Assembly: GCA_021827145.1 (NCBI GenBank)
Contig: JAKAXK010000001.1
Location: forward strand, 9,006-73,005
Source: Pseudomonadota bacterium
GTDB taxonomy: Bacteria; Pseudomonadota; Gammaproteobacteria; Acidiferrobacterales; Acidiferrobacteraceae
Reading direction: 5' to 3'
Length of the DNA stretch: 64,000 nt
Shown: in pieces, positions 1-64,000 of the stretch
Position numbering within the stretch: position 1 is the first letter of the stretch
How the letters are laid out: each line of letters starts with the position of its first letter
The notes under the pieces: generated by a model
What the model was told of the DNA's origin: nothing
The model's database searches: none
What the model saw: only the letters and a program-made list of their open reading frames with translations
Translations under genes and position numbers: made by a program

Positions 1-252
1 GTCGCCGAACCCGATCGCGGCTTCATGGCGGACGCACCGTTCGCGCGGCTCTTCGACGGCGATCGCCTAGTGGCAATCAGTGGCGGGCCCTCGGGCGCGC
101 TCGAACCTGTGCTGTTGCGCACACAATCCCCGCGGCGCGCCACGCTCGCTTGGAGACGCGGTGATACCACCGCCTCGGCGGCCGAACTCCTGGACTATAA
201 CGGACTCGACGCGGGCAGCATCGTAGCCCAGGTCTTGGCGATGGGCGAATAA
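1..252 (+). CDS. 3' end of an unidentified CDS that enters the window from upstream
   Basis: The frame is open from base 1 to TAA at 250-252. The next gene starts (GTG 254) 1 nt after the stop, which suggests operon coupling. I recognised no family. Confidence 0.35.
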   Translation, partial: VAEPDRGFMADAPFARLFDGDRLVAISGGPSGALEPVLLRTQSPRRATLAWRRGDTTASAAELLDYNGLDAGSIVAQVLAMGE

Positions 253-253
253 G

Positions 254-1588
254 GTGGGCGTGCAGGGCACCGGGTCGCGCAAGATCATCGTTTTGGATGA
301 CGACCCGACCGGATCGCAGACCGTCCATTCCTGCCTCCTGCTGACGCGCTGGGACACACCCACGCTGAAGGCGGCCCTGCGCGCCAAAGGCCCGCTCTTC
401 TTCGTTCTCACGAACACCCGTAGCATGGGGCCCGACGAGGCCGCGGATACGGTGCGCGCGGTGTGCCGAAATCTGCGCGTGGCGCTCGGTGATCTGGCCC
501 GCGAAGGGGTGGCGATACGGCCCATCTTCGTCAGTCGCTCGGACTCGACCTTGCGTGGTCATTACCCGGTTGAGACCGATGTCATGACCGAAGAGCTGGG
601 CCCTTTCGATGCCCACTTTCTGATTCCGGCCTTTTTTGAAGGCGGGCGCGTGACGCGCGGCGGGCGCCACTACGTCTTGATGGACGGGGTCCCGGTCCCC
701 GTGCACGAAACCGAGTTCGCGCGCGACACGGTCTTCGGCTACCGCAACAGCGACCTGCGCGAATATGTTGCGGAAAAGACCTCCGGACGCATTGGTGCCG
801 AAGAGGTGTCGCTTTTTACGTTGACGGATGTGCGTGCCGGCTGTGGCGCCCGCCTCAAGGGGCTCTCCGACAATGTCTGCTGCGTGGTCGACGCGGTCCA
901 ACAAAGCGACCTCGACCAGTTCGCGCGCGCCGCCACCGAGGCCGTTGACGCCGGGCAACGCTTCCTGTTTCGCAGCGCAGCAAGCCTGCTCACGTCGCTT
1001 GCCAACCTCCCCCCTCAACCGGTCCCTCCGGAGGCCATGTCGGGTTACGCGCGCGCGGCGGTAGGGGTGGTTGTGGTCGGCTCGCATGTGCGCAAGACCA
1101 CCGAACAGTTGGGTGTGCTGATGCGCGAACCGGACGTATGGGCAGTCGAAATCGACGTCGACCGGGCCCAAAAGGGGGACCGCGCCTTCGTGGCCCAAAT
1201 CCTGGGCGAGATCGACGCCGCGCACGCTGCCCACAAGACCCCGATCCTCTTTACGAGCCGCGCGGAGCGCCAGTTCGCGGATACCCAAGAGCGCCTGCGG
1301 TTCGGGGCAGCGGTGTCGAGCTTCCTGATGCGCATCGTCCAGTCCCTGCCGGAGACCACAGGCTTTCTGATCAGCAAGGGCGGGATCACGTCGAATGACG
1401 TCTTGAGCACGGGGCTTGTCCTCGATAGCTGCGAGGTCGTGGGGCAGATCCTCCCCGGCTGCTCCGTGGTCTGTTGCCCCAAGGACCATCCGCACCACCC
1501 GCTGATGCCGGTGGTGATCTTTCCCGGCAACGTCGGTGACGCCGAGGCCCTGAAAACCGCTTACCGGCGCATGATCGGCCGATTCTAG
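254..1588 (+). CDS. four-carbon acid sugar kinase family protein (DUF1537, OtnK/DtnK-like)
   Basis: The N-terminal 'IIVLDDDPTGSQT' motif and the ~440 aa length are typical of the DUF1537 kinase family. Confidence 0.7.
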   Translation: MGVQGTGSRKIIVLDDDPTGSQTVHSCLLLTRWDTPTLKAALRAKGPLFFVLTNTRSMGPDEAADTVRAVCRNLRVALGDLAREGVAIRPIFVSRSDSTLRGHYPVETDVMTEELGPFDAHFLIPAFFEGGRVTRGGRHYVLMDGVPVPVHETEFARDTVFGYRNSDLREYVAEKTSGRIGAEEVSLFTLTDVRAGCGARLKGLSDNVCCVVDAVQQSDLDQFARAATEAVDAGQRFLFRSAASLLTSLANLPPQPVPPEAMSGYARAAVGVVVVGSHVRKTTEQLGVLMREPDVWAVEIDVDRAQKGDRAFVAQILGEIDAAHAAHKTPILFTSRAERQFADTQERLRFGAAVSSFLMRIVQSLPETTGFLISKGGITSNDVLSTGLVLDSCEVVGQILPGCSVVCCPKDHPHHPLMPVVIFPGNVGDAEALKTAYRRMIGRF

Positions 1589-1909
1589 ATCGGAGCGGCT
1601 CGGCCATCGGAGCCCGCCACCGCGGGTTGCGCCCGGCGCGGGACGGGACCTTGAGGGCTGGATGAACGGCGGTCGTGAACGAAAGGTCGCCTAGCCTCAC
1701 CATCACCCCCGCGCGGGCCGCGTGGCCCCCACAGGCCGATGGACCCCGCACAAGGGGCTCGAGCGCGGGGACGCGGCCCCCAGCGCCCATAGACAGATAA
1801 GCCTTAGCCCCTTATCGTGGCGGCCAAGACCGGGGCTTGCGCGGGCCCGAGGTTTTCCTTATAGTGCGCGGTCTTTAGTGTCAGCATAACGCCCTTGCCG
1901 AGGCGCACC

Positions 1910-2119
1910 ATGAAAGCCGATATCCATCCCGAATACCAGACCATCGCGGTCACATGCGCGTGCGGGAACGTCTTCAAGACAGGTTCCACGCTCGGCCATG
2001 ACTTGGCCGTCGAAGTCTGCTCCGCTTGCCATCCGTTCTACACGGGCAAGCAAAAGATCGTCGACAGCACCGGACGCGTCGAGAAGTTCCGCCAGAAGTA
2101 CGGTCTGCGCAGCAAGTAG
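1910..2119 (+). CDS. rpmE: 50S ribosomal protein L31
   Basis: 'MKADIHPEY...C.CG......[11 protein letters not shown]' is the canonical L31 sequence. I chose the internal ATG at 1910 rather than the ORF-track start. Confidence 0.95.
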
Positions 2120-2132
2120 ACACGGACTCGGT

Positions 2133-3395
2133 ATGACGGAGAAGACACGAGACGCGGCGCTCTCGTATCATGCCGCCACGCCCCCGGGCAAGATCGCGGT
2201 CATACCGACGAAGCCGTGCGAAACCCAGGACGACTTGGCGCTTGCCTACACGCCCGGTGTTGCTGAGCCCGTGCGCGCCATCGCCGCCGACCCCGAGAAC
2301 GCTTACCGCTACACCGCCAAGGGCAATCTCGTGGCGGTGGTGAGCGACGGAACCGCGGTGCTGGGTCTCGGGAACGTCGGGGCGCTCGCCTCGAAACCGG
2401 TCCTCGAGGGTAAGGGCGTCCTGTTCAAACGGTTCGCGGACATCGATGTCTTCGATCTCGAGATCAACGCCAGCTCCGCGGAACAATTCATCGAGATCGT
2501 GGCCGCGCTCGAACCGACCTTTGGGGGCATCAACCTCGAAGACATCGCCGCGCCAGCCTGCTTTGCCATCGAAAAGGCCTTGAGTGCGCGTCTGTCGATC
2601 CCGGTCTTTCACGACGATCAGCACGGAACGGCCGTTATCGTGTGCGCGGGACTGCTGAACGCCCTCGAACTCCAGGGGAAATCCCTGAAGACCGCGCGCA
2701 TCGTCTGTCTGGGCGCAGGCGCCGCCGGCATCACGTCCATGCGGCTCCTCATGAGCTTGGGCGCGACCGCGGAGAATATCACCTTAGTCGATAGCTGCGG
2801 TGTGGTGCACAGCGAGCGCACCGACCTCAACGACTATAAGCGCCCTTTCGCCCACGTCACCCCGCTTCGAACCCTACGCGAGGCGATGGCGGGCGCGGAC
2901 GTTTTCGTTGGCGTAGCGGCGGCGGATCTCGTGGACGCGTCCATGGTGCAGAGTATGGCGGCGCGCCCCATCGTGTTCGCGCTCGCCAACCCGGTCCCGG
3001 AGATCCTGCCAGAGGTCGCCCATGCCGCGCGCGCCGACCTCGTCATGGCCACGGGCCGCTCGGATTATCCCAACCAGGTGAACAACGTCCTGGGCTTTCC
3101 TTTCATATTCCGCGGGGCGCTCGATGTGCGCGCCCGCACCATCAATCAGGCCATGCAGCTCGGCGCCGTGCATGCCCTGAGCGCACTGGCAAAGGAGCCG
3201 GTACCGGCCGAGGTCTTGCGGGCCTACCGTCTCGAGCGGCTGACCTACGGCGCGGAGTATTTCATACCAAAACCCCTTGACCCGCGTCTGCGTGAGCGGG
3301 TGCCCGCGGCCGTCGCGCAAGCCGCCATCGATACCGGCGTCGCGCGCGCCCCCTACCCCCAGCATTACCCGCCCTGCCCGGATCGATCAAGCTGA
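2133..3395 (+). CDS. NAD(P)-dependent malic enzyme (short ~420 aa form)
   Basis: '[29 protein letters not shown]' and 'FHDDQHGTA' are malic enzyme signatures. The start was moved to ATG 2133. Confidence 0.85.
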
Positions 3396-3528
3396 TCGTG
3401 GCGGCGCCACCATCCCCTATGGACGCGATGTCGTGGCGGATCGGCCATGACGACACATCCCGTCAGGGAGGCCCGACCCCGACCCCGACCCCGGATCCGG
3501 CTGCCGTGCACCGGGAACAAGGGCACCC

Positions 3529-4428
3529 TTGATGGCCTACGGTGCCCCCCGCACGGTCCGCGACCACGTCCTGTATGTGGAGCGTCGGCTCAAGGCCGCG
3601 CATGTGGCCTTTGGACACGGGACCGAGGACGCCCGCGATGAAGCGGCTTGGCTCGTGTCCGGCGCCCTGAAGATCGCGCCGAACGGACTTACGGCGAAAC
3701 TCGCCGAGATCCCCAACCGCAAGACCGTGGCGCGCATCCGCAGCCTCCTGGCCGCGCGCATCCGGACCCGTCAGCCGCTCGCCTATCTGCTTGGCGAGGC
3801 CTGGTTCATGGGGCGCCGCTATATCGTCGACCCGCGCGTCATCGTGCCACGATCCCTGATCGGGGAATTCTTGCCCGAAGATGGGGCCTCGCCGCTCGCC
3901 GATCCCGATATCCGCTCCATCCTCGATCTCTGCACGGGCAGCGGGGCCATCGCGATCGCCGCGGCCCGCGCCTTCCCCGGGGCGCGAGTCGACGCAGTGG
4001 ATATCTCGGAAGACGCGCTCAAGGTCGCGGCGCGGAATATCCGTCTCCACGGCCTCGGCGGCCGGGTGCGACTCATTGCCTCGGACCTCTACAACGGCCT
4101 CAAGGGACGGCGTTACGACCTGATTTTGAGCAACCCGCCCTATGTCTCCGCGGCTGATATGGTATCCCTGCCGCGCGAATACCGCACGGAACCCACCCTG
4201 GCACTGGCGGCGGGCCCCGACGGGCTCGATCTGGTGTTGCCCATACTCCGGCAAGCGCCGGGGCATCTCACGGACGATGGGCGTCTGGCCGTCGAAGTCG
4301 GAGCCAGCCGCGAGGCGCTGGAGAAGCGCTTCCCTGACCGACCCTTTCTGTGGCTCGCCTCCGCCGACGACGAGTGTGTCGGCTATTGGCATAGAGAAGA
4401 TCTCGAGGACTTCGCGAACGACGGATAG
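3529..4428 (+). CDS. prmB: ribosomal protein L3 glutamine N5-methyltransferase
   Basis: It has 'GHGT.DA.DEAAWL', 'LDLCTGSGAIAI' and the 'SNPPY' catalytic motif, with PrmB-type length and layout. Confidence 0.85.
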   Translation: MMAYGAPRTVRDHVLYVERRLKAAHVAFGHGTEDARDEAAWLVSGALKIAPNGLTAKLAEIPNRKTVARIRSLLAARIRTRQPLAYLLGEAWFMGRRYIVDPRVIVPRSLIGEFLPEDGASPLADPDIRSILDLCTGSGAIAIAAARAFPGARVDAVDISEDALKVAARNIRLHGLGGRVRLIASDLYNGLKGRRYDLILSNPPYVSAADMVSLPREYRTEPTLALAAGPDGLDLVLPILRQAPGHLTDDGRLAVEVGASREALEKRFPDRPFLWLASADDECVGYWHREDLEDFANDG

Positions 4429-4446
4429 GGTGCCGCCGCGGACGGG

Positions 4447-4887
4447 TCAGCCGCCCTTGCAAGGGCCTGTGCGGACGCCCGTGATACGCTGATGTTCGGT
4501 GACGTTGCCCAAGGCGGTGGTGATGACCGCGCGGGTGCGGCCCGCAAAGCTGCGGCCCCCAGGCCCCAGGCGCAGGCGCGCCGAAACATGCACGCGGATT
4601 GCCCCCTGCCCCCCGGCCTGACTCAGGCGACAGACCTCAGTTACTGTGACCAAACTCCCCTGGACACTCACCGGGCCGTCCATACGGCAGTGGCTACCCT
4701 CGTTTTGCAGGATCTTCCGCGCCGTTATGTGGCCCCCCCGCAGACATGTGGAGTAATGCATGGGACCGCCCGGGGTGCGCGCCATCATGCGCCATTCACC
4801 GGCCACGATCTGCGGCGCCTGGGCCCAAGCCGCCACGGCCCACCCCAAGGCCCCGATTCCTAAGGCTATGCGTCCGATTTTCACCAT
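4447..4887 (-). CDS. small secreted protein (DUF3617-like)
   Basis: A signal peptide 'MVKIGRIALGIGALGWAVAAWA' is followed by 'GEW' and conserved Cys. The start was moved to the internal ATG. Confidence 0.45.
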   Translation of the reverse strand: MVKIGRIALGIGALGWAVAAWAQAPQIVAGEWRMMARTPGGPMHYSTCLRGGHITARKILQNEGSHCRMDGPVSVQGSLVTVTEVCRLSQAGGQGAIRVHVSARLRLGPGGRSFAGRTRAVITTALGNVTEHQRITGVRTGPCKGG

Positions 4888-4945
4888 ATCGTCGTTGCGC
4901 CGCTTTGAGGAGATAGGGAGATTAGGGGACCGGACGCGGCCGCTG

Positions 4946-6652
4946 TCAAGGGCGCGCAGCGGCCGGCGGTCCTCCGCCGTCGCTTCGGGCAGCGTAGAGC
5001 CCATCTATGGCCGCCTGGTAGCGCTCCTCTATCCATTGGCGCCGGACCTTTAGGGTGGGCGTCAGAAAGCCGTTTTCGATCGTCCAAGGGCCGTTGACGC
5101 GCAGCACATGGCGGATCCGGGTGTATCCCGGAAAGGCGTGGAGTTGCGCGTTGGCGCGATCACAGAGAAGCGTTTCATCCTCTATGTCGCTCACCGCCAA
5201 CAGCGCCAAGGCACCACGTCCCTCCCCCACTACCAACGCCTGTTCGAAGGCGTGGTCCTGAAGGATGGCCTGCTCGACATCGGCGGGCGCGACCTTTTCC
5301 CCGTTCGAGAGGACGATTATGTCCTTGGCCCGCCCGGTGAGATACAAGAGACCATTCTCGAGGCGCCCGAGGTCCCCGGTGTGGAGGAAACCCTCGGCAT
5401 CGATCACCTCGGCGGTAGCCTCGAGCTGATTCCAGTACCCTCGCATGATGCTCGCGCCCTTGACGCAAATCTCGTCGTCCAGAAAACGCAGGGTAAGGTT
5501 CGCAAGCGGCCGGCCCACGGAGGCCAAATCGCGATCGGCTAAGTGCAGGCAACTAATCACGGGCGCGGTCTCGGTAAGCCCGTATCCCTGCAGGAAACGC
5601 AGGCCCAAGCCCGTGAAGTAGGCGAGCAGCCGTGGTGACGCCGGGGCGCCCCCCAGGAACACGTAGCGCAGCCTTCCCCCCAGACGGCGCCGTACTGCGC
5701 GACCGACCACGGCATCATAGAGCCAGGCGGACAGCCGTTCGAGCCCGCGAGCCCGTCCCTCGAAGACCGCCAAGCCCGCCGCGGAGGCGCGCGCCACGAG
5801 CTGCTCCCGTCGCGGCGACCTCTTCATCTCCTCCTGCATCTTGGCGTAAGTCCGCTCGAAGATCTTAGGCACGCTCACGAGGATGGTCGGCCGCATACTC
5901 GCGAGATCCGCCGCCAGCTCGGTGATACCACGCGCGAACACGGTCTCGGCCCCCATGGCCACGGCCACGAATTCCCCGACAGTGCGCTCGAGCATGTGCG
6001 ACAAGGGCAGGAACGACAAAAAGCGGTGCGACTCCACGGCGATCTCGGGGATGGCCGCCAACAAGGCGCCGACATTGGCGAGTATATTCCGGTGAGTCAG
6101 CATCACCCCTTTGGGGCGGCCCGTGGTCCCCGAGGTGTAGACGATGGTCGCGAGATCATCCGGATCCGGGTCATGTACCGATGGACGCGCCTTACGACCG
6201 GCCGCCAACCACTCGCCGAAAGGGAGGACGCCACGCACTTCCTTGAAACTCACGATGCCCTGGAGTCCGCAGGCGAGGATTTCGGGGGCCGGCGCCCGAT
6301 CGACGAACAACCAGCGCACACCGGCATCTTTCAGACAATAGGCGATGTTCTCCGGTCGGTCATTAAAGAACAAGGGCACGACCGTAAGGCCCAAGGACAG
6401 CGCCGCAATGTCGCAGAACACCCACTCTGGAGCGTTGTAGGCGCAGATGCCCACGCGATCCCCGGGGGAAAGCCCGCTCGCCGCGAAGGCCGCGCGCACG
6501 CGCGCGACCTCACGCGCGGCCTCGCCCCAGCTCCAGGCGCGCCACCTTCGGCCATCATAACCGCGGTAGGCCGGCTCATCGGGGGTCGTGGCAATGCGGC
6601 GGGCGAACAGCTCGCCCAGCGTAGCCGGGGCATTCGGCATGGCATTCCTCAT
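4946..6652 (-). CDS. AMP-dependent acyl-CoA synthetase (long-chain fatty acid-CoA ligase type)
   Basis: The AMP-binding motif 'IVYTSGTTGRPKGV' is present, along with 'GYGLTE' and 'TGD'. The start ATG 6652 forms an ATGA overlap with the upstream stop. Confidence 0.85.
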   Translation of the reverse strand: MRNAMPNAPATLGELFARRIATTPDEPAYRGYDGRRWRAWSWGEAAREVARVRAAFAASGLSPGDRVGICAYNAPEWVFCDIAALSLGLTVVPLFFNDRPENIAYCLKDAGVRWLFVDRAPAPEILACGLQGIVSFKEVRGVLPFGEWLAAGRKARPSVHDPDPDDLATIVYTSGTTGRPKGVMLTHRNILANVGALLAAIPEIAVESHRFLSFLPLSHMLERTVGEFVAVAMGAETVFARGITELAADLASMRPTILVSVPKIFERTYAKMQEEMKRSPRREQLVARASAAGLAVFEGRARGLERLSAWLYDAVVGRAVRRRLGGRLRYVFLGGAPASPRLLAYFTGLGLRFLQGYGLTETAPVISCLHLADRDLASVGRPLANLTLRFLDDEICVKGASIMRGYWNQLEATAEVIDAEGFLHTGDLGRLENGLLYLTGRAKDIIVLSNGEKVAPADVEQAILQDHAFEQALVVGEGRGALALLAVSDIEDETLLCDRANAQLHAFPGYTRIRHVLRVNGPWTIENGFLTPTLKVRRQWIEERYQAAIDGLYAARSDGGGPPAAARP

Positions 6653-8673
6653 AGGTTCGTAGAGCGACGTGCGAGGAGGTCTCCTTGCGACCACGCCTCG
6701 TCGGGTGTGAAGCGCGGTCCATGGCGCTGGGTCAATTCCAAAAGCCGCGCGTGCACCTCGGCCACCCCCAGAGCGGCGGCATAGCCCAAGGGCCCACCGC
6801 GAAACGGCGCGAAGCCCGTGCCATAAACAAGGCCAATATCCACCATGTCGGCATCAGCCACGATGCCTAGGCGCAGACAGCGTGCCGCCTCGTTCACGAG
6901 CCGCATGATGAGCCGCTCGCCCAAGGCGGAGTCGGGGGCCGGTCGTCGCCGCAGCGAAAAACGCTGCGGGCGAGGGTAGCGATAGAAGCCCTGACCGGAC
7001 TTCTTTCCGAGGGCGCCGGCCTCGACCTTGCGCGCGAGCAACGCCGGGACCGGTATGTCGAGCGCCGCGCCCAGGGTCTGCGCCACGGCGAGACACACAT
7101 CGAGCCCAACGGTGTCGGCCAAGGCGATCGGCCCCATCGGCATGCCGAAATCGGTGGCCGCATCGTCGATATCCGTGAGCGCCACACCCTCCTCCGCAAG
7201 GGTGATGGCCTCGAGCAGATAAGGCATGAGGGCGCGGTTGACGAGAAAGCCGGGCGAGCTTTTGACGTCCACGGGCAAGCGATCGAGACCGACAGCGAGG
7301 CTGCGCATGGCGGCCAGCGTCGCGGGCGTGGTCGCGGTCCCGCCGATCACCTCGATCAGAGGCATCTTGGCCACGGGGTTGAAGAAATGCAGCCCGACGA
7401 GGCGTCCGGGGACAGCCAGCCCCACGGCGAGTTCGTCCAGGGGCAGACTGGAGGTGTTGGTGGCCATGATCGTGCGCTCCGCGACCTGCGCCTCGATCTG
7501 CGCAAAGAGCGCGCGTTTGGCATCGCGATCCTCGACGATGGCCTCTATGACGAGATCGGCCCGCGACAAGGCGCCGCCGCGCATGTCCGGCATCAGCCGG
7601 TCGCGCGCGGCCTCCGCGGCGCGGCCCTTCAGGCGCTCGGCGAAGAGTCCGTGGGCCTTCTTGATGGCGCGTGCGAGCACCTCCGGCGCGCGATCCTGGA
7701 GACTCACCTGGAAGCCTTTGAGGGCCGCCCACGCCGCAATGTCGGCACCCATCACGCCGGCGCCCACCACATGCACGCGCCGGATCCCGTGGACATGTTC
7801 CCGGGCGCGCCGCTTCAGGTCCTCCGACACTTCGAATAAATGCACGAGATGGCGGCTCGCAGGGGTCATGAGCATCTCGGCGCACGACAGGGCCTCGGTC
7901 TCGAAGGGGGCTTGGCGCGTCCATAAAGATACGATGCGGCAAGGGGCCGGATAGTGACGGCAGTCGACCTTTGCCTTGAGCCGCCGCTGCATGAACGCGC
8001 CCAGGTAAGGCCGCAGTAACGGCGTCCCGGCCCAGGCCTGGCGCCAGGGCGGGCGCGCCTTCGGCGGCACATCGCGCACGAACACGCGGGCGGCGGTGTC
8101 CAGGTGACGCGCGGGCACACAGGCGTCCACGAGCCCGAGGCTGCGGGCGCGGCGCCCCGACACGGCGCGCCCGCCGAGCATCAGGGACAGCGCCGGCAAG
8201 GCCCCGATCAAGGTCGGCAGCCGCACGGTCCCACCGAAACCCGGGTGGATGCCGAGCTTGACCTCGGGCAGGGCAAGACTCGTGTGCTCATCGTCGCAGG
8301 CGATACGGTAGCTGCAGGCGAGCGCCAGCTCGAGGCCGCCGCCAAGGCACGGTCCATGGATGACCGCCACCGACGGATAGGGAAGGCGGGACAAGCGCTC
8401 AAGCACCATCTGACCCGCGCGCGTGAGTTCAGCCGCGCGGGCGGCATCGAGAATACGACGAAATTCGTGGACGTCGGCGCCGACCACAAAACTCTCAGGC
8501 TTACCCGACCGGATGAGCAGCCCGCGTGCGGATCGCGTCTCGAGATCGGCAAGCACCTGATCGAGATCGCCCAAGACCTCGCTCGACAGCACATTGTGAC
8601 GTCGGCCCGGCACATCCAAGACGAGCTCGACGATGTCGTCCTGCTCCGAAATTGTCCAATTCTTGCCGGTCAT
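6649..8673 (-). CDS. bifunctional enoyl-CoA hydratase / 3-hydroxyacyl-CoA dehydrogenase (FadB/FadJ type)
   Basis: An N-terminal crotonase fold is followed by the NAD-binding 'VHVVGAGVMGADIA' and the HCDH C-terminal region. The start ATG 8673 forms an ATGA overlap with the thiolase stop. The ORF-track N-terminal extension was discarded. Confidence 0.85.
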   Translation of the reverse strand: MTGKNWTISEQDDIVELVLDVPGRRHNVLSSEVLGDLDQVLADLETRSARGLLIRSGKPESFVVGADVHEFRRILDAARAAELTRAGQMVLERLSRLPYPSVAVIHGPCLGGGLELALACSYRIACDDEHTSLALPEVKLGIHPGFGGTVRLPTLIGALPALSLMLGGRAVSGRRARSLGLVDACVPARHLDTAARVFVRDVPPKARPPWRQAWAGTPLLRPYLGAFMQRRLKAKVDCRHYPAPCRIVSLWTRQAPFETEALSCAEMLMTPASRHLVHLFEVSEDLKRRAREHVHGIRRVHVVGAGVMGADIAAWAALKGFQVSLQDRAPEVLARAIKKAHGLFAERLKGRAAEAARDRLMPDMRGGALSRADLVIEAIVEDRDAKRALFAQIEAQVAERTIMATNTSSLPLDELAVGLAVPGRLVGLHFFNPVAKMPLIEVIGGTATTPATLAAMRSLAVGLDRLPVDVKSSPGFLVNRALMPYLLEAITLAEEGVALTDIDDAATDFGMPMGPIALADTVGLDVCLAVAQTLGAALDIPVPALLARKVEAGALGKKSGQGFYRYPRPQRFSLRRRPAPDSALGERLIMRLVNEAARCLRLGIVADADMVDIGLVYGTGFAPFRGGPLGYAAALGVAEVHARLLELTQRHGPRFTPDEAWSQGDLLARRSTNL

Positions 8674-9962
8674 GATGCGCCACCTCCCCGTATGAGCATG
8701 GCCCCTCCCTGGCCGCCGCCGATGCATAAGGTCGCAAGCCCGAACGCCCCCGGTTGGTCGCGCAAGGAGCGCGCCAGATGCAAGACCAGCCGCGCGCCGG
8801 TGGCGCCGACCGGATGGCCGAGGGCCACCGCGCCGCCATGGGGATTCAGGCGCGCGGGGTCGATCGCGCCCAAGGGGGCATCGAGCCCGAGCTCTTCCTT
8901 GGCGTAGGCCGGGCTCGCGAACGCGGCCTGGCAAGCCAGCACCTGCGCGCTGAACGCTTCATTGAGCTCCACATGACGCAAATCCTCGATACTCAAACCG
9001 TGCGCGTGCAGGAGCTTGGCGGTGGCATGTACAGGCCCGAGCCCCATCTGCGCGGGGTCTACGCCCGCCCAGGCGTGATCCACGATCTCGGCCAACACCG
9101 GCAGCCGTCGGCGCTGCACCATGGCCTCGCTCGCCAGCAGGACGACGGCCGCGCCGTCTGTGATCTGCGAGCTGTTGCCCGAGGTCACGCCCCCGAAACG
9201 CCGATCAAAGACGGGTTTCAGCCGCCCGAGCTTCTCGAGGTCGGTGTCCGGCCGCACTCCGTCGTCTTGGCCATAGCTCTCGCCGCGCGACCCATACAGA
9301 GGCTCGACCTCATCCCGCAAGAGCCCATCGGCCTGACTGGCCGCCACCCGCTGATGACTCTGCAAGGCGTAACTGTCCTGGGCAAGCCGTTCTATATGAA
9401 AGCGGTGCGCGACAATCTCGGCGGTCTGCCCCATGGAGAGAGACACCACCGGGTCGCGCAAGCCGAGCAGCAGCGAGAAGACCGGGCGTAAGTGGCCCAG
9501 GCGAAAATCCGCCAGCGCGCGCAGGCGTCGGGCCGGGGTCTTGGCGCGATACAGGCGCGCCAGCCACCGGCTCATGGCCATATTCCACTGGATGGGGGCA
9601 CGGCTCATGGCCTCGGTGCCACCGGCCAACACCAGATGGGCGCGCCCGGCCCGAATGTCGTCGTAAGCGCTTGCTACCGCCTGCAGCCCGGAGGCGCAGT
9701 TGCGCTGGACCGTGTAGGCCGGAACCGCGAAACCCGTGCCGACCCGCAGACCCACGATGCGTGCGATATTGGCCTCGTCGGGGGCGGCGATGACACAACC
9801 CAATATCACTTGGTCGAGATCCTCGGCATCAAAGGGTTGACGCGCCAAAAGGGCGCGCGTAGCCGCCACCGCGAGATCCGCGGCGCTGAAGGGCCCAGGC
9901 TCGTCGCGCACCTTCAGGAATGGCGTGCGTGCGCCATCAACGATAAACACCCTGGCAGTCAT
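8670..9962 (-). CDS. acetyl-CoA C-acyltransferase (3-ketoacyl-CoA thiolase)
   Basis: Thiolase signatures are 'NCASGLQAV', 'NPHGGAVALGHPVGATGAR' and 'CIGGGQG'. The start forms an ATGA overlap with the upstream giant gene. Confidence 0.9.
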   Translation of the reverse strand: MTARVFIVDGARTPFLKVRDEPGPFSAADLAVAATRALLARQPFDAEDLDQVILGCVIAAPDEANIARIVGLRVGTGFAVPAYTVQRNCASGLQAVASAYDDIRAGRAHLVLAGGTEAMSRAPIQWNMAMSRWLARLYRAKTPARRLRALADFRLGHLRPVFSLLLGLRDPVVSLSMGQTAEIVAHRFHIERLAQDSYALQSHQRVAASQADGLLRDEVEPLYGSRGESYGQDDGVRPDTDLEKLGRLKPVFDRRFGGVTSGNSSQITDGAAVVLLASEAMVQRRRLPVLAEIVDHAWAGVDPAQMGLGPVHATAKLLHAHGLSIEDLRHVELNEAFSAQVLACQAAFASPAYAKEELGLDAPLGAIDPARLNPHGGAVALGHPVGATGARLVLHLARSLRDQPGAFGLATLCIGGGQGGAMLIRGGGAS

Positions 9963-12900
9963 GTCGCCTCCTCCGTCCCCATCGGCGCGAGTGCCGTCAA
10001 CAAGACATCGACCCAGACCCGCACCTCACCCACACAACGTACCACCGGCCGCGCCCCCGGCCGCGTGTTGAAGATCGGCGCCTCCGGGTCACGATTGATG
10101 GCGACGATCTGGGTCTCGGGCGCGATACCGGCCAAGTGCTGCGGGGCCCCGGAGACGCCCAACGCGAACAATAATCGCGGTGCCACCTGGAGTCCGGTCT
10201 GCCCGATCTGATGCTCAGACGACAATATCCCGTTCTCCTGCACGCACCTGCGGGTCGCACCGAATGCCACCTCGCATCCCATCATAGCCGAGAGCCGCGA
10301 TTTAAGCCTCATCAACCCCCTCTCGAAGAAAGCGGGGTCGGCCCCGCCATAGCCGACATCGATCACCACCTCGGCGGCGGCGAGACCCGTGGCGCGGTGC
10401 CTCTGCAGGGCACGCGCCAGCCCCCCCGGGCGTACGCAGGAGGGCGTCCAATCCTCCACGATACAGGTTCCCTCGCGCCCTGCCGTGCCCGTCGCGCGCA
10501 CAGAGAGGCCCGCCACCAGGACCGCGTGGTCGGGGCAGGGACTCAGCCATACATTTCCCCCGCGCGCACAGACCAGATCCCCACCCTGGCAGGCGACGAC
10601 ATCCATGAAGAGCGGGCGACCGAGATGTGCGGCCAAGGCGCCGGCGAGCGCCGCGTATTCGGGCCCGAGCACAATATGGGGGGCTGGAGCCAGATGCTCG
10701 GCAAGCAGGGCCACGCAAGACGCCGCAGCCGCCGGCGTAATCAGCCGAAAGAGCGGTGTATCCAAACCCTCGGGCGGTGCATCGCCGCGGTCTTGCGCGA
10801 GCCACACCCCGCCCACCGCAGGTCCGAGACTGTGTGCCAGCGCCCCCGGACCCCGTCCGAGTGCCCCGGAGCCTGTCACTGCCATCACCGGCGCGAGCCT
10901 GGCGGTGCCGGCGACTACGCGCGCCGCTTCGACCGGCGTGCCCCCGATCTGCGCGAAGACCCACGCCGCAAGATCCTCGGGCCTTTCCATCACGGCCGGC
11001 GCGGTGGGGGTGGTGGGTGCCTCGGGGCCGGCGGCCACCGAGACGGATGCGAGCCGCTGTTCGTCCGGGGGACTCTGCAGGGCCTCGATCCAATCGGCGA
11101 TCGCAAAGTCGTCGCTGCGGCCGGTGGCGTCAAAGCGGCCGGATGCCAGGAGCGTGCGCCCATAGCCCGCGCGTACGCGCGCACCGTGGGCGCGTCTGAC
11201 GATGTAGCCCCGACGGTCCGCCCCCGCGCAGGCCGCCACACCGTCGATGAACGGGGCACCCAAGGCCCCGGCCAAGGCCGCCAGAAAGGTCGGTTCCTGG
11301 GGACCTGCGAGTATCAGCGCGGGCCCAAGCGGCGCGAGCAGACGGGCCACGGCTGCGGGGTCCGCCAGGCCGCCGGTGGTCACGGCCAGCGGATGGGCGC
11401 CAGCGGCGCGCAGCCGTTGCACGACATCCGGACACGCCGTGGCGGTCAAGACCAGGGTTGTAAGACGCAGCGCGGGCGTGCGGTCACGGGCCTCCAAGGC
11501 CTGATCAAGCGCGGCGCGGTCGCCACGATCCAGGCGGATATCGGCGCCATCGGGATGCGCAATGTCCCGCAGAAGCACGATGATGTGGCCGCCGAGGCCG
11601 TGAAGCGCGGGCACCGGTCGGGCACGCCGATCGGCGCGGCGATGGGCAAGCGCCACCACCGCCTCCTCGTAGGCCGCGCCCACACCGAACAAGGCGGTAA
11701 GGGCGCGCACGCGGGTGGCGACACCCGCCTCGCAGTCAGACTCGAGGGCCCGCAAGGGGGCCAGAAAGCGTTCATCGGCGCCCCGGAAGGCCAGCGCCAA
11801 GCGCCGTTCGACGAGCGCCACCCAAACATACAGCTCGCCCACCCAGTCGACCACGGGAAACCAGAGGATCTGGGCGTCACCGTCGCTGCCTACGCGCGCC
11901 TTGAGCTCGGCGACACGCGGGCGCATGAAATCCGCGAATGTCCGCAAGGCCCGATCGAGGGCCGGACTTTGCGTTGCGCCAGCCTGCGCGAATCGCGCGC
12001 AAAGCGGCGCGAGATCCTTCAATACAAGGAAGCGTTGAATCTCGTTGGTGCCCTCGTAAATATTGAGGATGCGGGCGTCGCGCCGCCACTTCTCGATCGG
12101 CTCCGACACCGCCGCCGCCTGCGGACCATGGGCGCGCTCGAGCGCGAGCAGCACACGATGGAGGCCCTCGGAGGCCAGGAACTTGGAAAGCGCCGCCTCG
12201 ATGCGGAAATCCCCACGGCGCAGATCGGCGCGATCCATGAGGCCTACGAGGCGCGCGCCCAAGGTCCGCACCCGCTCGTATTCGGAGCGCGCCACCCTCG
12301 CCACCTCGGAGTCGGCGGCGAAGCGATCCCCGTAATCCTCGAGCAGGCGCTCGAGGAGGTTCGCGGCTCCGACCACGAGCCCGCCACGACCCACGCTTAA
12401 GGTCTCCAGGGCACTGACCTGCCCGTGGCCTTCGAAGCCTATAATGCGGCTTACGCACACGCGCACCGACGATAAGACCAGCTCATTGGTGGGCGAGGCC
12501 CGCTGGCCGAGTTTGCGCTCGTCGCGCCCGACCGCGAATCCCTCGCAGCGGCGCTCGACCATGAACCCGGTCTCGCCCCCCGGCGTCTGGGCGTACAGAC
12601 AGTAACGATCGGCGATCGAGCCGTTCGTGATCCACATCTTCGCGCCCGACAATTCGAAGTACTCGTAGACTGGACCGCCCGGACCGTCCACCGGCACGCC
12701 CCGGTCGTCGTAGTCATACATGACTCCGGAGTCCAACAGCACACGGCGGCGGCCCTGCCCGGTATCCCAGGCGCTGTCGTCGAACCGCGCCAAGGCGCCG
12801 TCCGGGAGGCGGTAATGGACCCCGGTATCCGTAAATTCGATGCGCCGCTCATCCAGCAAAATCCGCGGTCCCTGCGGCGTGCCGAAGCGCCAGAGGCCGG

Positions 12901-15900
12901 CGGCGTCGGGTGTAAGCGACGCGCGGGCGGGGCGCGCGCGGGTGGTGACCGCCCCGGTATCCGAACCGGCCGAGGGTTCGGTGAGCGCAAACGCGCTGAT
13001 CTCGCGGTGCGCCAAAAACCGCAGGAAGCGTTCATGGGCCGCTAGGCGTGCGGGCAGGCGCGACCGCTCCTCGGCCAGTCGTGCGGCAAACCGCGTAAGG
13101 CCTTCCTGCAGGAGCTGGGCGCGGGCGGCAAGACCATCCAGGTCACGGGCGCGGGCGGTGGCCACCAAGGTCTCGAAATCGCCGAGCAGATCGCGGGCCA
13201 GATACTTCAACACTGATCCAGGTTTCAGGAAACGCGTCTTCACAAGCGCCGCCATGGCCTCGAGGGTCTTCTTGATGGCCATCGAGCGCGGCCGCTCGCT
13301 CAAGGCGCGCAGCCTGGCCGCCGCGCGACGCAGTTCCTCGAGCGCACCCTCCGGGTGGTCGCCGAGCTCCTCGACAAGCCGCGGGATGTCCTTTTGCAGG
13401 GCCAGCAACACCGGCATGGTGCCGATGCTGGTGCTCGCCATGACCAAGAGGCCCACCGACGGGTCGACACGGCCCATGAGGAGGCCCGCGAGGACCGCGT
13501 ATTCGGCCTTACTGAGTCCGCGCCCGCCCAGATTCTCGGGGATCACGGTGGCAAAGGCCTGGAAGTCCTTCAGGCGCTCGACATCGGGGGCCGGCACCGC
13601 ATGATGCGCATCGATGGAACGGCCATACACTTTGCCCCCAGGGTCCCGGAAACCACGGCGCACGAAACGCAAGACCTGTGCGCGCATACGCCGCAGAGCG
13701 GGATCGGCGCGAAAGTCCTCCGGCACGAACACCTCGGTTGCCCCCAGAATCTCGCCGGACAGAAAGGCGCCGCTGCGATACGCAAAAGGCGCGGTCGCGC
13801 GCGGCGTGGTCTGCAGACGGCCCGCAACCACGGGCGCGGCACTCGGGCGCGGGTTCTCGAAGAAACCGTGGCGCAAAAACAGGGCCGCCTGTGCATCGTC
13901 GGGCTCCGTCCACAAGGCCCGTTCCCAGACGCCATGGGCGCGCCCGTCGAGACCCGCCGGCCACTGCGCGAGCACCATGGCGTCGCGGTAGCGATGACTG
14001 AGGATATCGTCCTCGGAGTAGGCGATGCCCCCGAACACCTGACCCGCGCACCAGGCGACACCGTCCTGAGACACACCGAAGCGTTCCTGGAGGAGCGCAA
14101 CCACGGCGCGCGGTTCGCGATCGCACCAAGCGCGGAGCCGATGAGCGAGCTGAAGTGCGTACTCGATGACCGCGAGCAGACGCTTGACCGCGCCGAACTT
14201 GATCACCGCGTCCGCACCGTCGTGATCGCGATAGCCGCCGGCGAACTGAACGCGCGAGCGGGCATGGGCCTCGGCACGGGCCCCGAGCGCCTCCCCATAT
14301 CCTTCCATGAGCGCGATCAAATAGCGGGCGAATACAGCATCGACAAGAAACGGTGCGCGGCGCGCGGCGGGAACGCGTACGCAGCGAGCGACGTCGAGAC
14401 CGACCGCCCGTTGCGCGCCCGCGGTCTTCAACGGCGCGGCGCCCTTCCCCCCATGGGCGCCAACGTCCGGAAACCACGCGGATAAACGGTCGGACTCGCG
14501 ACAGAGGTCGGCGCTCAGACGCGCAAGACGCTGGCCACGCCGGCCCTCAGCGAGCAGGTGATGCATGGCGACGAAGCCCAGTCCGGTGTCATGCTCGGCC
14601 AAGGCCGCCAGCACATCCTCGGGGCGCGCTTGGCGACGGTGCAGGAATCGCACGAGATCATCGCGATCATCCTCGCCCCACGCCTCGGCCATGGCCGCCA
14701 TACGCGAAACCGGAAAGAGCGCGGCCGCCGCCTCGCGCAGGGCGCGTCTGGTGTTCGCTTCGAGGTCGGCACAGCGCGCGCTTGGGCGTACTCGAGGAAG
14801 GCATCCCAACAGCGCGTCATGCACGGCCCCGTGCGCACCGCGGTCCCACAGCCGCAGCAGACGCTCGAGGTCTGGCGGACACGCGGCGATCAAGGCCTCG
14901 CGCATCGTCGCCCGAAACGCCGGGCCGGGCGCTACCGGCCGCGCGGCGATGGCGCGCGCGAGGGCCCGCAAGGTCTTATCCTCCGGCACGGCGGCGGGAC
15001 TCACGACGAGGTCGCAGGCCACACTTCCATCAAGTTCGAAACGTTTGGCCTCTGGGAGCTCGTAGATGAGCCCGTGACCGTCGGTGCGGCGCCAATCCAT
15101 GGTCGGGACCATGATCCGGCAGGATTCGCATTTTATGCAATTCTCGAACGTGGCCCACGCGCCGCCGGCCGCACCCCCCGGTTGATAGACCTCGGCGGGG
15201 CAGACGCGGCGCAAGCGCGCGGCGGCGGCCTTCGGAAGGTCGCGCGGGACATGGATGTGGCGCCGCTCCGGCAGCGGACGCCCCAAGGGGGCGAGCCATG
15301 CCATGGGGGAATCGGCGGGACTGCCATCGAACGCCAGACGCGCCCGCGCGGCGCGTTCGGCGCGATAAAATGACTCGTCCTTGAGACGCGAGCGCCCGGC
15401 GGCCATCACGACGGCCGCGTCGGTCATAAAACTTAAGGTCCCGGACGCGGTCAGGGCCGCGCCGCGCGCCAACGCCCGCACCGCGAGCGATCGCACCCGC
15501 TCCGGTATGGCCGCGGCGAGACGGGTCTCCAGCAAAGGTAAGGAACGGCCGTAGAAATACCCCAGACCGCGGGCCAGCGCGGAGAGCAAGGACCCACCGC
15601 CGTCGACCGGCGCGAGGCGACCGCCCGCGCCGCGCAAAAAGGTCACGGCCAGCGGCGGCGTGTCGGTGGGGGCCGCTGTGCGCGGCACAGAGGCGACCGT
15701 CGCGAGCGTGGCGCGATCACGCAGGACGGACAGGGCGGCGCGCGCGCAGGCCCGCCCGTGCGCCGCGCGGCCGGCCATGACCGAGCCCACCAGCGCTGGG
15801 AGATGTTCGAAAAGGAGCGGGCTTGCGTGCAGGGCCTCGGGCCAAGCGGCGGCGAAACGGGCGTTTTGATAGTCGACGCTCTGGCGCAGCCGGCCCCCAT

Positions 15901-16960
15901 AGGACGCGGCCAGGGCCGCCGCCGAATAATCGGCGCGCCCGCGCAGATCGAGCACCGCGTCGGCAAAGGCCACCCCCGACAGGGCCGCCGGTCCCATGAA
16001 ATTCGGATAGGGAAATTCGAGCCCGAGGCCCAGGGAGGCGCCTCCCACGGCGAGCCCGTCATAAACGCCCACCACCCCTTCGCGGAGGCCCCCCGACCGT
16101 ATCACCTTGGCCCCATAGGCCACCTGGGTGGCGCCCTCGAGCAAAGCCGCGATCTCCGGCAGGCGCAGAAAGCGCCGCAAGAGCTGGGGATGGTCGACGG
16201 GGCTCGCCTCGGCGAGAGGTTCGAGCGGGAGCACGAGCCCCACCGACACGCTGGCGCGATTCGTGTACACGAAACCCGTGGCGTCCAAAGGCACGGTGCG
16301 CCCCTTCCAGACGCCGTTGCGCAGCAACCATTCCTGGGCGACCCCCTCGCCCGCGCCAACGCCAAATCGGGCCTCGATGTCGGCGGCAGGCAGCGCGAAG
16401 ACCGCCTTGATCCCCTGGGCATAATGCACGACCGGCCGCTCGAGACCGGCACGCGCGAGCAGGCCCGCGGCATCGCCCTCGGCCAGGAACACAATAGGCG
16501 CCTCGACGGGTCCGCGGGCGGTGTCGACCCCGACCACCCGTCCGCCGCGAAATCGCAAGCCCGTGGCCGCGGTGCGCGGCAAGAGCGTAGCCCCGCTGGC
16601 GATGGCGCGACTCGCCAGATAGCGATCCAATCGGGGACGTAGTACGGTCCAGGCCTCGCCGTAATCGTTACCCGTCACCGCCCGCGCCTCGAATCCGGCG
16701 CAGCCGTCACCCCCGTGGACGAATAGCGAGCGTCCGACGATGCGCCGTTCACGCGGCGCGCGGTCCCATGCACGGACGCCCAGGACGTCGTCGCGCAACA
16801 GGGGTTCGGCGTGATAGACACCACCCGACCAATTCTCCGCGCCGGCGAATTCCGCGCCCTCGAGCACCAGCACGCGCACACCGGCGCGCGCGAGCCGCAA
16901 GGCCGCGCTTATACCGGCCGGCCCCGCGCCTACGATCACCACCTCGGGTCCCTGGCCCAT
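9959..16960 (-). CDS. giant (~2333 aa) fusion protein: FixC-like FAD oxidoreductase + FixX-like ferredoxin + ACAD-like module + full acyl-CoA dehydrogenase + EtfB-like + EtfA-like
   Basis: The start ATG 16960 is preceded by AGGAGG (16964-16969). The FAD motif is 'VVIVGAGPAGISAA'. 'FENCIKCESCRIM' lies at ~15110-15150. 'VFGGIAYSEDDILSHRYRDA' lies at ~14000. 'FALTEPSAGSD' lies at ~12970. 'MWITNG' is also present. 'ILNIYEGTNEIQR' lies at ~12040. The EtfA C-terminal 'QIGQTGLQVAPRLLFALGVSGAPQH' lies at ~10180. Confidence 0.8.
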   Translation of the reverse strand: MGQGPEVVIVGAGPAGISAALRLARAGVRVLVLEGAEFAGAENWSGGVYHAEPLLRDDVLGVRAWDRAPRERRIVGRSLFVHGGDGCAGFEARAVTGNDYGEAWTVLRPRLDRYLASRAIASGATLLPRTAATGLRFRGGRVVGVDTARGPVEAPIVFLAEGDAAGLLARAGLERPVVHYAQGIKAVFALPAADIEARFGVGAGEGVAQEWLLRNGVWKGRTVPLDATGFVYTNRASVSVGLVLPLEPLAEASPVDHPQLLRRFLRLPEIAALLEGATQVAYGAKVIRSGGLREGVVGVYDGLAVGGASLGLGLEFPYPNFMGPAALSGVAFADAVLDLRGRADYSAAALAASYGGRLRQSVDYQNARFAAAWPEALHASPLLFEHLPALVGSVMAGRAAHGRACARAALSVLRDRATLATVASVPRTAAPTDTPPLAVTFLRGAGGRLAPVDGGGSLLSALARGLGYFYGRSLPLLETRLAAAIPERVRSLAVRALARGAALTASGTLSFMTDAAVVMAAGRSRLKDESFYRAERAARARLAFDGSPADSPMAWLAPLGRPLPERRHIHVPRDLPKAAAARLRRVCPAEVYQPGGAAGGAWATFENCIKCESCRIMVPTMDWRRTDGHGLIYELPEAKRFELDGSVACDLVVSPAAVPEDKTLRALARAIAARPVAPGPAFRATMREALIAACPPDLERLLRLWDRGAHGAVHDALLGCLPRVRPSARCADLEANTRRALREAAAALFPVSRMAAMAEAWGEDDRDDLVRFLHRRQARPEDVLAALAEHDTGLGFVAMHHLLAEGRRGQRLARLSADLCRESDRLSAWFPDVGAHGGKGAAPLKTAGAQRAVGLDVARCVRVPAARRAPFLVDAVFARYLIALMEGYGEALGARAEAHARSRVQFAGGYRDHDGADAVIKFGAVKRLLAVIEYALQLAHRLRAWCDREPRAVVALLQERFGVSQDGVAWCAGQVFGGIAYSEDDILSHRYRDAMVLAQWPAGLDGRAHGVWERALWTEPDDAQAALFLRHGFFENPRPSAAPVVAGRLQTTPRATAPFAYRSGAFLSGEILGATEVFVPEDFRADPALRRMRAQVLRFVRRGFRDPGGKVYGRSIDAHHAVPAPDVERLKDFQAFATVIPENLGGRGLSKAEYAVLAGLLMGRVDPSVGLLVMASTSIGTMPVLLALQKDIPRLVEELGDHPEGALEELRRAAARLRALSERPRSMAIKKTLEAMAALVKTRFLKPGSVLKYLARDLLGDFETLVATARARDLDGLAARAQLLQEGLTRFAARLAEERSRLPARLAAHERFLRFLAHREISAFALTEPSAGSDTGAVTTRARPARASLTPDAAGLWRFGTPQGPRILLDERRIEFTDTGVHYRLPDGALARFDDSAWDTGQGRRRVLLDSGVMYDYDDRGVPVDGPGGPVYEYFELSGAKMWITNGSIADRYCLYAQTPGGETGFMVERRCEGFAVGRDERKLGQRASPTNELVLSSVRVCVSRIIGFEGHGQVSALETLSVGRGGLVVGAANLLERLLEDYGDRFAADSEVARVARSEYERVRTLGARLVGLMDRADLRRGDFRIEAALSKFLASEGLHRVLLALERAHGPQAAAVSEPIEKWRRDARILNIYEGTNEIQRFLVLKDLAPLCARFAQAGATQSPALDRALRTFADFMRPRVAELKARVGSDGDAQILWFPVVDWVGELYVWVALVERRLALAFRGADERFLAPLRALESDCEAGVATRVRALTALFGVGAAYEEAVVALAHRRADRRARPVPALHGLGGHIIVLLRDIAHPDGADIRLDRGDRAALDQALEARDRTPALRLTTLVLTATACPDVVQRLRAAGAHPLAVTTGGLADPAAVARLLAPLGPALILAGPQEPTFLAALAGALGAPFIDGVAACAGADRRGYIVRRAHGARVRAGYGRTLLASGRFDATGRSDDFAIADWIEALQSPPDEQRLASVSVAAGPEAPTTPTAPAVMERPEDLAAWVFAQIGGTPVEAARVVAGTARLAPVMAVTGSGALGRGPGALAHSLGPAVGGVWLAQDRGDAPPEGLDTPLFRLITPAAAASCVALLAEHLAPAPHIVLGPEYAALAGALAAHLGRPLFMDVVACQGGDLVCARGGNVWLSPCPDHAVLVAGLSVRATGTAGREGTCIVEDWTPSCVRPGGLARALQRHRATGLAAAEVVIDVGYGGADPAFFERGLMRLKSRLSAMMGCEVAFGATRRCVQENGILSSEHQIGQTGLQVAPRLLFALGVSGAPQHLAGIAPETQIVAINRDPEAPIFNTRPGARPVVRCVGEVRVWVDVLLTALAPMGTEEAT

Positions 16961-17214
16961 ACGTCCTCCTGCCTCCAGTATAGACGCGGTCGCGACCCAC
17001 CATAGCGCGATGCGTCTTCTCGGCAGCCCCCGGCGCCCGGGCAGCGCGCCACCAACGGCCGGCGCCAAGCGCCAACCCACGTGACCGCCTCCGGGCCCGA
17101 CGGTCTCGGTGAGGGGCGCGGTCCCGAACGCCGTGCCGGACCCGCGGCTTGTGTCGGATGAGGACCTACGGCAATGGCGCTAATCTCGGACGCGAGATCC
17201 GCACGGAGGACATC

Positions 17215-18171
17215 ATGCCTGGAACAGCGACCCCGCAAGACGCGCGCAATCCCATCATCGCCATCAATATGGCGCGGATCGCGAACCGCCCGGAGAGCTA
17301 CGAGACGATGCGCAAGGTGGGGCCCAAGGTGTGCATCACGACCGCGACCCATCCAGGCTTCCTGGGCTTCGACCAGTTGCTGCAGGTCGGCATACACCCG
17401 ATGGCGGGGCGCTACGGTGGCGGCGCCCTCGATATGCGCGAGACGCTGAACCCGATTGGGATGTTTCAATACACGGTGTGGAAGGACGCGCGATCGCACG
17501 AGGAGATGCATTATCTCCAGTTCGATACCATCTACGAGCTCTGCTCCCACTGTCTCGCGATGGTGGTCGAAGGCCCGTGGGAGCCACTGTACGAGATCCC
17601 GGCCTCGGACCTGCCACCCTCGATCGGACTCACAGATGTGCCGGGGCTCATGATGGGGCGGGCGGCTGCGCAGAGGCCCGTGCCCAAGCTCGCCTTACCC
17701 AATCGCGTGATAGCCCTCGGCGATCATAGCGTGATGCATGGCCACGAGGAGGATTTCGAGCAAGGGGTGCGCGCCACCATGGACTGGCTCATGGCACATG
17801 CCCCCGGCATGCTCGGATGGATGCTTTTGAAACAGGTCGGGGTGTCGGCAATTGGGTCGTTTCAGCTCGACCCCGAAGGTATGACCAAAGCGACGCTCGG
17901 GGCCAATCCTCCGAAATACGCCACCAATTACGGCGACAAGCCCCTGGACCACCCGCCGATCCCACCGGCCACACCCGCCCAATACTTCGTGCACATGGAG
18001 TGGGAGGCCGCGGAGCTCGCCCACCAGGGTCTGGGCAAGGTGCTTGTCAATATCGACGCACGCCACATCCACGACCAGGGCGTACTTGCCCATATCAACC
18101 GCGGCCCCTACTACATGCTGTTCGCCTCCATGATGGAGGAGGGTACGTGGCGGGACCATCTCGTTCGCTAG
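17215..18171 (+). CDS. sor: sulfur oxygenase/reductase
   Basis: It is collinear with archaeal and bacterial SOR along the full length as I recall them. Shared segments include 'INMA', 'VGPKVC..TA.HPGF', 'W.D...HEEMH', 'LC.HC' and 'GPWEPLYEI'. A GGAGGA RBS precedes ATG 17215. Confidence 0.9.
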   Translation: MPGTATPQDARNPIIAINMARIANRPESYETMRKVGPKVCITTATHPGFLGFDQLLQVGIHPMAGRYGGGALDMRETLNPIGMFQYTVWKDARSHEEMHYLQFDTIYELCSHCLAMVVEGPWEPLYEIPASDLPPSIGLTDVPGLMMGRAAAQRPVPKLALPNRVIALGDHSVMHGHEEDFEQGVRATMDWLMAHAPGMLGWMLLKQVGVSAIGSFQLDPEGMTKATLGANPPKYATNYGDKPLDHPPIPPATPAQYFVHMEWEAAELAHQGLGKVLVNIDARHIHDQGVLAHINRGPYYMLFASMMEEGTWRDHLVR

Positions 18172-18181
18172 GAGATCCGAC

Positions 18182-19459
18182 ATGACATCGAACAAACCCC
18201 ATGTTCTTGTGCTCGGCGGCAACTTCGCGGGACTCGCGAGTGCCCAAAAGATCCGTGAATACGCGGGCGACGCGGTCGATATCACCGTGATCGACCGTAA
18301 TCCCTACCTCCTCTTCATACCCAACATCCCGGCCGAGGTCTTCGAGGGCCGCGACCCGGCGATGACACTCAAGATGGACAGCTCGCGGGCCTTGAGTGAT
18401 GCGCAGGCGACCTTTATCCAGGGCGAAGTACAGGCCATCAACCCCGACACCCGGACCGTCGACTTCATACCCGGGGAGCGCCAGGGCGCACCCTCCGAGA
18501 CGATAGGCTACGACTACCTCGTCATCGCCTTCGGCTGCCGGCTCGCCTATGACAAGATTCCGGGTTTCGCGCAACACGCGCACGCGGCCTCCGACACCTT
18601 TTACGGCAACAAACTGCGCCGCGTGCTCTTTGGGGGCCAATACAAAGGCGGCCCCATTGCGGTCGGTTCGGCGCGTTTCCATCAGGGCACGGCCGTCAAG
18701 GACCTCGTGCCGATGGCGGACGCCGCCTGTGAGGGGCCACCGGTCGAGATCATGTTGTCCATGGCGACCTGGCTCAAGAACCACGGGCTCGGGGGCCCCG
18801 ACAAGATCACGGTGTTCACGCCCGGCAAGATGATTGCCGAGGATGCCGGGGAACAGGTCGTCAATTCGCTGCTGGGCATCGCAAGCCAGATGGGATTCCA
18901 CTACCGTAACAACGTGGGAGACATCGCCGAGGTCACACGGGACGGCGTGCGGTTTACGCAGGGGGATACGCTGGAGGCAGAGCTCAAGATCCTGCTTCCG
19001 GACTGGGTGCCGCACCCCTTCATGAAGGGGCTGCCCATAAGTGACGAAGAAGGCTTCGTGATCACCGATATGTTCATGCGCAACCCCAAGTACCCTGAGA
19101 TCCTGGCCTGCGGGGACGCGGCCGCGGTCACCGTGCCCAAGCTCGGCGCCATAGGACACCAGGAGAGCGAGATCGTGGGCCGACAGATCGCCCGGGACCT
19201 CGGACGCATAGGCGAAGCGGCCGCCTCGGAACCCTTGAAGCCGGTCGTGTATTGCATCGGGGACATGGGCGACAAGCAGGCGTTCTACATTCGCTCCAAT
19301 GCCTGGTACGGCGGCGACACGCAGGTCTTGAAGATGGGGCGGGTGCCGTATCTGTTGAAGATGCAGTACAAGGACCTCTTTTTCCGGACCCAGGGAAAAA
19401 TCCCGCCCTGGGGTCTGGATGCGGCGCAGTTCCTCGCCGAACGCCTGTTCGCGGCCTGA
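18182..19459 (+). CDS. sqr: sulfide:quinone oxidoreductase-like FAD-dependent disulfide oxidoreductase
   Basis: The N-terminal FAD fold is 'HVLVLGGNFAGLASA'. Cys-containing segments 'AACEGPPVE' and 'VVYCIGDMG' sit where SQR redox cysteines lie. The SQR subtype is not assignable by eye. Confidence 0.7.
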   Translation: MTSNKPHVLVLGGNFAGLASAQKIREYAGDAVDITVIDRNPYLLFIPNIPAEVFEGRDPAMTLKMDSSRALSDAQATFIQGEVQAINPDTRTVDFIPGERQGAPSETIGYDYLVIAFGCRLAYDKIPGFAQHAHAASDTFYGNKLRRVLFGGQYKGGPIAVGSARFHQGTAVKDLVPMADAACEGPPVEIMLSMATWLKNHGLGGPDKITVFTPGKMIAEDAGEQVVNSLLGIASQMGFHYRNNVGDIAEVTRDGVRFTQGDTLEAELKILLPDWVPHPFMKGLPISDEEGFVITDMFMRNPKYPEILACGDAAAVTVPKLGAIGHQESEIVGRQIARDLGRIGEAAASEPLKPVVYCIGDMGDKQAFYIRSNAWYGGDTQVLKMGRVPYLLKMQYKDLFFRTQGKIPPWGLDAAQFLAERLFAA

Positions 19460-19462
19460 GTC

Positions 19463-20662
19463 GTGAGTGGACCCCCACCCGAGACCGATCCGCAAGAGGC
19501 CACCCGGATTCCCGCTGATACCGCCGCGCTGAGCGCGCGTCAGTGGCGGGCCCTGGCGTGCATGGCGGAGCGTTACGCGGCCCTCGAGGACGCCTCGAAC
19601 GGCCCCCTGGGCGACGTCGCGGGCGAGGCCATGCGCAAGGCCTCGGGCCTCTGGCACGGTCACGATCTCCCGACACTCACCGGTGAAATCCTGCAGGCGG
19701 CCGAGGCGCTCCGCGACGCCGGGGTCTTCGCGGCGATCCGCGACGGCGCGCAACCCGCGAAGGAGGCCCTGGGGCGCACCATCGATGCCGAGGCCCTAAA
19801 AGAGATAGGCACCGCGGCCCTGGCACTGCGCGATGAATGGCGTACGGTGCAGCGGCTTAGCGCGCGTCTGCGGGCGTTAGAGACGTGGGTCGAGAGCCCC
19901 ACGGCGGGGGCGCTGGCGGACGCCTGGGCACGATGGCTCGAGGCGACGCGGGATACCGAGTTGACAAGGCTCGGGCGCGACCTCCTGCGCATCTTGGAGA
20001 CCCTCTCCCGAAGCGGCGCGCTCGCGCGACTTGCCGACGACCTGCCCGCTCTGATCGATACCGTGGCGCATCTGGCACACATGGCACCCGCGCTGCTCGA
20101 GGCGGCAGGCCCACTGCTCAACCAGGCCCGCATGGACCTCGCCTTCGCGCACAAGCTCGCAGACCGGGGTCGTAACGTGGCCGAAATCTGGAAAGGGCCG
20201 ACGGGAGAGGCGCTTTCGCGCGCCGCCACCGAACTCAGCGCCTGGGCTGCCGAACACAATGTCGCCGGACTCGCCCAGGAAATAACCGCGCTTCTCGCCA
20301 CCCTTCGCGACGCCGGACTGTTCCCCGCTGTACGCGAGGCGGGCCTTGCGCTCACGGGCCTTGCCTCGTCGTGGCGGCGCGTACAGGCCGCGGCCAGCGC
20401 CGATGGCCACGCCATCAAGGACATTTCCGCGGCGGCCGGAGAAACGCTCGACCGCTGGCGGCATCTGCGCGCGGGGCTCGCCGATGGACAGGGCGATTCA
20501 CCGGGGGGCATCAAGGGACTCTACCATCTCCTCAGGGATCCCCGCGTACAGGATGGTCTCCGCCAGGGCGCACTTCTGCTGTCGGGCTTGATGGGCGCGC
20601 CGCCCGAAAAAACGCAGGCAACGCACATTCATGGGCAGGGGCGCGGCGGCGCCGAATCTTGA
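19463..20662 (+). CDS. DUF1641-domain protein with internal helical repeats
   Basis: The C-terminal 'GGIKGLYHLLRDPRVQDGLRQGALLLSGL' resembles the DUF1641 signature. Similar 'L..LRDAG.F.A.R' units recur upstream. The GTG start lies 4 nt after the sqr stop. Confidence 0.55.
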   Translation: MSGPPPETDPQEATRIPADTAALSARQWRALACMAERYAALEDASNGPLGDVAGEAMRKASGLWHGHDLPTLTGEILQAAEALRDAGVFAAIRDGAQPAKEALGRTIDAEALKEIGTAALALRDEWRTVQRLSARLRALETWVESPTAGALADAWARWLEATRDTELTRLGRDLLRILETLSRSGALARLADDLPALIDTVAHLAHMAPALLEAAGPLLNQARMDLAFAHKLADRGRNVAEIWKGPTGEALSRAATELSAWAAEHNVAGLAQEITALLATLRDAGLFPAVREAGLALTGLASSWRRVQAAASADGHAIKDISAAAGETLDRWRHLRAGLADGQGDSPGGIKGLYHLLRDPRVQDGLRQGALLLSGLMGAPPEKTQATHIHGQGRGGAES

Positions 20663-20805
20663 ACGGTGGCCCACACGTGAAGGGGCCACCCCCTCCCGCG
20701 GCATAGCGCTCTCCCCCAAAGGTCTCATGGACGGGCCCGCTCTTTTTGCGGATAGTCAACCGAGCAACCGGGACGGGGGCCGATCCCGTTCGACACGGGG
20801 GTTTC

Positions 20806-21507
20806 ATGTCGACAGTCGCCGAACGATTCGCTGCTCGGACGAGCTTCACCGCGTACGCCTTGCCCTCGGGGCCACGCGTCAACTTGGGCTGTGGGCCGGT
20901 TATGCCCAAGGGCTGGGTTCATGTCGACGGCAGCCGCCGGTCCTGGCTGGTCGCCCGCGCGCCCAGCCTTGACCGCCTGCTGGTGCGTCTTGGTCTCTTG
21001 CGAACCAGCGCCTTCCAGCCGGGCATAATCCATCACGATTTGCGCAAACGCCTTCCGTGGGGCGACGAATCGATCGCGGCCATCTACGCGGGCGAGGTGT
21101 GGGAACATTTCGAGTACGAGGACGCGCTGCGCCTCACGCAGGAGTGTCGTCGAGTTCTGAAAAAAAGCGGGGTTCTGCGACTTTGCGTCCCGGACGGGGT
21201 CGAATTCTGGAAAAAATACCTCAACCTCTTCTTCGAGGAGCAGGCCCGCGAATCGGGCGCACGCGACGCCGCACGCCTTCGTAGACATGTCCAGATGTAC
21301 TTCGACGACATCTGCACGCGGCCGGCGGGCCTCAAGTCCTTTGGTCACTTCCATAAGTGGCAGTACGACGAGATCCAACTCGTGGACCTTTGCGAGCGCT
21401 GCGGATTCCAGGATGTCGCGCGCGCGACCTTCCGCGTCAGCCGCATACCCGATATAGGGGCGGTGGAGCGCTCGGATTTTCTGATCGTTGAGGCCATTAA
21501 GCCGTAG
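20806..21507 (+). CDS. class I SAM-dependent methyltransferase
   Basis: The Methyltransf_11-like core includes 'VNLGCG', 'IYAGEVWEHF' and 'LKKSGVLRLCVPD'. The start was moved to ATG 20806. Confidence 0.6.
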   Translation: MSTVAERFAARTSFTAYALPSGPRVNLGCGPVMPKGWVHVDGSRRSWLVARAPSLDRLLVRLGLLRTSAFQPGIIHHDLRKRLPWGDESIAAIYAGEVWEHFEYEDALRLTQECRRVLKKSGVLRLCVPDGVEFWKKYLNLFFEEQARESGARDAARLRRHVQMYFDDICTRPAGLKSFGHFHKWQYDEIQLVDLCERCGFQDVARATFRVSRIPDIGAVERSDFLIVEAIKP

Positions 21508-21533
21508 CGCCCGTTGGCGCCGAACCCCAGCGA

Positions 21534-23495
21534 TCAATGCGACTTCGCGCGTTTGGGGATCTTGCGCAAGGCCTCCGCGCGCGCCTTGGGACCGGCCTTA
21601 TTCAAAAGCGCCGGGCAATCGACCTTGTGGCCGGGTGCCGTGTCGATCAAGGGCAGCAGCGCGGCGGCGGGCGTAAGCAAGGCGCCCAGCGCCACTGCGG
21701 CCCCGGCCCGCTCTATCAGGGCAATGCGCGAGACATGGAAGGTGGGCTTCTTGAAGGTGCCGCCAACATGCAGGGGGCCGCGCGCGCTCACGATGGTGAC
21801 GTGCTTGGGCTTGGTGTACACAGTCAGATGCAGTGCCTGGTTTTTCATATCGACGGTGCCGCGACCAAGAATGTTGGCCGAGGGCGTGTCGATCAGGAAG
21901 GTGCGTGTCTTCAGTAAGCCATGGCGGGCGCCCAGGCGCATCACGGCACAGGGAATACGTTCCTGCTTCATCCCCGAGAGCCAGTCCAGGGCCGCATTGC
22001 CGACATGCAGCTGCGCGAGCGCAACATAGAGGTTATTCACCGAGCCGTTCGCGAGTGCGAGCCCCACATGCCCGGTCGCATCAGCGGACATGGCGGCAAT
22101 GGAATTCCCGCGGCCCGAGAGATGTAAACGGCCGCCGATCCTGCCAGTGCCGGCGGTCTGGAACTTGATCTTGGGAAAGAGGAGTCGCAGACGAAGCCCG
22201 CGGGCGATTGCCTTTAGATCTGTGCGGTAGACGGGGCGTGACACGTTCATCGTGTAGTTCGCCGTCACCAGGCCATCGGCCACGCCGAAGGTCAAGGGCG
22301 CGATGTGGACGAGACCATGCCGGATGACAAGATGGGCGTAGAGGTCCTGAATACGCATATGGGAGGCATAGACATGCTCGCCCCGCAACACGACGTCGGC
22401 GTCCAGGTTCAAGAGGTGACTGCGCTTATAGGGCTTGGCTGGCAAGGCCTTCTGCGCGTCCTGGGCGTGGGCCTTAACCGTGACGTGACCGTGGACCTTT
22501 TTCGGCTTGGCCTGCACGAAGCCGGCAAGATCCTTGAAGTTTAGGTGACGAGAGACGAGATTCGCGCGCACGAAGACCGGGTGGCCGGGCGTGACGCTGA
22601 TCGTGCCCTCGAGATCGCTCTTACCGACGAGACCCCGGAAATGGGTGAGATGCCAGACCGCACCGCGGCGCGTGAGCCGACCCGAGATCTTGAAGGGGCC
22701 GGTGTCGGGCAGCGGGAGGTTGACGGCCTTGTTCACGCGGCCGAGCCCCGAGCCTTCGAGCAGGACGTGGAGATTCACGTTTTTTAAGGCCATGGGGGCG
22801 GTCAAGGTGCCTTCGAGGCGCGCCAGGAAGCGGCCGATATGGATCGCGACTTGGACTGGGTAGGGACGGTGATCGTTTTCAGCCTGGGTGGGCGAACCGA
22901 GCGCGCCGGTCAGGGTGAAGGGTGAACCCTTATAGCGCCCGCGGCCCGACAAGAGCAGGTGCGTGGACGGCTGGACACTGCGGATCGTCAAGGCAAGGTC
23001 GGTGGTGGCCGGAACGTCGCGTACGGTGATCTGTCCGTGGGTGATCACGAGCCTGCCTAGGCGCGGCACGGTGGAAAACTGGGACTTTGAGGATGGGGGC
23101 TTCGCAAATACCCAGTTGGCGCGTGAAGGTGTTGGTTTGTCCAGATGAATTACAGGGTGGCGCAACACGAGCGACGGCAAGACTACATGGCCATGGAGCA
23201 GCGGTAACAAGGCGAGGCGCACACGCAGCTGGCGCACGGCGGCCATGGGCCCGTGGGCCCAGGACGGATTGGCCACCGTGACGCGGTTCAAGGTCACGCG
23301 GGGCGTGAGAGACCACTTGATATGGACGGGTCCGTCGATCGTGACGCGGCGGTGAAGCTTGGCGGTCCCCTCACGTTCGATCACACGCTTTACGATGCGC
23401 GGCGCCAAGGCGATCACAAGCCCCGCGACGACGACGAGAGACAAGACCGCCGTGGTCGCAATCCTCACCCATAACGGGAAACGCTGCACGGCCAT
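21534..23495 (-). CDS. AsmA family outer-membrane biogenesis protein
   Basis: An N-terminal membrane anchor is followed by a long beta-rich repetitive body, and the C-terminal region matches the AsmA pattern. Confidence 0.7.
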   Translation of the reverse strand: MAVQRFPLWVRIATTAVLSLVVVAGLVIALAPRIVKRVIEREGTAKLHRRVTIDGPVHIKWSLTPRVTLNRVTVANPSWAHGPMAAVRQLRVRLALLPLLHGHVVLPSLVLRHPVIHLDKPTPSRANWVFAKPPSSKSQFSTVPRLGRLVITHGQITVRDVPATTDLALTIRSVQPSTHLLLSGRGRYKGSPFTLTGALGSPTQAENDHRPYPVQVAIHIGRFLARLEGTLTAPMALKNVNLHVLLEGSGLGRVNKAVNLPLPDTGPFKISGRLTRRGAVWHLTHFRGLVGKSDLEGTISVTPGHPVFVRANLVSRHLNFKDLAGFVQAKPKKVHGHVTVKAHAQDAQKALPAKPYKRSHLLNLDADVVLRGEHVYASHMRIQDLYAHLVIRHGLVHIAPLTFGVADGLVTANYTMNVSRPVYRTDLKAIARGLRLRLLFPKIKFQTAGTGRIGGRLHLSGRGNSIAAMSADATGHVGLALANGSVNNLYVALAQLHVGNAALDWLSGMKQERIPCAVMRLGARHGLLKTRTFLIDTPSANILGRGTVDMKNQALHLTVYTKPKHVTIVSARGPLHVGGTFKKPTFHVSRIALIERAGAAVALGALLTPAAALLPLIDTAPGHKVDCPALLNKAGPKARAEALRKIPKRAKSH

Positions 23496-23554
23496 GTCGT
23501 CCTCCTTACAGGATCGTAATCACGCGCGCCTGCGCCCGATATCCCCTCTTTGGC

Positions 23555-25171
23555 CTAATCGACGAACACGGCCGGCAGGTCGACGATCTCCTCGATGGCC
23601 TCGCCCGCCACCGAGACCACGGCCAAGGCCTGACGCCTGTAGAGTCGCCGCATGAGCGCGGCGGGTACGAGCGGACGCGGGCGCAATCGTCGATCCGTGG
23701 GGTGTCCGAGGAGGCGCTCGAAGAAGTGCACCGTGTGCCAGTCCTCCGTACGCAAGCAGAGCTTCTGCCGGAAATTTTGCAATAGAGTGTCAGCCAGATC
23801 GCGGTCGCCCAGAGCCGCATAGAAGCTCGCAATCGACTGGGCGGAAATGATACCCACGGTGCCGAAGGCGCGACCCTTGTCCCAGAAGTTGAGATCGGAG
23901 AGGCCGTCCTTGTTGGCGCTCACGACCTCCTGATACTCGTCGCACAAGAACAAGACCAACCGCGAACGCTCGGCGGCGGGTCGTCTTTGCATGTACTGGA
24001 AGAATCGTAACTTGATGAAGGTATAGATGACCTTGGCGCCTATGCCCCACACGGAAAGTGGTAGGTCCACGAGAAAAATCGCGCCCGCGCCCAAAGTCTC
24101 GATCGCCAGGGCGTCCGCGGGCGGACAGAAGGCGTCGACGAGGTCAGGGTGCGTGAACGGAGTAAGGACCTGGGCGGCGCTTGCGAGAACGCCAGCGACC
24201 ACCTTGGCGTCGAAGCGCGTGAATACGCCCTCGTGATAAGACTGGTAGCCGCGCAGGAGCCGCAAGGCCGCGGGGGCAAGGCCCGGGGTCTCGTCACGCA
24301 ACCTCTGATCGCACTCGGCGCGTACCTCGTCGCGAAAAAGATAATCATAGAGTCCGGCCAGACTGTAGCGGTCGGGCAAAAAAGAGAGCACGCCCAGGGC
24401 ATTGCGACAGAGTTCCGCCGCCGTCTCGGTCCAGAACGGGTCCCCCGGGGCTCCGTTGAGCAGCAGGGCCGATTTCAGAAACCCCGCAGCGGCCTCCGGG
24501 GTGAGTCCGCGCAGGAGATTGAAGGCGCGCCGCCCCGGACCCACGACAATGAGTGTGCGCCCAGCCCTTTTTGCAAGTCCGGCGGCGGCGATCCCGAAGT
24601 CGCCTTTGATATCGAAGAGGAGCCCGCCCATGCCGTGGGCGAGGCATTGGAGCAGGGCCGGCTGGATGATCGACGTTGTCTTACCCGAGCCTATGCCCCC
24701 CAGAATGAGGAGGTTCTGGCCGAGGTCGGCGGCATCAAAGACGAGCGCGCGGCGCCCCGGATTACGCCAGAGACCACGGCGATGCAAAAGACCTTCGGTG
24801 GCGCCCAACCACAGACGGACCCCCGTGGACGCCTGGGGTGCTACGTGGCGGCTCGGTCTGAAAAGGCGGAACAGGGTCGTAAGCGGCGCACACATGGTCA
24901 GAAGCGTGGCGCGTACACGTGCGTGAAGGACGCGCGCGGGAACAGGCCTGCCGAGAACGACCCGCGCCCGCGCGTTCCAAGGCGCGGGCAAGGGCGCGGG
25001 GGGAGGCGCGGGGGGCGCCGAGGGCCTCCCCTGCCCGGCCGCCAAACGGGTGGCCTCCTCCAGCAGGCCGCGCGCCTCGAGCTCCTCGCCCAGATCGAGC
25101 AAGGCCCGCAGGCGCCTTTTGTCCACACGGGCGCGCACGGCGCGGGCCCAGGCGCGAGGGTCGGCGGCCAT
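23555..25171 (-). CDS. type IV coupling protein-like P-loop ATPase (TraD/TraG/VirD4 superfamily), no TM segment seen
   Basis: Walker A is 'LILGGIGSGKTT' and the Walker B-like segment is 'LVLFLCDEYQ'. 'LFDIKGDF' is also present. The N-terminus is hydrophilic. Confidence 0.7.
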   Translation of the reverse strand: MAADPRAWARAVRARVDKRRLRALLDLGEELEARGLLEEATRLAAGQGRPSAPPAPPPAPLPAPWNARARVVLGRPVPARVLHARVRATLLTMCAPLTTLFRLFRPSRHVAPQASTGVRLWLGATEGLLHRRGLWRNPGRRALVFDAADLGQNLLILGGIGSGKTTSIIQPALLQCLAHGMGGLLFDIKGDFGIAAAGLAKRAGRTLIVVGPGRRAFNLLRGLTPEAAAGFLKSALLLNGAPGDPFWTETAAELCRNALGVLSFLPDRYSLAGLYDYLFRDEVRAECDQRLRDETPGLAPAALRLLRGYQSYHEGVFTRFDAKVVAGVLASAAQVLTPFTHPDLVDAFCPPADALAIETLGAGAIFLVDLPLSVWGIGAKVIYTFIKLRFFQYMQRRPAAERSRLVLFLCDEYQEVVSANKDGLSDLNFWDKGRAFGTVGIISAQSIASFYAALGDRDLADTLLQNFRQKLCLRTEDWHTVHFFERLLGHPTDRRLRPRPLVPAALMRRLYRRQALAVVSVAGEAIEEIVDLPAVFVD

Positions 25172-25249
25172 CCGGGAATCTCCTGATAAAAAGCGAGCCT
25201 AGCAGCAGCTACTATGGCGCGCCCATCCTGGATATGCCGGGGCGACACC

Positions 25250-26005
25250 ATGCCTGTCCTTTCTCTTCGGAGTCTGCGCGCGGACCGGGAACCGGGTCTC
25301 GTGGCCCGCGCCGCCTACAGCGGGCGACGGCGACTGTACGACTGTGCCCACGCGAGGACTTATGATTTTTCCCGGCGCCCCGGTCTCGGCTGGTCGGAAC
25401 TTGTCCTGCCCGCGGGCGCCCCCGGCGATTGGATCGATCCGGAAATGTTATGGAACGCGGTGGCAAGCGGGGCGCTATGGGGACGATCCGGCCTCGCCCG
25501 CGAGATCATCATGGGGCTCCCTCGTGGCCGATCCTTGGTCGCGCAAGCGCTCTTCATCGGGGGCTTTCTCGAGGAGGCGTTCGTGGCGCGGGGGTGCGCC
25601 GTCGACTGGTCCATCCATTACGATCGGGAGCGGAATCCCCACGCCCACGCCCTGATCAGTCCCCCGTGGACAGGCGACGGGAGCCCCTACGCGATGGAGG
25701 GGCGATCGGCCCCCGAAATGTCAGCAAACGCGCTGCGGGCCCTCTGGCAACGACACTGCGCGCGTCAAGGCCTGATGGACGGCGTCACTCCCCAGGGGAA
25801 CGACGTGGCGCAACTTGCCACAAGCGGCGCGCGCGGAGGACGCGGCGTCGTGCCCCGTCTTTGGCAAAGACAGCTCGCCCTGCGGGCCTTCGCCCGCCGC
25901 CCCTGGCGGACCATTCGACCGCCGTGGCTCAGGGTGCGATGGCGGCGCAAGCAACGCGACATGCGCGCGTCGGTGCCACGAAGGCGGCTCGGCCGCGACC
26001 GATGA
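25250..26005 (+). CDS. truncated MobA/MobL-family relaxase N-terminal domain (probably inactive relic)
   Basis: Family motifs 'AAYSG', 'YDFSRR', 'LWNAV', 'LAREIIMGLPR' and 'NPHAHALIS' are present. The conserved N-terminal 'IYH' tyrosine position reads 'VLS'. The protein is only ~251 aa and has an Arg-rich tail. Confidence 0.6.
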   Translation: MPVLSLRSLRADREPGLVARAAYSGRRRLYDCAHARTYDFSRRPGLGWSELVLPAGAPGDWIDPEMLWNAVASGALWGRSGLAREIIMGLPRGRSLVAQALFIGGFLEEAFVARGCAVDWSIHYDRERNPHAHALISPPWTGDGSPYAMEGRSAPEMSANALRALWQRHCARQGLMDGVTPQGNDVAQLATSGARGGRGVVPRLWQRQLALRAFARRPWRTIRPPWLRVRWRRKQRDMRASVPRRRLGRDR

Positions 26006-26048
26006 GCGCCGCGGGGTATGAATCCCGCGGGCGGCCCGCCGCACGGTC

Positions 26049-26462
26049 TCAGCCCGCGCTCGGGGGCAAGGCGGGGACCAAGTCCGTATGTCCGAAATCC
26101 TCACCCTTGAAGAGCAGCAGATCGGAACGGGCCTTGGCCAGCGCATAAGCAAAGCAATCGCCGAAATTCAAACGGGCCGGGTGGCCGCTGCCTTTGCCGA
26201 AATCGCGATAAGCCTCGCGGGCCAGCCGCGCCTGAGCCTCCGTCACGGGCTCGATGGCGATGGCCGCCTCGCGCATGAAGTCGTCGAAGCGGCGGCTTGC
26301 CACGGCATCCCGACTCGCGTCGATCACGACTGCTGCCTCGAGAAAGTTTGCAGCCGACATCCGTCGGGTGGAGGCGGGGGCGACCGCAATCGCGGCGGCG
26401 TAGGTCTGGGCATCCGGTTCGTTACGAAGGATGGCGATGATGGCCGAGGTGTCCACGATCAT
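26049..26462 (-). CDS. vapC: type II toxin VapC (PIN-domain ribonuclease)
   Basis: '[12 protein letters not shown]' and '[10 protein letters not shown]' are PIN acidic-residue motifs. The gene overlaps the upstream antitoxin gene by 4 nt. Confidence 0.85.
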
Positions 26463-26713
26463 CGCGGAAGCCCGGCTTCATCATAGAGCAGGTCGCCATG
26501 CGACGCGGAAGCATAGGGTTCGTGCAGATGAGATGCGCAATCCCGGCCGATGGCCAGGAGTCGTTCCGCGAGCGGGGTCTCCCGCTCCCGAGCCAGCCGC
26601 TCAAGGCGATCACGGAGGGCCTGCGTCACCGCCTCGGTCATGCTCTCCCCCGTGAGCCTGGCCAAGGTCTGCGCCAACAGGTGGGCCTCTTCATTCTTGA
26701 TATTGAGCGCCAT
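26459..26713 (-). CDS. vapB: type II antitoxin VapB
   Basis: The sequence '[30 protein letters not shown]' matches the antitoxin pattern, and the gene is coupled to vapC. Confidence 0.75.
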
Positions 26714-26911
26714 AATCGGTTTCTACCCCATAAAGAATGATATTCTACCATGGTGGATAAGGGATGGTGAATACGGACGGGAAAGGGCGGCGCCTGGTGC
26801 CCCCAGAGCGGCGACGCCCTCTCGGACGTTCGGACGGCGCGCGCCCCGCAACGGCTGTGGTAGCTTAGCGCTCGTCAGACATCACTCTGCACCCATAAAT
26901 GGAGCGGCATC

Positions 26912-27154
26912 ATGAACCCCGTGAGAATATTTGGCATCGCCCTCGTCGTCCTGGGAATCCTCGGGGCGGCCTATGGCGGCTTCAGTTATACGCACAAGAC
27001 CAAAGAGGCGCAGCTTGGGCCCCTATCGCTGTCTGTGAAACAAAAACACCATGTCGACATCCCCCTCTGGGCCGGGGCGGGCGCCGTGGTCGTGGGGGGC
27101 GTATTGTTGCTGGTGGCCAGCGGTCCCAATCAAACGGGCCGCGGACAGGGCTAG
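26912..27154 (+). CDS. small two-TM membrane protein
   Basis: Two hydrophobic helices, 'IFGIALVVLGILGAAYGGF' and 'LWAGAGAVVVGGVLLLVA', are present. Function is unknown. Confidence 0.5.
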   Translation: MNPVRIFGIALVVLGILGAAYGGFSYTHKTKEAQLGPLSLSVKQKHHVDIPLWAGAGAVVVGGVLLLVASGPNQTGRGQG

Positions 27155-27165
27155 GACGGGGCGGT

Positions 27166-28797
27166 TCAGGTCGGACAGATCATCTGACCCAATTCGTCCG
27201 TGAGCCGGATGTTCTCGGTGTAATCGACCGGGCAATCGATGAGCGTCACGGTCGGCGCCTCCAGCGCCCGGCGCAAAGTCGGCAGCAGGTCCTCGGCGCG
27301 CTCGATACGATAACCCTCGGCGCCGAAGGCGTGGGCGTATTGAACGAAGTCGGGGTTCGTGAAGCGCACATGACCCGTTCGCTGGTAATGCAACTGCTGC
27401 TTCCATTCGATGAGACCGTAACCGCCATCGTTCCAGATGAGTACCACGAACGCGACCCCAAGACGCATGGCGGTCTCGATCTCCTGGGAGTTCATGAGGA
27501 AGCCCGCATCCCCGGTCACCGCCACGACGCGCTTTCCCGGTACGGCGAGTGCCGCGGCCAGCGCCCCGGGTACGGCGATGCCCATGCTCGCGAAGCCATT
27601 CGAGATGATGCAGGTATTGGGACGCTCGGCGTCATAGAGGCGCGCCATCCAAAGCTTGTGGGCGCCCACATCGCAAACGACGATGTCCTCGAGCCCCAGT
27701 GCCTCGCGTAAGTCACTCACCACGCGCTGCGGCTTCGGGGGAAAGGCGTTGTCGTGGCGCCCGCCGTTCAGTTCGCGGCGAATCAACTCACGCAGGTTGG
27801 CGAAGCGCTCGGGTGGGCGGCTCGCTACGCGCTCGGCGATGGCCGGCAGGGTGACAGCATAGTCCCCTATGACCCCGGACGTGACGATGTAGTGGGCGTC
27901 GACCTCGGCGGCGCGCAAGTCGATATGCACGATCTGACGATCCGCGGTCTTGTGCCAGAGCACGGGCGGGTATTCGACGAGGTCGTAACCTATGCAAATG
28001 ATGACGTCGGCGCGATCGAAGCCGCACGAGATGTAATCGTGGGCCTGCAGACCCACCGTCCCCAGACACAAGGGATGGGACGCCGGTATTGCGCCCTTGG
28101 CCATGAAGGTGGTGGCGACGGGAATGGCGAGTTTCTCGGCGAAGCGCACGAGCGCATCGCAACCGCGCCCACGCACAACGCCGTTGCCGGCCATGATGAT
28201 GGGAAAGTTGGCAGCCGCGATCACGCTCGCCGCCTCCGCGACCTGCGAGGCCGCCGGATATGGGGCCGGGGCCGCCTGCACCTTGAGCGGGGTGCCGGCG
28301 GCCGGACGAGCCGCGATGTTTTCGGGGAAATCGATGAAGCAGGCGCCGGGCTTCTCGATCTGCGCGAGCTTGAAGGCCTTGCGCACCACCTCGGTCACAA
28401 TCTCCGGCTCCAGCACCTGGACCGCATACTTCGTGATCGACGCAAAGAGATTCACAAGATTCAAGACCTGGTGCGACTCCTTGTGGAGACGTAGGGTCGA
28501 GGCCTGTCCGGCGATGGCGACGAGCGGGGCGCGGTCCATATTGGCGTCCGCGACCCCCGTGACAAGATTGGTGGCCCCGGGACCGAGCGTGGCCAGACAC
28601 ACGCCGGCACGATGGGTGAGCCGGCCGTAGACATCAGCCATGAACGCGGCGCCCTGCTCGTGACGGGTGGTCACGAACCGTATGCGCGACTCAAGCAAGG
28701 CATCCATGAGGGCGAGATTCTCCTCGCCCGGGATGCCGAAGATGTACTCGACCCCCTCGTTTTCCAGGCAGCGGACGAAAAGCTGCGCCGCATTCAC
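27166..28797 (-). CDS. thiamine-diphosphate enzyme, acetolactate synthase (catabolic AlsS-like)
   Basis: It has the N-terminal 'GVEYIFGIPGEE', 'RHEQGAAFMADVYGR' and the ThDP motif 'GDAGF...N'. No adjacent small subunit is present. Confidence 0.7.
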   Translation of the reverse strand: MNAAQLFVRCLENEGVEYIFGIPGEENLALMDALLESRIRFVTTRHEQGAAFMADVYGRLTHRAGVCLATLGPGATNLVTGVADANMDRAPLVAIAGQASTLRLHKESHQVLNLVNLFASITKYAVQVLEPEIVTEVVRKAFKLAQIEKPGACFIDFPENIAARPAAGTPLKVQAAPAPYPAASQVAEAASVIAAANFPIIMAGNGVVRGRGCDALVRFAEKLAIPVATTFMAKGAIPASHPLCLGTVGLQAHDYISCGFDRADVIICIGYDLVEYPPVLWHKTADRQIVHIDLRAAEVDAHYIVTSGVIGDYAVTLPAIAERVASRPPERFANLRELIRRELNGGRHDNAFPPKPQRVVSDLREALGLEDIVVCDVGAHKLWMARLYDAERPNTCIISNGFASMGIAVPGALAAALAVPGKRVVAVTGDAGFLMNSQEIETAMRLGVAFVVLIWNDGGYGLIEWKQQLHYQRTGHVRFTNPDFVQYAHAFGAEGYRIERAEDLLPTLRRALEAPTVTLIDCPVDYTENIRLTDELGQMICPT

Positions 28798-28799
28798 CG

Positions 28800-29438
28800 T
28801 TAATGGGTCTCCGCGTGCTGCGCCTTGCGCACGAGATAGCCGACCTCGCGCAACAGCTGGCGCCGCCCGCCCGCAAGACTTGGGTTCGTGCGGTAACGCC
28901 CGTCCACTATGAAGGTCGGCACGGAGTGTATGCCCTCCTCGTTCTGCTGTTGACGCGCCTTGCGCACCGCCAGACCCACAGCAAAGGAACGGTAGACGTT
29001 TGTGAAGCGCGTGGCGCTCACGGCGCTATGGTGCGCCACCCACGCCGATATGGTCGCGGCGTTGTCGAGCACCTCGTGATGCACATGAATGGCATTAAAA
29101 AATTTGTCATGCAGGGCCTTCAAGAGACCTAGGTCCTTGAAGGCGAAGAAGGCACGCGCCTGTGGGAGCCAATAGGGGCTAATCGCCGCCGCCTGGCGCT
29201 CGAAGGTGACATCCGCGGGCTTATGGGCAAGCCACTTGTTCAAAAGCGGCTCCAGGTGAAAGCAATGCGGGCAGCCGTACCAGAACACCTCCTGCACGAG
29301 GATCTTGGGCCCCGGGGGCACGGGTTGCGTAGGACTGATCCGGACGTATTCCATGCCCTCGACCACACCGGCCTGCACTGCCGTCATCGCCAATGGCAGG
29401 GCCAGACCCACGACCAGGGCCAACTGTCTCCTCATCAC
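28800..29438 (-). CDS. dsbA: thiol:disulfide interchange protein DsbA
   Basis: It has a signal peptide and the 'FWYGCPHCFHLEP' CPHC active site. Confidence 0.85.
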   Translation of the reverse strand: MMRRQLALVVGLALPLAMTAVQAGVVEGMEYVRISPTQPVPPGPKILVQEVFWYGCPHCFHLEPLLNKWLAHKPADVTFERQAAAISPYWLPQARAFFAFKDLGLLKALHDKFFNAIHVHHEVLDNAATISAWVAHHSAVSATRFTNVYRSFAVGLAVRKARQQQNEEGIHSVPTFIVDGRYRTNPSLAGGRRQLLREVGYLVRKAQHAETH

Positions 29439-29718
29439 GCCGCCTCCTTTAGGACATAGGGGATAGTACTGCCCCCATTGTAGCCGCTTTCTGGCGCCGA
29501 ATGATTCGTGACGCGACGAAGCCGGCTTTCAGGATAGTACGGATATCGGAAGCGCCCTATACTGTCCGCGCCTGGGCCCGAACAGGGCTGCTGTCTCGTG
29601 CAGCCGATACACGCAGCCACGATCGCCTTCCTTGGGCGCCGCGGGGCTCGGGGCCTGTGTGGTCGAAGGGGATGTCGGCTATCCTATGCCAAAAGGCCGA
29701 GCGTGCGGAGATTAAGGT

Positions 29719-30213
29719 ATGACGAACAAATCCAAGGTCGAACTGGCCGAGTTCCTGACCCACCAATACCTGTGCGAGTCGCTCACGATCAAAGAGGTCG
29801 AGACGCTGCTCGATTACACGGAACTCGTACAGTTTCGCAAGAACGCTACCATCGCGGACATTGGTGAGGTCGGTGAGGCCCTCTTCTTCGTCGTAAAAGG
29901 CGAGGTCGCGCTCTATTACGACGATGGCGGCCAGGAGAGCGAGGTCGGGCGCATGACCGAGGGGGAGCTCATGGGCGAAATGTCGTTTTTCGACCGCAAG
30001 CCGCGCTCGGCACGCATGCGCGCCAAGTCCGACGACACGCGCGTACTCCTTCTATCGCGCGCTAAATATAAGCGTATCCGCGTGGAACACCCCTATATCG
30101 CGGTGAATCTCCTCGAACACGCGGTGATCAGCCTCGACCACCTGTTCCGGCGCGTGAGCAATGACGTGGCACTCTTCTCCCAGTACATCCATGGGGGCGG
30201 CATCAAGAGGTAG
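29719..30213 (+). CDS. cyclic nucleotide-binding domain protein
   Basis: The cNMP-binding phosphate-binding cassette 'GELMGEMSFFD..PRSA' is present in a single-domain protein. Confidence 0.7.
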   Translation: MTNKSKVELAEFLTHQYLCESLTIKEVETLLDYTELVQFRKNATIADIGEVGEALFFVVKGEVALYYDDGGQESEVGRMTEGELMGEMSFFDRKPRSARMRAKSDDTRVLLLSRAKYKRIRVEHPYIAVNLLEHAVISLDHLFRRVSNDVALFSQYIHGGGIKR

Positions 30214-31561
30214 TCCCCAGGGCGGCGAGCAGACGGCCGTGCAGGCCCGCGAAGCCGCCATTGCTCATGATGAGCACGTGGTCGCCGGCGCGGGCATCCG
30301 CTGCGAGGCCTGCGATCAGATCCTCGTGCGTACGATAGACGCGGACACGACGGTCCGCCCCCCCCGTGACCGCCGCCTCGACGTCCCAACCGATATCCGG
30401 CGGGGCATAAACATAGGTCGCATCGGCCGCGGCCAGCGAGGGACCGAGGGTCTCGCGGTGCACACCCTGACGCATGGTATTGGAGCGCGGCTCCAGGACG
30501 GCCAGCACCCGCGCCGGGGCCACCCGTGCCTTCAGGGCCTCGATCGTGGCGCTTATGGCGGTCGGATGATGCGCGAAATCGTCATACACCGTGACGCCCC
30601 CGGCGCTCCCGAACACCTCGAGCCGCCGCTTCACGCCACGGAAGGTCGCAAGCGCCTGCAAGGCCGTCTCCGGGGCCACCCCGGCAAAACGCGCCGCGCT
30701 CAAGGCCGCGAGCGCATTGGCCACGTTGTGGCGGCCGGCAAGTCCCCAACGCACGGTGCCGAGCTCGACGCCGCGTAGGCGGACCCGGAAGGCACTACCA
30801 TCGGGGGTCAATAACTCTGCCTCCCACCCGTCGGGCCTCGAGAAATACTCGATGGGCGTCCAGGCACCGGCGGCAAGGACCTCGGCAATGGCCGGATCGG
30901 CGCCATTCGCGACAATCAGCCCCGTACCCGGCACGATCCGCAGTAAATGCTGAAACTGGCGGGAGATCGACGCCAAATCCGGGTAGATATCAGCATGATC
31001 GTACTCCAGATTGTTCAAGATTACGGCCCGGGGCCGGTAATGGACGAACTTGGCGCGCTTATCGAAAAAGGCCGTGTCGTACTCGTCGGCCTCGACCACG
31101 AAGAAACGCGATGGCGTAAGCCGCGCGGACACCCCGAAGTCCTGCGGCACGCCGCCGACCAGAAAGCCGGGATCGAGCCCCGCCTCCTCGAGGATCCAGG
31201 TCACAATGCTCGTGACCGTGGTCTTGCCATGGGTGCCGGCCACGGCGATGACGAAGCGGTCCCGCAGGACGTGCTCGGCCAGCCACTGGGGTCCCGATAC
31301 ATAGGGGATGCCGGCGTTCAGGACCTCCTCGACAGCCGGATTCCCGCGCGACAGGGCGTTGCCGATGACAACAAGGTCGGGGGCGGGTTGCGGGAGCCGG
31401 TCATAGCCTTCGGTCAGCGCGATGCCGCTCGCCCGCAACTGATCGCTCATCGGGGGATAGATCCCGCGATCAGACCCCGTAACATCGAAACCCGAGGCCC
31501 GCGCCAACAAGGCGAGCCCCCCCATGAACGTCCCGCCAATTCCGAGAATATGGATGCGCAT
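30203..31561 (-). CDS. mpl: UDP-N-acetylmuramate:L-alanyl-gamma-D-glutamyl-meso-DAP ligase
   Basis: 'MRIHILGIGGTFMGGLA' and 'VAGTHGKTT' match the Mur ligase layout, and the length fits Mpl. Confidence 0.9.
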   Translation of the reverse strand: MRIHILGIGGTFMGGLALLARASGFDVTGSDRGIYPPMSDQLRASGIALTEGYDRLPQPAPDLVVIGNALSRGNPAVEEVLNAGIPYVSGPQWLAEHVLRDRFVIAVAGTHGKTTVTSIVTWILEEAGLDPGFLVGGVPQDFGVSARLTPSRFFVVEADEYDTAFFDKRAKFVHYRPRAVILNNLEYDHADIYPDLASISRQFQHLLRIVPGTGLIVANGADPAIAEVLAAGAWTPIEYFSRPDGWEAELLTPDGSAFRVRLRGVELGTVRWGLAGRHNVANALAALSAARFAGVAPETALQALATFRGVKRRLEVFGSAGGVTVYDDFAHHPTAISATIEALKARVAPARVLAVLEPRSNTMRQGVHRETLGPSLAAADATYVYAPPDIGWDVEAAVTGGADRRVRVYRTHEDLIAGLAADARAGDHVLIMSNGGFAGLHGRLLAALGTTS

Positions 31562-32061
31562 CAGCTTTTAGGGAGAGGAAAGAGGGTGATCAGGACCCAG
31601 CCGCTCACGAAGATGCCCGTCATGGTCATGAGGGCGCTCAAGGCCAGGGGCAACTCAAGCGCGTACCAGAGGATCTTGGTGACAATCGCCGCGAACCAGA
31701 TCGCAAGCGCAATGGCGGCAACCTCGGACGCCGCGGCGCCCAGGCCGTGCCCGAAAGACAGCGGCCAAGTGATCAGGTTGATCAGAACATTACTCCCGTA
31801 GATCGCGGTCATGGTCTGCCCATAGCGGACCCAGAAGCGGCGGATGGCGATGCAGAGCCCGACCCAGAGACCGAGCAGCGAGGTCTGGGCGGTGGCGAAG
31901 CTGAGCCGCTGGACGTTATGCGAAAAACCCGTATCTACCAGATAGTTCGTCACCAGGGCCAATACGGTCACCAGCACCAGCAGGGAACGGGAGGCGGGCA
32001 GATCCTGTGGGCGCCCCGACAAAAACCCGATATCGAGAAACAGTTTGAGCAGTGCCCGCAT
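31561..32061 (-). CDS. integral membrane protein, function unknown
   Basis: There are 4-5 hydrophobic helices. The stop overlaps the mpl start. Confidence 0.5.
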   Translation of the reverse strand: MRALLKLFLDIGFLSGRPQDLPASRSLLVLVTVLALVTNYLVDTGFSHNVQRLSFATAQTSLLGLWVGLCIAIRRFWVRYGQTMTAIYGSNVLINLITWPLSFGHGLGAAASEVAAIALAIWFAAIVTKILWYALELPLALSALMTMTGIFVSGWVLITLFPLPKS

Positions 32062-32171
32062 CTAGGGGCACGCGCGCAAGGGGGGTACGGGCGAGGGCGG
32101 CAACATGGGAGAGATAATAAACCGCTTCGCGGCTGGAAGAAAACGCCACATCCCTCTACACTCGCTCACCC

Positions 32172-33278
32172 ATGACCAAACTTCTGACAGACGGTACCGC
32201 GCTCGCCGCCTTGAGCGCGGCGATCGCCGCGTCGCCCTGGACGGGCCTCGATACTGAGTTCGTCCGCGAACGCACCTATTACGCCAAACTCTGCCTGATC
32301 CAGACGGCGACGCCGGAGGGTATCACGCTCACCGATCCCTTGGGCCTTGATATCGGACCCCTGGGTCAAGCGCTCACGGGCCCCGGCATCAAGATCCTGC
32401 ACTCGGGCCGCCAAGACCTGGAGCTACTGCTGCAGGAAACCGGCGTCCTGCCCGCGCCGCTCTTCGACACGCAGATCGCGGCGGCGCTTGCGGGCCACGA
32501 CGAGCAGATCGGCTATGCCAACCTGGTGGCGAAGCTGCTCGAGGTGGAACTCGCCAAGGACGTGACCCGCACCAACTGGGCGGCACGACCCTTGAGTGAA
32601 CGGCAGCTCGCCTACGCGCAAGATGACGTGCGCTATCTCGATACTCTGCGCACCGCGCTCCTTGCGGAACTCGAACGGCTCGGGCGCGTGACGTGGCTCG
32701 TCGAGGACTGCGCGGCCCTGAACGATCCCGCGCTCTATCGCTTCTCGCCCGAGCAGTTGGTGCGTCGCTATCGCCAGGGGTCCGGGCTCTCCGCGCCCGG
32801 CCAGGCCGTCTTTCAGGCGCTGCTCCTCTGGCGCGAGGAGGCCGCGCGCAAGGCCGACCTGCCGCGCACCTGGATGCTCGCCGATGCGGTGCTCGTGGAC
32901 CTCGCGGCGCGCCCCCCGAAAACACGCGCCGACCTCGGACAGCGACGCGGGCTCGACGAACGACTGATCCAGCGCCTGGGCGATCAGCTGCTGGCCGTCA
33001 TCCACGACGCCCCCGAGCGGCCGACCCATCCGTGGCCCGCCGCCCGCCTACGGCCCGAGGAAGAAGACAGCTATCAGGCGCTCACTGCCCTCATCGACGC
33101 GCGCGCCCAGGCGCTTGGCATCCAGGCGGGGGTCATAGGGTCGCGCCGTACCCTAAAAGACATCGCGCAAGGGGCGCCCCCTGGCAACCTCGCCCAAGGC
33201 TGGCGCGCCGACGTCCTCGAGGTCGAGGGAGAACGGCTCATGACCGAGATCGCGGAGCGCCATGCCCACGCTTCGTGA
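32172..33278 (+). CDS. rnd: ribonuclease D
   Basis: The DEDD exonuclease motifs are 'LDTEF' and 'YAQDDVRYL'. An HRDC-like C-terminal region follows. Confidence 0.85.
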   Translation: MTKLLTDGTALAALSAAIAASPWTGLDTEFVRERTYYAKLCLIQTATPEGITLTDPLGLDIGPLGQALTGPGIKILHSGRQDLELLLQETGVLPAPLFDTQIAAALAGHDEQIGYANLVAKLLEVELAKDVTRTNWAARPLSERQLAYAQDDVRYLDTLRTALLAELERLGRVTWLVEDCAALNDPALYRFSPEQLVRRYRQGSGLSAPGQAVFQALLLWREEAARKADLPRTWMLADAVLVDLAARPPKTRADLGQRRGLDERLIQRLGDQLLAVIHDAPERPTHPWPAARLRPEEEDSYQALTALIDARAQALGIQAGVIGSRRTLKDIAQGAPPGNLAQGWRADVLEVEGERLMTEIAERHAHAS

Positions 33279-33882
33279 CGCGGCCTTTTTGATGGGCGCC
33301 CCGCGCGTGCGCGACCTGCCGCCCGACACGGGCGCCGAGGTGGCCTTCGGCGGCCGCTCGAACGCCGGCAAATCCAGCGCCCTGAACGCCCTGACCGGGC
33401 AGACGGGGCTGGCGCGCGTGAGCAAGACGCCTGGGCGCACGCAGCAACTGAACGTCTTTGCGGTCTCGCGCGATCATCGCCTCATCGACCTCCCGGGCTA
33501 TGGCTACGCCAAGGTGCCGCAGGCCCTACGCCACACCTTCCTCGCGCTCACGACCGCCTACCTTGCAGAGCGCCGGAGTCTGAAAGGTCTTGTACTCTTG
33601 GCCGACATCCGCCAGGGCCTGAAGACCGAAGACCATGCCCTGCTCCAAAGCCGTCTCGATATCCCGATCCTGGTGCTCCTCTCCAAGGCCGACAAGGTCA
33701 ATCGCAGCGAACGTCACCGCCTGCTGCGCGCAATGGCGCAAGTGGCCCCCGAGACCGCCTATCTGCTGCCGTTTTCGACCCTCTCGCGAGAAGGCCTGGA
33801 GGAAACCCAAGAGACCGTTTTGGGCTGGCTGGGCCTGGGGCCGGCGAGCACAACCGCCTCCCCCCCGTCCGCAAGCGACTGA
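33262..33882 (+). CDS. engB: ribosome biogenesis GTPase EngB/YihA
   Basis: The G1 motif is 'GRSNAGKSSALN'. 'KTPGRTQ' and 'DLPGYGYA' are also present. Confidence 0.9.
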   Translation: MPTLRDAAFLMGAPRVRDLPPDTGAEVAFGGRSNAGKSSALNALTGQTGLARVSKTPGRTQQLNVFAVSRDHRLIDLPGYGYAKVPQALRHTFLALTTAYLAERRSLKGLVLLADIRQGLKTEDHALLQSRLDIPILVLLSKADKVNRSERHRLLRAMAQVAPETAYLLPFSTLSREGLEETQETVLGWLGLGPASTTASPPSASD

Positions 33883-34076
33883 ATCCAACGGGTCGGCCCC
33901 GGTCTCGAGACCTTGGCTGCTTTTCGCTGCTTACCCGTCTTATGCTCGGAAGTTAAGGGCAGCACTCTGTTGTACAGGCGAATCCGTGTCGATGGATCAG
34001 TAGGTCGTCCCGCCCGCACCAAGGTGCTGACGATGGATTTGGGACATCCGCGCCCACCTGCTTCCTGGGACGTCCT

Positions 34077-35222
34077 TCATTCTAATCCGGAAATCAGGGC
34101 GTTGAGGGCCTGCTGGCTCACTGGATTCGTCGTTCCGACGAAGGCCATGTTATGGTGGATACGGAAAGCGCCGACGGCGACTGGTGCGTACGGATCGCTG
34201 CAAAGCTCGATATCATAATTGCGCAGCTGATTCCCAAATTTCCCTAGCGCGATCCCGGTGATGGAAGTCGCACCTGCTTTCTTTAGGAAGGCGGCCGCCA
34301 CCCCAAACGAAACACCATACGTGGTGCAATCGTCAATGACGATGACGTGCTTTCCCGAAATACGGCCCCTGTAAAAAGGGTTGAGATGCAAGCTGACGAT
34401 TTGTCCCGTGGGGTCGGTGCGATCTACGCTGCCGCTACTGCGGGAGCGCTTAACGGACGGCGTATGCCGAATAAAGAGCGGTGTGTCACGTTGAGCATGG
34501 TGAACGCGAGATATCGTGGTCCTGAGACGATGAGTAAAATCGCAGAGCACGTCAGTATCGTCGTTGGCGCTATGTGACGACGGGTATACGCCCCATACTA
34601 AGTCCTTGATTTGGTCGGTGCCATCCATCAATAGCGACCGCGCAGTCACGGCCAGGAGCGCGTTCAAGCGGCTGCCACCATTCTTGACGGTCTTGGTTAG
34701 GCGGCTTGCGAATTGCTGCTGGGAGATGGACTTACCATACCCCGACAGGTCGGAGAGCGCGCGGATGTGGTAGTACGAGCCTTGAGCCGTAAACCACCAT
34801 TGCCCGGACCATTGGGAAGTCAAATTGAGGACCTCTCGCAACTCGGCCGCATCGTTGACCTTGATCCCCAGCCTAGTCACTTGAGGAGAATCGGACCAAC
34901 CCGCCGCGACAAGGAGGGCCCGGCCGTTCTTGCCCATTTGCACATCTTCAGGTTTGGACGCCAGCACCACGACATCGAAAGTGTTAATTTTCATCTGCTG
35001 AGCGTTGGTGACGACGATGTCGCCCGATTGGCGTCCGCGTGCCTGCAGAAACTGAACATCGGTGGCAGCGAATAAACCATCGAACCAGTCGGGTTTTCCG
35101 CCGTTTGATATCAGGCCGACCGGATATCCGGCGGCCCTTGTCGCCTTGAAAACATCCGCAATCAGCTGATCGGGCGCGCCCTGCTTGAGCATGGCATCCG
35201 GCGAAGTCATCAAAGCGAGCAT
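34077..35222 (-). CDS. degenerate HAD-like domain fused to a ComF-type phosphoribosyltransferase (island gene C)
   Basis: The C-terminal PRPP loop is 'HVIVIDDCTTYGVSF'. The N-terminal half aligns by eye to the HAD core of gene A, but no DxDxT nucleophile motif is present and motif IV reads 'ASKPED'. GC is low, and the gene starts 2 nt after the gene B stop. Confidence 0.7.
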   Translation of the reverse strand: MLALMTSPDAMLKQGAPDQLIADVFKATRAAGYPVGLISNGGKPDWFDGLFAATDVQFLQARGRQSGDIVVTNAQQMKINTFDVVVLASKPEDVQMGKNGRALLVAAGWSDSPQVTRLGIKVNDAAELREVLNLTSQWSGQWWFTAQGSYYHIRALSDLSGYGKSISQQQFASRLTKTVKNGGSRLNALLAVTARSLLMDGTDQIKDLVWGVYPSSHSANDDTDVLCDFTHRLRTTISRVHHAQRDTPLFIRHTPSVKRSRSSGSVDRTDPTGQIVSLHLNPFYRGRISGKHVIVIDDCTTYGVSFGVAAAFLKKAGATSITGIALGKFGNQLRNYDIELCSDPYAPVAVGAFRIHHNMAFVGTTNPVSQQALNALISGLE

Positions 35223-35224
35223 GG

Positions 35225-36916
35225 CTAACGCTGCTCCTCAAGTTGTTCCGCGGGCAACGAAAGGGAGTCGTTGAACCAGCGCACCAAGTCGTCGAAACTT
35301 TCATCCAGCCCTGGCAAATAAGGGCTAGGCGTGATGCTAGACAACTCGTTCCCCCCCGCCGTGGCTGCCACATGTTCCTGCAACAATGTCAAAAGCTCGT
35401 CGATCGTCTTCTTCCGGTGCGTCTCGGAATCTGCGTGAAACATGCTCATCTGGTTTTCGGGAGGGCGCTGAACCTGGTGCTGGCTCACGAACCAACTCCT
35501 GAAGGAAGGGTGCGCGGCGGAATGCGCTACGGACTTCATGTGCAGCAACGCCCCCTCCACCGAAAACACCAGGAACATGGTTTTCTCCTCAGCGGCACGG
35601 CTTTCCAGTCTCAGTTCCGCAATTTCCTCAAGCTTCTTCTGCAAGAACCGCATTCGGTACATGAGCCCAGTCGCCAGTTCCGAGCCGGTTTCGCCGTATG
35701 CGCTGCTCTTGAATTTCTCGATCGTAGAGAGCGCATCGGTCACGCTCGGTACCGGGCGATCACGCCACTTTATAGGCAGCTCGCCGGTACCCTCTTCTAA
35801 AGGTTTATCCGCTACCTTTGCCACATGGTAGTTCGCCAATTCCTCATGCTTCGTATCCGTTTGCGAGTTGGGGGTTTCGGACCATTCATCGCTCGGTGCG
35901 TTTATCGGGTCAGGAGCGGGTGCCGCCACAGCGGCGGCCGGACCGCGCCCAAACCCGACGGCGGCATGGGCAAAGGGGTCATCAAGCAAGCGCCGGTAGT
36001 CTTCGCGGCTACGCAGTACCACAATGCGATCGAGATCCGCCTCCGAGCAACGCAGCAGTTCTGCCTTGGATTGCGGAGGCCCCTCAGCGACAAGCAAGTT
36101 GGCTTGCACCTTCGGCTCATTGTTCGCACGATCCCGATCGGTGGGATACGGAACTGCCAGCCAGCGGCCATACTGCAATGCGCTGCGCGATGCATGCAGG
36201 CTGCCGCCCTTTAGATCGGACTGGACCATGACGACGCCGTCCGCCAAACCCGCCTGGGTCCGATCGCGTTTAACGAACTGTTGAGCCTGAGCGCTCTGCC
36301 CAAAGCAATACTCGCTCACCAGTGCGCCGCCGGCCTCCAGTATCTGTTCAGCTAGTTTTTTGTGTTTGCTTGGGGCAATGGTTTGGAGGCCATGCGCCAA
36401 CACCGCCACGGTATGCCCCCCGCACTCGAGCGCAGCTTGGTGCGCGATGGCATCGCAGCCAAGCGCCAAGCCACTCACGATGCTCGATCCGCTTTCGGCG
36501 AAGAATTGCGAAATTCTGTGAGCTATCTTGATACCGTGCTCAGTAGGTTCCCGCGTGCCGATAATCGCGACCGCGTGCATTGACTCCGGTGCGAGGGCGC
36601 CTTTCACGTATAGAATGAACGGATCGTCGTTTGTTGCAGTCAAGCGAAGCGGATATTCCGGGTCTGCGGCCGAAATAATGCGGGCTTGGTGGTTTTCCGC
36701 AGCCTCAATCTGTTGCTCCGCCTTTTTACTGGCCACCTGCCACGCGTTGTCCGGTTCGAGCGCCCGTGCTATCTGCGTGATTCTCTGTGCCAGCGCCTCG
36801 GGTTCCTCATCCACAAAACCAGGTATTGCTGCCACTTTCTTAAGCGAAGCCGGGCCCACGCCCTTCAACATCGAAAGCGTCAGTACGAATAGGGTAGCGG
36901 GAGAAACAACGTTCAT
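35225..36916 (-). CDS. DprA/Smf-like (SLOG superfamily) protein with an unrecognised ~250 aa C-terminal extension (island gene B)
   Basis: DprA Rossmann-domain motifs are 'SGLALGCDAIAHQAAL', 'TVAVLAHGL', 'FVKRDRTQAGLADGVVMVQS' and 'GGSLHAS'. I could not assign the C-terminal half (about 35225-36000) to any family. Confidence 0.75.
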   Translation of the reverse strand: MNVVSPATLFVLTLSMLKGVGPASLKKVAAIPGFVDEEPEALAQRITQIARALEPDNAWQVASKKAEQQIEAAENHQARIISAADPEYPLRLTATNDDPFILYVKGALAPESMHAVAIIGTREPTEHGIKIAHRISQFFAESGSSIVSGLALGCDAIAHQAALECGGHTVAVLAHGLQTIAPSKHKKLAEQILEAGGALVSEYCFGQSAQAQQFVKRDRTQAGLADGVVMVQSDLKGGSLHASRSALQYGRWLAVPYPTDRDRANNEPKVQANLLVAEGPPQSKAELLRCSEADLDRIVVLRSREDYRRLLDDPFAHAAVGFGRGPAAAVAAPAPDPINAPSDEWSETPNSQTDTKHEELANYHVAKVADKPLEEGTGELPIKWRDRPVPSVTDALSTIEKFKSSAYGETGSELATGLMYRMRFLQKKLEEIAELRLESRAAEEKTMFLVFSVEGALLHMKSVAHSAAHPSFRSWFVSQHQVQRPPENQMSMFHADSETHRKKTIDELLTLLQEHVAATAGGNELSSITPSPYLPGLDESFDDLVRWFNDSLSLPAEQLEEQR

Positions 36917-36918
36917 TT

Positions 36919-38178
36919 CTACGACCTCGGCAACACGTCACTTACGTTTTTTGCAAACGCCAAGCATCTCACGTCAGCGGCACCCTCCTCCTTTAGGTAT
37001 TGGGCGGCATATATCAGGGACGCTCCCGTCGTCACCACGTCGTCGATAACGACGTAAATAACTTTGGGATCAACAGCGCTAGGCTGTGGGAGATATAAAT
37101 GGTCACATACGTTGAGAAATCGATCATGAGCACTCAAGTGCTCCCCGTGATGGGATTTTACGCCCTCCTTGTAGGCTAGCAAACCAGGTGCGGTCGAGGC
37201 ATCGACGTCCTTGACGGGCTTCGCTTCAAAACCGCCATTCAACTGCCCCAATAGACGCTCAAGCCGTGGCGTCCTGTCCGGTCTGTGCGGAACCGCAGTA
37301 ATAACGACCTCAAGCCTCCTGCGGGACAAAGGGCGGGCCACAACGTCTTCAACGAAACGCCGCACCGCCAACAACCACTCGTTCGGAAAGACGTTGGCTT
37401 CCTTGTGTTCGGCAATGGATTTGCTGAGCTTATGCCATTTTCTGCGATGCTCCAAAGAATCGTAGTTGGCAAACGAACGTCCACAGGCATAGATGGGATA
37501 TGACGTCTTGTCGCCACCGGCTACCTTGGGAATAAAATGACCGATCTTGTCGAAACGATGCCTAGTGCTGAGGGGCTTATCGCCGGTCTCGATCAGACGT
37601 TCCAGCTCTGGCAAGAACCTTTCATGGGAACTTAGAACCTCGATGATTAGTTCCGGATTTTCGATGGTCACGTCGGGCATCCGCATAATGGCGTGCCAAT
37701 GTTCAGGCTTCCATTTGGTGGGCCAGTTACTTTTGTCGAGCGCGGCCAAGCAACCGCAATGGTAGGCTGCCCGAATATCGGCATCGTTGTCTCCGACGAG
37801 AATGACTTCTTCGACATCTTTCACGCCAAGGCGGTTCATCGCGTATGCGATACCATCACCATAAGGCTTCGTACGCTTAACATCACCGTATGCCACCAAG
37901 ACATCCCATTTAAATTTAGGATAAGCCCACGCAAGCACGGTTTCAGCATAAGGCCTGGGTGAACGCGTAAATACACCCAGCATGAGGCCGGGAAACCGTG
38001 TTTTGATCTTATCCAACAACTCTCGCGAGTAGATGACTCGGTCCGTATTCGAATCCAATGCCTTCGTGAGGCTCGCGAGCAAGGCGCTATCGGGATTCTT
38101 GCTCGATATACGCAGATCCTCTACGTCATCGGTTGAAACCAGCGTGTTGTCTAGATCGAACATACACAGGCGAAACAT
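36919..38178 (-). CDS. HAD-superfamily phosphatase fused to a ComF-type phosphoribosyltransferase (island gene A)
   Basis: HAD motif I is 'FDLDNTL', II is 'GVFTRSP', III is 'KRTKPYGDG' and IV is 'LVGDNDAD'. The C-terminal PRPP loop is 'VIYVVIDDVVTTGASL'. A GGGGGAG RBS precedes ATG 38178. Confidence 0.75.
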   Translation of the reverse strand: MFRLCMFDLDNTLVSTDDVEDLRISSKNPDSALLASLTKALDSNTDRVIYSRELLDKIKTRFPGLMLGVFTRSPRPYAETVLAWAYPKFKWDVLVAYGDVKRTKPYGDGIAYAMNRLGVKDVEEVILVGDNDADIRAAYHCGCLAALDKSNWPTKWKPEHWHAIMRMPDVTIENPELIIEVLSSHERFLPELERLIETGDKPLSTRHRFDKIGHFIPKVAGGDKTSYPIYACGRSFANYDSLEHRRKWHKLSKSIAEHKEANVFPNEWLLAVRRFVEDVVARPLSRRRLEVVITAVPHRPDRTPRLERLLGQLNGGFEAKPVKDVDASTAPGLLAYKEGVKSHHGEHLSAHDRFLNVCDHLYLPQPSAVDPKVIYVVIDDVVTTGASLIYAAQYLKEEGAADVRCLAFAKNVSDVLPRS

Positions 38179-39022
38179 TCTCGCTCCCCCTTTCGTTGCC
38201 CAAGCTAACTGATAGGTTTTTGTTCTTCAGATCCAGATATTTCATACCTCGTCATTGCGAGTACCGTGAGTTACTACGTGAACGAATGCTGCTGAACTTG
38301 GGCTACACGATAGACGCTAAAATCATGCGGCGCCAAGTTTAGGTCGATAGTACCTCAATTGCTATCTCTCTTAGGCTTCAATCATAAGGAATATTGGCTG
38401 GAGAAATCGGTCACTGGTGTGAAGCCGACCAAGGGCCGAGGGGGTCGAAGAACTTTCGGCCGAAGCAACGTCGGCGGCCGTATATTCCTGACGGAGAGCA
38501 GCCGGCGACCACTCAGATTGGATGCCGTACGTTTCCAACTCGATCGTGTATATATCTTATCTTTCGAAACCGCGGTAAGTCCGGTCTGTGCCGTAATCCA
38601 TCCAATTATTGCGCCCTATTTCGGCGAATGCTTGCGGGTCGTGGTCACGTCTTTTTTCAGATGAGTCGATGGAACTGACCGCTGGTCTTGGTCCGGAGGC
38701 CCGTGTAATGCAACAGGGTCGCCGTCGAGCGATGCACCCGTGGACCCGCGTGTTTATCCAAGAGCGCGTCGTAATCCGCGACCATTTTGGACGCGGACTT
38801 GCCGAGCAGGCGTGTACGCGCCCTGGCCCGCCTTAGCGCCACCCCGGCCAATCGCAGCGGCAACTGGTCTGCATCCCACAAGCCTCGTGACGCGCAGGAT
38901 CGGGTATTGGGGTCCGCTCTTGGCCGCGTTTCGTGACTCACGGGCGCGCGGCTTTCGTCTTTTGAACACACACAGCCGACGCGGCTTTACGAGCGCGCTC
39001 GTGTACGTATATCATGGGGCAT

Positions 39023-39057
39023 AAAAAAACCCCGGGCGCAAGGGAGAGGGCCCGGGG
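39023..39057 (-). terminator. rho-independent terminator downstream of polA
   Basis: On the minus strand the stem CCCCGGGC (39050-39057) pairs with GCCCGGGG (39030-39037) around a 12-nt loop, followed by a T7 run (39029-39023). Confidence 0.6.
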
Positions 39058-39165
39058 ATAAACGAGACCCTGGGCCTAGCGGCCCAGGTTACCCACTCAG
39101 GGAGGAGAAGCGGGTAAAGGACTTATCGTCCTATCCCAGTAGACTACGGGCCCCGGAAAAAGTTC

Positions 39166-41826
39166 CTAGTGGGCCTCGTCCCAGTTTTTGCCCACCCCGC
39201 ATTCGGCGATCAGCGGCACCGAAAGGGTCGCGGCCTGCTCCATCCGCACCACCACGGCCTCCTTCACGACCGGAATCTCCGCCTCCGGGACCTCAAACAC
39301 GAGTTCGTCGTGAACCTGCATGATCATGCGGGTGGCAAGCCCCTCCTCCGTCAAATAGGCGTCCACGGCCAACATGGCTCTCTTGATGAGGTCGGCGGCG
39401 GTGCCCTGCAGCGGGGCGTTGATGGCCGTGCGTTCGGCGTATTGGCGCCGGCCCGCGTGGCTCGCCTTGATGTCCGGGACATAAAGCCTGCGCCCGAAGA
39501 GGGTCTCGACGTAACCCTGGCTACGGGCGAGGCCGCGCATATCCTCCATGTAGCGGTGGACCCCCGGATAGCGCTGGAAATAGAGGTCGACGTACTTCTG
39601 GGCATGCCCCTGGTCAATGCGTAGCTGGCGGGCGAGTCCGAACGCCGACATCCCGTACATGAGCCCGAAATTGATGGCCTTGGCGGCGCGGCGCTGGTCG
39701 TCGGAGACCACGTCCAGGGCCACCCCGAAGACCTCGGCGGCGGTGGCCCGATGGACGTCCCGCCCCTCCTTGAAGGCGCGCACGAGACCGGCATCCCCTG
39801 ACAAGTGGGCCATGAGACGTAGCTCGATCTGGGAATAATCCGCCGACAAGATGCGCAGTCCCGGCCCCGCGACGAAGGCCTGACGGATGCGGCGGCCCTC
39901 CTCGGTACGCACCGGGATGTTCTGCAGATTGGGATCGCTCGAGGACAGCCGGCCCGTGGCGGCCACGGCCTGGTGATAGGTCGTATGGATGCGTCCGGTA
40001 CGCGGGTCCACCATGGAGGGAAGCTTGTCGGTATAGGTACTTTTCAGCTTGCCAACCGCACGGTAGTCGAGGATGAGCTGCGGCAAGGGATAGTCCAGGG
40101 CCAGCTCCGCAAGCACGTCCTCGGCCGTCGACGGTTGGCCTTTTGGTGTGCGCTTCTTGATCGGAAGCTTCTGTTCTGTAAAGAGAATTTCTTGAATCTG
40201 GGAGGGTGAATTGAGGTTGAAGGCGTGTCCCGCCAGACCATGCGCTTGGTTCTCGAGGGTCGCGAGCTTCACGCCGAGCTCGGCGCTCTGACGCTCGAGC
40301 ATGGCGGTGTCGATGGGAACGCCCGCCTCCTCGATACGCGCCAGCACCGGACTCAAGGGGCATTCCAGGGTTTCGTAGATGCGCGCAAGCCCGGGCTCGG
40401 CGCGCAGCCGATCCGAGAGCTCCGCGCGCAGGGAAAGGAGCGCGAAGACCGTGTCGCCTGCCACCGCCACCCACTCGTCCTCGGGGATCGCGCTGAACGG
40501 GCGCCGTGCGCGCCCCTCGCCCCTCATCGCCTCCCGCGTTGTGATCGGACGGCCCAGATACTTTAAAGCCAGGGTGCCGAGCGCGTGACTGGCGGCGCCA
40601 CTATCGAGAACGTAGGAGGCCAACATGACGTCATCCCATGCGCCACCCAAAGACAAGCCCTCGGCCATCAAGAAGCGAAGTAGACGCTTGCTGTCATGAA
40701 GAACGAGTGGCGGCGCCCCTTTGTCGAAGAGTGGGCGCAAGGCCGTGAGGATCCCGGCCGATCCGGGCCCATCGAGCAGGTCGCGGGGCACCGGTAGCAG
40801 CGAAGCCCCGCGCTCCGTACCCACGACGATCGCCGTGATCAGGCCCTCCTCATCCCAGACGTCCAAGGCGATCCGCGGCGCATCGCGCCAGGAAGCGACC
40901 GCCGCGCGCAGACCCTCGGGGTCCGTGACCACAACGGCTGGGGGGCGGGCCCCCGCGCCGGCATCGCCGAGCTCGGACAGCCAGTTCTTGAACTCGAGCT
41001 CGGTGTACAAGCGCCGCAGGGTGTCCTGATCGGGGGATCGGGGCACGAGGTCGGAGAGCGCAAGGGGTAAGGTCACATCGCAGCGGATGGTGACGAGCTC
41101 ACGGGCGAGCCGCAACTGGGCCTCACCGTCACGCAGAGCCTCCCCGAGCCGACCCGGTATGTCATGCGCGTGGGCTATGATCTCGTCGAGCGAACCGTAG
41201 GTCTCGAGCCAGCGAGCGGCGGTCTTGGGCCCAGCGCCAGTGACACCCGGCACGTTATCGACCTTGTCACCCACGATGGCGAGATAATCCACGATACGTT
41301 CAGGGGCCACCCCGAAGCGGGCGATCACACCTTCGCGATCCAAGGTCTGGTCGGTCATGGTATTGATGAGGGTCACGTCCGGGGTCACGAGCTGGGCCAT
41401 GTCCTTGTCGCCCGTGGAGATCACAACCCGCAAGCCCTGCTCGCGCCCGAGGCGGGCCAGCGTGCCTATGACGTCGTCCGCCTCGACCCCGGACACGGCG
41501 AGCAGCGGTACGCCGAGCGCCTGGATCAGGGCGTGCAGCCTCGGGATTTGCACCGCGAGATCGTCAGGCATGGCCGCGCGCGTGGCCTTGTAGTCCGCAT
41601 AGAGCGTGTCACGGAACGTGCCGCCGGGGGCATCGAAGACCATGGCCACCAAATTCGGCTTGTAATCGGCGCGCAATTTCCGCAGCATGTTGGCCACGCC
41701 GTATACAGCGCCGGTCGGTTCGCCGCGCGTGTTTCGCAAGTCCGGCATGGCATGAAACGCGCGGTACAGATACGATGAGCCGTCTACCAACAGCAAGAGT
41801 TGCCCAGGATCCCCGGTCGGTATCAT
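39166..41826 (-). CDS. polA: DNA polymerase I
   Basis: The 5'-nuclease N-terminus is 'LLLVDGSSYLYRAFHA'. Pol A motifs are 'DYSQIELR' and 'QVHDELVFE'. Confidence 0.95.
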   Translation of the reverse strand: MIPTGDPGQLLLLVDGSSYLYRAFHAMPDLRNTRGEPTGAVYGVANMLRKLRADYKPNLVAMVFDAPGGTFRDTLYADYKATRAAMPDDLAVQIPRLHALIQALGVPLLAVSGVEADDVIGTLARLGREQGLRVVISTGDKDMAQLVTPDVTLINTMTDQTLDREGVIARFGVAPERIVDYLAIVGDKVDNVPGVTGAGPKTAARWLETYGSLDEIIAHAHDIPGRLGEALRDGEAQLRLARELVTIRCDVTLPLALSDLVPRSPDQDTLRRLYTELEFKNWLSELGDAGAGARPPAVVVTDPEGLRAAVASWRDAPRIALDVWDEEGLITAIVVGTERGASLLPVPRDLLDGPGSAGILTALRPLFDKGAPPLVLHDSKRLLRFLMAEGLSLGGAWDDVMLASYVLDSGAASHALGTLALKYLGRPITTREAMRGEGRARRPFSAIPEDEWVAVAGDTVFALLSLRAELSDRLRAEPGLARIYETLECPLSPVLARIEEAGVPIDTAMLERQSAELGVKLATLENQAHGLAGHAFNLNSPSQIQEILFTEQKLPIKKRTPKGQPSTAEDVLAELALDYPLPQLILDYRAVGKLKSTYTDKLPSMVDPRTGRIHTTYHQAVAATGRLSSSDPNLQNIPVRTEEGRRIRQAFVAGPGLRILSADYSQIELRLMAHLSGDAGLVRAFKEGRDVHRATAAEVFGVALDVVSDDQRRAAKAINFGLMYGMSAFGLARQLRIDQGHAQKYVDLYFQRYPGVHRYMEDMRGLARSQGYVETLFGRRLYVPDIKASHAGRRQYAERTAINAPLQGTAADLIKRAMLAVDAYLTEEGLATRMIMQVHDELVFEVPEAEIPVVKEAVVVRMEQAATLSVPLIAECGVGKNWDEAH

Positions 41827-41872
41827 GACTGCCCCAAAATCTCAAAAACCCCTGATCAAAAGAAAGTCGGCG

Positions 41873-42577
41873 GCCATGCAACCCGGCACCGCATCCCCGG
41901 AGGGCGCCCTCTCGCGGGAGGCCTGGAAGATCTTCCAGATCATGGCGGAGTTCGTCGAAGGCTTCGAGGCCTTAGCCCAAATCCGGCCGTCGGTGAGCAT
42001 CTTCGGTTCGGCTCGCATCGCCCCAGACCACCCCTATTTCACACTCGCCGAGGATATCGCGCGCAAACTATCGGATGCGGGCTTCAGCGTCGTGAGCGGC
42101 GGCGGCCCCGGCATCATGGAAGCCGCCAACAAGGGCGCGTATGCCGGCCCCTCGCCCAGCGTCGGCCTGAACATCCGCCTCCCGCACGAGCAGGCGGGCA
42201 ACGCCTACCAGGACATCCGTCTGACCTTTCAGCACTTCTTCGTGCGCAAGGTCATGTTCGTCAAGTATGCCACAGCCTATGTCGTGATGCCCGGCGGCTT
42301 CGGCACGCTGGATGAGCTCATGGAGATCATGACGTTGATCCAGACCGGCAAGAGCCGGCGCATCCCGATCATTCTCGTGCATACGCCCTTTTGGTCGGGC
42401 CTCACGGAGTGGTTCCGCACGGTCTTGATCCGCGACGGCGTGATCAGCGCCAGCGACATGGATCTGTTTGTGACGCTCGATAAACCCGAGGACGTCATAG
42501 ACGCCATCTTCCGTTACTACGAACTGAGCGGCTTCGAGCCCTCCGAAGAGGAAAAGGAGATCCAGCTTAACCTCTGA
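41873..42577 (+). CDS. LOG-family (TIGR00730) nucleotide phosphoribohydrolase
   Basis: 'VSGGGPGIMEAANKGA' and 'PGGFGTLDELMEI' are LOG signatures. The start is uncertain; the ORF-track start overlaps the polA start. Confidence 0.8.
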   Translation, partial: AMQPGTASPEGALSREAWKIFQIMAEFVEGFEALAQIRPSVSIFGSARIAPDHPYFTLAEDIARKLSDAGFSVVSGGGPGIMEAANKGAYAGPSPSVGLNIRLPHEQAGNAYQDIRLTFQHFFVRKVMFVKYATAYVVMPGGFGTLDELMEIMTLIQTGKSRRIPIILVHTPFWSGLTEWFRTVLIRDGVISASDMDLFVTLDKPEDVIDAIFRYYELSGFEPSEEEKEIQLNL

Positions 42578-42596
42578 CGAGGGGATCTGGTTTCGT

Positions 42597-43562
42597 ATGT
42601 CGGTCTTTACACGCATAGAGGAAGGAGAACTCGCCGCGTTCCTGGCGGCTTATCCGGTGGGTACGCTCCGGTCTTACACCGGTATCGAAAGCGGCATAGA
42701 AAACACGAATTACTTCGTGTCGACGACCGAAGGCGAGTACGTGCTCACATTGTTTGAGCGGGTGGACCCCGGCGACCTGCCCTTCTTCCTGCATCTGACG
42801 GCATTCCTGGCGGAGCACGGCATCCCCTGCGCACACCCGGTCCCCGGCGCGCACGGGGACTACGTGAGTACTCTCCATGACAAAAAAGCGGCGCTCGTCA
42901 TGCGGCTCTTCGGCCACTCGGTCATGGCCCCCGCGGAGGCCCACTGCGCCGCCATAGGCGATGTGCTGGCCCGCCTCCATCAGGCCGGCGCGTCCTTCAC
43001 CTTTGGGGGAGAACGCCCGAACCCGCGGGGTCCGCAGTGGTGGCGATCAGCGGCCGACCGATTGGCGGGCCACCTGAACGCGGAGGATGCGGCCATACTC
43101 GCCGAGGAACTGCGGTTCCAGGGCCTGTATCGCTTCTCGGACCTGCCCCGCGGCATCATCCATGCCGACCTCTTCCGCGATAATGCGCTCTTCGATGGCG
43201 AGCACCTCACGGGCGTCATCGACTTCTACTACGCCTGCTCCGATACCTGGCTCTATGATCTGGCCATTACCATGAACGACTGGGCCAGCGAGGAGGACGG
43301 CCGGCTCGACTTTCGTCGCGCCGAGGCGCTCCTCGCCGCCTACCAGACCGTGCGTCCACTCACGAGTATCGAGCGCGGCGCCTGGCCTGCCCTATTGCGC
43401 GCCGCCGCCCTGCGTTTCTGGCTCTCGCGTCTGACCGACCTCCACTTCCCAAGGGCGGGCGAACTGACGCACACTAAAGACCCGCTCGCCTTTCGTCGCA
43501 TACTGACCGCGCGCCGACAGGAGACGCCGCAATTGCGGGGGCTTTGGCGGACACGAGGCTGA
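42597..43562 (+). CDS. thrB: homoserine kinase (ThrB, APH-fold type)
   Basis: 'MSVFT.....L..FL..Y..G.L.....I..G.ENTNYFV.T' and 'IIHADLFRDN' are typical of pseudomonad-type ThrB. Confidence 0.85.
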   Translation: MSVFTRIEEGELAAFLAAYPVGTLRSYTGIESGIENTNYFVSTTEGEYVLTLFERVDPGDLPFFLHLTAFLAEHGIPCAHPVPGAHGDYVSTLHDKKAALVMRLFGHSVMAPAEAHCAAIGDVLARLHQAGASFTFGGERPNPRGPQWWRSAADRLAGHLNAEDAAILAEELRFQGLYRFSDLPRGIIHADLFRDNALFDGEHLTGVIDFYYACSDTWLYDLAITMNDWASEEDGRLDFRRAEALLAAYQTVRPLTSIERGAWPALLRAAALRFWLSRLTDLHFPRAGELTHTKDPLAFRRILTARRQETPQLRGLWRTRG

Positions 43563-43601
43563 CGCCCTCGGCGTGTTCTTCTCGGCAAAGAGGGTCGTGC
43601 C

Positions 43602-44351
43602 ATGGATAAGGGACTGTTACAGGCCGGGGCGTGGATCAAGGGCGCCTACGCGCTTGTGGCCGCGGATAGTCTGTTGTGGGGCGGTACGACGGCCCTCTAC
43701 CTCCTCATAGCGGCGATCGTCTTGGATCTGCCCTTCATGGGCGGCGTGCTGCTCATCTTGTTCACGCCAGTCGTCATAGCCGGCGTCCTGCGCGAGGCGG
43801 CTCATCCGGACGTGGCCGGCAACTCTTCCAAACGCATCCGCGACATCTTCGTGGGCGCGCTGCGCGACCGCGCACTGGCCTTGCCGGTCATGAGCACCGG
43901 GACCATCCTCCTGGGGGCTTGGGTCTTCTTGACCGTGCTCGCCATGGTAGGCGGGATCGACGGTCGGTCGCTCGGTTTGATATTTGCCCACCGGGACCTG
44001 CTCGGGCGCGTCTTTACCGGCCTTCTTTTGCTGATCTTCTGGGGGCTGCAGGTAATGCTGGCGGTGACCGTGCTGTATGTGCTCGCCGCCATCGTGCTGG
44101 GCGCGGCACGCCCCATGGAGGCCCTTGAACACACCTTGGCGCTCTGGCGCGAACGGCCGCTGGCGCTCACGACGCTCGGCGCCACCTTCGTGCTGCCGCT
44201 CATCGTCGCCTTCTATTGGGGACCCTGGGTCCGCGCCCTAGTGGCCCTCGTCACGTTGGTGCCGCTCACCCTCGCCGTCTCCCTGAGCTATCGGGCATTC
44301 AAGGCGACCGATCGCCGCTACGACGCGCCTTTGGTGCGCAAGGGCTGGTAA
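43602..44351 (+). CDS. polytopic membrane protein, function unknown
   Basis: It has multiple hydrophobic helices. I recognised no family. Confidence 0.45.
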   Translation: MDKGLLQAGAWIKGAYALVAADSLLWGGTTALYLLIAAIVLDLPFMGGVLLILFTPVVIAGVLREAAHPDVAGNSSKRIRDIFVGALRDRALALPVMSTGTILLGAWVFLTVLAMVGGIDGRSLGLIFAHRDLLGRVFTGLLLLIFWGLQVMLAVTVLYVLAAIVLGAARPMEALEHTLALWRERPLALTTLGATFVLPLIVAFYWGPWVRALVALVTLVPLTLAVSLSYRAFKATDRRYDAPLVRKGW

Positions 44352-45076
44352 GCGCACACCTGATTCCCGCCGGCCCGCTCGGCCTCGTACAGCGCTTCGT
44401 GGGCATTGTCCAGAAAGCGCTCGAGATCCTGGCCGCGGCCGAACTCGGCCACGCCCGCGCTCAAGGTGACCGTGACCTCCTCGCCCTTGACGGTCATCGC
44501 GGTGGCGCCCACCGCCACGCGCAGGCGCTCGGCGACCAACTGCGCCTGCTCGGTGTGGGTTTGGGGCAGGACGACGAGAAATTCGCGATCCTGATAACGG
44601 CCGAGACGATCGGGAAGCCGCAAGGCCTCCGCCAGCACGGCGGCCGCGCCCTCGAGGATCACACCTTCGGCCTCCGACCCCAGACGCTCGGCCAAGGCCT
44701 CCGCGCCATCGATCCTGAGGCTCGCGAGCGACAAGGGCGTCCCGTAACGCTGGGATTGCGCCATGGCCTCGATGAGGCTCGACGTGATACCGCGACGATT
44801 CAGGGCGCGCGTGAGCTCGTCCACGAGCCCCGTCGGGGCCGCCATGCTATCGGTGCCAGCGGGGCGTTTGACGTTCACAATGCGCGCGGCCAGCACGTAG
44901 ACGGCGATCGCGAGCCCCGCCGCCTGGAGAACGGCAAACAGGGGTGACAGGCCAGGCCAGACCAGACTGAACCCTATGGCCACGGCGCCGGTCAGGAGGG
45001 TGAGCCCCCCTGTGACGGCAAGAAAGGGTTTACGCCTGAGCCGACCCTGCTTTGTCAAAAAAAAGAACGGATTCAC
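44318..45076 (-). CDS. membrane-anchored GGDEF-domain protein with a degenerate active site
   Basis: Two N-terminal TM helices precede a GGDEF fold in which the signature position reads 'RYQDREF' instead of 'RxGGDEF'. Confidence 0.65.
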   Translation of the reverse strand: MNPFFFLTKQGRLRRKPFLAVTGGLTLLTGAVAIGFSLVWPGLSPLFAVLQAAGLAIAVYVLAARIVNVKRPAGTDSMAAPTGLVDELTRALNRRGITSSLIEAMAQSQRYGTPLSLASLRIDGAEALAERLGSEAEGVILEGAAAVLAEALRLPDRLGRYQDREFLVVLPQTHTEQAQLVAERLRVAVGATAMTVKGEEVTVTLSAGVAEFGRGQDLERFLDNAHEALYEAERAGGNQVCAYQPLRTKGAS

Positions 45077-45146
45077 GCCTCATCCCGAGAGTCGAAAGTT
45101 CATGCAGGAACTATAGGCGCCGAACCGCCCGCTTTCCAACTCATCC

Positions 45147-47273
45147 TTAAAGTATTTTCAGGCCGGCATAGGCGAGAACCAACCACTTGACGCCGCTTGC
45201 CGTGAAGCGTACCTGCACACGCGCCTGCGCTCCATGGCCCTCGCAATCGACAATAACCCCCTCCCCAAAGACCGAATGCGCGACGCGGCCGCCCACACAC
45301 ACCCCATCGACAGAAGCGAGCGCCGAGGCCTGCGCCGTACCCCCCACCCGTGGCCGCACGTGGTCCAGGAGGTTATCGGGGATCTCCGTCAGGAAACGCG
45401 ACGGCGGCGAGTAGCGGTCCTCGCCGTGGATACGCCGGGTCTCGGCGTAACTCAAGGTGAGTTCGCGCATGGCGCGGGTGATGCCGACATAACAGAGCCT
45501 GCGCTCCTCTTCGAGACGCGCCTCGTCGTAGATCGAGCGCTCATGCGGGAACAGGCCCTCCTCGAGACCGGTCAGGAACACGACCGGGAATTCGAGGCCC
45601 TTGGCGGCGTGCAAAGTCATGAGTTGGACCGAGTCTTGACCCTCGCCAGCCTGCCCCTCACCCGCCTCGAGGGCGGCATGCGCCAGAAACTCGATTACGG
45701 GCTGGCCCTCGTGCTCCTCGGCAATGAAAAAGCGCGCCGCCGAGACAAGCTCCTCCAGGTTCTCGCTGCGCGCCTCGCCGCGTTCGCGCCCCTCCTCGCG
45801 ATAGAAGTCGAGCAGGCCAGTCTCCTTGATGATGGCCTCTATGGCCCCATCCAGAGGCGCCGTAGCGGTCTGCGCGGCCAGTCGCTCGACGAGGGCCACG
45901 AAGCCACGCACGGCCGATGCCGCCCGCCCGCTCAGGGTCCCGGCCGCCAGCAGCGCGAGCGACGCCGTCCACAACGACACCCGCTCGCCGCGGGCGTGGG
46001 CACGCACGACCTCTATCGTGCGCGCCCCTATGCCGCGCGTCGGAACGTTCACGACACGCTCAAAGGCTGTGTCGTCATGGGCGTTCAGGGCCAGTCGCAG
46101 GTAGGCCAGGGCATCCTTGATCTCGGCGCGATCGAAGAAGCGCAGACCCCCATAGACGCGATAGGGTATGCCGGCACGGACCAGCAACTCCTCGAACAGC
46201 CGCGACTGGGCATTGGAGCGATACAGGATCGCGACATCGCGCGGCCTCGTGTCCTCGGGCAACAGCCTGCGAATGCGCTCGACGACGAATTGCGCTTCAT
46301 CGACACCGCTGTAGGCGGCATAGAGCGCCACTGGGCTGCCGTCGCGGCCGGCGGTCCATAAGGTCTTGCCGAGACGCTTGGCGTTGTGGGAGATGACGGC
46401 ATTGGCCGCCTCGAGGATACGGCCCGTGGAGCGATAGTTTTGCTCCAGACGGATCGTGCGCGTGCCGGGGTAGTCGCGCTCGAAACGCAGGATGTTCTCG
46501 ATCTCGGCCCCGCGCCAGCCGTAAATGGATTGGTCGTCGTCGCCCACCACAAAGAGATGGCCGGCGGCGCCGAACAGGCGCAGCCATTCGTACTGAACGA
46601 CATTGGTGTCCTGGAACTCGTCGACCAGGATATGGCGGAATCGCCGCTGATAATGGTCGCGCACCGCCGGGTGGCCGCGCATCACCTCGAGCGTGGCGAG
46701 CAAGAGCTCCGCGAAATCGACGAGGCCCTGCTCGCGGCAGAGCGTCTCGTAGGCCTGATAGATATGCAACAGCGCCCGCTGCGTCGGATCAGCGCTCACG
46801 CCCACCTTCTGGGCACGCCGCCCCGCCTCCTTGTGCCCATTGATGAAGGACTGGACCATGCGCGGCGGATAGCGGGACTCGTCGAGGGCCTGGGCGCGCA
46901 TGAGGCGCTTTATGAGGCGTTGCTGATCGTCGCTGTCGATGATCTGGAAGGCCTCCGGGAGCCCGGCCTCCCGCCAATGCGCGCGCAGGAAGCGGTGCGA
47001 GAGACCGTGAAAGGTCCCGATCCACAGACCGGATACGCTTTGGCGCAACAAATGCTCGATGCGCCGACGCATCTCGGAGGCCGCCTTGTTGGTGAAGGTC
47101 ACGGCGAGGAAAGAGAAGGGAGAAGCCCCCCGATCCACGAGCCAGGCGATACGCTGGGTGAGAACGCGCGTCTTGCCGCTGCCGGCCCCCGCCAGAATGC
47201 GCACGGGACCGGGGGCGGCCGTCACAGCCTCCCGTTGAGCCTCGTTGAGGCCCTCGATGAACGAAGATTCCAT
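45147..47273 (-). CDS. uvrD: DNA helicase II
   Basis: It has 'LNEAQREAV', Walker A 'AGAGSGKT', 'VDEFQDTN' and the UvrD/Rep motif order. The start was moved to ATG 47273. Confidence 0.9.
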   Translation of the reverse strand: MESSFIEGLNEAQREAVTAAPGPVRILAGAGSGKTRVLTQRIAWLVDRGASPFSFLAVTFTNKAASEMRRRIEHLLRQSVSGLWIGTFHGLSHRFLRAHWREAGLPEAFQIIDSDDQQRLIKRLMRAQALDESRYPPRMVQSFINGHKEAGRRAQKVGVSADPTQRALLHIYQAYETLCREQGLVDFAELLLATLEVMRGHPAVRDHYQRRFRHILVDEFQDTNVVQYEWLRLFGAAGHLFVVGDDDQSIYGWRGAEIENILRFERDYPGTRTIRLEQNYRSTGRILEAANAVISHNAKRLGKTLWTAGRDGSPVALYAAYSGVDEAQFVVERIRRLLPEDTRPRDVAILYRSNAQSRLFEELLVRAGIPYRVYGGLRFFDRAEIKDALAYLRLALNAHDDTAFERVVNVPTRGIGARTIEVVRAHARGERVSLWTASLALLAAGTLSGRAASAVRGFVALVERLAAQTATAPLDGAIEAIIKETGLLDFYREEGRERGEARSENLEELVSAARFFIAEEHEGQPVIEFLAHAALEAGEGQAGEGQDSVQLMTLHAAKGLEFPVVFLTGLEEGLFPHERSIYDEARLEEERRLCYVGITRAMRELTLSYAETRRIHGEDRYSPPSRFLTEIPDNLLDHVRPRVGGTAQASALASVDGVCVGGRVAHSVFGEGVIVDCEGHGAQARVQVRFTASGVKWLVLAYAGLKIL

Positions 47274-47392
47274 GCCGCGAGTGTAACGCGCGGGCGCGAT
47301 GCTGGAAACGGGCACGGTCGGACCGGGATCGCGCATTGCATTGCTCGGCCAAGTGGTGTCAACTTAGCGGATCACGCAGTTTAGGCCTTGTC

Positions 47393-47779
47393 ATGGATGA
47401 AGTCCGCGATTTCGATCTCCATGCCGCCTGGATCCGTCGGGCGCAAACCGATCTCCATGCCTTCCTCGAGGCCCTCGCCGCACGTCTCGAGGGCGCGCTA
47501 CCGGGGCGCGTGCAGGTGGAACGCAAGCGCGAGGGCTTTTTGACCGGACCCAAACGCGTGGTGGGCGTCACCATCCGCGCCGATGACAACCGCTACGTCC
47601 TCGATGCCCACGACCACGAGATCCATGCCAGCCGTCAGCACGAAGTGCGTGGCGTGGTCCTGAAGACCGAAACCCTGGCGCTCGACCGCTGGCTGCAAGA
47701 CCTGGAAGACGAACTACGGCGACTGTCGGGGGCCCTGGAGGGGGCGCGCGGCGTCCTGCAGGACTTTCTCACTTCATAG
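47393..47779 (+). CDS. hypothetical protein, first gene of the ybjQ-pspA cluster
   Basis: It is a co-directional ORF 15 nt upstream of the next gene. I recognised no family. Confidence 0.4.
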   Translation: MDEVRDFDLHAAWIRRAQTDLHAFLEALAARLEGALPGRVQVERKREGFLTGPKRVVGVTIRADDNRYVLDAHDHEIHASRQHEVRGVVLKTETLALDRWLQDLEDELRRLSGALEGARGVLQDFLTS

Positions 47780-47794
47780 CTTCAAGGAGGCCCC

Positions 47795-48694
47795 ATGGCC
47801 GTATTGCGTCCGCCCGGCGGTCGATCCGCAGACGAGGGGGCGACGCTTGCGCGCCAGACGGCCTGGACCGAGGCGCTCGCGCGCGGCACGGTGCCCACGT
47901 TCGTCAAGGAGCGGCTGGCCGAGACCATGAGCGGGGCGCGCCCATGGGTGACCACCGCCTCGCCGGCGGGACTTTTGGCGCAACGCGCCCACGGCATCCG
48001 TCCACTGGGCCTGGTATCCGGCAACTGCTGGTTTCACTTCGGTTACTCCTGGACGCGGGGCCATTACGAGGGTTGGCATACGGCGCTCGACCGCCTGCGC
48101 CTCGAGGCAGGGCTCATGGGCGCCAACGCGGTGGTCGACGTGACCCTGCGCGTGCGCCGCATGCCGGGGACCGAGAACGAAGACCACATGGACTACGGCG
48201 TGACCGGCACTGCCGTGCGCCTGGACGGGCTCGCGGCATCGAGCAACCCCGCGCTCGCCACGGTCTCCGCCCTTGAGTTCGCGCGCCTGCTCGAGTCCGG
48301 GATCGTGCCCGTGGGGCTTGCCATAGGCGCCCATTACGACTGGTTCGTCGCGAGCGGCTATTCAACGGCGAACACCGCGTCCTTCTGGAACCAGGAGATC
48401 ACCCCGCTCTCGAGCTTTCTGACGCGGGTACGCCGCCAAGCCCTTCAGGAGCTCCGCGACGACGGGGTGCGCCTGGGTTCGGGCGTCCTCGCCCATACCC
48501 AACATACCGAGCTCTACCGGGTCGAGCCCGACGAGAACAACCCCTACCCGCGTTTCCTCGCCCGCTATATCGCACTTGGCACCGCCGTCCTCCACGACAG
48601 TCGCACGCGGCGACCGTTTGGCGTGCGTTTGGTGACGAGCGTGCGCGACCCGCGGCTGCTGGCCGCCACCGACACCACCAGGGAGGTCCTGTAA
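47795..48694 (+). CDS. tandem YbjQ/UPF0145 (heavy-metal-binding-like) domain protein
   Basis: There are two repeats of the YbjQ pattern ('GANAVVDVTLRV...GTAV' and a second half ending 'YIALGTAV'). Confidence 0.6.
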   Translation: MAVLRPPGGRSADEGATLARQTAWTEALARGTVPTFVKERLAETMSGARPWVTTASPAGLLAQRAHGIRPLGLVSGNCWFHFGYSWTRGHYEGWHTALDRLRLEAGLMGANAVVDVTLRVRRMPGTENEDHMDYGVTGTAVRLDGLAASSNPALATVSALEFARLLESGIVPVGLAIGAHYDWFVASGYSTANTASFWNQEITPLSSFLTRVRRQALQELRDDGVRLGSGVLAHTQHTELYRVEPDENNPYPRFLARYIALGTAVLHDSRTRRPFGVRLVTSVRDPRLLAATDTTREVL

Positions 48695-48696
48695 CC

Positions 48697-49521
48697 ATGA
48701 GCGATCCTGTCCCCGATCTGCCGCAGCATGCCCGCGAGCGCCTGGAGGGCCTGCGCGACACGAGCCGCCGGGGCGGCATCTTCACCTCGGATTTTTCCGT
48801 CAACGAGTTCCTGATGGTGGGCGAGGCCGGCTTCGAGCCGTTGGGCCTGGTCGTCGGCTCCTGTATCTACCATACCGGCATCCAATACGCCGGCTGGGGC
48901 AAGAACCAGGAAATGGCGGTCTTGTCGCAGGCCATGTACGAGGCCCGCGAGCTGGCAATGACGCGCATGGAGCAGGAGGCGCAGTCCTTGTCAGCGGACG
49001 GCGTGGTCGGTGTGCGTCTCGAGGTCAAGCGCATGGACTGGGACAAGGATATCCTCGAGTTTCTGGCCATTGGCACCGCCATCGCCCACAGTAAGGGCCA
49101 TCCCGGCTTCAAGGGCCCCGCCGGCAAGCCCTTCACGTCCGACCTCTCCGGCCAGGACCTCTGGATGCTGCTGCAGTCCGGCTACCGACCACTCGCACTC
49201 GTCATGGGCTCCTGCGTGTACCACGTGGCCCATCAGGGCATGCTGCAGTCGCTCGGCAACGTGGGGCGCAACGTCGAGATGCCGCTCTTCACGCAGGCAA
49301 TGTACGACGCCCGTGAGCTCGCGATGGAACGCATGCAGCAGGAGGCCAAGGAGGCCGGCGCCGAGGGCGTGGTCGCAGTCCAGCTGCACGAGGGATCACA
49401 CAACTGGCAGCCGCACGTCATCGAGTTCTTCGCCATCGGCACGGCGGTGAAGCCCATAGAAGACGCGGCCGTGATCCCCGAACGATTGATTCCCCAAATT
49501 GTCATCCCGGTAAACGACTAG
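48697..49521 (+). CDS. tandem YbjQ/UPF0145 domain protein (paralog of the preceding gene)
   Basis: 'ADGVVGVRLEV...LEFLAIGTA' and 'AEGVVAVQLH...IEFFAIGTAV' are present. The gene starts 3 nt after the previous stop. Confidence 0.65.
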   Translation: MSDPVPDLPQHARERLEGLRDTSRRGGIFTSDFSVNEFLMVGEAGFEPLGLVVGSCIYHTGIQYAGWGKNQEMAVLSQAMYEARELAMTRMEQEAQSLSADGVVGVRLEVKRMDWDKDILEFLAIGTAIAHSKGHPGFKGPAGKPFTSDLSGQDLWMLLQSGYRPLALVMGSCVYHVAHQGMLQSLGNVGRNVEMPLFTQAMYDARELAMERMQQEAKEAGAEGVVAVQLHEGSHNWQPHVIEFFAIGTAVKPIEDAAVIPERLIPQIVIPVND

Positions 49522-49531
49522 GGAGATTGCT

Positions 49532-50227
49532 ATGAGCCTTTTCAAGCGTGCGGCCGACGTCATCGAGGCCAAATTCAACAAACTCATCAACGCCGCGGAG
49601 GATCCGAACGAGCAACTGGACCTCTCTTATGAAAAGATGCTGGCGGGCCTCCAGGAGACCCGCCGCCATCTCGCCGATGTCGTGACCGAGCAGAAAGTCC
49701 TCGAGCAACAAATGAGTACCGCGCAGGCCGATATCACGCGTCACGAGGCCGACGCCCGATTGGCCTTGCAATCGAACCGCGAAGACCTGGCGCGCAGTGC
49801 GCTCACCCAAAAGCAGGCCGCGACGGTCAAGCTCGCATCGCTCAGCGAGGCCCGCGACAACATCGCCGCACAGGTCCAGAAACTTATCGAGTACGAGCAT
49901 AAGTTCCAGGACCGCATCGACGCCTTCCGCACCCAGAAAGAGGTCCTGAAGAGCCAATACGGCAGTGCGGAGGCCCAGGTCAAGGTCAACGAGTCGATGT
50001 CCGGACTGAGCGAGAAGTTGGGCGGCGTAGGCGAAAGCGTGCGTCGCGCCAAGGACAAGACCGAGCAGATGCAGGCGCGCGCCCAGGCCATGGACACGCT
50101 CGCCGACAGCGGGGTGCTGGACGACGGCGATGACCAGTCACCCGCCGAGCGTGAACTCGCGAAACTGCGCTCTGGGGACTCCGTGGAAGCCGAACTCGCG
50201 CGGCTAAAGGGCGAGACCAAGAAATAG
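49532..50227 (+). CDS. PspA/IM30 family protein
   Basis: The N-terminus 'MSLFKR....I.AKFN.L...AEDP...L' and the long coiled-coil composition are typical of PspA/IM30. Confidence 0.85.
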   Translation: MSLFKRAADVIEAKFNKLINAAEDPNEQLDLSYEKMLAGLQETRRHLADVVTEQKVLEQQMSTAQADITRHEADARLALQSNREDLARSALTQKQAATVKLASLSEARDNIAAQVQKLIEYEHKFQDRIDAFRTQKEVLKSQYGSAEAQVKVNESMSGLSEKLGGVGESVRRAKDKTEQMQARAQAMDTLADSGVLDDGDDQSPAERELAKLRSGDSVEAELARLKGETKK

Positions 50228-50357
50228 CGTGGGCCTGGCGCTCCGATCGAGGTACGAGGACACCCTTGGGACGTGGCTTCAATGGTTCGCGACGGCGATA
50301 GATTGGCGCAAAAACCCTGAGGCGCTCGGCCCCGCCGTCCCAGCCGGGGCCTAGCCC

Positions 50358-50505
50358 CTACTCCACCGTCACCGACTTGGCAAGGTTGCGAAGCTGGTCG
50401 ATGTCCGCACCCTTGGAGACCGCGACATGGTAGGCGAGCAGCTGCGGAAGCGCCGCGTACGAGATCGAGGCCAGCAAGTCGTCGGTGGGCAGCATGGCGA
50501 ACGTG
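50358..50505 (-). pseudogene. relic copy of the glmS 3' end
   Basis: The translation '...[41 protein letters not shown]' parallels the C-terminus of the intact glmS (56180-). The DNA is about 85-87% identical over ~100 nt by eye. Confidence 0.8.
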
Positions 50506-50745
50506 GTCCCGATCACCTTGGTGAATGCCGTTTTGGGCGGCGGCGCACCTGAATCACCCATAACTTGCCGTCGGGCGCCCCGCCTCCCGGAGATTCGATT
50601 GCGACCTCTTCTGGGGATCATTGTTCGCGGCTGTGGTCCGCTACGGATGGCGCTCGAACACCCGCTAAAACGAGGCCTGTCCTTTTTCAAGGAATCGGGT
50701 AAGCTCCGGCCCAAAAGTGCCTGCTAGGCGGCGGACAAGGGGGTC

Positions 50746-51702
50746 GTGGCTGTGTACATGGGGCTACCGCGTATACAACCTGTCACGGAACCGGTGGACA
50801 TCGCCCTTTGGCGCCCCGACGAAGAGTTCCCGATCTACCCAGAGGGCGCCCGTGACAAGAAGCTCCTTAGGGCGGGCGCAAGATTTCCTGGTCGCAAATC
50901 ACCGCTACTTATTCAAGAAGCCGCCCGGGCGCTATCCCGATCAATTTTGGGCCGAGGTCGTCGCCTATCGAGTGGGCTACTCCCTGGGGGTGGTTGTGCC
51001 TCCCGCTTTCGTCGCGTGGGATAGTCGGAATCAAGAGTGTGGCGCGCTTATAGAGTGGTTTCTGGATTACCCGGAGCGCCGGAGCGAGCGCTACGTTCCC
51101 GGCGGGGATATCTTGATCAGCATGGACCCGACATACGACAGAATAAAAGGCAGGACGCACAACTTTACCGCCATAAGGCATTATTTGGCCGCTCTCCAGA
51201 AGAACGGTAGTATGGGCAGTGAGTGGCCCGCATGGTGGTGTGACACGCTCATCTTCGATGCGCTTATCGGCAACACAGACAGGCATCAGGATAACTGGGG
51301 ACTGCTCTGGTTGGCGGACGGGGCGTTCGGATGGCGCCAGCGTTCGATAACGGCACGAGCCTGGGCCACGAGATTGCACCCGCCGACCTGGCGAAGTTCT
51401 TGGATGCAGAGCGGCTAGACCGCTACATCCGGCGCGGAGCCCACCACCTACGCTGGAACGTGGGTGACAAGAAACGGATATCGCATCTAGGCTTCCTGAA
51501 ACAACTTTTCGATTACTGGCCCGACCTGAAAACGCGCGCGTGCGAGCGGCTTGCCAGTTTCGACATGGGGGTAGTGAAGGGCCGTATCATGGAGATGACA
51601 CGCTTCAGCGTACCGGCACCCCTTCCCGAACCACGGGCGGCATTCTTCTGTCGCCTTACCGAAGCGCGCTATAGTGCCCTTATGAAAAGCCTGGATAGGT
51701 GA
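50746..51702 (+). pseudogene. HipA-like Ser/Thr kinase gene disrupted by two frameshifts
   Basis: The coding signal moves from frame 1 (50746-) to frame 2 (contains 'LIGNTDRHQDNWGLL') and back to frame 1 (51331-, 'APAFDNGTSLG'). Confidence 0.65.
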
Positions 51703-51704
51703 TT

Positions 51705-52456
51705 ATGCGGTTCATCGAACATACTTTTCCCCGGCCCACCTGCTGCTCGCATGGCAGGCCCCGGAGGAGTGTGGCGACCGTACACAGTTCGTGGTCGGCG
51801 AGGTGCGGCTCGCGGACGGAGCGGTATCGTTCCGCTATCTCACGGACACCGAGGATTTTCGTAGGGCGAGGGATCTCGGCTTCGTCTCTTATCCGGCCTT
51901 CCGAAAGCTCGACCGCGAATACACGGAAGGCGTCATGGCGGCGTTTCAACGTCGAGTGCCGCCACGCTCGCGCGGGGATTTCTCGCAATACCTCGAGTTG
52001 CTGCGCCTTCGCGCGAGCGTGAACTTGTCCGAGCTCGGGTTGCTCGCCTACTCCGCGGCGAGGTTACCAACTGACGGCTTCTCGCTGGTATGGCCACTCA
52101 CGGAAGTGAGCGCGCCCGGGGAGGTCTTGCTTGAAGTCGCGGGATTTCGTTAGCAGGACATCGCCGCCGAAGAATTGGTGGTTGGAGATCCGGTGACATT
52201 TCAGTTGGAACCAGAGAACCCGAGGGACCCGCGAGCACTGCGCATGGAAGTCGGCGGTAGGCGGATTGGGTATGTTAAGCGCCTACAGAGGGACGCTGTG
52301 CTCGGGTGGCTGGATCGCTATGACATAGACGCCAGCATCGAAAGGAAAAACGGGACGCGAGAACGCCCCCTGATTTTTGTCTTTTGCGCACTCTCAAAAA
52401 AGGCGGCTATTCGGCACGAGGTATTGGTAGCCGAAACGGCTGACCCAGGTTGTTAG
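51705..52456 (+). pseudogene. HIRAN-domain protein gene with a frameshift and an in-frame TAG
   Basis: The N-terminal 'LLAWQAPE...FVVGEVR' is in a different frame from ATG 51705. An in-frame TAG at 52151-52153 separates it from the HIRAN core 'GDPVTFQLEPENPRDPRALRM...GYV'. Confidence 0.6.
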
Positions 52457-52529
52457 GGCGGGCTCCTTCCCCCCTTGGCGCGGCGCTTGACCTTGGCGCG
52501 CCCTTGTAACGAACACGGCAGGTAAACGA

Positions 52530-52554
52530 CTAGTATCGTGACACGTAAATAACG
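52530..52554. repeat. IS630 left terminal inverted repeat
   Basis: ctagtatcgtgacacgtaaataacg matches the reverse complement of 53699-53723 at 22 of 25 positions. Confidence 0.75.
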
Positions 52555-52599
52555 AAACGTTATACTTTTGCATGTCCAATCCACTGGGAGGCAACGGGC

Positions 52600-53703
52600 A
52601 TGCGACAGACAGCGCTGAGGCTGAATAAGCAGGAGCGTCGGATCGTGGATGAGTTTCGGTCCAAAGGCCTGCACCGGGCCCGGGAATTCAATCGGGCGCA
52701 TATCCTGGCGGCGCTCGATCGTAACGTCCCCGAACAGCAGATCATGGAGGTGCTCAAGGTGGGGCGCACGGCCCTCTGGCGCACTCGCGCGGCCTATTTG
52801 AAGGGTGGGGTTGAATACGCCCTCCACGACGAGGCGCGCCCCGGTAAGCCCAAACAGTATGCGGCCGAGGCGGAAGCCCAGCTGACCGCGCTCGCCTGCT
52901 CGGCGCCGCCGTCAGGCGCGAGCCGCTGGACGGTGGCGCTGCTTACCGAAGCGGCAAGGCGCTATCCCGGGATGAAGGCGATTAGCCGGGAGACGATCCG
53001 GCGGATTCTAAAAAAAACCTTCTCAAACCCTGGCGCAAGCTGATGTGGTGCATCGGCGAGATCGTAGCCTTGTATCGCGCTCGTATGTATAAGCTATTGG
53101 CGCTCTACGCTCGCCCTTACGACCCGCGCGAGCCCGTCATTTGTTTGGACGAGAAAAGCAAACAGCTGTTGCGGAAGACGCGCGCATTGCTGCCTGCGAA
53201 GCCGGCCACGCCGGTGAGGGAAGATTATGAATACGAACGCAGTGGTACCTGTAATATCTTTGTGGCCGTCGAGCCTCTTGGCGGAAAGCGGCTGGCGCAA
53301 GTCACCGAACGGCGCACAAAAGCCGATTTTGTCGGTTTCGTCCTGCGGTTGCTCGACAGTGGCTACAGTAAGGCGCGCAAGGTCCATCTGGTTCCAGACC
53401 GCCTCAACACCCACTTCCGCGAGAGCTTCGAGGAGGTACTCGGGGTGGCCGCCGCCAAACGTCTACTGTCTCGCGTTGAGTTCCACATTACTCCGAAGCA
53501 TGCAAGCTGGTTCAATATGAGCCGAGATCGAAATCGGTATTCTCTCGCACCAGTGTCTAGCCCGCCGTGGCGTTGAGAAGGCGGCCCTTGCCACCGAGGT
53601 GGCGGCTTGGCAGAAACGGCGCAACGCCGCCCGCTGTGGCATCGAGTGGACATATACCCGCCGGGACGCCGATCGTAAGATGAAGTGCCACTATGTTCCG
53701 TAA
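52600..53703 (+). pseudogene. IS630 transposase (HTH + DDE) needing a -1 shift at an A8 run and carrying a further frameshift near 53520
   Basis: orfA ends '...RRILKK' at the A-run and orfB continues 'MWCI..'. The DDE region includes 'VICLDEKS' and 'HLVPDRLNTH'. The C-terminal tail '...AAWQKRRNAA...' is in a third frame. Confidence 0.75.
53010..53017 (+). promoter_or_regulatory. A8 slippery run, putative -1 frameshift site of the IS630 transposase
   Basis: The homopolymer lies exactly where the coding frame changes from frame 1 to frame 0. It could equally be a mutation. Confidence 0.45.
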
Positions 53704-53723
53704 TTCACGTGTCGCGATACTAG
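53699..53723. repeat. IS630 right terminal inverted repeat
   Basis: cgtaattcacgtgtcgcgatactag is the reverse complement partner of 52530-52554. Confidence 0.75.
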
Positions 53724-53733
53724 GACGATTGTC

Positions 53734-53810
53734 ATGAGCCTTTTCAAGCCCGCGACCGGAGTCGTCGAGACCAAACTCAACGCGCTCGTCAACGCCAGTC
53801 CGCGCCCCAC
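53734..53810 (+). pseudogene. relic 5' fragment of a pspA-like gene
   Basis: 'atgagccttttcaag...' encodes MSLFKPATGVVETKLNALVNA, parallel to the pspA start at 49532. Upstream 'gtaaacgacTA|TAggacgattgtc' mirrors 49508-49531 once the IS630 is removed. Confidence 0.55.
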
Positions 53811-53948
53811 CGATCCGGTTTACCCGCTTTAGCGGGTTGAGAGCGTCACGGTTTGCTATGATGGCGCGACAGGATATGGCGGCAGCTTATGCCCCGGGGT
53901 GGAATGAACGTAAGCGTCTAGCCAACCCACCTATCTCCCCGTAGCCGA

Positions 53949-55538
53949 CTACGACAGACTGGGTTTCCAGTTGAAGGGCAGGAGCTCGGAGAGGCGCTTA
54001 TGGGGCCAGGTGGGGAGTTTGTCGAGAACATCGCAGAGATACGCGAAGGGCTCGACATGATTGAGTTTGCAGGTCTCGATCACGGTATAAATGGCCGCCG
54101 CCCGTTTGCCGCCCTCATCGTTGCCTACGAAGAGAAAATTCTTTCGACTGATGGCCACCCCCCGAAGGGCCCGTTCGACCGGGTTATTATCGATCGCCAG
54201 CGCCCCTTCGTCACAATAGCGGTGCAAGGCCTCCCAGCGCTTCAAGGCATACCGTATGGCTTTGGCAACGGCGCTTTTGGCGGCCACCTGCGGCAACACG
54301 GTCTCAAGCCAGGTATGGAAGGCCGCCAGCAAGGGCTTGCTCTGCTCCGTGCGGATGCGCGTCCTGCGCTCCGGGGGATCGTCTTTGATCGCAGCCTCGA
54401 TCGCATAGAGTTGCGCGATCCACAGCAAGGCCTCTTGGGCCACGGGGCTCGGTGCGGCTTCATTCACGTCGTAGAAATGGCGTCGCACGTGCGCCCAGGA
54501 GGCCGCTTCGATCACGTGACCCGGGCGGTACATGGCGTCGTACCCTCCATAATCGTCGGTCTGCAGGATGCCGCGCCAGTCTCCCAAGAACCGCCGGGGG
54601 TGTTCCCCTTTGCGGTTACGGGCATAGTCGAACACCACCACCGGGTGCGCGACATCGGCTTGACTGCGATAGACCCAGAGAGTGGCCCGGTCGGTCTTGC
54701 CGCTCCCGGGATTCAAGACCGGCAGTGGGGTCTCATCGGCATGGAGGATACCCCCTTGAAGCAAGGTCTCCTTGCAAGCCCCTGCCAGCACCGACAGCGA
54801 GTATTCGGCCTGTCCGAGCCAGCTTGCCAGCGTCGCCCGCGAGAGCGCCACCCCGGCCCGGAGATACTGCTGCTCCTGGCGGTAGAGAGGCAGGTGATCG
54901 CAGTGCTTGGCGGTCACGACATGCGCCGCAAGACGAGCCGTGGGGCGGCCCTTGTCGATCACAGACGCTGGCAAAGCGGGGCTCTCAGCGATCCCACAGG
55001 GACGGCAGGCAAGCTTGGGGCGGATCTGGCGTATGACCTGGAAGCGGCCGGGGATGTAATCGAGCTTTTCTGTGATCTCCTCACCGATCGGTGTCAGGGA
55101 TTCGCCGCACTGCGCGCAGGTATAGCGCGCAGGCGCGATCCGCACATCGAGGCGCGGGAGAGTCTCCGGCAAGGGCGTGCGCCCGGGATGGCGACGACGG
55201 GGCTTTACGGCGGCCGCCGACTCCGGGGCCCCCGATTCGGCCGCGGGGGTCATCGCATCTAAAGTGCTCTCGACCACCGCGATCTCGGTGTCCAGGGTCT
55301 CTTCCCAGAGCGTCCGCTCAGGGCCTGCGAGCTTTTCCGAGCGTTGACCAAAGCGCCAGCGTTGGAGCTTCGCTAAGGTCATCTCCAGGCGCGCGATGGT
55401 CTCATCGCGCAGACGCAGCGCCTGCTCGTGTTCGGCGATCTGCGCGGCCTGAGTGGCCTGAGTGGCCAATTGGGACTCGTGCGTCGCGCGCTCCGCCATA
55501 AGCGTCCGCACCAGAGCGACGCAGGGCGTCGGGATCAT
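53949..55538 (-). CDS. IS66-family transposase (single-ORF type; element ends not identified)
   Basis: It has an N-terminal coiled coil, 'RWRFGQRSEKL', the zinc-finger 'CAQCG', and the 'HLPLYRQ...' and DDE regions typical of IS66 TnpC. No tnpA or tnpB was seen upstream. Confidence 0.85.
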   Translation of the reverse strand: MIPTPCVALVRTLMAERATHESQLATQATQAAQIAEHEQALRLRDETIARLEMTLAKLQRWRFGQRSEKLAGPERTLWEETLDTEIAVVESTLDAMTPAAESGAPESAAAVKPRRRHPGRTPLPETLPRLDVRIAPARYTCAQCGESLTPIGEEITEKLDYIPGRFQVIRQIRPKLACRPCGIAESPALPASVIDKGRPTARLAAHVVTAKHCDHLPLYRQEQQYLRAGVALSRATLASWLGQAEYSLSVLAGACKETLLQGGILHADETPLPVLNPGSGKTDRATLWVYRSQADVAHPVVVFDYARNRKGEHPRRFLGDWRGILQTDDYGGYDAMYRPGHVIEAASWAHVRRHFYDVNEAAPSPVAQEALLWIAQLYAIEAAIKDDPPERRTRIRTEQSKPLLAAFHTWLETVLPQVAAKSAVAKAIRYALKRWEALHRYCDEGALAIDNNPVERALRGVAISRKNFLFVGNDEGGKRAAAIYTVIETCKLNHVEPFAYLCDVLDKLPTWPHKRLSELLPFNWKPSLS

Positions 55539-56179
55539 CTGGAAGCTCTGGTAGGTCCTTGTCTTTCATGGGCCCATGATACCAGAAACATCATCACAAT
55601 ACCAGGAACATAGAAATAATAATGAGGTTTTAGAGCCGCGTCGGCGTGACCTTTTTCAAAAGCGGCAACGCACTCCAGGGGCGTCCCTCCACCAAGAGCG
55701 CCCACTGCGCCAAGACGGCAAGCGTGCTTGGCGCAATACGGGTCAGGAGGCGCTGGTATTTCTGGTGATTCAAGCACGCGCTGGCTCGCTCGCACAAAGC
55801 GACATTAGTGACGGCGAGATCATGCCGGGCGAGGTTGTCTGGAGCTAGACGGCGACGCTCTCAACACAACGCATGACACACCATGCGCGCTTGTGGCGCG
55901 ATGAAGACTCCGTCATTCTGGCGCGCGATATCGGATTGCAGGGTATGCGCCGGGCGGTGGCGTACTTGGGAAACAGTCCAGCGCGCCAGTGCCAATGTTG
56001 AAGGTCGGGGTGCGTGTTCATTGCGAGAGAGCCCACGAGTCGGCAGGCAGCCCTGCCCCACGGCGGCTCACGAACGCGGAGCGAATCCGGCAGGCCGAAG
56101 ATGGATGAGCCAGATTCCGTCTTCGGTGGGTCGGAACGGGCTTGGTGTCCCCGGAGGCCACCCACCCTTCACGATTGCG

Positions 56180-58009
56180 CTATTCGACGGTCACCGACTT
56201 GGCGAGGTTGCGGGGCTGGTCGATGTCAGCGCCCTTGGAGACCGCCACATGGTAGGCGAGCAGCTGCAGGAGCACCGTGTACACGATCGGAGCCAACAGG
56301 TCGTCGGTGGGCGGCACGGGGATGACGTGGGTCTGGGCATCTTCGCGGATACCATTTTGGGCATCGGCGAACACAAATAACTCACCGCCGCGCGCGCGCA
56401 CCTCCTGAAGATTCGATTGCAGTTTCTCCAGGAGCTCGTTGTTCGGGGCCACCGCCACCACCGGCATGGCCGAGTCGACGAGCGCGAGCGGCCCGTGCTT
56501 CAGTTCACCGGCCGGGTAGGCCTCGGCATGAATGTAGGAGATCTCCTTCAGCTTCAAGGCCCCCTCCATGGCCACCGGGTACTGCGTACCGCGGCCCAGA
56601 AAGAGCGCATGTTGCTTGTTCGCAAAAAACGGGACCCAGGCCTGCACGGCGGCATCCAGAGCCAGGACCTGCTCGATCTGCCCAGGCAGACTGCGCAAGA
56701 GGCCGACGAGGCGCGCCTCGCCCTCGGCGCCGAGACCTCGGTCGCGGCCCAGGACCGCGACCAACAGGAGCAGGGCGACCAACTGAGTAGTGAAGGCCTT
56801 GGTCGAGGCGACTCCGATCTCGGGGCCCGCCTGGGTCATGAGCACGAGCTCCGATTCGCGCACCAGCGAACTTTCCGGGGCATTGCAGATAGCGAGGGTG
56901 TGGGCGAAGCCTAAGTCGCGCGCATAGGCAAGCGCGGCCAGGGTGTCGGCGGTCTCGCCGGATTGCGAGAGCGTCACGAAGAGCGTCTTGGGCACCACGC
57001 GCGGCTTACGATAACGAAACTCGCTCGCCACCTCGACTGTGCAGGGCAGACTCGCGAGGCCCTCGAGCCAATAGCGCCCCACGAGACCTGCGTGGTAGCT
57101 CGTGCCACAGGCGACGATCTGCACGGCCTCGATATCGGCGAGAAGGCCGGCGGCCGCAGGCCCGAAGGCCTCTTCATAGACGCGTTGGACGCCTATGCGG
57201 TTCTCGAGGGTGTCGGCGATGGCGCGCGGCTGCTCGTAGATCTCCTTCAGCATATAGTGGCGATACTCGCCGCGGCTGACGGCATCGGCCGAGAGTTCGC
57301 TTTGCTTGATGGGGCGTTCGACGCGCGCGCCTTGCGCGTCATAGATGACAACGGCATCGCGCGTAATGTCCGCGATATCGCCCTCCTCGAGAAATATGAA
57401 GCGCTGGGTCACGGGCAGCAAGGCGGCGACGTCGGAGGCAATAAAGTGCTCGCCTATGCCTATACCGATCACGAGCGGGCTGCCGCGGCGCGCGGCCACC
57501 AGGCGCCCAGGCTCGCGATTGGTGATGACTCCCAAGGCATAGGCCCCGCGCAAGGAGGGAAGAGACGCCCGCACGGCCGCGAGCAAGTCTCCGGTCTCCT
57601 CGAGGCGGCGATAGATCTCGTGGACGATGACCTCGGTATCGGTCTCGGAAGTGAACTCGTAGCCGAGCTGCATCTGGGCCCGGCGCAGGCTCTCGTGATT
57701 CTCGATGATGCCATTATGGACGAGCGCCACGGTGTTACGGCAGACATGTGGATGGGCATTCTGGGTCGCGGGGCGGCCGTGCGTGGCCCAGCGTGTGTGG
57801 GCGATGCCGGTGGCGCCCTCCATCTGGGCATTGAGGCGGCCCTCCAACTCGCGGACCTTGCCCACCGAACGCGTGCGCGTCAGACACTGTTCGTGATCGA
57901 TAACGGCGACGCCCGCCGAGTCGTAACCTCGGTATTCGAGGCGCTTCAGGCCTTCTATGAGGATAGGAACGACATTCCGTTGAGCGACCGCGCCTACGAT
58001 TCCGCACAT
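56180..58009 (-). CDS. glmS: glutamine--fructose-6-phosphate aminotransferase
   Basis: It starts 'MCGIVGAV', has two SIS domains and ends in the canonical 'AKSVTVE' C-terminus. Confidence 0.95.
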   Translation of the reverse strand: MCGIVGAVAQRNVVPILIEGLKRLEYRGYDSAGVAVIDHEQCLTRTRSVGKVRELEGRLNAQMEGATGIAHTRWATHGRPATQNAHPHVCRNTVALVHNGIIENHESLRRAQMQLGYEFTSETDTEVIVHEIYRRLEETGDLLAAVRASLPSLRGAYALGVITNREPGRLVAARRGSPLVIGIGIGEHFIASDVAALLPVTQRFIFLEEGDIADITRDAVVIYDAQGARVERPIKQSELSADAVSRGEYRHYMLKEIYEQPRAIADTLENRIGVQRVYEEAFGPAAAGLLADIEAVQIVACGTSYHAGLVGRYWLEGLASLPCTVEVASEFRYRKPRVVPKTLFVTLSQSGETADTLAALAYARDLGFAHTLAICNAPESSLVRESELVLMTQAGPEIGVASTKAFTTQLVALLLLVAVLGRDRGLGAEGEARLVGLLRSLPGQIEQVLALDAAVQAWVPFFANKQHALFLGRGTQYPVAMEGALKLKEISYIHAEAYPAGELKHGPLALVDSAMPVVAVAPNNELLEKLQSNLQEVRARGGELFVFADAQNGIREDAQTHVIPVPPTDDLLAPIVYTVLLQLLAYHVAVSKGADIDQPRNLAKSVTVE

Positions 58010-58035
58010 AAATCACTCCTCGCTGGCGGGTGCGC

Positions 58036-59406
58036 CTATTTCTTGGGGCGCCGCCAGCCGTTTACTGTCTTTTGGGCAACACGGCTTATGGTCAGTTCAC
58101 CAGCTGGCGCGTCTTTCGTGAGCGTCGTGCCCGCGCCCACAGTGGCGTCTGCCCCCACTTCGACCGGCGCCACGAGTTGCGTGTCGGACCCTATGAAAGC
58201 GCGGTCGCCTATGACCGTTCTGTGCTTGTGCGCCCCGTCGTAATTACAGGTAATGACCCCGGCGCCGACATTGACGCCAGTGCCGACCGTGGCGTCACCG
58301 ATATAGCTTAAATGGTTGATCTTGCTGTTGGCCCCAACCTGCGAGGCCTTGACCTCGACGAAGTTTCCCACGCGGGCGCGGGCGCCCAGGACCGTGCCCG
58401 GCCGCAGGCGGGCGAAGGGGCCGACCACGCACCCTGAACCCACCTCGGCGCCGTCGATGACGGAGTGGGCCTCGATCCGCGCGCCGGAGGCGATGCGGCT
58501 GTCGCGCAAAACGCAATGCGGACCGATGCGCACGTCGTCGCCGATCTCCACGTGGCCCTCAAAGACACAATTGACGTCGATCAAGACGTCGCGCCCGGTC
58601 GTGATCGTCCCGCGGACATCGATCCGACGCGGATCCATGAGCTGCGCTCCGGAAAGCATGAGGGCCTGGGCACACTCGTCCTGATAGGCGCGCTCGAGCA
58701 GGGCGAGGTCAAGGCGACTATTGACCCCCTCGACTTCGGTGACGCGCGTCGGTGACACGGCGGCGACCGCAACACCGTTGGCCACCGCCAGCGCAACGAC
58801 ATCTGTGAGATAGAGCTCGCCCTGGGCGTTGGTCGCGGTAAGTCTCGGGATCCAACGGCGCAGGTGCGCCACGGGAGCCGCCAGTACACCGCTATTGACC
58901 TCGCGGATGAGACGCTCCTCGGGTGTCGCGTCGCGCCACTCCACGATACGCGCGACCCGACCCCGGGCATCGCGGACGATGCGGCCATACTGGTTATCGT
59001 GCGCGGCCTCAAAGGTGAGCAAGGCCGCGCCACCCGCCGCCCGTTCACATAAGGTCTTGAGGGTGCCGCGCTTGAGGAGCGGCACGTCCCCCAAAAGGAC
59101 GAGCGCTAGGCTGTGGTCATCCAGACGCGGCAAGGCGCAGCGGACGGCATCCCCCGTACCCTTTTGGCTGGGTTGCAAGACCCAGTCGACTTCGACATCT
59201 AGAAAGGCCTCGCGGACCTGTTCGCCGCCATGGCCGTAGACCACGTGGATAGCGCGCGGCCCAAGGGCTGCGGCCGTATCCAGCACGTGGGCCAACAAAG
59301 GCCGTCCCGCCAGAGTATGGAGCACCTTGGGGAGGTTCGACGCCATGCGGCGTCCCTGGCCCGCGGCCAAGACGATGATCTCGAGTGAAAAGGGCGAGGC
59401 CTGCAT
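58036..59406 (-). CDS. glmU: bifunctional UDP-GlcNAc pyrophosphorylase / GlcN-1-P acetyltransferase
   Basis: It has the N-terminal 'ILAAGQGRRM' and C-terminal left-handed beta-helix hexapeptide repeats. Confidence 0.95.
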   Translation of the reverse strand: MQASPFSLEIIVLAAGQGRRMASNLPKVLHTLAGRPLLAHVLDTAAALGPRAIHVVYGHGGEQVREAFLDVEVDWVLQPSQKGTGDAVRCALPRLDDHSLALVLLGDVPLLKRGTLKTLCERAAGGAALLTFEAAHDNQYGRIVRDARGRVARIVEWRDATPEERLIREVNSGVLAAPVAHLRRWIPRLTATNAQGELYLTDVVALAVANGVAVAAVSPTRVTEVEGVNSRLDLALLERAYQDECAQALMLSGAQLMDPRRIDVRGTITTGRDVLIDVNCVFEGHVEIGDDVRIGPHCVLRDSRIASGARIEAHSVIDGAEVGSGCVVGPFARLRPGTVLGARARVGNFVEVKASQVGANSKINHLSYIGDATVGTGVNVGAGVITCNYDGAHKHRTVIGDRAFIGSDTQLVAPVEVGADATVGAGTTLTKDAPAGELTISRVAQKTVNGWRRPKK

Positions 59407-59462
59407 AAGCCGGTATTAGAGCGGTCTCATGAGGGAAAGGCAATGCCCGAAAGGCGGAAGCG

Positions 59463-59930
59463 TCAGTGCAGGGCCTGTGCCGGTCGCCCGGCGAGTCGCT
59501 CCTCGGGGGTCGCGTCACGTATTCCCTGCACGGTAACCACGAAATGCACTGTTTGTCCGGCGAGGGGATGATTGGCGTCGACCGTGAGTTTGCCATCGGC
59601 GATCGCCGTCACCACGAAATGGATGGTCTCGCCCTGCTCATTCTCGGCCTCCACCTCGGCCCCCAGGCGATGATACTCCGGCGGGACGTGTGCGATGTCA
59701 TCGGTGAAGGTGAGCGCCGGGTCGTGATCGCCGAAACCCTCGGCGGGCGACAACTCCACCTCGACCGTATCACCGACGCGCCGCCCTTCGAGGGCCGTCT
59801 CGATCTTGGCAAACAAGGCCTCGCCCGACCCATGCAGATAGGAGACAGGGACATCGGTGTGCTCGTAGATCTCACCGCGACTATCGCGCAAGGTATACGT
59901 CAAGGACACGATCTTGTCTTTGGTCACCAT
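59463..59930 (-). CDS. FKBP-type peptidyl-prolyl isomerase (SlyD/SlpA-like)
   Basis: It has 'V.L.Y.L.D..GE', an IF-domain insertion and 'HPLAGQTVHF'. Confidence 0.8.
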   Translation of the reverse strand: MVTKDKIVSLTYTLRDSRGEIYEHTDVPVSYLHGSGEALFAKIETALEGRRVGDTVEVELSPAEGFGDHDPALTFTDDIAHVPPEYHRLGAEVEAENEQGETIHFVVTAIADGKLTVDANHPLAGQTVHFVVTVQGIRDATPEERLAGRPAQALH

Positions 59931-59953
59931 AAATCGCCTCCTTTAAGCCGGCC

Positions 59954-60388
59954 CTAGACGCGGCCTGAGCCCGACCCGCGCGCGCGATACCGCCGCACGA
60001 CATGGAGTCGCGCGGTGGCCTGCGCGAGCTCCGCCTGGGCATGGGCATAATCGGCCTTGCCGGCCTGCTCCTCGGCATGCCGGGCCGCGTCATCGACGGC
60101 CTTGGCGGCAAGCGCCTCGTCGATGTCGGCGGCGCGCTCGCCGGCGTCCGCAAGCACCGTCACATGATTCGGCTGAACCTCCACGAAGCCGCCGCTCACA
60201 TAGAAGACCTGCTCCGCGCCGCTTATGTCCTGAAGACGCACGCCGCCCGCCTTCAGGATGCCAAGCAAGGGTGAATGGCCGGGCAGAAAGCCCGCCTCGC
60301 CCTCCCGCAAGGGCGCGATGACGCGCGTCGCCTCCCCGGAGAAAAGCTCTTTCTCGGCATTAACGATGTCGACCCGAAAGCGATCCAT
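59954..60388 (-). CDS. atpC: ATP synthase F1 epsilon subunit
   Basis: It lies downstream of atpD and has the typical epsilon N-terminal beta-sandwich sequence. Confidence 0.9.
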   Translation of the reverse strand: MDRFRVDIVNAEKELFSGEATRVIAPLREGEAGFLPGHSPLLGILKAGGVRLQDISGAEQVFYVSGGFVEVQPNHVTVLADAGERAADIDEALAAKAVDDAARHAEEQAGKADYAHAQAELAQATARLHVVRRYRARGSGSGRV

Positions 60389-60394
60389 GGCGCC

Positions 60395-61780
<1,386 letters not shown>

Positions 61781-62641
61781 CTAGACCGCCGACGCGCCGC
61801 TTACGATCTCCGCTATCTCCTGCGTGATCGCCGCCTGGCGCGCCTTGTTGTATGCCAATTTCAGATCGCCGATCAAACGCCCGGCGTTTTCGGTAGCCGC
61901 GCGCATCGCCACCATGCGGGCCGCCTGCTCGCTCGCCGAGTTCTCCAATACGACCCCGTAGGTCCGCGTCTCCAGATAGCGCGTGAGGATCTCGGATAGG
62001 ACATCCTGCGCCTCCGGCTCGTAGAGGTAGTCCCAGCGGTGCCGTCCGGCGTCAGGCTTCGGCTCCGGCAGCGGCAGCAGGTCTTCGGCGACGGCCACCT
62101 GCGCCAGGGCACTGCGAAAACGACTGTAGACAAGCACGACGCGGTCGAGCCGCTCCTCGCGATAGGCGTCGGCCATGACCTTGACCACGCCCGTGACGGA
62201 CTGGGAACTCGGACGATCGCCAAGCGGCGCCATTTGCGCCACGATCGGAGCCTTGAGCTTGCGAAAATAGGTCGCGCCCTTGGTGCCCAAGACCGCCACC
62301 TCTCCTTGGATACCGGCATCCTCCCACTCCTTCAACAGCCCAACGGCGACGCGGAACACGTTCACGTTCAGCGCGCCGGCCAACCCCCGATCAGAGGTCA
62401 CAACCAAGACCGCCGCGCGGCGCACTGGCCGCACCGCGAGCAAGGGGTGACGGTACTCGGGGTGGGCCGCCCGGATATGGCGCATGACTGTCACGAGGCT
62501 CTCGGCATAAGGGCGCGCGGCGCTCATGCGGTCCTGGGCCTTGCGCATCTTGGCGGCCGCGACCATTTGCATGGCGCGCGTGATCTTTTGCGTGCTCTGC
62601 ACGCTTCGGATCTGGCGCCTGATCTCCTTTCCGTGCGCCAT
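61781..62641 (-). CDS. atpG: ATP synthase F1 gamma subunit
   Basis: It has 'IRSVQSTQKITRAMQMVAAAK' and the C-terminal 'ITQEI.EIV.GA'. Confidence 0.95.
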   Translation of the reverse strand: MAHGKEIRRQIRSVQSTQKITRAMQMVAAAKMRKAQDRMSAARPYAESLVTVMRHIRAAHPEYRHPLLAVRPVRRAAVLVVTSDRGLAGALNVNVFRVAVGLLKEWEDAGIQGEVAVLGTKGATYFRKLKAPIVAQMAPLGDRPSSQSVTGVVKVMADAYREERLDRVVLVYSRFRSALAQVAVAEDLLPLPEPKPDAGRHRWDYLYEPEAQDVLSEILTRYLETRTYGVVLENSASEQAARMVAMRAATENAGRLIGDLKLAYNKARQAAITQEIAEIVSGASAV

Positions 62642-64000
62642 CAGTAGGTCCCTTGGGCCTTGAACGTCTCTACGAAGCGCGTGAGGCGCGCGATGATATC
62701 CTCGTTGTAGTCGCCGGTCTCGTTGATGCTCTTCAGGGCATCGCCATGCTCGGCATGGGCCGCGGACCTGAGCGCCGAATCGAACGCTATGACCTTCTCC
62801 AACGGCAAGTCGTCGAGCGCGCCGGTGTTGGCGGCGAGCAGCGACAAGGACATATCGGCGACCGACAAGGGCTGATACTGGCCCTGCTTCATGAGCTCGG
62901 TGACTCGGCGCCCGCGATCGAGCTGCTTGCGCGTCGCGGCATCGAGATCGGACGCGAATTGCGAGAACGCGGCCAGCTCGCGGTACTGCGCAAGCGCCAG
63001 ACGCACACCGCCGCCCAGCTTCTTCATGACCTTGGTCTGCGCCGCGCCGCCCACGCGAGACACCGAGAGGCCGGCGTTGATGGCGGGACGGATGCCCGAG
63101 TTGAAGAGGTCGGTCTCAAGAAAGATCTGACCGTCGGTGATCGAGATCACATTGGTGGGGACGAAGGCCGAGACGTCACCCGCCTGGGTCTCTATGATCG
63201 GCAGGGCCGTCAGCGATCCCGTGCGCCCCTTGACGCCGGATTGGCGCTCCACATACTCCTCGTTGACACGCGAGGCGCGCTCCAGCAGGCGTGAATGGAG
63301 ATAGAACACGTCGCCCGGATAGGCCTCGCGGCCCGGCGGTCGGCGCAACAAAAGCGATATCTGGCGATACGCCCACGCCTGCTTGGTCAGATCGTCATAG
63401 ACGACAAGCGCATCTTGTCCGCGATCACGAAAATATTCGCCCATCGCACAACCGGCGTACGGCGCTAGGTACTGCATGGCCGCCGAGTCGGCGGCGGTGG
63501 CCGCCACCACGATGGTGTGATCCATGGCGCCCATCTCGGTCAAACGATGGACTACGCCCGCGACGCTCGAGGCCTTCTGGCCGATGGTCACGTAGATGCA
63601 CATCACACCCGTGCCGCGTTGCGCGAGGATGGCGTCGATGGCGAGCGCGGTCTTTCCCGTCTGGCGGTCACCTATGATGAGCTCGCGCTGGCCGCGCCCG
63701 ATCGGCACCATGGCGTCTATGACCTTGATCCCGGTCTGCAAGGGTTGTGTGACGGAGCGCCGGGCAACGACGCCCGGGGCGACCTTCTCGACGGGGGACG
63801 TGGCCTGGGCCACGATCTCGCCACGGCCGTCGATAGGCTTGCCCAGCGCATCGACCACGCGACCCAGGAGCTCCGGGCCCACGGGGACCTCGAGGATACG
63901 GCCCGTGCCCTTAACGACGTCGCCTTCGCTCAAGTGGCCGTAATCGCCCAAGATGACGGCGCCCACGGAGTCACGCTCCAGATTGAAGGCGAGCCCATAG
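62641..64000 (-). CDS. atpA: ATP synthase F1 alpha subunit (5' end lies beyond the window)
   Basis: It has 'GDRQTGKT' Walker A and F1 alpha motifs. The frame is open to the window edge. Confidence 0.95.

Follow-up and report, generated by a model that had tools for sequence, protein, structure and literature searches.

Within the window analysed here, a stretch of 64,000 nucleotides, a single minus-strand gene encodes a 2333-residue protein that combines four or five ordinarily separate proteins, those that deliver electrons to the respiratory chain when fatty acids are broken down. Its product is probably a self-contained acyl-CoA:quinone oxidoreductase. That the whole path from acyl-CoA to quinone runs within one chain had been proposed in a preliminary description; the proposal is supported by strictly conserved cofactor and catalytic signatures and by a translationally coupled, conserved operon, and it is from these that we infer the activity. 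The gene and its neighbours comprise the following features:

9959–16960, minus strand: whole gene, fusion protein of 2333 aa (stop 9959–9961, ATG 16958–16960; full-length homologues)
16965–16970, minus strand: Shine-Dalgarno sequence AGGAGG, 4 nt 5′ of the ATG (read in the sequence)
15761–16960, minus strand: residues 1–400, FixC/ETF-QO-type FAD flavoprotein, putative quinone reductase (profile and PDB matches)
15266–15760, minus strand: residues 401–565, insertion of low conservation that separates FixC from FixX (conservation profile)
15011–15265, minus strand: residues 566–650, ferredoxin-like module of FixX/ETF-QO type, predicted to bind one [4Fe-4S] (invariant Cys, profiles)
13946–14710, minus strand: residues 751–1005, degenerate acyl-CoA dehydrogenase, or pseudo-ACAD (HHalign, invariants, modelled secondary structure)
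12011–13705, minus strand: residues 1086–1650, catalytic acyl-CoA dehydrogenase, or ACAD (Pfam ACAD_N/M/C, HHalign, PDB, Foldseek)
11606–12010, minus strand: residues 1651–1785, VLCAD-class-like helical extension behind the ACAD, leading into EtfB (models, Foldseek)
10931–11593, minus strand: residues 1790–2010, EtfB-like module, ETF domain III plus arm (profile against PDB, Foldseek)
10391–10930, minus strand: residues 2011–2190, EtfA domain I, poorly conserved (profile, model, Foldseek)
9962–10390, minus strand: residues 2191–2333, EtfA domain II, FAD-binding head (Pfam ETF_alpha 6.7e-17; human ETF-alpha alignment)
8670–9962, minus strand: gene 2, thiolase, 430 aa (Pfam Thiolase_N/C; its ATG overlaps the TGA of the fusion gene)
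6649–8673, minus strand: gene 3, FadB/FadJ-like enoyl-CoA hydratase/3-hydroxyacyl-CoA dehydrogenase, 674 aa (Pfam ECH_1, 3HCDH_N, 3HCDH; ATGA)
4946–6652, minus strand: gene 4, AMP-forming acyl-CoA ligase, ~568 aa (Pfam AMP-binding; ATGA overlap)

The reading frame is uninterrupted from a GTG at 17080 down to the stop codon, in agreement with the single 2333-residue frame described earlier, and the ATG at 16960 is supported as its start. The AGGAGG that precedes it had also been recognized, although its coordinates, given as 16964–16969, were off by one base; the closest homologue (P0001, 89% identity) is likewise 2333 residues long, with the N terminus MGQGPEVV. A high-GC frameshift or misassembly might have joined neighbouring fixCX, acd and etfBA genes, or the frame might be a decaying pseudogene; the DNA is ~70% GC, and long spurious ORFs are common in such DNA, for example one of 729 residues on the opposite strand. 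At this composition ~0.019 stops per codon are expected, and we estimate the probability of ~2370 stop-free codons to be near 1e-20. Against an artefact, more than 100 homologues of 2266–2700 residues cover 100% of the query, full length and collinear and without frame breaks, at 30–89% identity and in independent NCBI, ENA, JGI and Logan assemblies. Representatives of up to 2880 residues cover residues 6 to ~2324 in unchanged order, and the identical sequence stands on the database record of a 132,906-bp contig. Together with the catalytic residues, which are invariant among them, the homologues effectively refute the artefact or pseudogene, to which we attach next to no credence; the ORF is a genuine gene.

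The family is rare and conserved, with members in Acidiferrobacterales, Nitrospirota, Leptospirillia, Verrucomicrobiae and Betaproteobacteria. Across 120 homologues that are otherwise only 30–45% identical, all of the redox and catalytic signatures are invariant: the FixC GxGxxG...E, four cysteines, the ACAD motifs including the YEG glutamate, and the EtfA R, T and SGAPQH. Whether the architecture had already been characterized was earlier left as a question; full-text literature searching found no description of it, and its database label reads only ‘FAD-dependent oxidoreductase’, so the family is apparently unstudied.

Six elements had been named in order: a FixC-type FAD oxidoreductase, a FixX-like Cys motif, a partial ACAD-like module, a full ACAD with a large insertion, an EtfB-like segment and a complete EtfA. 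The order and all six assignments hold, with the third refined to a catalytically dead partner module, the fourth complete and VLCAD-class but carrying two insertions rather than one, and the fifth having lost its adenylate-binding loop. At the N terminus, the flavoprotein matches NCBIfam PRK10015 (9e-45, residues 7–396) and FixC (1e-37) and, in the PDB, 7koe_C (1e-32 with the single sequence, 1e-53 with a profile) and 2gmh_A (1e-6), and G11-x-G13-x-x-G16...E34 is invariant in homologues. Quinone binding is a putative assignment from FixC/ETF-QO homology and a weak, sub-threshold match to Pfam ETFQO_UQ-bd (residues 229–287, E 0.014). The FixX-like motif, C587-P-A ... C608-x-x-C611-x-x-C614, has its four cysteines invariant in the 120 homologues and matches 7koe_D (0.0038, residues 585–634); Pfam Fer4_ETF_QO is weak here (0.016) and passes its cut-off in one homologue (P0072, 3e-7). 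Between the two, a hydrophobic helix near residues 500–520 is a possible membrane anchor, with a Kyte–Doolittle 19-mer maximum of 1.26 here versus 2.0–2.9 in Nitrospirota and Verrucomicrobia homologues. The weakness of this candidate anchor in the 2333-residue protein counts against the acyl-CoA:quinone reading.

The two ACAD modules differ in what they have kept. The catalytic ACAD aligns by HHalign (E 6.9e-55) across positions 23–384 of the 385 in the profile, bears the motifs SAFALTEPSAGSD, KMWITNG and IYEGTNEIQ with E1636, is interrupted at ~1193–1310 and ~1344–1432, and finds VLCAD, ACAD9 and 3owa by both PDB and Foldseek searches. The pseudo-ACAD matches the generic ACAD profile at residues 881–1004 (HHalign probability 97.3%, E 2.5e-11), has a helical N-terminal part, a C-terminal alpha domain and a beta part reduced to a vestige, and was encountered only within this fusion architecture. 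It retains R903-V-Q-F and G973-Q-x-F-G-G-x-A-Y...R992-D993, all invariant, with WPA in place of the catalytic YEG; the catalytic ACAD shows the reverse, keeping YEG and lacking the R-x-Q-F-G and Q-x-x-G-G-x-G-Y motifs, whose R-x-Q-F-G/Q-x-x-G-G consensus the generic profile displays. In MCAD these motifs reportedly make trans FAD contacts (R281′, Q349′ and G353′; Kim et al. 1993), and the putative roles given to them here follow that report. The complementary losses suggest an intramolecular pseudo-heterodimer sharing one FAD. The extension behind the ACAD forms three long helices in both predicted models (pLDDT 82.1; and pLDDT 83.7 with pTM 0.86 over 1051 residues), Foldseek alignments to VLCAD, 3owa and 2z1q run over ~760–800 columns (TMt 0.71–0.76), and the ACAD profile search extends to 3owa residue 551. 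The pTM of 0.86 indicates that pseudo-ACAD, ACAD and extension, as modelled, share a defined packing.

The EtfB module matches 4kpu_B (7.5e-21), 6fah_B (7.8e-21), 1o94_C (7e-18) and 1efv_B (3.7e-17) by profile, and 1o94_C by Foldseek (7e-7). Its adenylate-binding loop, G[RK]QAIDxDxxQ[VT]G in every solved EtfB chain, is unconserved across the fusion family and here degenerate and shortened by five residues (ILAGPQ-----EPTF), which argues against a bifurcating ETF. The match to 1efv_A (3.6e-35) covers human EtfA residues 20–314, so that domains I and II are both present. No residue between 1887 and 2195 reaches at least 90% conservation in the 120 homologues; beyond this stretch R2237, QIGQTG (2251–2256), SGAPQH (2270–2275) and N2289-x-D2291 are invariant; the R, T and SGAPQH positions align with the FAD site of human ETF-alpha.

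The fusion gene is the first of a four-gene β-oxidation operon in which every junction is an ATGA overlap. The thiolase exceeds the NCBIfam PRK08170 cut-off (633.7 bits versus 593), gene 3 matches FadJ (1e-155, under the cut-off), and gene 4 matches long-chain-fatty-acid-CoA ligase and FadD11-like families, each under its cut-off. Two relatives (L004, 42% identity; L005, 50%) have the identical gene order. In Nitrospirota, Leptospirillia and Verrucomicrobia the fusion gene stands alone amid housekeeping genes, without β-oxidation neighbours, which limits the operon argument to the Acidiferrobacterales clade. The host is a chemolithoautotroph, which counts against a β-oxidation role.

In the path that we propose, the fusion protein would catalyse the operon's first oxidation, with its entire electron-disposal chain built in. 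The FAD of the VLCAD-class ACAD would dehydrogenate a long-chain acyl-CoA, with E1636 as base; the tethered EtfA domain II head would, through its FAD, take the electrons away singly and pass them by way of the single [4Fe-4S] of the FixX-like module to the FixC/ETF-QO-like module, whose FAD would reduce membrane quinone. The upstream pseudo-ACAD probably stands in for the second subunit of an ACAD dimer and would supply in trans what the sole ACAD FAD site lacks on its ADP-ribose side, like the β subunit of mycobacterial α2β2 enzymes. The ‘base’ of EtfB and EtfA domain I, lacking a conserved nucleotide site, apparently serves only as scaffold. The predicted cofactors are three FAD and one [4Fe-4S]; neither AMP nor a bifurcating FAD is expected.

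The same architecture might instead act on a non-fatty-acyl thioester (branched, aromatic-derived or a signal-molecule acyl-CoA) or as an enoyl-CoA reductase, and not as a general FadE equivalent. The two ACAD insertions are family-specific, the NCBIfam scores for acryloyl-CoA reductase and cyclohexane-1-carbonyl-CoA dehydrogenase are comparable with those for FadE (all far under cut-offs), and the hosts are lithoautotrophic. Reducing enoyl-CoA with ubiquinol would, however, be thermodynamically unfavourable, the other operon genes encode a generic thiolase, a bifunctional enzyme of the FadB/J type and a ligase of the long-chain type, and the nearest structures are the long-chain enzymes VLCAD, ACAD9 and 3owa; we regard this alternative as unlikely, although a detoxifying role is conceivable, as the fatty-acid signals DSF and BDSF are toxic to Acidiferrobacter (PMC8357829).

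Still less likely, in our judgement quite improbable, is a single-chain bifurcating or confurcating enzyme of the FixABCX or Bcd-EtfAB type, in which a second FAD, seated in the EtfB/EtfA base, would oxidise NADH and send one electron to quinone or enoyl-CoA and the other to ferredoxin or flavodoxin. Such an enzyme might provide low-potential electrons in autotrophs, as the Nitrospina genome paper speculated for its ETF genes (PMC3578206), and many hosts are reductive-TCA autotrophs (Nitrospirota, Leptospirillia) that carry the gene outside a β-oxidation setting. The solved relatives also count against the acyl-CoA:quinone reading: the top solved match to the N-terminal part, FixC of T. maritima EtfABCX, belongs to a bifurcating complex, and EtfB is slightly nearer the bifurcating 4kpu_B and 6fah_B (~8e-21) than the canonical 1o94_C and 1efv_B. 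Yet the degenerate loop is the one that holds the AMP moiety of a bifurcating FAD in place, and the stretch without any residue conserved at 90% takes in the latter half of EtfB and the whole of EtfA domain I, the place where that flavin would lie, unlike the invariant electron-transfer FAD site. Moreover, only one four-cysteine cluster is conserved, no ferredoxin or flavodoxin gene lies nearby, and the operon here is an ordinary β-oxidation one.

The acyl-CoA:quinone oxidoreductase that we favour shares features with several known systems. VLCAD, ACAD9 and Bacillus 3owa-type long ACADs, the top Foldseek and sequence matches of its ACAD, have the same core and extra C-terminal helical domain; unlike the fusion, they are ~590-residue homodimers acting on free ETF. 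They retain their own R-x-Q-F-G and Q-x-x-G-G motifs. EtfABCX of T. maritima (7koe), a bifurcating NADH:quinone and ferredoxin oxidoreductase, is the nearest solved homologue of the N-terminal flavoprotein and Cys motif, and its EtfA and EtfB are also matched; unlike the fusion, it comprises four separate subunits without an ACAD. Its EtfX holds two clusters, whereas the fusion has one conserved Cys4 set and an unconserved bifurcating-FAD site.

Mycobacterial α2β2 ACADs (ChsE4–ChsE5, ChsE1–ChsE2, IpdE1–IpdE2) pair a catalytic subunit with a non-catalytic paralogue, α holding the isoalloxazine, Glu and substrate and β touching the FAD ADP-ribose (PMC11153573). By motif pattern the losses in the fusion appear equally complementary, but these enzymes are two genes with full-size subunits, whereas the putative ‘β’ partner here is shrunken (~255 aa) and in cis. 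Sulfolobus acidocaldarius SaETF, a natural fusion of EtfB then EtfA as in the 2333-residue protein, is a monomeric, bifurcating ETF that has two FADs and cooperates with ACAD or FixCX partners from separate genes close by (PMC12042025); it is an ETF only, and in the passages covered the neighbourhood survey of that study makes no mention of an ACAD and FixCX fusion.

A further parallel is the mitochondrial and proteobacterial relay from ACAD (VLCAD/MCAD) through ETF (EtfA/EtfB) to ETF-QO, with which the fusion has four catalytic modules in common, along with the ACAD YEG glutamate, equivalents of ETF-alpha R249, T266 and SGAIQH, the ETF-QO Rossmann fold and Cys4 cluster, and the β-oxidation context. 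In contrast to the separate proteins of that relay, the fusion is one polypeptide in fixed order, its ETF base is without a conserved AMP loop, an internal dead copy replaces the ACAD partner subunit, and its ETF-QO part is divided, as in FixC and FixX, into two halves standing 165 residues apart.

The minus strand of the window is open from 17080 to a stop codon at 9959-9961, and from the ATG at 16960 this frame encodes 2333 residues. The AGGAGG that the preliminary description took as the ribosome-binding site does precede this ATG, although it lies at 16965-16970, one base away from the 16964-16969 given there. We estimate the chance of ~2370 stop-free codons at ~70% GC to be ~1e-20, so the frame cannot be put down to chance. 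Against 5.8 billion proteins, its product has 325 matches at E < 1e-10, the closest among those listed being P0001, an Acidiferrobacter sp. protein with 89% identity, the same length of 2333 residues and the same start, MGQGPEVV. The exact window protein is itself on record, without a name, on a 132,906-bp contig, and its relatives are named 'FAD-dependent oxidoreductase' or 'FAD-binding protein'.

The preliminary description had reported a single uninterrupted frame of 2333 aa, had worried that a frameshift or assembly error might have fused neighbouring genes, and had called for a database search for the same architecture. The frame is as described, and the search recovered the full-length fusion from independent NCBI, ENA, JGI and Logan assemblies. 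Among the best 120 of the 325 matches, almost all are 2266-2705 aa long and all have the same Pfam domain set; query cover is 100% in P0001-P0056 (41-89% identity), where identity allows a single BLAST alignment, and an alignment of 37 sequences is collinear end to end. The source-given taxa among the matches listed are Acidiferrobacter, Acidiferrobacterales, Gammaproteobacteria, Nitrospirota, Leptospirillia, Verrucomicrobiae and Betaproteobacteria. That the long frame results from a frameshift or misassembly is vanishingly improbable, collinear full-length homologues in independent assemblies having effectively excluded this reading.

The protein, numbered from the ATG and encoded on the minus strand, divides as follows:

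Residues 1-400, minus strand: FixC/ETF-QO flavoprotein (NCBIfam and PDB profile matches)
Residues 401-565 (window 15266-15760), minus strand: poorly conserved insertion with a hydrophobic helix inside
Residues 566-650, minus strand: FixX/ETF-QO ferredoxin-like module (four Cys, 7koe_D and Fer4_ETF_QO matches)
Residues 751-1005, minus strand: degenerate acyl-CoA dehydrogenase (pseudo-ACAD; HHalign, predicted structure)
Residues 1086-1650, minus strand: complete catalytic ACAD (Pfam ACAD_N/M/C, HHalign, Foldseek)
Residues 1651-1785, minus strand: extension of three long helices after the ACAD (Foldseek)
Residues 1790-2010, minus strand: EtfB (profile against PDB, Foldseek)
Residues 2011-2333, minus strand: whole EtfA, domains I and II (profile against human ETF-alpha, Pfam ETF_alpha)

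Profile and structure comparisons bear out the parts listed in the preliminary description, namely a FixC-type FAD oxidoreductase, a FixX-like Cys motif, a partial ACAD-like module, an EtfB-like segment and a complete EtfA C-terminus. Its full ACAD with a large insertion is indeed a full ACAD, but carries two insertions (~1193-1310 and ~1344-1432) rather than one. With a whole-protein profile against the PDB, ACAD chains fill the matches listed, and EtfB chains were recovered by segment profiles; Pfam searches with the single segments 700-1100, 1650-1900 and 1880-2130 found nothing, because single sequences are too weak and profiles are needed.

On the quinone side, the FixC module matches NCBIfam PRK10015 (9e-45) and FixC (1e-37), neither score reaching its full-length NCBIfam cut-off. 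In the PDB, the module matches the FixC chain of Thermotoga maritima EtfABCX (7koe_C, 1e-32; 1e-53 when the family profile is used) as well as pig ETF-QO (2gmh_A, 1e-6). Its GxGxxG...E residues (G11, G13, G16 and E34) are invariant among the best 120 of 325 homologues, as are C587-P-A and C608-x-x-C611-x-x-C614 of the following module. This Cys module matches 7koe_D at 0.0038, and Fer4_ETF_QO passes in the homologue P0072 (30.9 bits against a cut-off of 24) but reaches only 15.8 bits in the window protein. Since there is a single conserved set of four Cys, one [4Fe-4S] cluster is predicted. The quinone-binding Pfam ETFQO_UQ-bd gives a weak match to the window protein (16.3 bits; cut-off 27.7). 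The helix in the intervening insertion is strongly hydrophobic and transmembrane-like in the Nitrospirota, Verrucomicrobia and Betaproteobacteria clades (P0060-P0120; Kyte-Doolittle 2.0-2.9) but weak in the Acidiferrobacter clade (1.26 in the window protein), so membrane attachment may differ among clades.

Two ACAD modules follow. The catalytic module has the three-domain fold (N alpha, middle beta, C alpha), with ACAD_N, M and C of Pfam each above cut-off, an HHalign E of 6.9e-55 over positions 23-384 of a 385-column profile and a Foldseek TMt of ~0.8 against short ACADs. Its IYEGTNEIQ, with E1636 invariant among the best 120 of 325 homologues, aligns to the generic IYEGTsEIQ. By fold and catalytic motif this module is classed as an acyl-CoA dehydrogenase, with FAD binding and activity predicted. 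Together with the helical extension, it matches the VLCAD/ACAD9/3owa/2z1q class, which includes the Bacillus long ACAD 3owa (Foldseek TMt 0.71-0.76 over ~760-800 columns). The pseudo-ACAD gave no match in Pfam, and its residues 881-1004 align to the ACAD C-terminal domain (profile positions 249-372) with an HHalign probability of 97.3% and an E of 2.5e-11, obtained with a generic ACAD profile built from fetched loci. In its predicted structure, a helical N part and a helical C part flank vestigial strands, short and of low confidence, in place of the beta domain, which is absent in full form; WPA or WPG stands at the YEG position, so that the catalytic glutamate is lost.

The motif losses of the two modules complement each other. 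The pseudo-ACAD keeps R-x-Q-F-G (R903-V-Q905-F906) and Q-x-x-G-G-x-G-Y (G973-Q974-x-F-G977-G978-x-A-Y, then R992-D993), both invariant, whereas in the catalytic module the former is deleted (YGDRFA----ADSEV) and the latter replaced by ERAHGPQAAA. Because the losses are complementary, HHalign of one module against the other within the family gives only E 0.14. In the MCAD structure described by Kim et al. (1993), R-x-x-F-G through its Arg and Q-x-x-G-G through its Gln and Gly reportedly contact the ADP-ribose of FAD in trans. The combined model of residues 745-1795 is confident (AlphaFold pLDDT 83.7), and its pTM of 0.86 makes an intramolecular pseudo-heterodimer, which would hold one FAD and one active site, the simplest reading. 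In mycobacterial alpha2beta2 ACADs, the isoalloxazine, catalytic Glu and substrate lie on alpha, and beta contacts the ADP-ribose of that FAD (PMC11153573); the split is the same as in the ACAD pair here, but runs across two separate subunits and genes.

The C-terminal third is an electron-transfer flavoprotein (ETF), and the AlphaFold model of residues 1650-2333 is confident (pLDDT 82.1). The EtfB module matches PDB EtfB chains at 7.5e-21 to 3e-16 (4kpu_B 7.5e-21, 6fah_B 7.8e-21, human 1efv_B 3.7e-17), Foldseek agrees with the EtfB fold (domain III; TMt 0.48-0.55), and Pfam ETF (PF01012) passes in homologues. The EtfA profile covers residues 20-314 of human ETF-alpha (1efv_A) at 3.6e-35, Pfam ETF_alpha scores 6.7e-17 on the window protein, and the EtfA head follows the human FAD site residue for residue (GATRR/GASRA, QIGQTG/QVGQTG, SGAPQH/SGAIQH), with R2237, T2255 and SGAPQH aligned to human ETF-alpha residues and invariant among the best 120 of 325 homologues. 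The adenylate-binding loop of EtfB (GRQAIDGDTAQVG in 4kpu_B, GKQAIDDDCNQTG in the human protein) lacks conservation across the family, and the window protein has a 5-residue deletion there (ILAGPQ-----EPTF). Among the best 120 of 325 homologues, EtfB has a single invariant residue, G1886, and 90% conservation is reached nowhere between 1887 and 2195, a stretch made up of the latter half of EtfB and the whole of EtfA domain I. According to PMC12042025, AMP sits in the adenylate-binding loop in canonical ETFs, and in bifurcating ones the loop takes up the AMP half of the second FAD. Its decay argues that the ETF base would be only a scaffold, with the ETF module carrying a single flavin. Contacts of the second-FAD site of bifurcating (group 2) ETFs, at the domain I/III interface, are not conserved in the family.

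Across the best 120 of 325 homologues, otherwise 30-45% identical, the invariants fall on cofactor and catalytic signatures, in FixC, the Cys4 motif, both ACAD modules and the EtfA head. The family is also rare: with its specific region (residues 660-1090) as query, 1.84 billion representative proteins yielded 57 at E ≤ 0.001 and 38 at E ≤ 1e-10, and in this search we saw no pseudo-ACAD module outside this architecture. Twenty of the proteins are 1888-2880 aa long, and the long ones among 51 mapped span residues 6 to ~2324 collinearly. The short matches, considered as natural split forms and rejected as such, are collinear pieces with arbitrary ends, many without Met, and thus probably contig-end fragments. 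A contig scan with the full alignment and the patterns YEGTNE[VI]Q and ALTEPxAGSD also catches ordinary ACADs and is uninformative on taxonomic breadth; only three loci among the matches listed (L006, L007 and L008) hold family members. Two apparent sub-fusions had been joined by tblastn, L033 from ordinary separate acd-etfB-etfA genes and L052 from tandem ACAD genes. At six further loci from Clostridia, Fusobacteria and Brachyspira (L030, L034, L058, L061, L065 and L079), ~1.17 kb of DNA matches query residues 1433-2299; either a short ACAD that carries a fused EtfA head domain or the same tblastn joining artefact could account for this. A butyryl-CoA reductase containing EtfA domain II is mentioned in PMC12042025.

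In the window, the next three genes on the same strand encode a thiolase (NCBIfam PRK08170, above cut-off), a FadB/FadJ-like hydratase/dehydrogenase and an AMP-forming long-chain-type acyl-CoA ligase, the ATG of each overlapping the preceding TGA. This four-gene order recurs in two Acidiferrobacterales assemblies (L004 and L005), with giant proteins that share no more than 42% and 50% identity with the window protein. The giant gene of Nitrospirota, Verrucomicrobia and Leptospirillia stands alone among housekeeping genes, and the beta-oxidation context is therefore clade-specific. A promoter and terminator scan of the operon gave nothing above shuffled expectation. A malic enzyme gene near the operon, in the window (1998-3392, plus strand) and in L005 (24711-25976), suggests wider synteny within the order.

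Divergent from the giant gene is a sulfur oxygenase reductase gene (17149-18168, plus strand; Pfam SOR 1e-127; NCBIfam SulOxRed 270 bits against a cut-off of 400). The gene after it encodes a pyridine-nucleotide-disulfide oxidoreductase (18182-19456, plus strand) with weak resemblance to type III sulfide:quinone reductase; the pair fits a sulfur-oxidising Acidiferrobacter. The ORFs flanking the sulfur and beta-oxidation genes, 19463-20659 (plus strand, 399 aa) and 3466-4392 (minus strand, 309 aa), have no Pfam match, and the former none in NCBIfam. Elsewhere in the window, an island at ~34000-39000 with 55-60% GC, against ~65% in the rest, may have been horizontally acquired; it holds a 381-aa ORF with no Pfam match (34080-35222), a DprA-like gene (35228-36916) and a HAD-hydrolase/phosphoribosyltransferase fusion (36922-38178). 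A complete IS66-family transposase with all four Pfam domains lies at 53952-55538 (minus strand), and an AsmA-family protein (21537-23495, minus strand) has as its neighbour a protein (23558-25171, minus strand) that weakly matches the DNA-binding domain of TrwB/type IV coupling proteins (8e-9).

We consider it probable that the giant protein works as a self-contained acyl-CoA:quinone oxidoreductase. Acyl-CoA would give its electrons to the FAD of the catalytic ACAD, and they would move on through the EtfA-head FAD and the [4Fe-4S] cluster to the FixC FAD and, last, to quinone. That it acts on a different substrate or in a different direction is unlikely. Still less likely is a bifurcating Fix-type enzyme: the best solved FixC and EtfB matches do belong to bifurcating systems and many of the hosts are autotrophs, but the second-flavin site is missing and the gene heads a beta-oxidation operon. 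Beyond the acyl-CoA:quinone oxidoreductase activity itself, a fuller proposal seems to us evenly balanced: that this is a natural, possibly monomeric single-chain enzyme of a new type (1.3.5.- activity), in which the ETF, no longer a diffusible carrier, would swing as a tethered head on a scaffold free of nucleotide, a live and a dead ACAD copy would together restore the ACAD dimer in cis and, in the Nitrospirota, Leptospirillia and Verrucomicrobia that carry the gene alone, the protein would provide the whole of the organism's path between acyl-CoA and the quinone pool.

Knowledge of electron transfer from ACAD via the mobile flavin domain of ETF to ETF-QO still comes mainly from transient complexes in which the proteins are separate. 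With these three redox partners joined at fixed stoichiometry in one natural chain, the complete relay would lend itself well to cryo-EM and kinetic study, and the protein would be a compact part for engineering quinone-coupled acyl-CoA oxidation. Several hundred entries named 'FAD-dependent oxidoreductase' or 'acyl-CoA dehydrogenase family protein' could gain a specific predicted role, and beta-oxidation capacity would be implied in acidophilic lithoautotrophs such as Acidiferrobacter. Two evolutionary simplifications would be on view: loss of the structural nucleotide site from ETF, and conversion of an ACAD homodimer into a live/dead pair fused in cis, which parallels the mycobacterial two-gene enzymes.

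The fusion is not described in any paper that full-text literature searches brought up. Nearest to it among published systems are the EtfB-EtfA fusion of Sulfolobus (PMC12042025) and the two-gene alpha2beta2 ACADs (PMC11153573). Both the parts and the chemistry of the giant protein are familiar; the novelty lies in their union in a single chain, where the ACAD partner is dead and the ETF base apparently lacks a nucleotide.

What the first reader, a model, noticed from the sequence alone, without database searches (positions are those of the whole stretch)
34077..38178. Low-GC three-gene operon (HAD-PRTase / DprA-like / pseudo-HAD-PRTase): candidate undescribed nucleotide- or ssDNA-centred defence system
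Three co-directional genes are separated by only 2 nt each (36917-36918 and 35223-35224). They sit in a ~4.2 kb block between the conserved genes engB and polA. Its GC is about 50% where I counted (37501-37560 gives 30/60), while the flanks are well above 65%. Gene A combines an apparently intact HAD phosphatase (FDLDNTL, GVFTRSP, KRTKPYGDG, LVGDNDAD) with a ComF-type PRTase (VIYVVIDDVVTTGASL). Gene B has a complete DprA/Smf Rossmann domain plus an unassignable C-terminal half. Gene C is a paralog of A with a decayed HAD part. Three points come from established knowledge. DprA belongs to the SLOG superfamily, which is frequent in nucleotide-signalling conflict systems. ComFC (PRTase fold) and DprA cooperate on incoming ssDNA in natural transformation. 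As far as I recall, a two-gene DprA + PRTase pair was reported as an anti-phage system from P2/P4 hotspots. I do not know of any description of the HAD fusions or of the catalytic/pseudo-catalytic PRTase pair. My inference is that the DprA-like module senses ssDNA or a nucleotide. The PRTase and phosphatase would then either convert base to NMP to nucleoside, making a toxic or signalling nucleoside, or run nucleotide depletion.
Basis: partly seen in the sequence, partly recalled or inferred. Interest (0 to 1): 0.9.

Follow-up and report, generated by a model that had tools for sequence, protein, structure and literature searches.

The report
Three-gene Shosta (ShosTA) phage-defence operon
This low-GC island is a member of the already described Shosta (ShosTA) toxin-antitoxin anti-phage system, in an undescribed three-gene form where one DprA-like antitoxin gene is flanked by two different phosphoribosyltransferase toxin-like genes.

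Summary
Three co-directional minus-strand ORFs (419, 563 and 381 aa) are separated by 2 nt each. They form the lowest-GC block of the window (55.9% against 64.7%), between engB and polA.

The "undescribed system" reading does not hold. Gene B is ShosA (PADLOC 2.6e-94, ssDNA-binding arginines conserved). Gene C is ShosT (PADLOC 6.7e-47; its AF2 model matches the ShosT crystal structure at TM 0.70). B→C is the canonical ShosA→ShosT order seen in an E. coli P2-like phage. The hydrolase-PRTase fusion was already published for ShosT (Pu 2025), and the nucleophile-less N-terminal domain is a ShosT family trait, not decay.

What is new is gene A. It is a distant ShosT-like protein with all HAD catalytic residues intact. 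Its family always sits upstream of a co-evolving ShosA clade, in at least 12 two-gene lineages. C-type ShosT always sits downstream of a ShosA.

The window's operon is the union of both layouts around one shared antitoxin. It recurs in at least 5 lineages of alpha- and beta-proteobacteria. Function is inferred by homology and nothing was tested experimentally. Verdict: a known system in a new variant, of moderate interest.

The parts
36919..38178 (-). Gene A (419 aa): a distant ShosT-like protein with a catalytically intact C1-capped HAD domain (about residues 1-150) and a ShosT-type PRTase domain. Proposed first toxin/effector.
   Evidence: Pfam HAD_2 47 bits and Pribosyltran 26.7 bits. Family-invariant residues are D8, D10, T71, K104, D130, D134 and D379-D380-x-x-T383-x-G385. 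AF2 model has pLDDT 92 and pTM 0.90. The best PDB fold hit is ShosT 8zvc, E 3e-10, about 450 aligned columns. hhalign against E. coli ShosT gives 86% probability over 317 columns. It keeps the ShosT PRPP-site residues Y239, H298 and K341. PADLOC ShosT scores only 33.7 bits.
35981..36916 (-). Gene B, residues 1-312: the ShosA core (SAM-like N-terminus plus DprA Rossmann domain). Antitoxin that binds ssDNA and RecA.
   Evidence: PADLOC ShosA PDLC03961 2.6e-94 over residues 2-341. Pfam DNA_processg_A 3.6e-57. PDB ShosA 8zva/9vzo 1e-26. The ssDNA-binding arginines R122, R217 and R244 correspond to E. coli R139, R234 and R261.
35225..35980 (-). Gene B, residues 313-563: a low-complexity linker plus a helical C-terminal extension. 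It evolves fast and is essentially an orphan. Possibly a stability or regulatory tail, by analogy with the unstable C-terminus of E. coli ShosA.
   Evidence: No family hit. Only 3 representatives match in 1.84 billion proteins. Identity is 40-42% in L007/L008, marginal in Alcaligenes and Rhizobium, and the region is absent in P. syringae (324 aa). The instability of the ShosA C-terminus is from Pu 2025.
34077..35222 (-). Gene C (381 aa): canonical-type ShosT toxin, with a nucleophile-less HAD-like N-terminal domain and a PRTase domain.
   Evidence: PADLOC ShosT 6.7e-47. PDB ShosT 8e-9 with the single sequence and 4e-13 with the family profile. hhalign against E. coli ShosT gives 97.3% probability over 290 columns. 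The AF2 model (pLDDT 85) matches ShosT 8zvc at TM 0.70, E 2e-19. Conserved residues S39/N40, R64/Q65, D93, K258, Q274 and D297/D298 align with ShosT functional residues.
38179..38370 (-). 5' leader and probable promoter region of the operon, with a GGGGGAG ribosome-binding site 7 nt before the gene A ATG.
   Evidence: 76% identical over 193 nt to the region upstream of the gene A ortholog in L006. A TATACT/GGTACT -10-like box and a CTATCAG motif are shared with L007/L008. The simple promoter scan found no consensus sigma-70 site here.
38371..39020 (.). Remainder of the inserted block. No convincing ORF or RNA family was found, and its function is unknown.
   Evidence: Only short ORFs without family hits. 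No Rfam match. GC rises from 0.50 (38179-38660) to 0.62 (38661-39165) toward the native sequence.

Best explanation
The block is a horizontally acquired Shosta (ShosTA)-family toxin-antitoxin anti-phage operon in a compound three-gene form, T1-A-T2.

Gene B is the ShosA antitoxin, a DprA-like protein that binds ssDNA and RecA. Gene C is a canonical ShosT toxin. Gene A is a second, distantly related ShosT-like enzyme whose HAD domain still has its full catalytic apparatus.

Proposed mechanism, by homology with the E. coli system:
1. The PRTase domains bind PRPP and transfer phosphoribosyl to an unidentified base.
2. The N-terminal domain removes PPi. For gene A's intact HAD it might instead remove the product's phosphate.
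3. Nucleotide metabolism is disturbed, replication is damaged, and the infected cell dies or arrests.
4. In uninfected cells ShosA counteracts this indirectly, through ssDNA/RecA-dependent repair and without binding the toxin.
5. Phage infection removes that protection, either by host shut-off and decay of unstable ShosA or by competition from phage ssDNA.

Because neutralisation is indirect, one ShosA could buffer two different toxins. That would allow a T→A module (A-type) and an A→T module (C-type) to merge around a single shared antitoxin gene.

Shown here: family membership, fold, conserved residues, gene order, and recurrence of the arrangement.
Inferred: toxicity of A and C, cross-neutralisation by B, and anti-phage activity in this host.
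For: Identification of B and C:
- PADLOC hits ShosA 2.6e-94 and ShosT 6.7e-47.
- PDB sequence hits to ShosA and ShosT.
- The gene C model superimposes on ShosT at TM 0.70.
- The ShosA ssDNA-binding arginines are conserved, as are the ShosT PRPP-loop DD and other site residues.
- Canonical order ShosA→ShosT in E. coli phage 10W matches B→C.

Gene A as ShosT-like:
- Its top structural hit is ShosT, across both domains.
- hhalign gives 86% probability over 317 columns.
- The ShosT-specific residues Y196, H240 and K280 are retained.
- A-type genes occur alone with a ShosA in at least 12 lineages, always in A→DprA order, where A is the only toxin candidate. Examples are Klebsiella, B. dolosa, P. 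syringae and prophage contigs.
- A and B identities co-vary (r = 0.82).

Three-gene form:
- It is conserved in beta-proteobacterial MAGs, Alcaligenes, a Rhizobium megaplasmid and a metagenome fragment.

Context of homologs:
- They sit in defence islands or mobile elements. Neighbours include Lamassu/Kiwa, Shedu/Gabija-like genes, pAgo, integrases, relaxases and prophage genes.

Mechanistic literature: PMC11961720 and PMC12961424.
Against: - No experiment was done on this locus or on any A-type protein.
- Gene A scores poorly on the PADLOC ShosT model (31-51 bits, PRTase part only). TM to ShosT is only 0.32, which I attribute to a different predicted domain orientation, though I did not compare the domains separately.
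- The E. coli ShosA dimer-interface residues L181/F182 are not conserved in gene B.
- The window's island has no neighbouring defence genes, integrase, tRNA or flanking repeats.
- No empty-site relative could be found.
- The physiological substrate of ShosT is itself unknown (Pu 2025 discussion).
- The two published trigger models differ.
Confidence: 0.8

Rival explanations
1. Gene A is not a toxin. It is an accessory enzyme of a B-C ShosTA pair. Its active HAD phosphatase would process or detoxify the nucleotide made by ShosT (C), or amplify the effect by converting NMP to nucleoside.
For: A's HAD site is fully intact, while that of canonical ShosT is not. In E. coli the N-terminal domain contributes only marginally to toxicity, so an active HAD may serve another purpose. 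A scores weakly on ShosT models.
Against: A-type genes occur with ShosA but without any C-type gene in at least 12 lineages, so A cannot depend on C. A's PRPP-loop DD and the ShosT-like PRPP-site residues are invariant. B co-evolves with A, not with C.
Confidence: 0.12
2. The three genes are a juxtaposition of an A-B ShosTA-like pair and an orphan or decaying C-type toxin gene that lost its own antitoxin. There would be no functional integration.
For: The A-B and B-C layouts each exist independently. C genes from three-gene loci are not monophyletic in an NJ tree, which suggests repeated shuffling. L006 may carry a truncated C.
Against: An unneutralised toxin gene would be lethal or quickly inactivated. 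Yet C is intact and 64-71% identical across three-gene loci in alpha- and beta-proteobacteria. All its catalytic residues are invariant, and it sits 2 nt after B in the same operon.
Confidence: 0.06
3. It is a housekeeping competence or DNA-uptake module (ComF-type PRTase plus DprA).
For: ComFC and DprA cooperate in natural transformation (established knowledge). There are weak hits to TIGR00201 comF and GntX.
Against: comF scores 31.5 bits against a cutoff of 233. dprA TIGR00732 scores 182, below its cutoff of 191. The composition is foreign. Homologs sit in prophages, integrative conjugative elements and defence islands. The best matches are the ShosA and ShosT models and structures.
Confidence: 0.02

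Closest known systems
Shosta / ShosTA (E. coli APEC O1; the 'DprA-PRTase' system of P2-like prophage hotspots). Sources: Kimelman 2012, Rousset 2022, Millman 2022, Pu 2025, Yang 2026.
   Same: A DprA-like ShosA is followed by a two-domain ShosT (HAD-like N-terminal domain plus noncanonical PRTase). The gene order matches B→C. The ssDNA-binding arginines and the PRPP-loop DD are conserved, and the location is a mobile or defence context.
   Different: Sequence identity is only about 25% to E. coli ShosT. The window's ShosA carries a 250-aa orphan C-terminal extension. A third, upstream gene encodes a ShosT-like protein with an intact HAD active site, whereas the literature describes a strictly two-gene system.
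PsyrTA / RqlHI
   Same: A DprA-like antitoxin paired with a PRTase-containing toxin. The PADLOC PsyrA model hits gene B at 4.7e-30.
   Different: PsyrT is a 689-position model (a longer toxin, reported elsewhere as RecQ-like, which I recall rather than tested). Genes A and C match only its last 40-60 positions (E 4e-4 to 2e-3), and they have no helicase domain.
PRTase effectors of type III retrons and Ophion OpnC
   Same: These are defence-associated PRTases, reported to fall in the same clade as the ShosT and PsyrT PRTases (bioRxiv 10.1101/2025.09.30.679545).
   Different: The window has no reverse transcriptase, ncRNA, radical-SAM or PHP partner. The partner here is a DprA-like protein.
ComFC-DprA of natural transformation
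   Same: A PRTase-fold protein and DprA both act on ssDNA and RecA.
   Different: Model scores fall far below the family cutoffs. ComF has no HAD-like domain, and the genomic context here is that of a mobile defence island.

Membership tests
Shosta / ShosTA defence system | ShosA: a DprA-like protein (SAM-like N-terminus plus Rossmann DprA domain) matching ShosA models | tested here: met
   PADLOC PDLC03961 2.6e-94 over residues 2-341. PDB ShosA 8zva/9vzo 1e-26.
Shosta / ShosTA defence system | ShosA ssDNA-binding arginines (E. coli R139, R234, R261), required for antitoxin activity | tested here: met
   They map to R122, R217 and R244 in gene B and are conserved in all 11 partner DprA proteins compared.
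Shosta / ShosTA defence system | ShosA hydrophobic dimer interface (E. coli L181/F182) | tested here: inconclusive
   The aligned residues are E164/C165 in gene B. The interface may differ, and no structure of B was modelled.
Shosta / ShosTA defence system | ShosT: a two-domain toxin, with a HAD-like N-terminal domain lacking the Asp nucleophile and a noncanonical PRTase with an essential DD in the PRPP loop | tested here: met
   For gene C: PADLOC 6.7e-47, hhalign 97.3% probability, Foldseek TM 0.70 to 8zvc, and residues S39/N40, R64/Q65, K258, Q274 and D297/D298.
Shosta / ShosTA defence system | Adjacent co-directional shosA→shosT genes | tested here: met
   B→C with a 2-nt spacer. The same order occurs in E. 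coli phage 10W.
Shosta / ShosTA defence system | Two-gene composition as described in the literature | tested here: not met
   A third gene (A) is translationally close-coupled upstream, and this is conserved in at least 5 lineages. The core pair is still complete, so this marks a variant rather than an exclusion.
Shosta / ShosTA defence system | ShosT is toxic, ShosA neutralises it without binding, and the system protects against phage | not testable with these tools
   Requires expression and phage-challenge experiments.
ShosT family (for gene A) | Full-length homology to ShosT across both domains | tested here: inconclusive
   The top Foldseek hit is ShosT (E 3e-10, about 450 columns) but TM is 0.32. 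hhalign gives 86% probability over 317 columns. PADLOC ShosT scores only 33.7 bits over the PRTase part. phmmer finds no ShosT hit.
HAD superfamily phosphatase (gene A N-terminal domain) | Four catalytic motifs: DxDxT, S/T, K, and (G)DxxxD | tested here: met
   D8, D10, T12, T71, K104, D130 and D134 are invariant in 26 family members. HAD_2 scores 47.4 bits against a cutoff of 23.8.
PsyrTA / RqlHI | Long toxin carrying an N-terminal helicase-like region in addition to the PRTase (the PADLOC PsyrT model has 689 positions) | tested here: not met
   Only the last 40-60 model positions match genes A and C. Neither has a helicase domain.
ComF/DprA competence proteins | Scores above the NCBIfam equivalog cutoffs for comF and dprA | tested here: not met
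   comF scores 31.5 against 233.55, and dprA scores 182 against 191.15.

The most novel reading that the evidence does not exclude
A-type proteins (intact HAD plus ShosT-like PRTase) with their co-evolving ShosA clade form an unrecognised Shosta subtype with distinct chemistry. One possibility is PRPP-dependent synthesis of a nucleotide that the active HAD dephosphorylates to a toxic or signalling nucleoside. The A-B-C operon would then be a true two-toxin, one-antitoxin system. That is possible only because ShosA neutralises indirectly, so it would be a natural test of the type IV mechanism.
Probability: 0.35. Interest if true: 0.55.

Novelty: new variant of a known kind. Interest (0 to 1): 0.38.

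Why it matters
The core of the locus adds nothing conceptually new. It would be called Shosta by existing defence-finder models.

The value lies in three points:
1. There is a widespread family of ShosT-like proteins with an intact HAD site. It holds at least 232 clusters at 90% identity and occurs in Klebsiella, Burkholderia, Pseudomonas, Alcaligenes and prophages. Current ShosT models barely detect it, so Shosta-like systems are probably under-counted.
2. The contrast between an intact and a nucleophile-less N-terminal domain in two toxins of one operon gives a natural handle on what that domain does. The ShosT substrate and the role of its weak pyrophosphatase activity are still open questions.
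3. One antitoxin shared by two dissimilar toxins is a direct prediction of the indirect, repair-based neutralisation model, and it can be tested.

Tried and rejected
- Scan of metagenome contigs with the gene A alignment: the patterns (PRPP loop, DxD) were too generic. Of the 52 loci, I checked only the top-scoring one (L014), which holds an A-B-C fragment; the rest matched only the PRPP-loop region at low identity and I set them aside without inspection.
- Plasmid collection: only one record, a Rhizobium megaplasmid, carries A-type and C-type genes, and it carries both.
- Empty-site test: the only contigs encoding the identical EngB carry the same island, so insertion could not be shown directly.
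- No tRNA, integrase, or flanking direct or inverted repeats mark the island ends.
- The promoter scan found nothing above shuffled expectation.
- Gene B's C-terminal half has no family hit, only 3 homologs, and no match to the separate 212-227 aa ORF found between DprA and ShosT in ICE-borne loci.
- Kimelman 2012 (PMC3317161) is not held in the library.
- Rejected ideas: a competence operon (scores below cutoffs), PsyrTA (no helicase part), and "C is a decayed copy of A" (profiles share only 40 columns; C is constrained and ShosT-like).

Full report
OBSERVATION. Three minus-strand ORFs exist exactly where stated: gene A 36919-38178 (419 aa), gene B 35225-36916 (563 aa) and gene C 34077-35222 (381 aa). 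Both junctions are stop + 2 nt + ATG. EngB (33262-33882, +) and PolA (39166-41826, -) flank them. The operon is 55.9% GC, with GC3 of 0.60-0.66. The window is 64.7% GC, and flanking genes have GC3 of 0.80-0.82. This is the lowest-GC 4.1 kb block of the window. "About 50%" is true only locally. All quoted motifs are present. Pfam confirms HAD_2 and Pribosyltran in A and DNA_processg_A in B.

IDENTIFICATION. PADLOC models identify gene B as ShosA (2.6e-94) and gene C as ShosT (6.7e-47). Against the PDB, gene C hits the ShosT crystal structures: 8e-9 as a single sequence and 4e-13 with the family profile. Gene B hits ShosA and DprA at 1e-26. An AF2 model of gene C (pLDDT 85) superimposes on ShosT 8zvc over its full length, with TM 0.70 and E 2e-19. 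In the E. coli P2-like phage 10W the order is Smf/ShosA followed by ShosT (424 aa). That is the same order as B followed by C.

The literature describes ShosTA as a two-gene type IV toxin-antitoxin defence system.
- ShosT has an N-terminal HAD-like hydrolase/pyrophosphatase domain (residues 1-164) and a PRTase domain (165-424). D331/D332 are essential. It perturbs purine metabolism and replication.
- ShosA is a DprA-like dimer that binds ssDNA and RecA and neutralises ShosT without binding it. Its C-terminus makes it unstable.
- T7 Gp0.7 shut-off or phage ssDNA are the proposed triggers.

So the HAD-PRTase fusion is already described, and the B+C core is a known system.

THE "PSEUDO-HAD". E. 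coli ShosT itself lacks the DxD nucleophile: it reads VIFSIADVV where gene A reads MFDLDNTL. Gene C shares ShosT's substitute residues. S39/N40 align with T52/N53, R64/Q65 with K92/Q93, and D93 with D121. Gene C also shares the PRPP-site residues K258, Q274 and D297/D298. All are invariant in 25 family members at 58-85% identity. The domain is therefore constrained and typical of ShosT. It is not decaying.

GENE A. Its family has at least 232 clusters, is about 415 aa long, and members are about 50% identical to gene A. It keeps every HAD catalytic residue (D8, D10, T71, K104, D130, D134) and the PRPP loop (D379, D380, T383, G385) invariant. The profiles of families A and C align only over the 40-column PRPP loop, so they are not close paralogs. 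Even so, three results tie A to ShosT:
- The confident AF2 model of A (pLDDT 92) has ShosT as its best PDB match, spanning both domains (E 3e-10, about 450 columns). TM is only 0.32, which I attribute to a different predicted domain orientation, though I did not compare the domains separately.
- hhalign of profile A against E. coli ShosT gives 86% probability over 317 columns.
- A retains the ShosT PRPP-site residues Y196, H240 and K280 as Y239, H298 and K341.

At the positions where ShosT has S9, A11 and R117, A has D8, D10 and D130. Gene A is thus a distant ShosT-like enzyme with an active-looking HAD site. PADLOC's broad ShosT model scores A-type proteins at only 31-51 bits, against 169-180 bits for C-type and E. 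coli ShosT.

COMPARATIVE GENOMICS. Three layouts occur.
1. A→DprA only. Found in B. dolosa, P. syringae, K. pneumoniae (between Lamassu-like and Kiwa genes), two further chromosomal lineages, and seven prophage or viral-contig lineages. A identity runs from 52% down to 25%.
2. DprA→C only. Found in a Pseudomonas prophage, five viral contigs, and integrative conjugative element (ICE)-borne loci next to pAgo or ubiquitin-like systems.
3. A→B→C. Found in the window, two beta-proteobacterial MAGs, Alcaligenes aquatilis, a Rhizobium beringeri megaplasmid (beside Shedu and Gabija-like genes), and a metagenome fragment. In addition, 17 contig lengths are shared between the top-120 hit lists for A and C.

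Wherever the DprA domain is at least 36% identical to gene B, an A-type gene lies upstream. The DprA partners of C-only loci are 30-35% identical to gene B. Their C genes are nevertheless as close to the window's C (59-64%) as those of three-gene loci (64-71%). A and B identities correlate (r = 0.82). C genes from three-gene loci are not monophyletic in an NJ tree, which had no bootstrap.

A-type modules always run toxin→antitoxin, and C-type modules always run antitoxin→toxin. The three-gene operon is therefore exactly the union of both around one shared ShosA of the A-linked clade.

MECHANISM. Family membership, folds, conserved residues and the recurrent architecture are shown here. The following is inferred by homology:
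- Both PRTase proteins are PRPP-dependent toxins.
- ShosA (with ssDNA-binding arginines R122, R217 and R244) buffers them indirectly through ssDNA and RecA.
- Infection lifts that protection.

Indirect neutralisation would explain how one antitoxin can serve two dissimilar toxins.

Gene B's C-terminal 250 residues are an orphan, fast-evolving extension. By analogy with the unstable tail of E. coli ShosA it may tune stability. That is speculative.

RIVALS. Gene A as a mere accessory enzyme is contradicted by the many A-B loci that lack C. Chance juxtaposition with an orphan toxin is contradicted by tight coupling and by conservation of an intact C across classes. A competence module is excluded by sub-cutoff scores and by context.

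LIMITS. No experiments were done. No empty-site comparison was possible. The census is small and not random. The NJ tree is unsupported by bootstrap. The genome and metagenome scans were largely unproductive.

VERDICT. This is a real feature and a member of the known Shosta/ShosTA family. It is a new three-gene variant that exposes a poorly recognised ShosT-like family with an intact HAD site. Interest is moderate.

Noticed in passing
window 39021-39116 (-): Rfam RF02837 anti-hemB sRNA (Burkholderia RNA 7) scores 56.8 bits against a gathering score of 49.5, E 1e-11. It lies immediately downstream of polA and includes a strong terminator. It marks the native upper boundary of the island and hints at a Burkholderiales-like host.
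   Followed up: partly
L009 8297-9130; L010 8225-9331; L093 7157-7930: A Trypsin_2 serine-protease gene sits immediately beside C-type ShosT in three unrelated loci: a Rhizobium plasmid, a Pseudomonas prophage and a metagenomic ICE. It may be a further accessory component. It is absent from the window.
   Followed up: no
L093, L095-L098 (about 3200-7140 in each): ICE-borne C-type loci share a four-gene layout: HTH + Peptidase_M78 regulator, a short DprA (294-302 aa), an unknown 212-227 aa protein, then ShosT (379 aa). Neighbours are Multi_ubiq/ThiF ubiquitin-like genes or pAgo + DpnII. The 212-227 aa protein shows no similarity to gene B's C-terminal half.
   Followed up: partly
L080-L084 (viral contigs), about 4000-5500: A DprA-like gene is followed by a protein matching only the HAD part of gene A (residues 1-184, about 29% identity). 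This may be a split or PRTase-less relative of the system.
   Followed up: no
window 35252-35265 and 38188-38201: A perfect 14-nt inverted repeat (GGGCAACGAAAGGG / CCCTTTCGTTGCCC). One arm lies in the gene A leader next to the ribosome-binding site, and the other near the 3' end of gene B. It could be chance or a long-range mRNA pairing.
   Followed up: no
window 38371-39020: About 650 nt between the conserved gene A leader and the polA-proximal sRNA has no credible ORF, no protein-family hit for its longest ORF (104 aa), and no Rfam match. It may be a remnant of the element that delivered the island.
   Followed up: partly
L006 3453-4244: In the closest relative contig (A 76% and B 79% identical), the C gene matches only over its first 62 codons. 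This may be a truncation or an assembly break, so the third gene can be lost.
   Followed up: no
window 41825-42577 (+): A LOG / Lysine_decarbox (SLOG-superfamily) gene lies next to polA with native GC3 (0.83). It belongs to the same superfamily as DprA but appears to be a housekeeping gene unrelated to the island.
   Followed up: no
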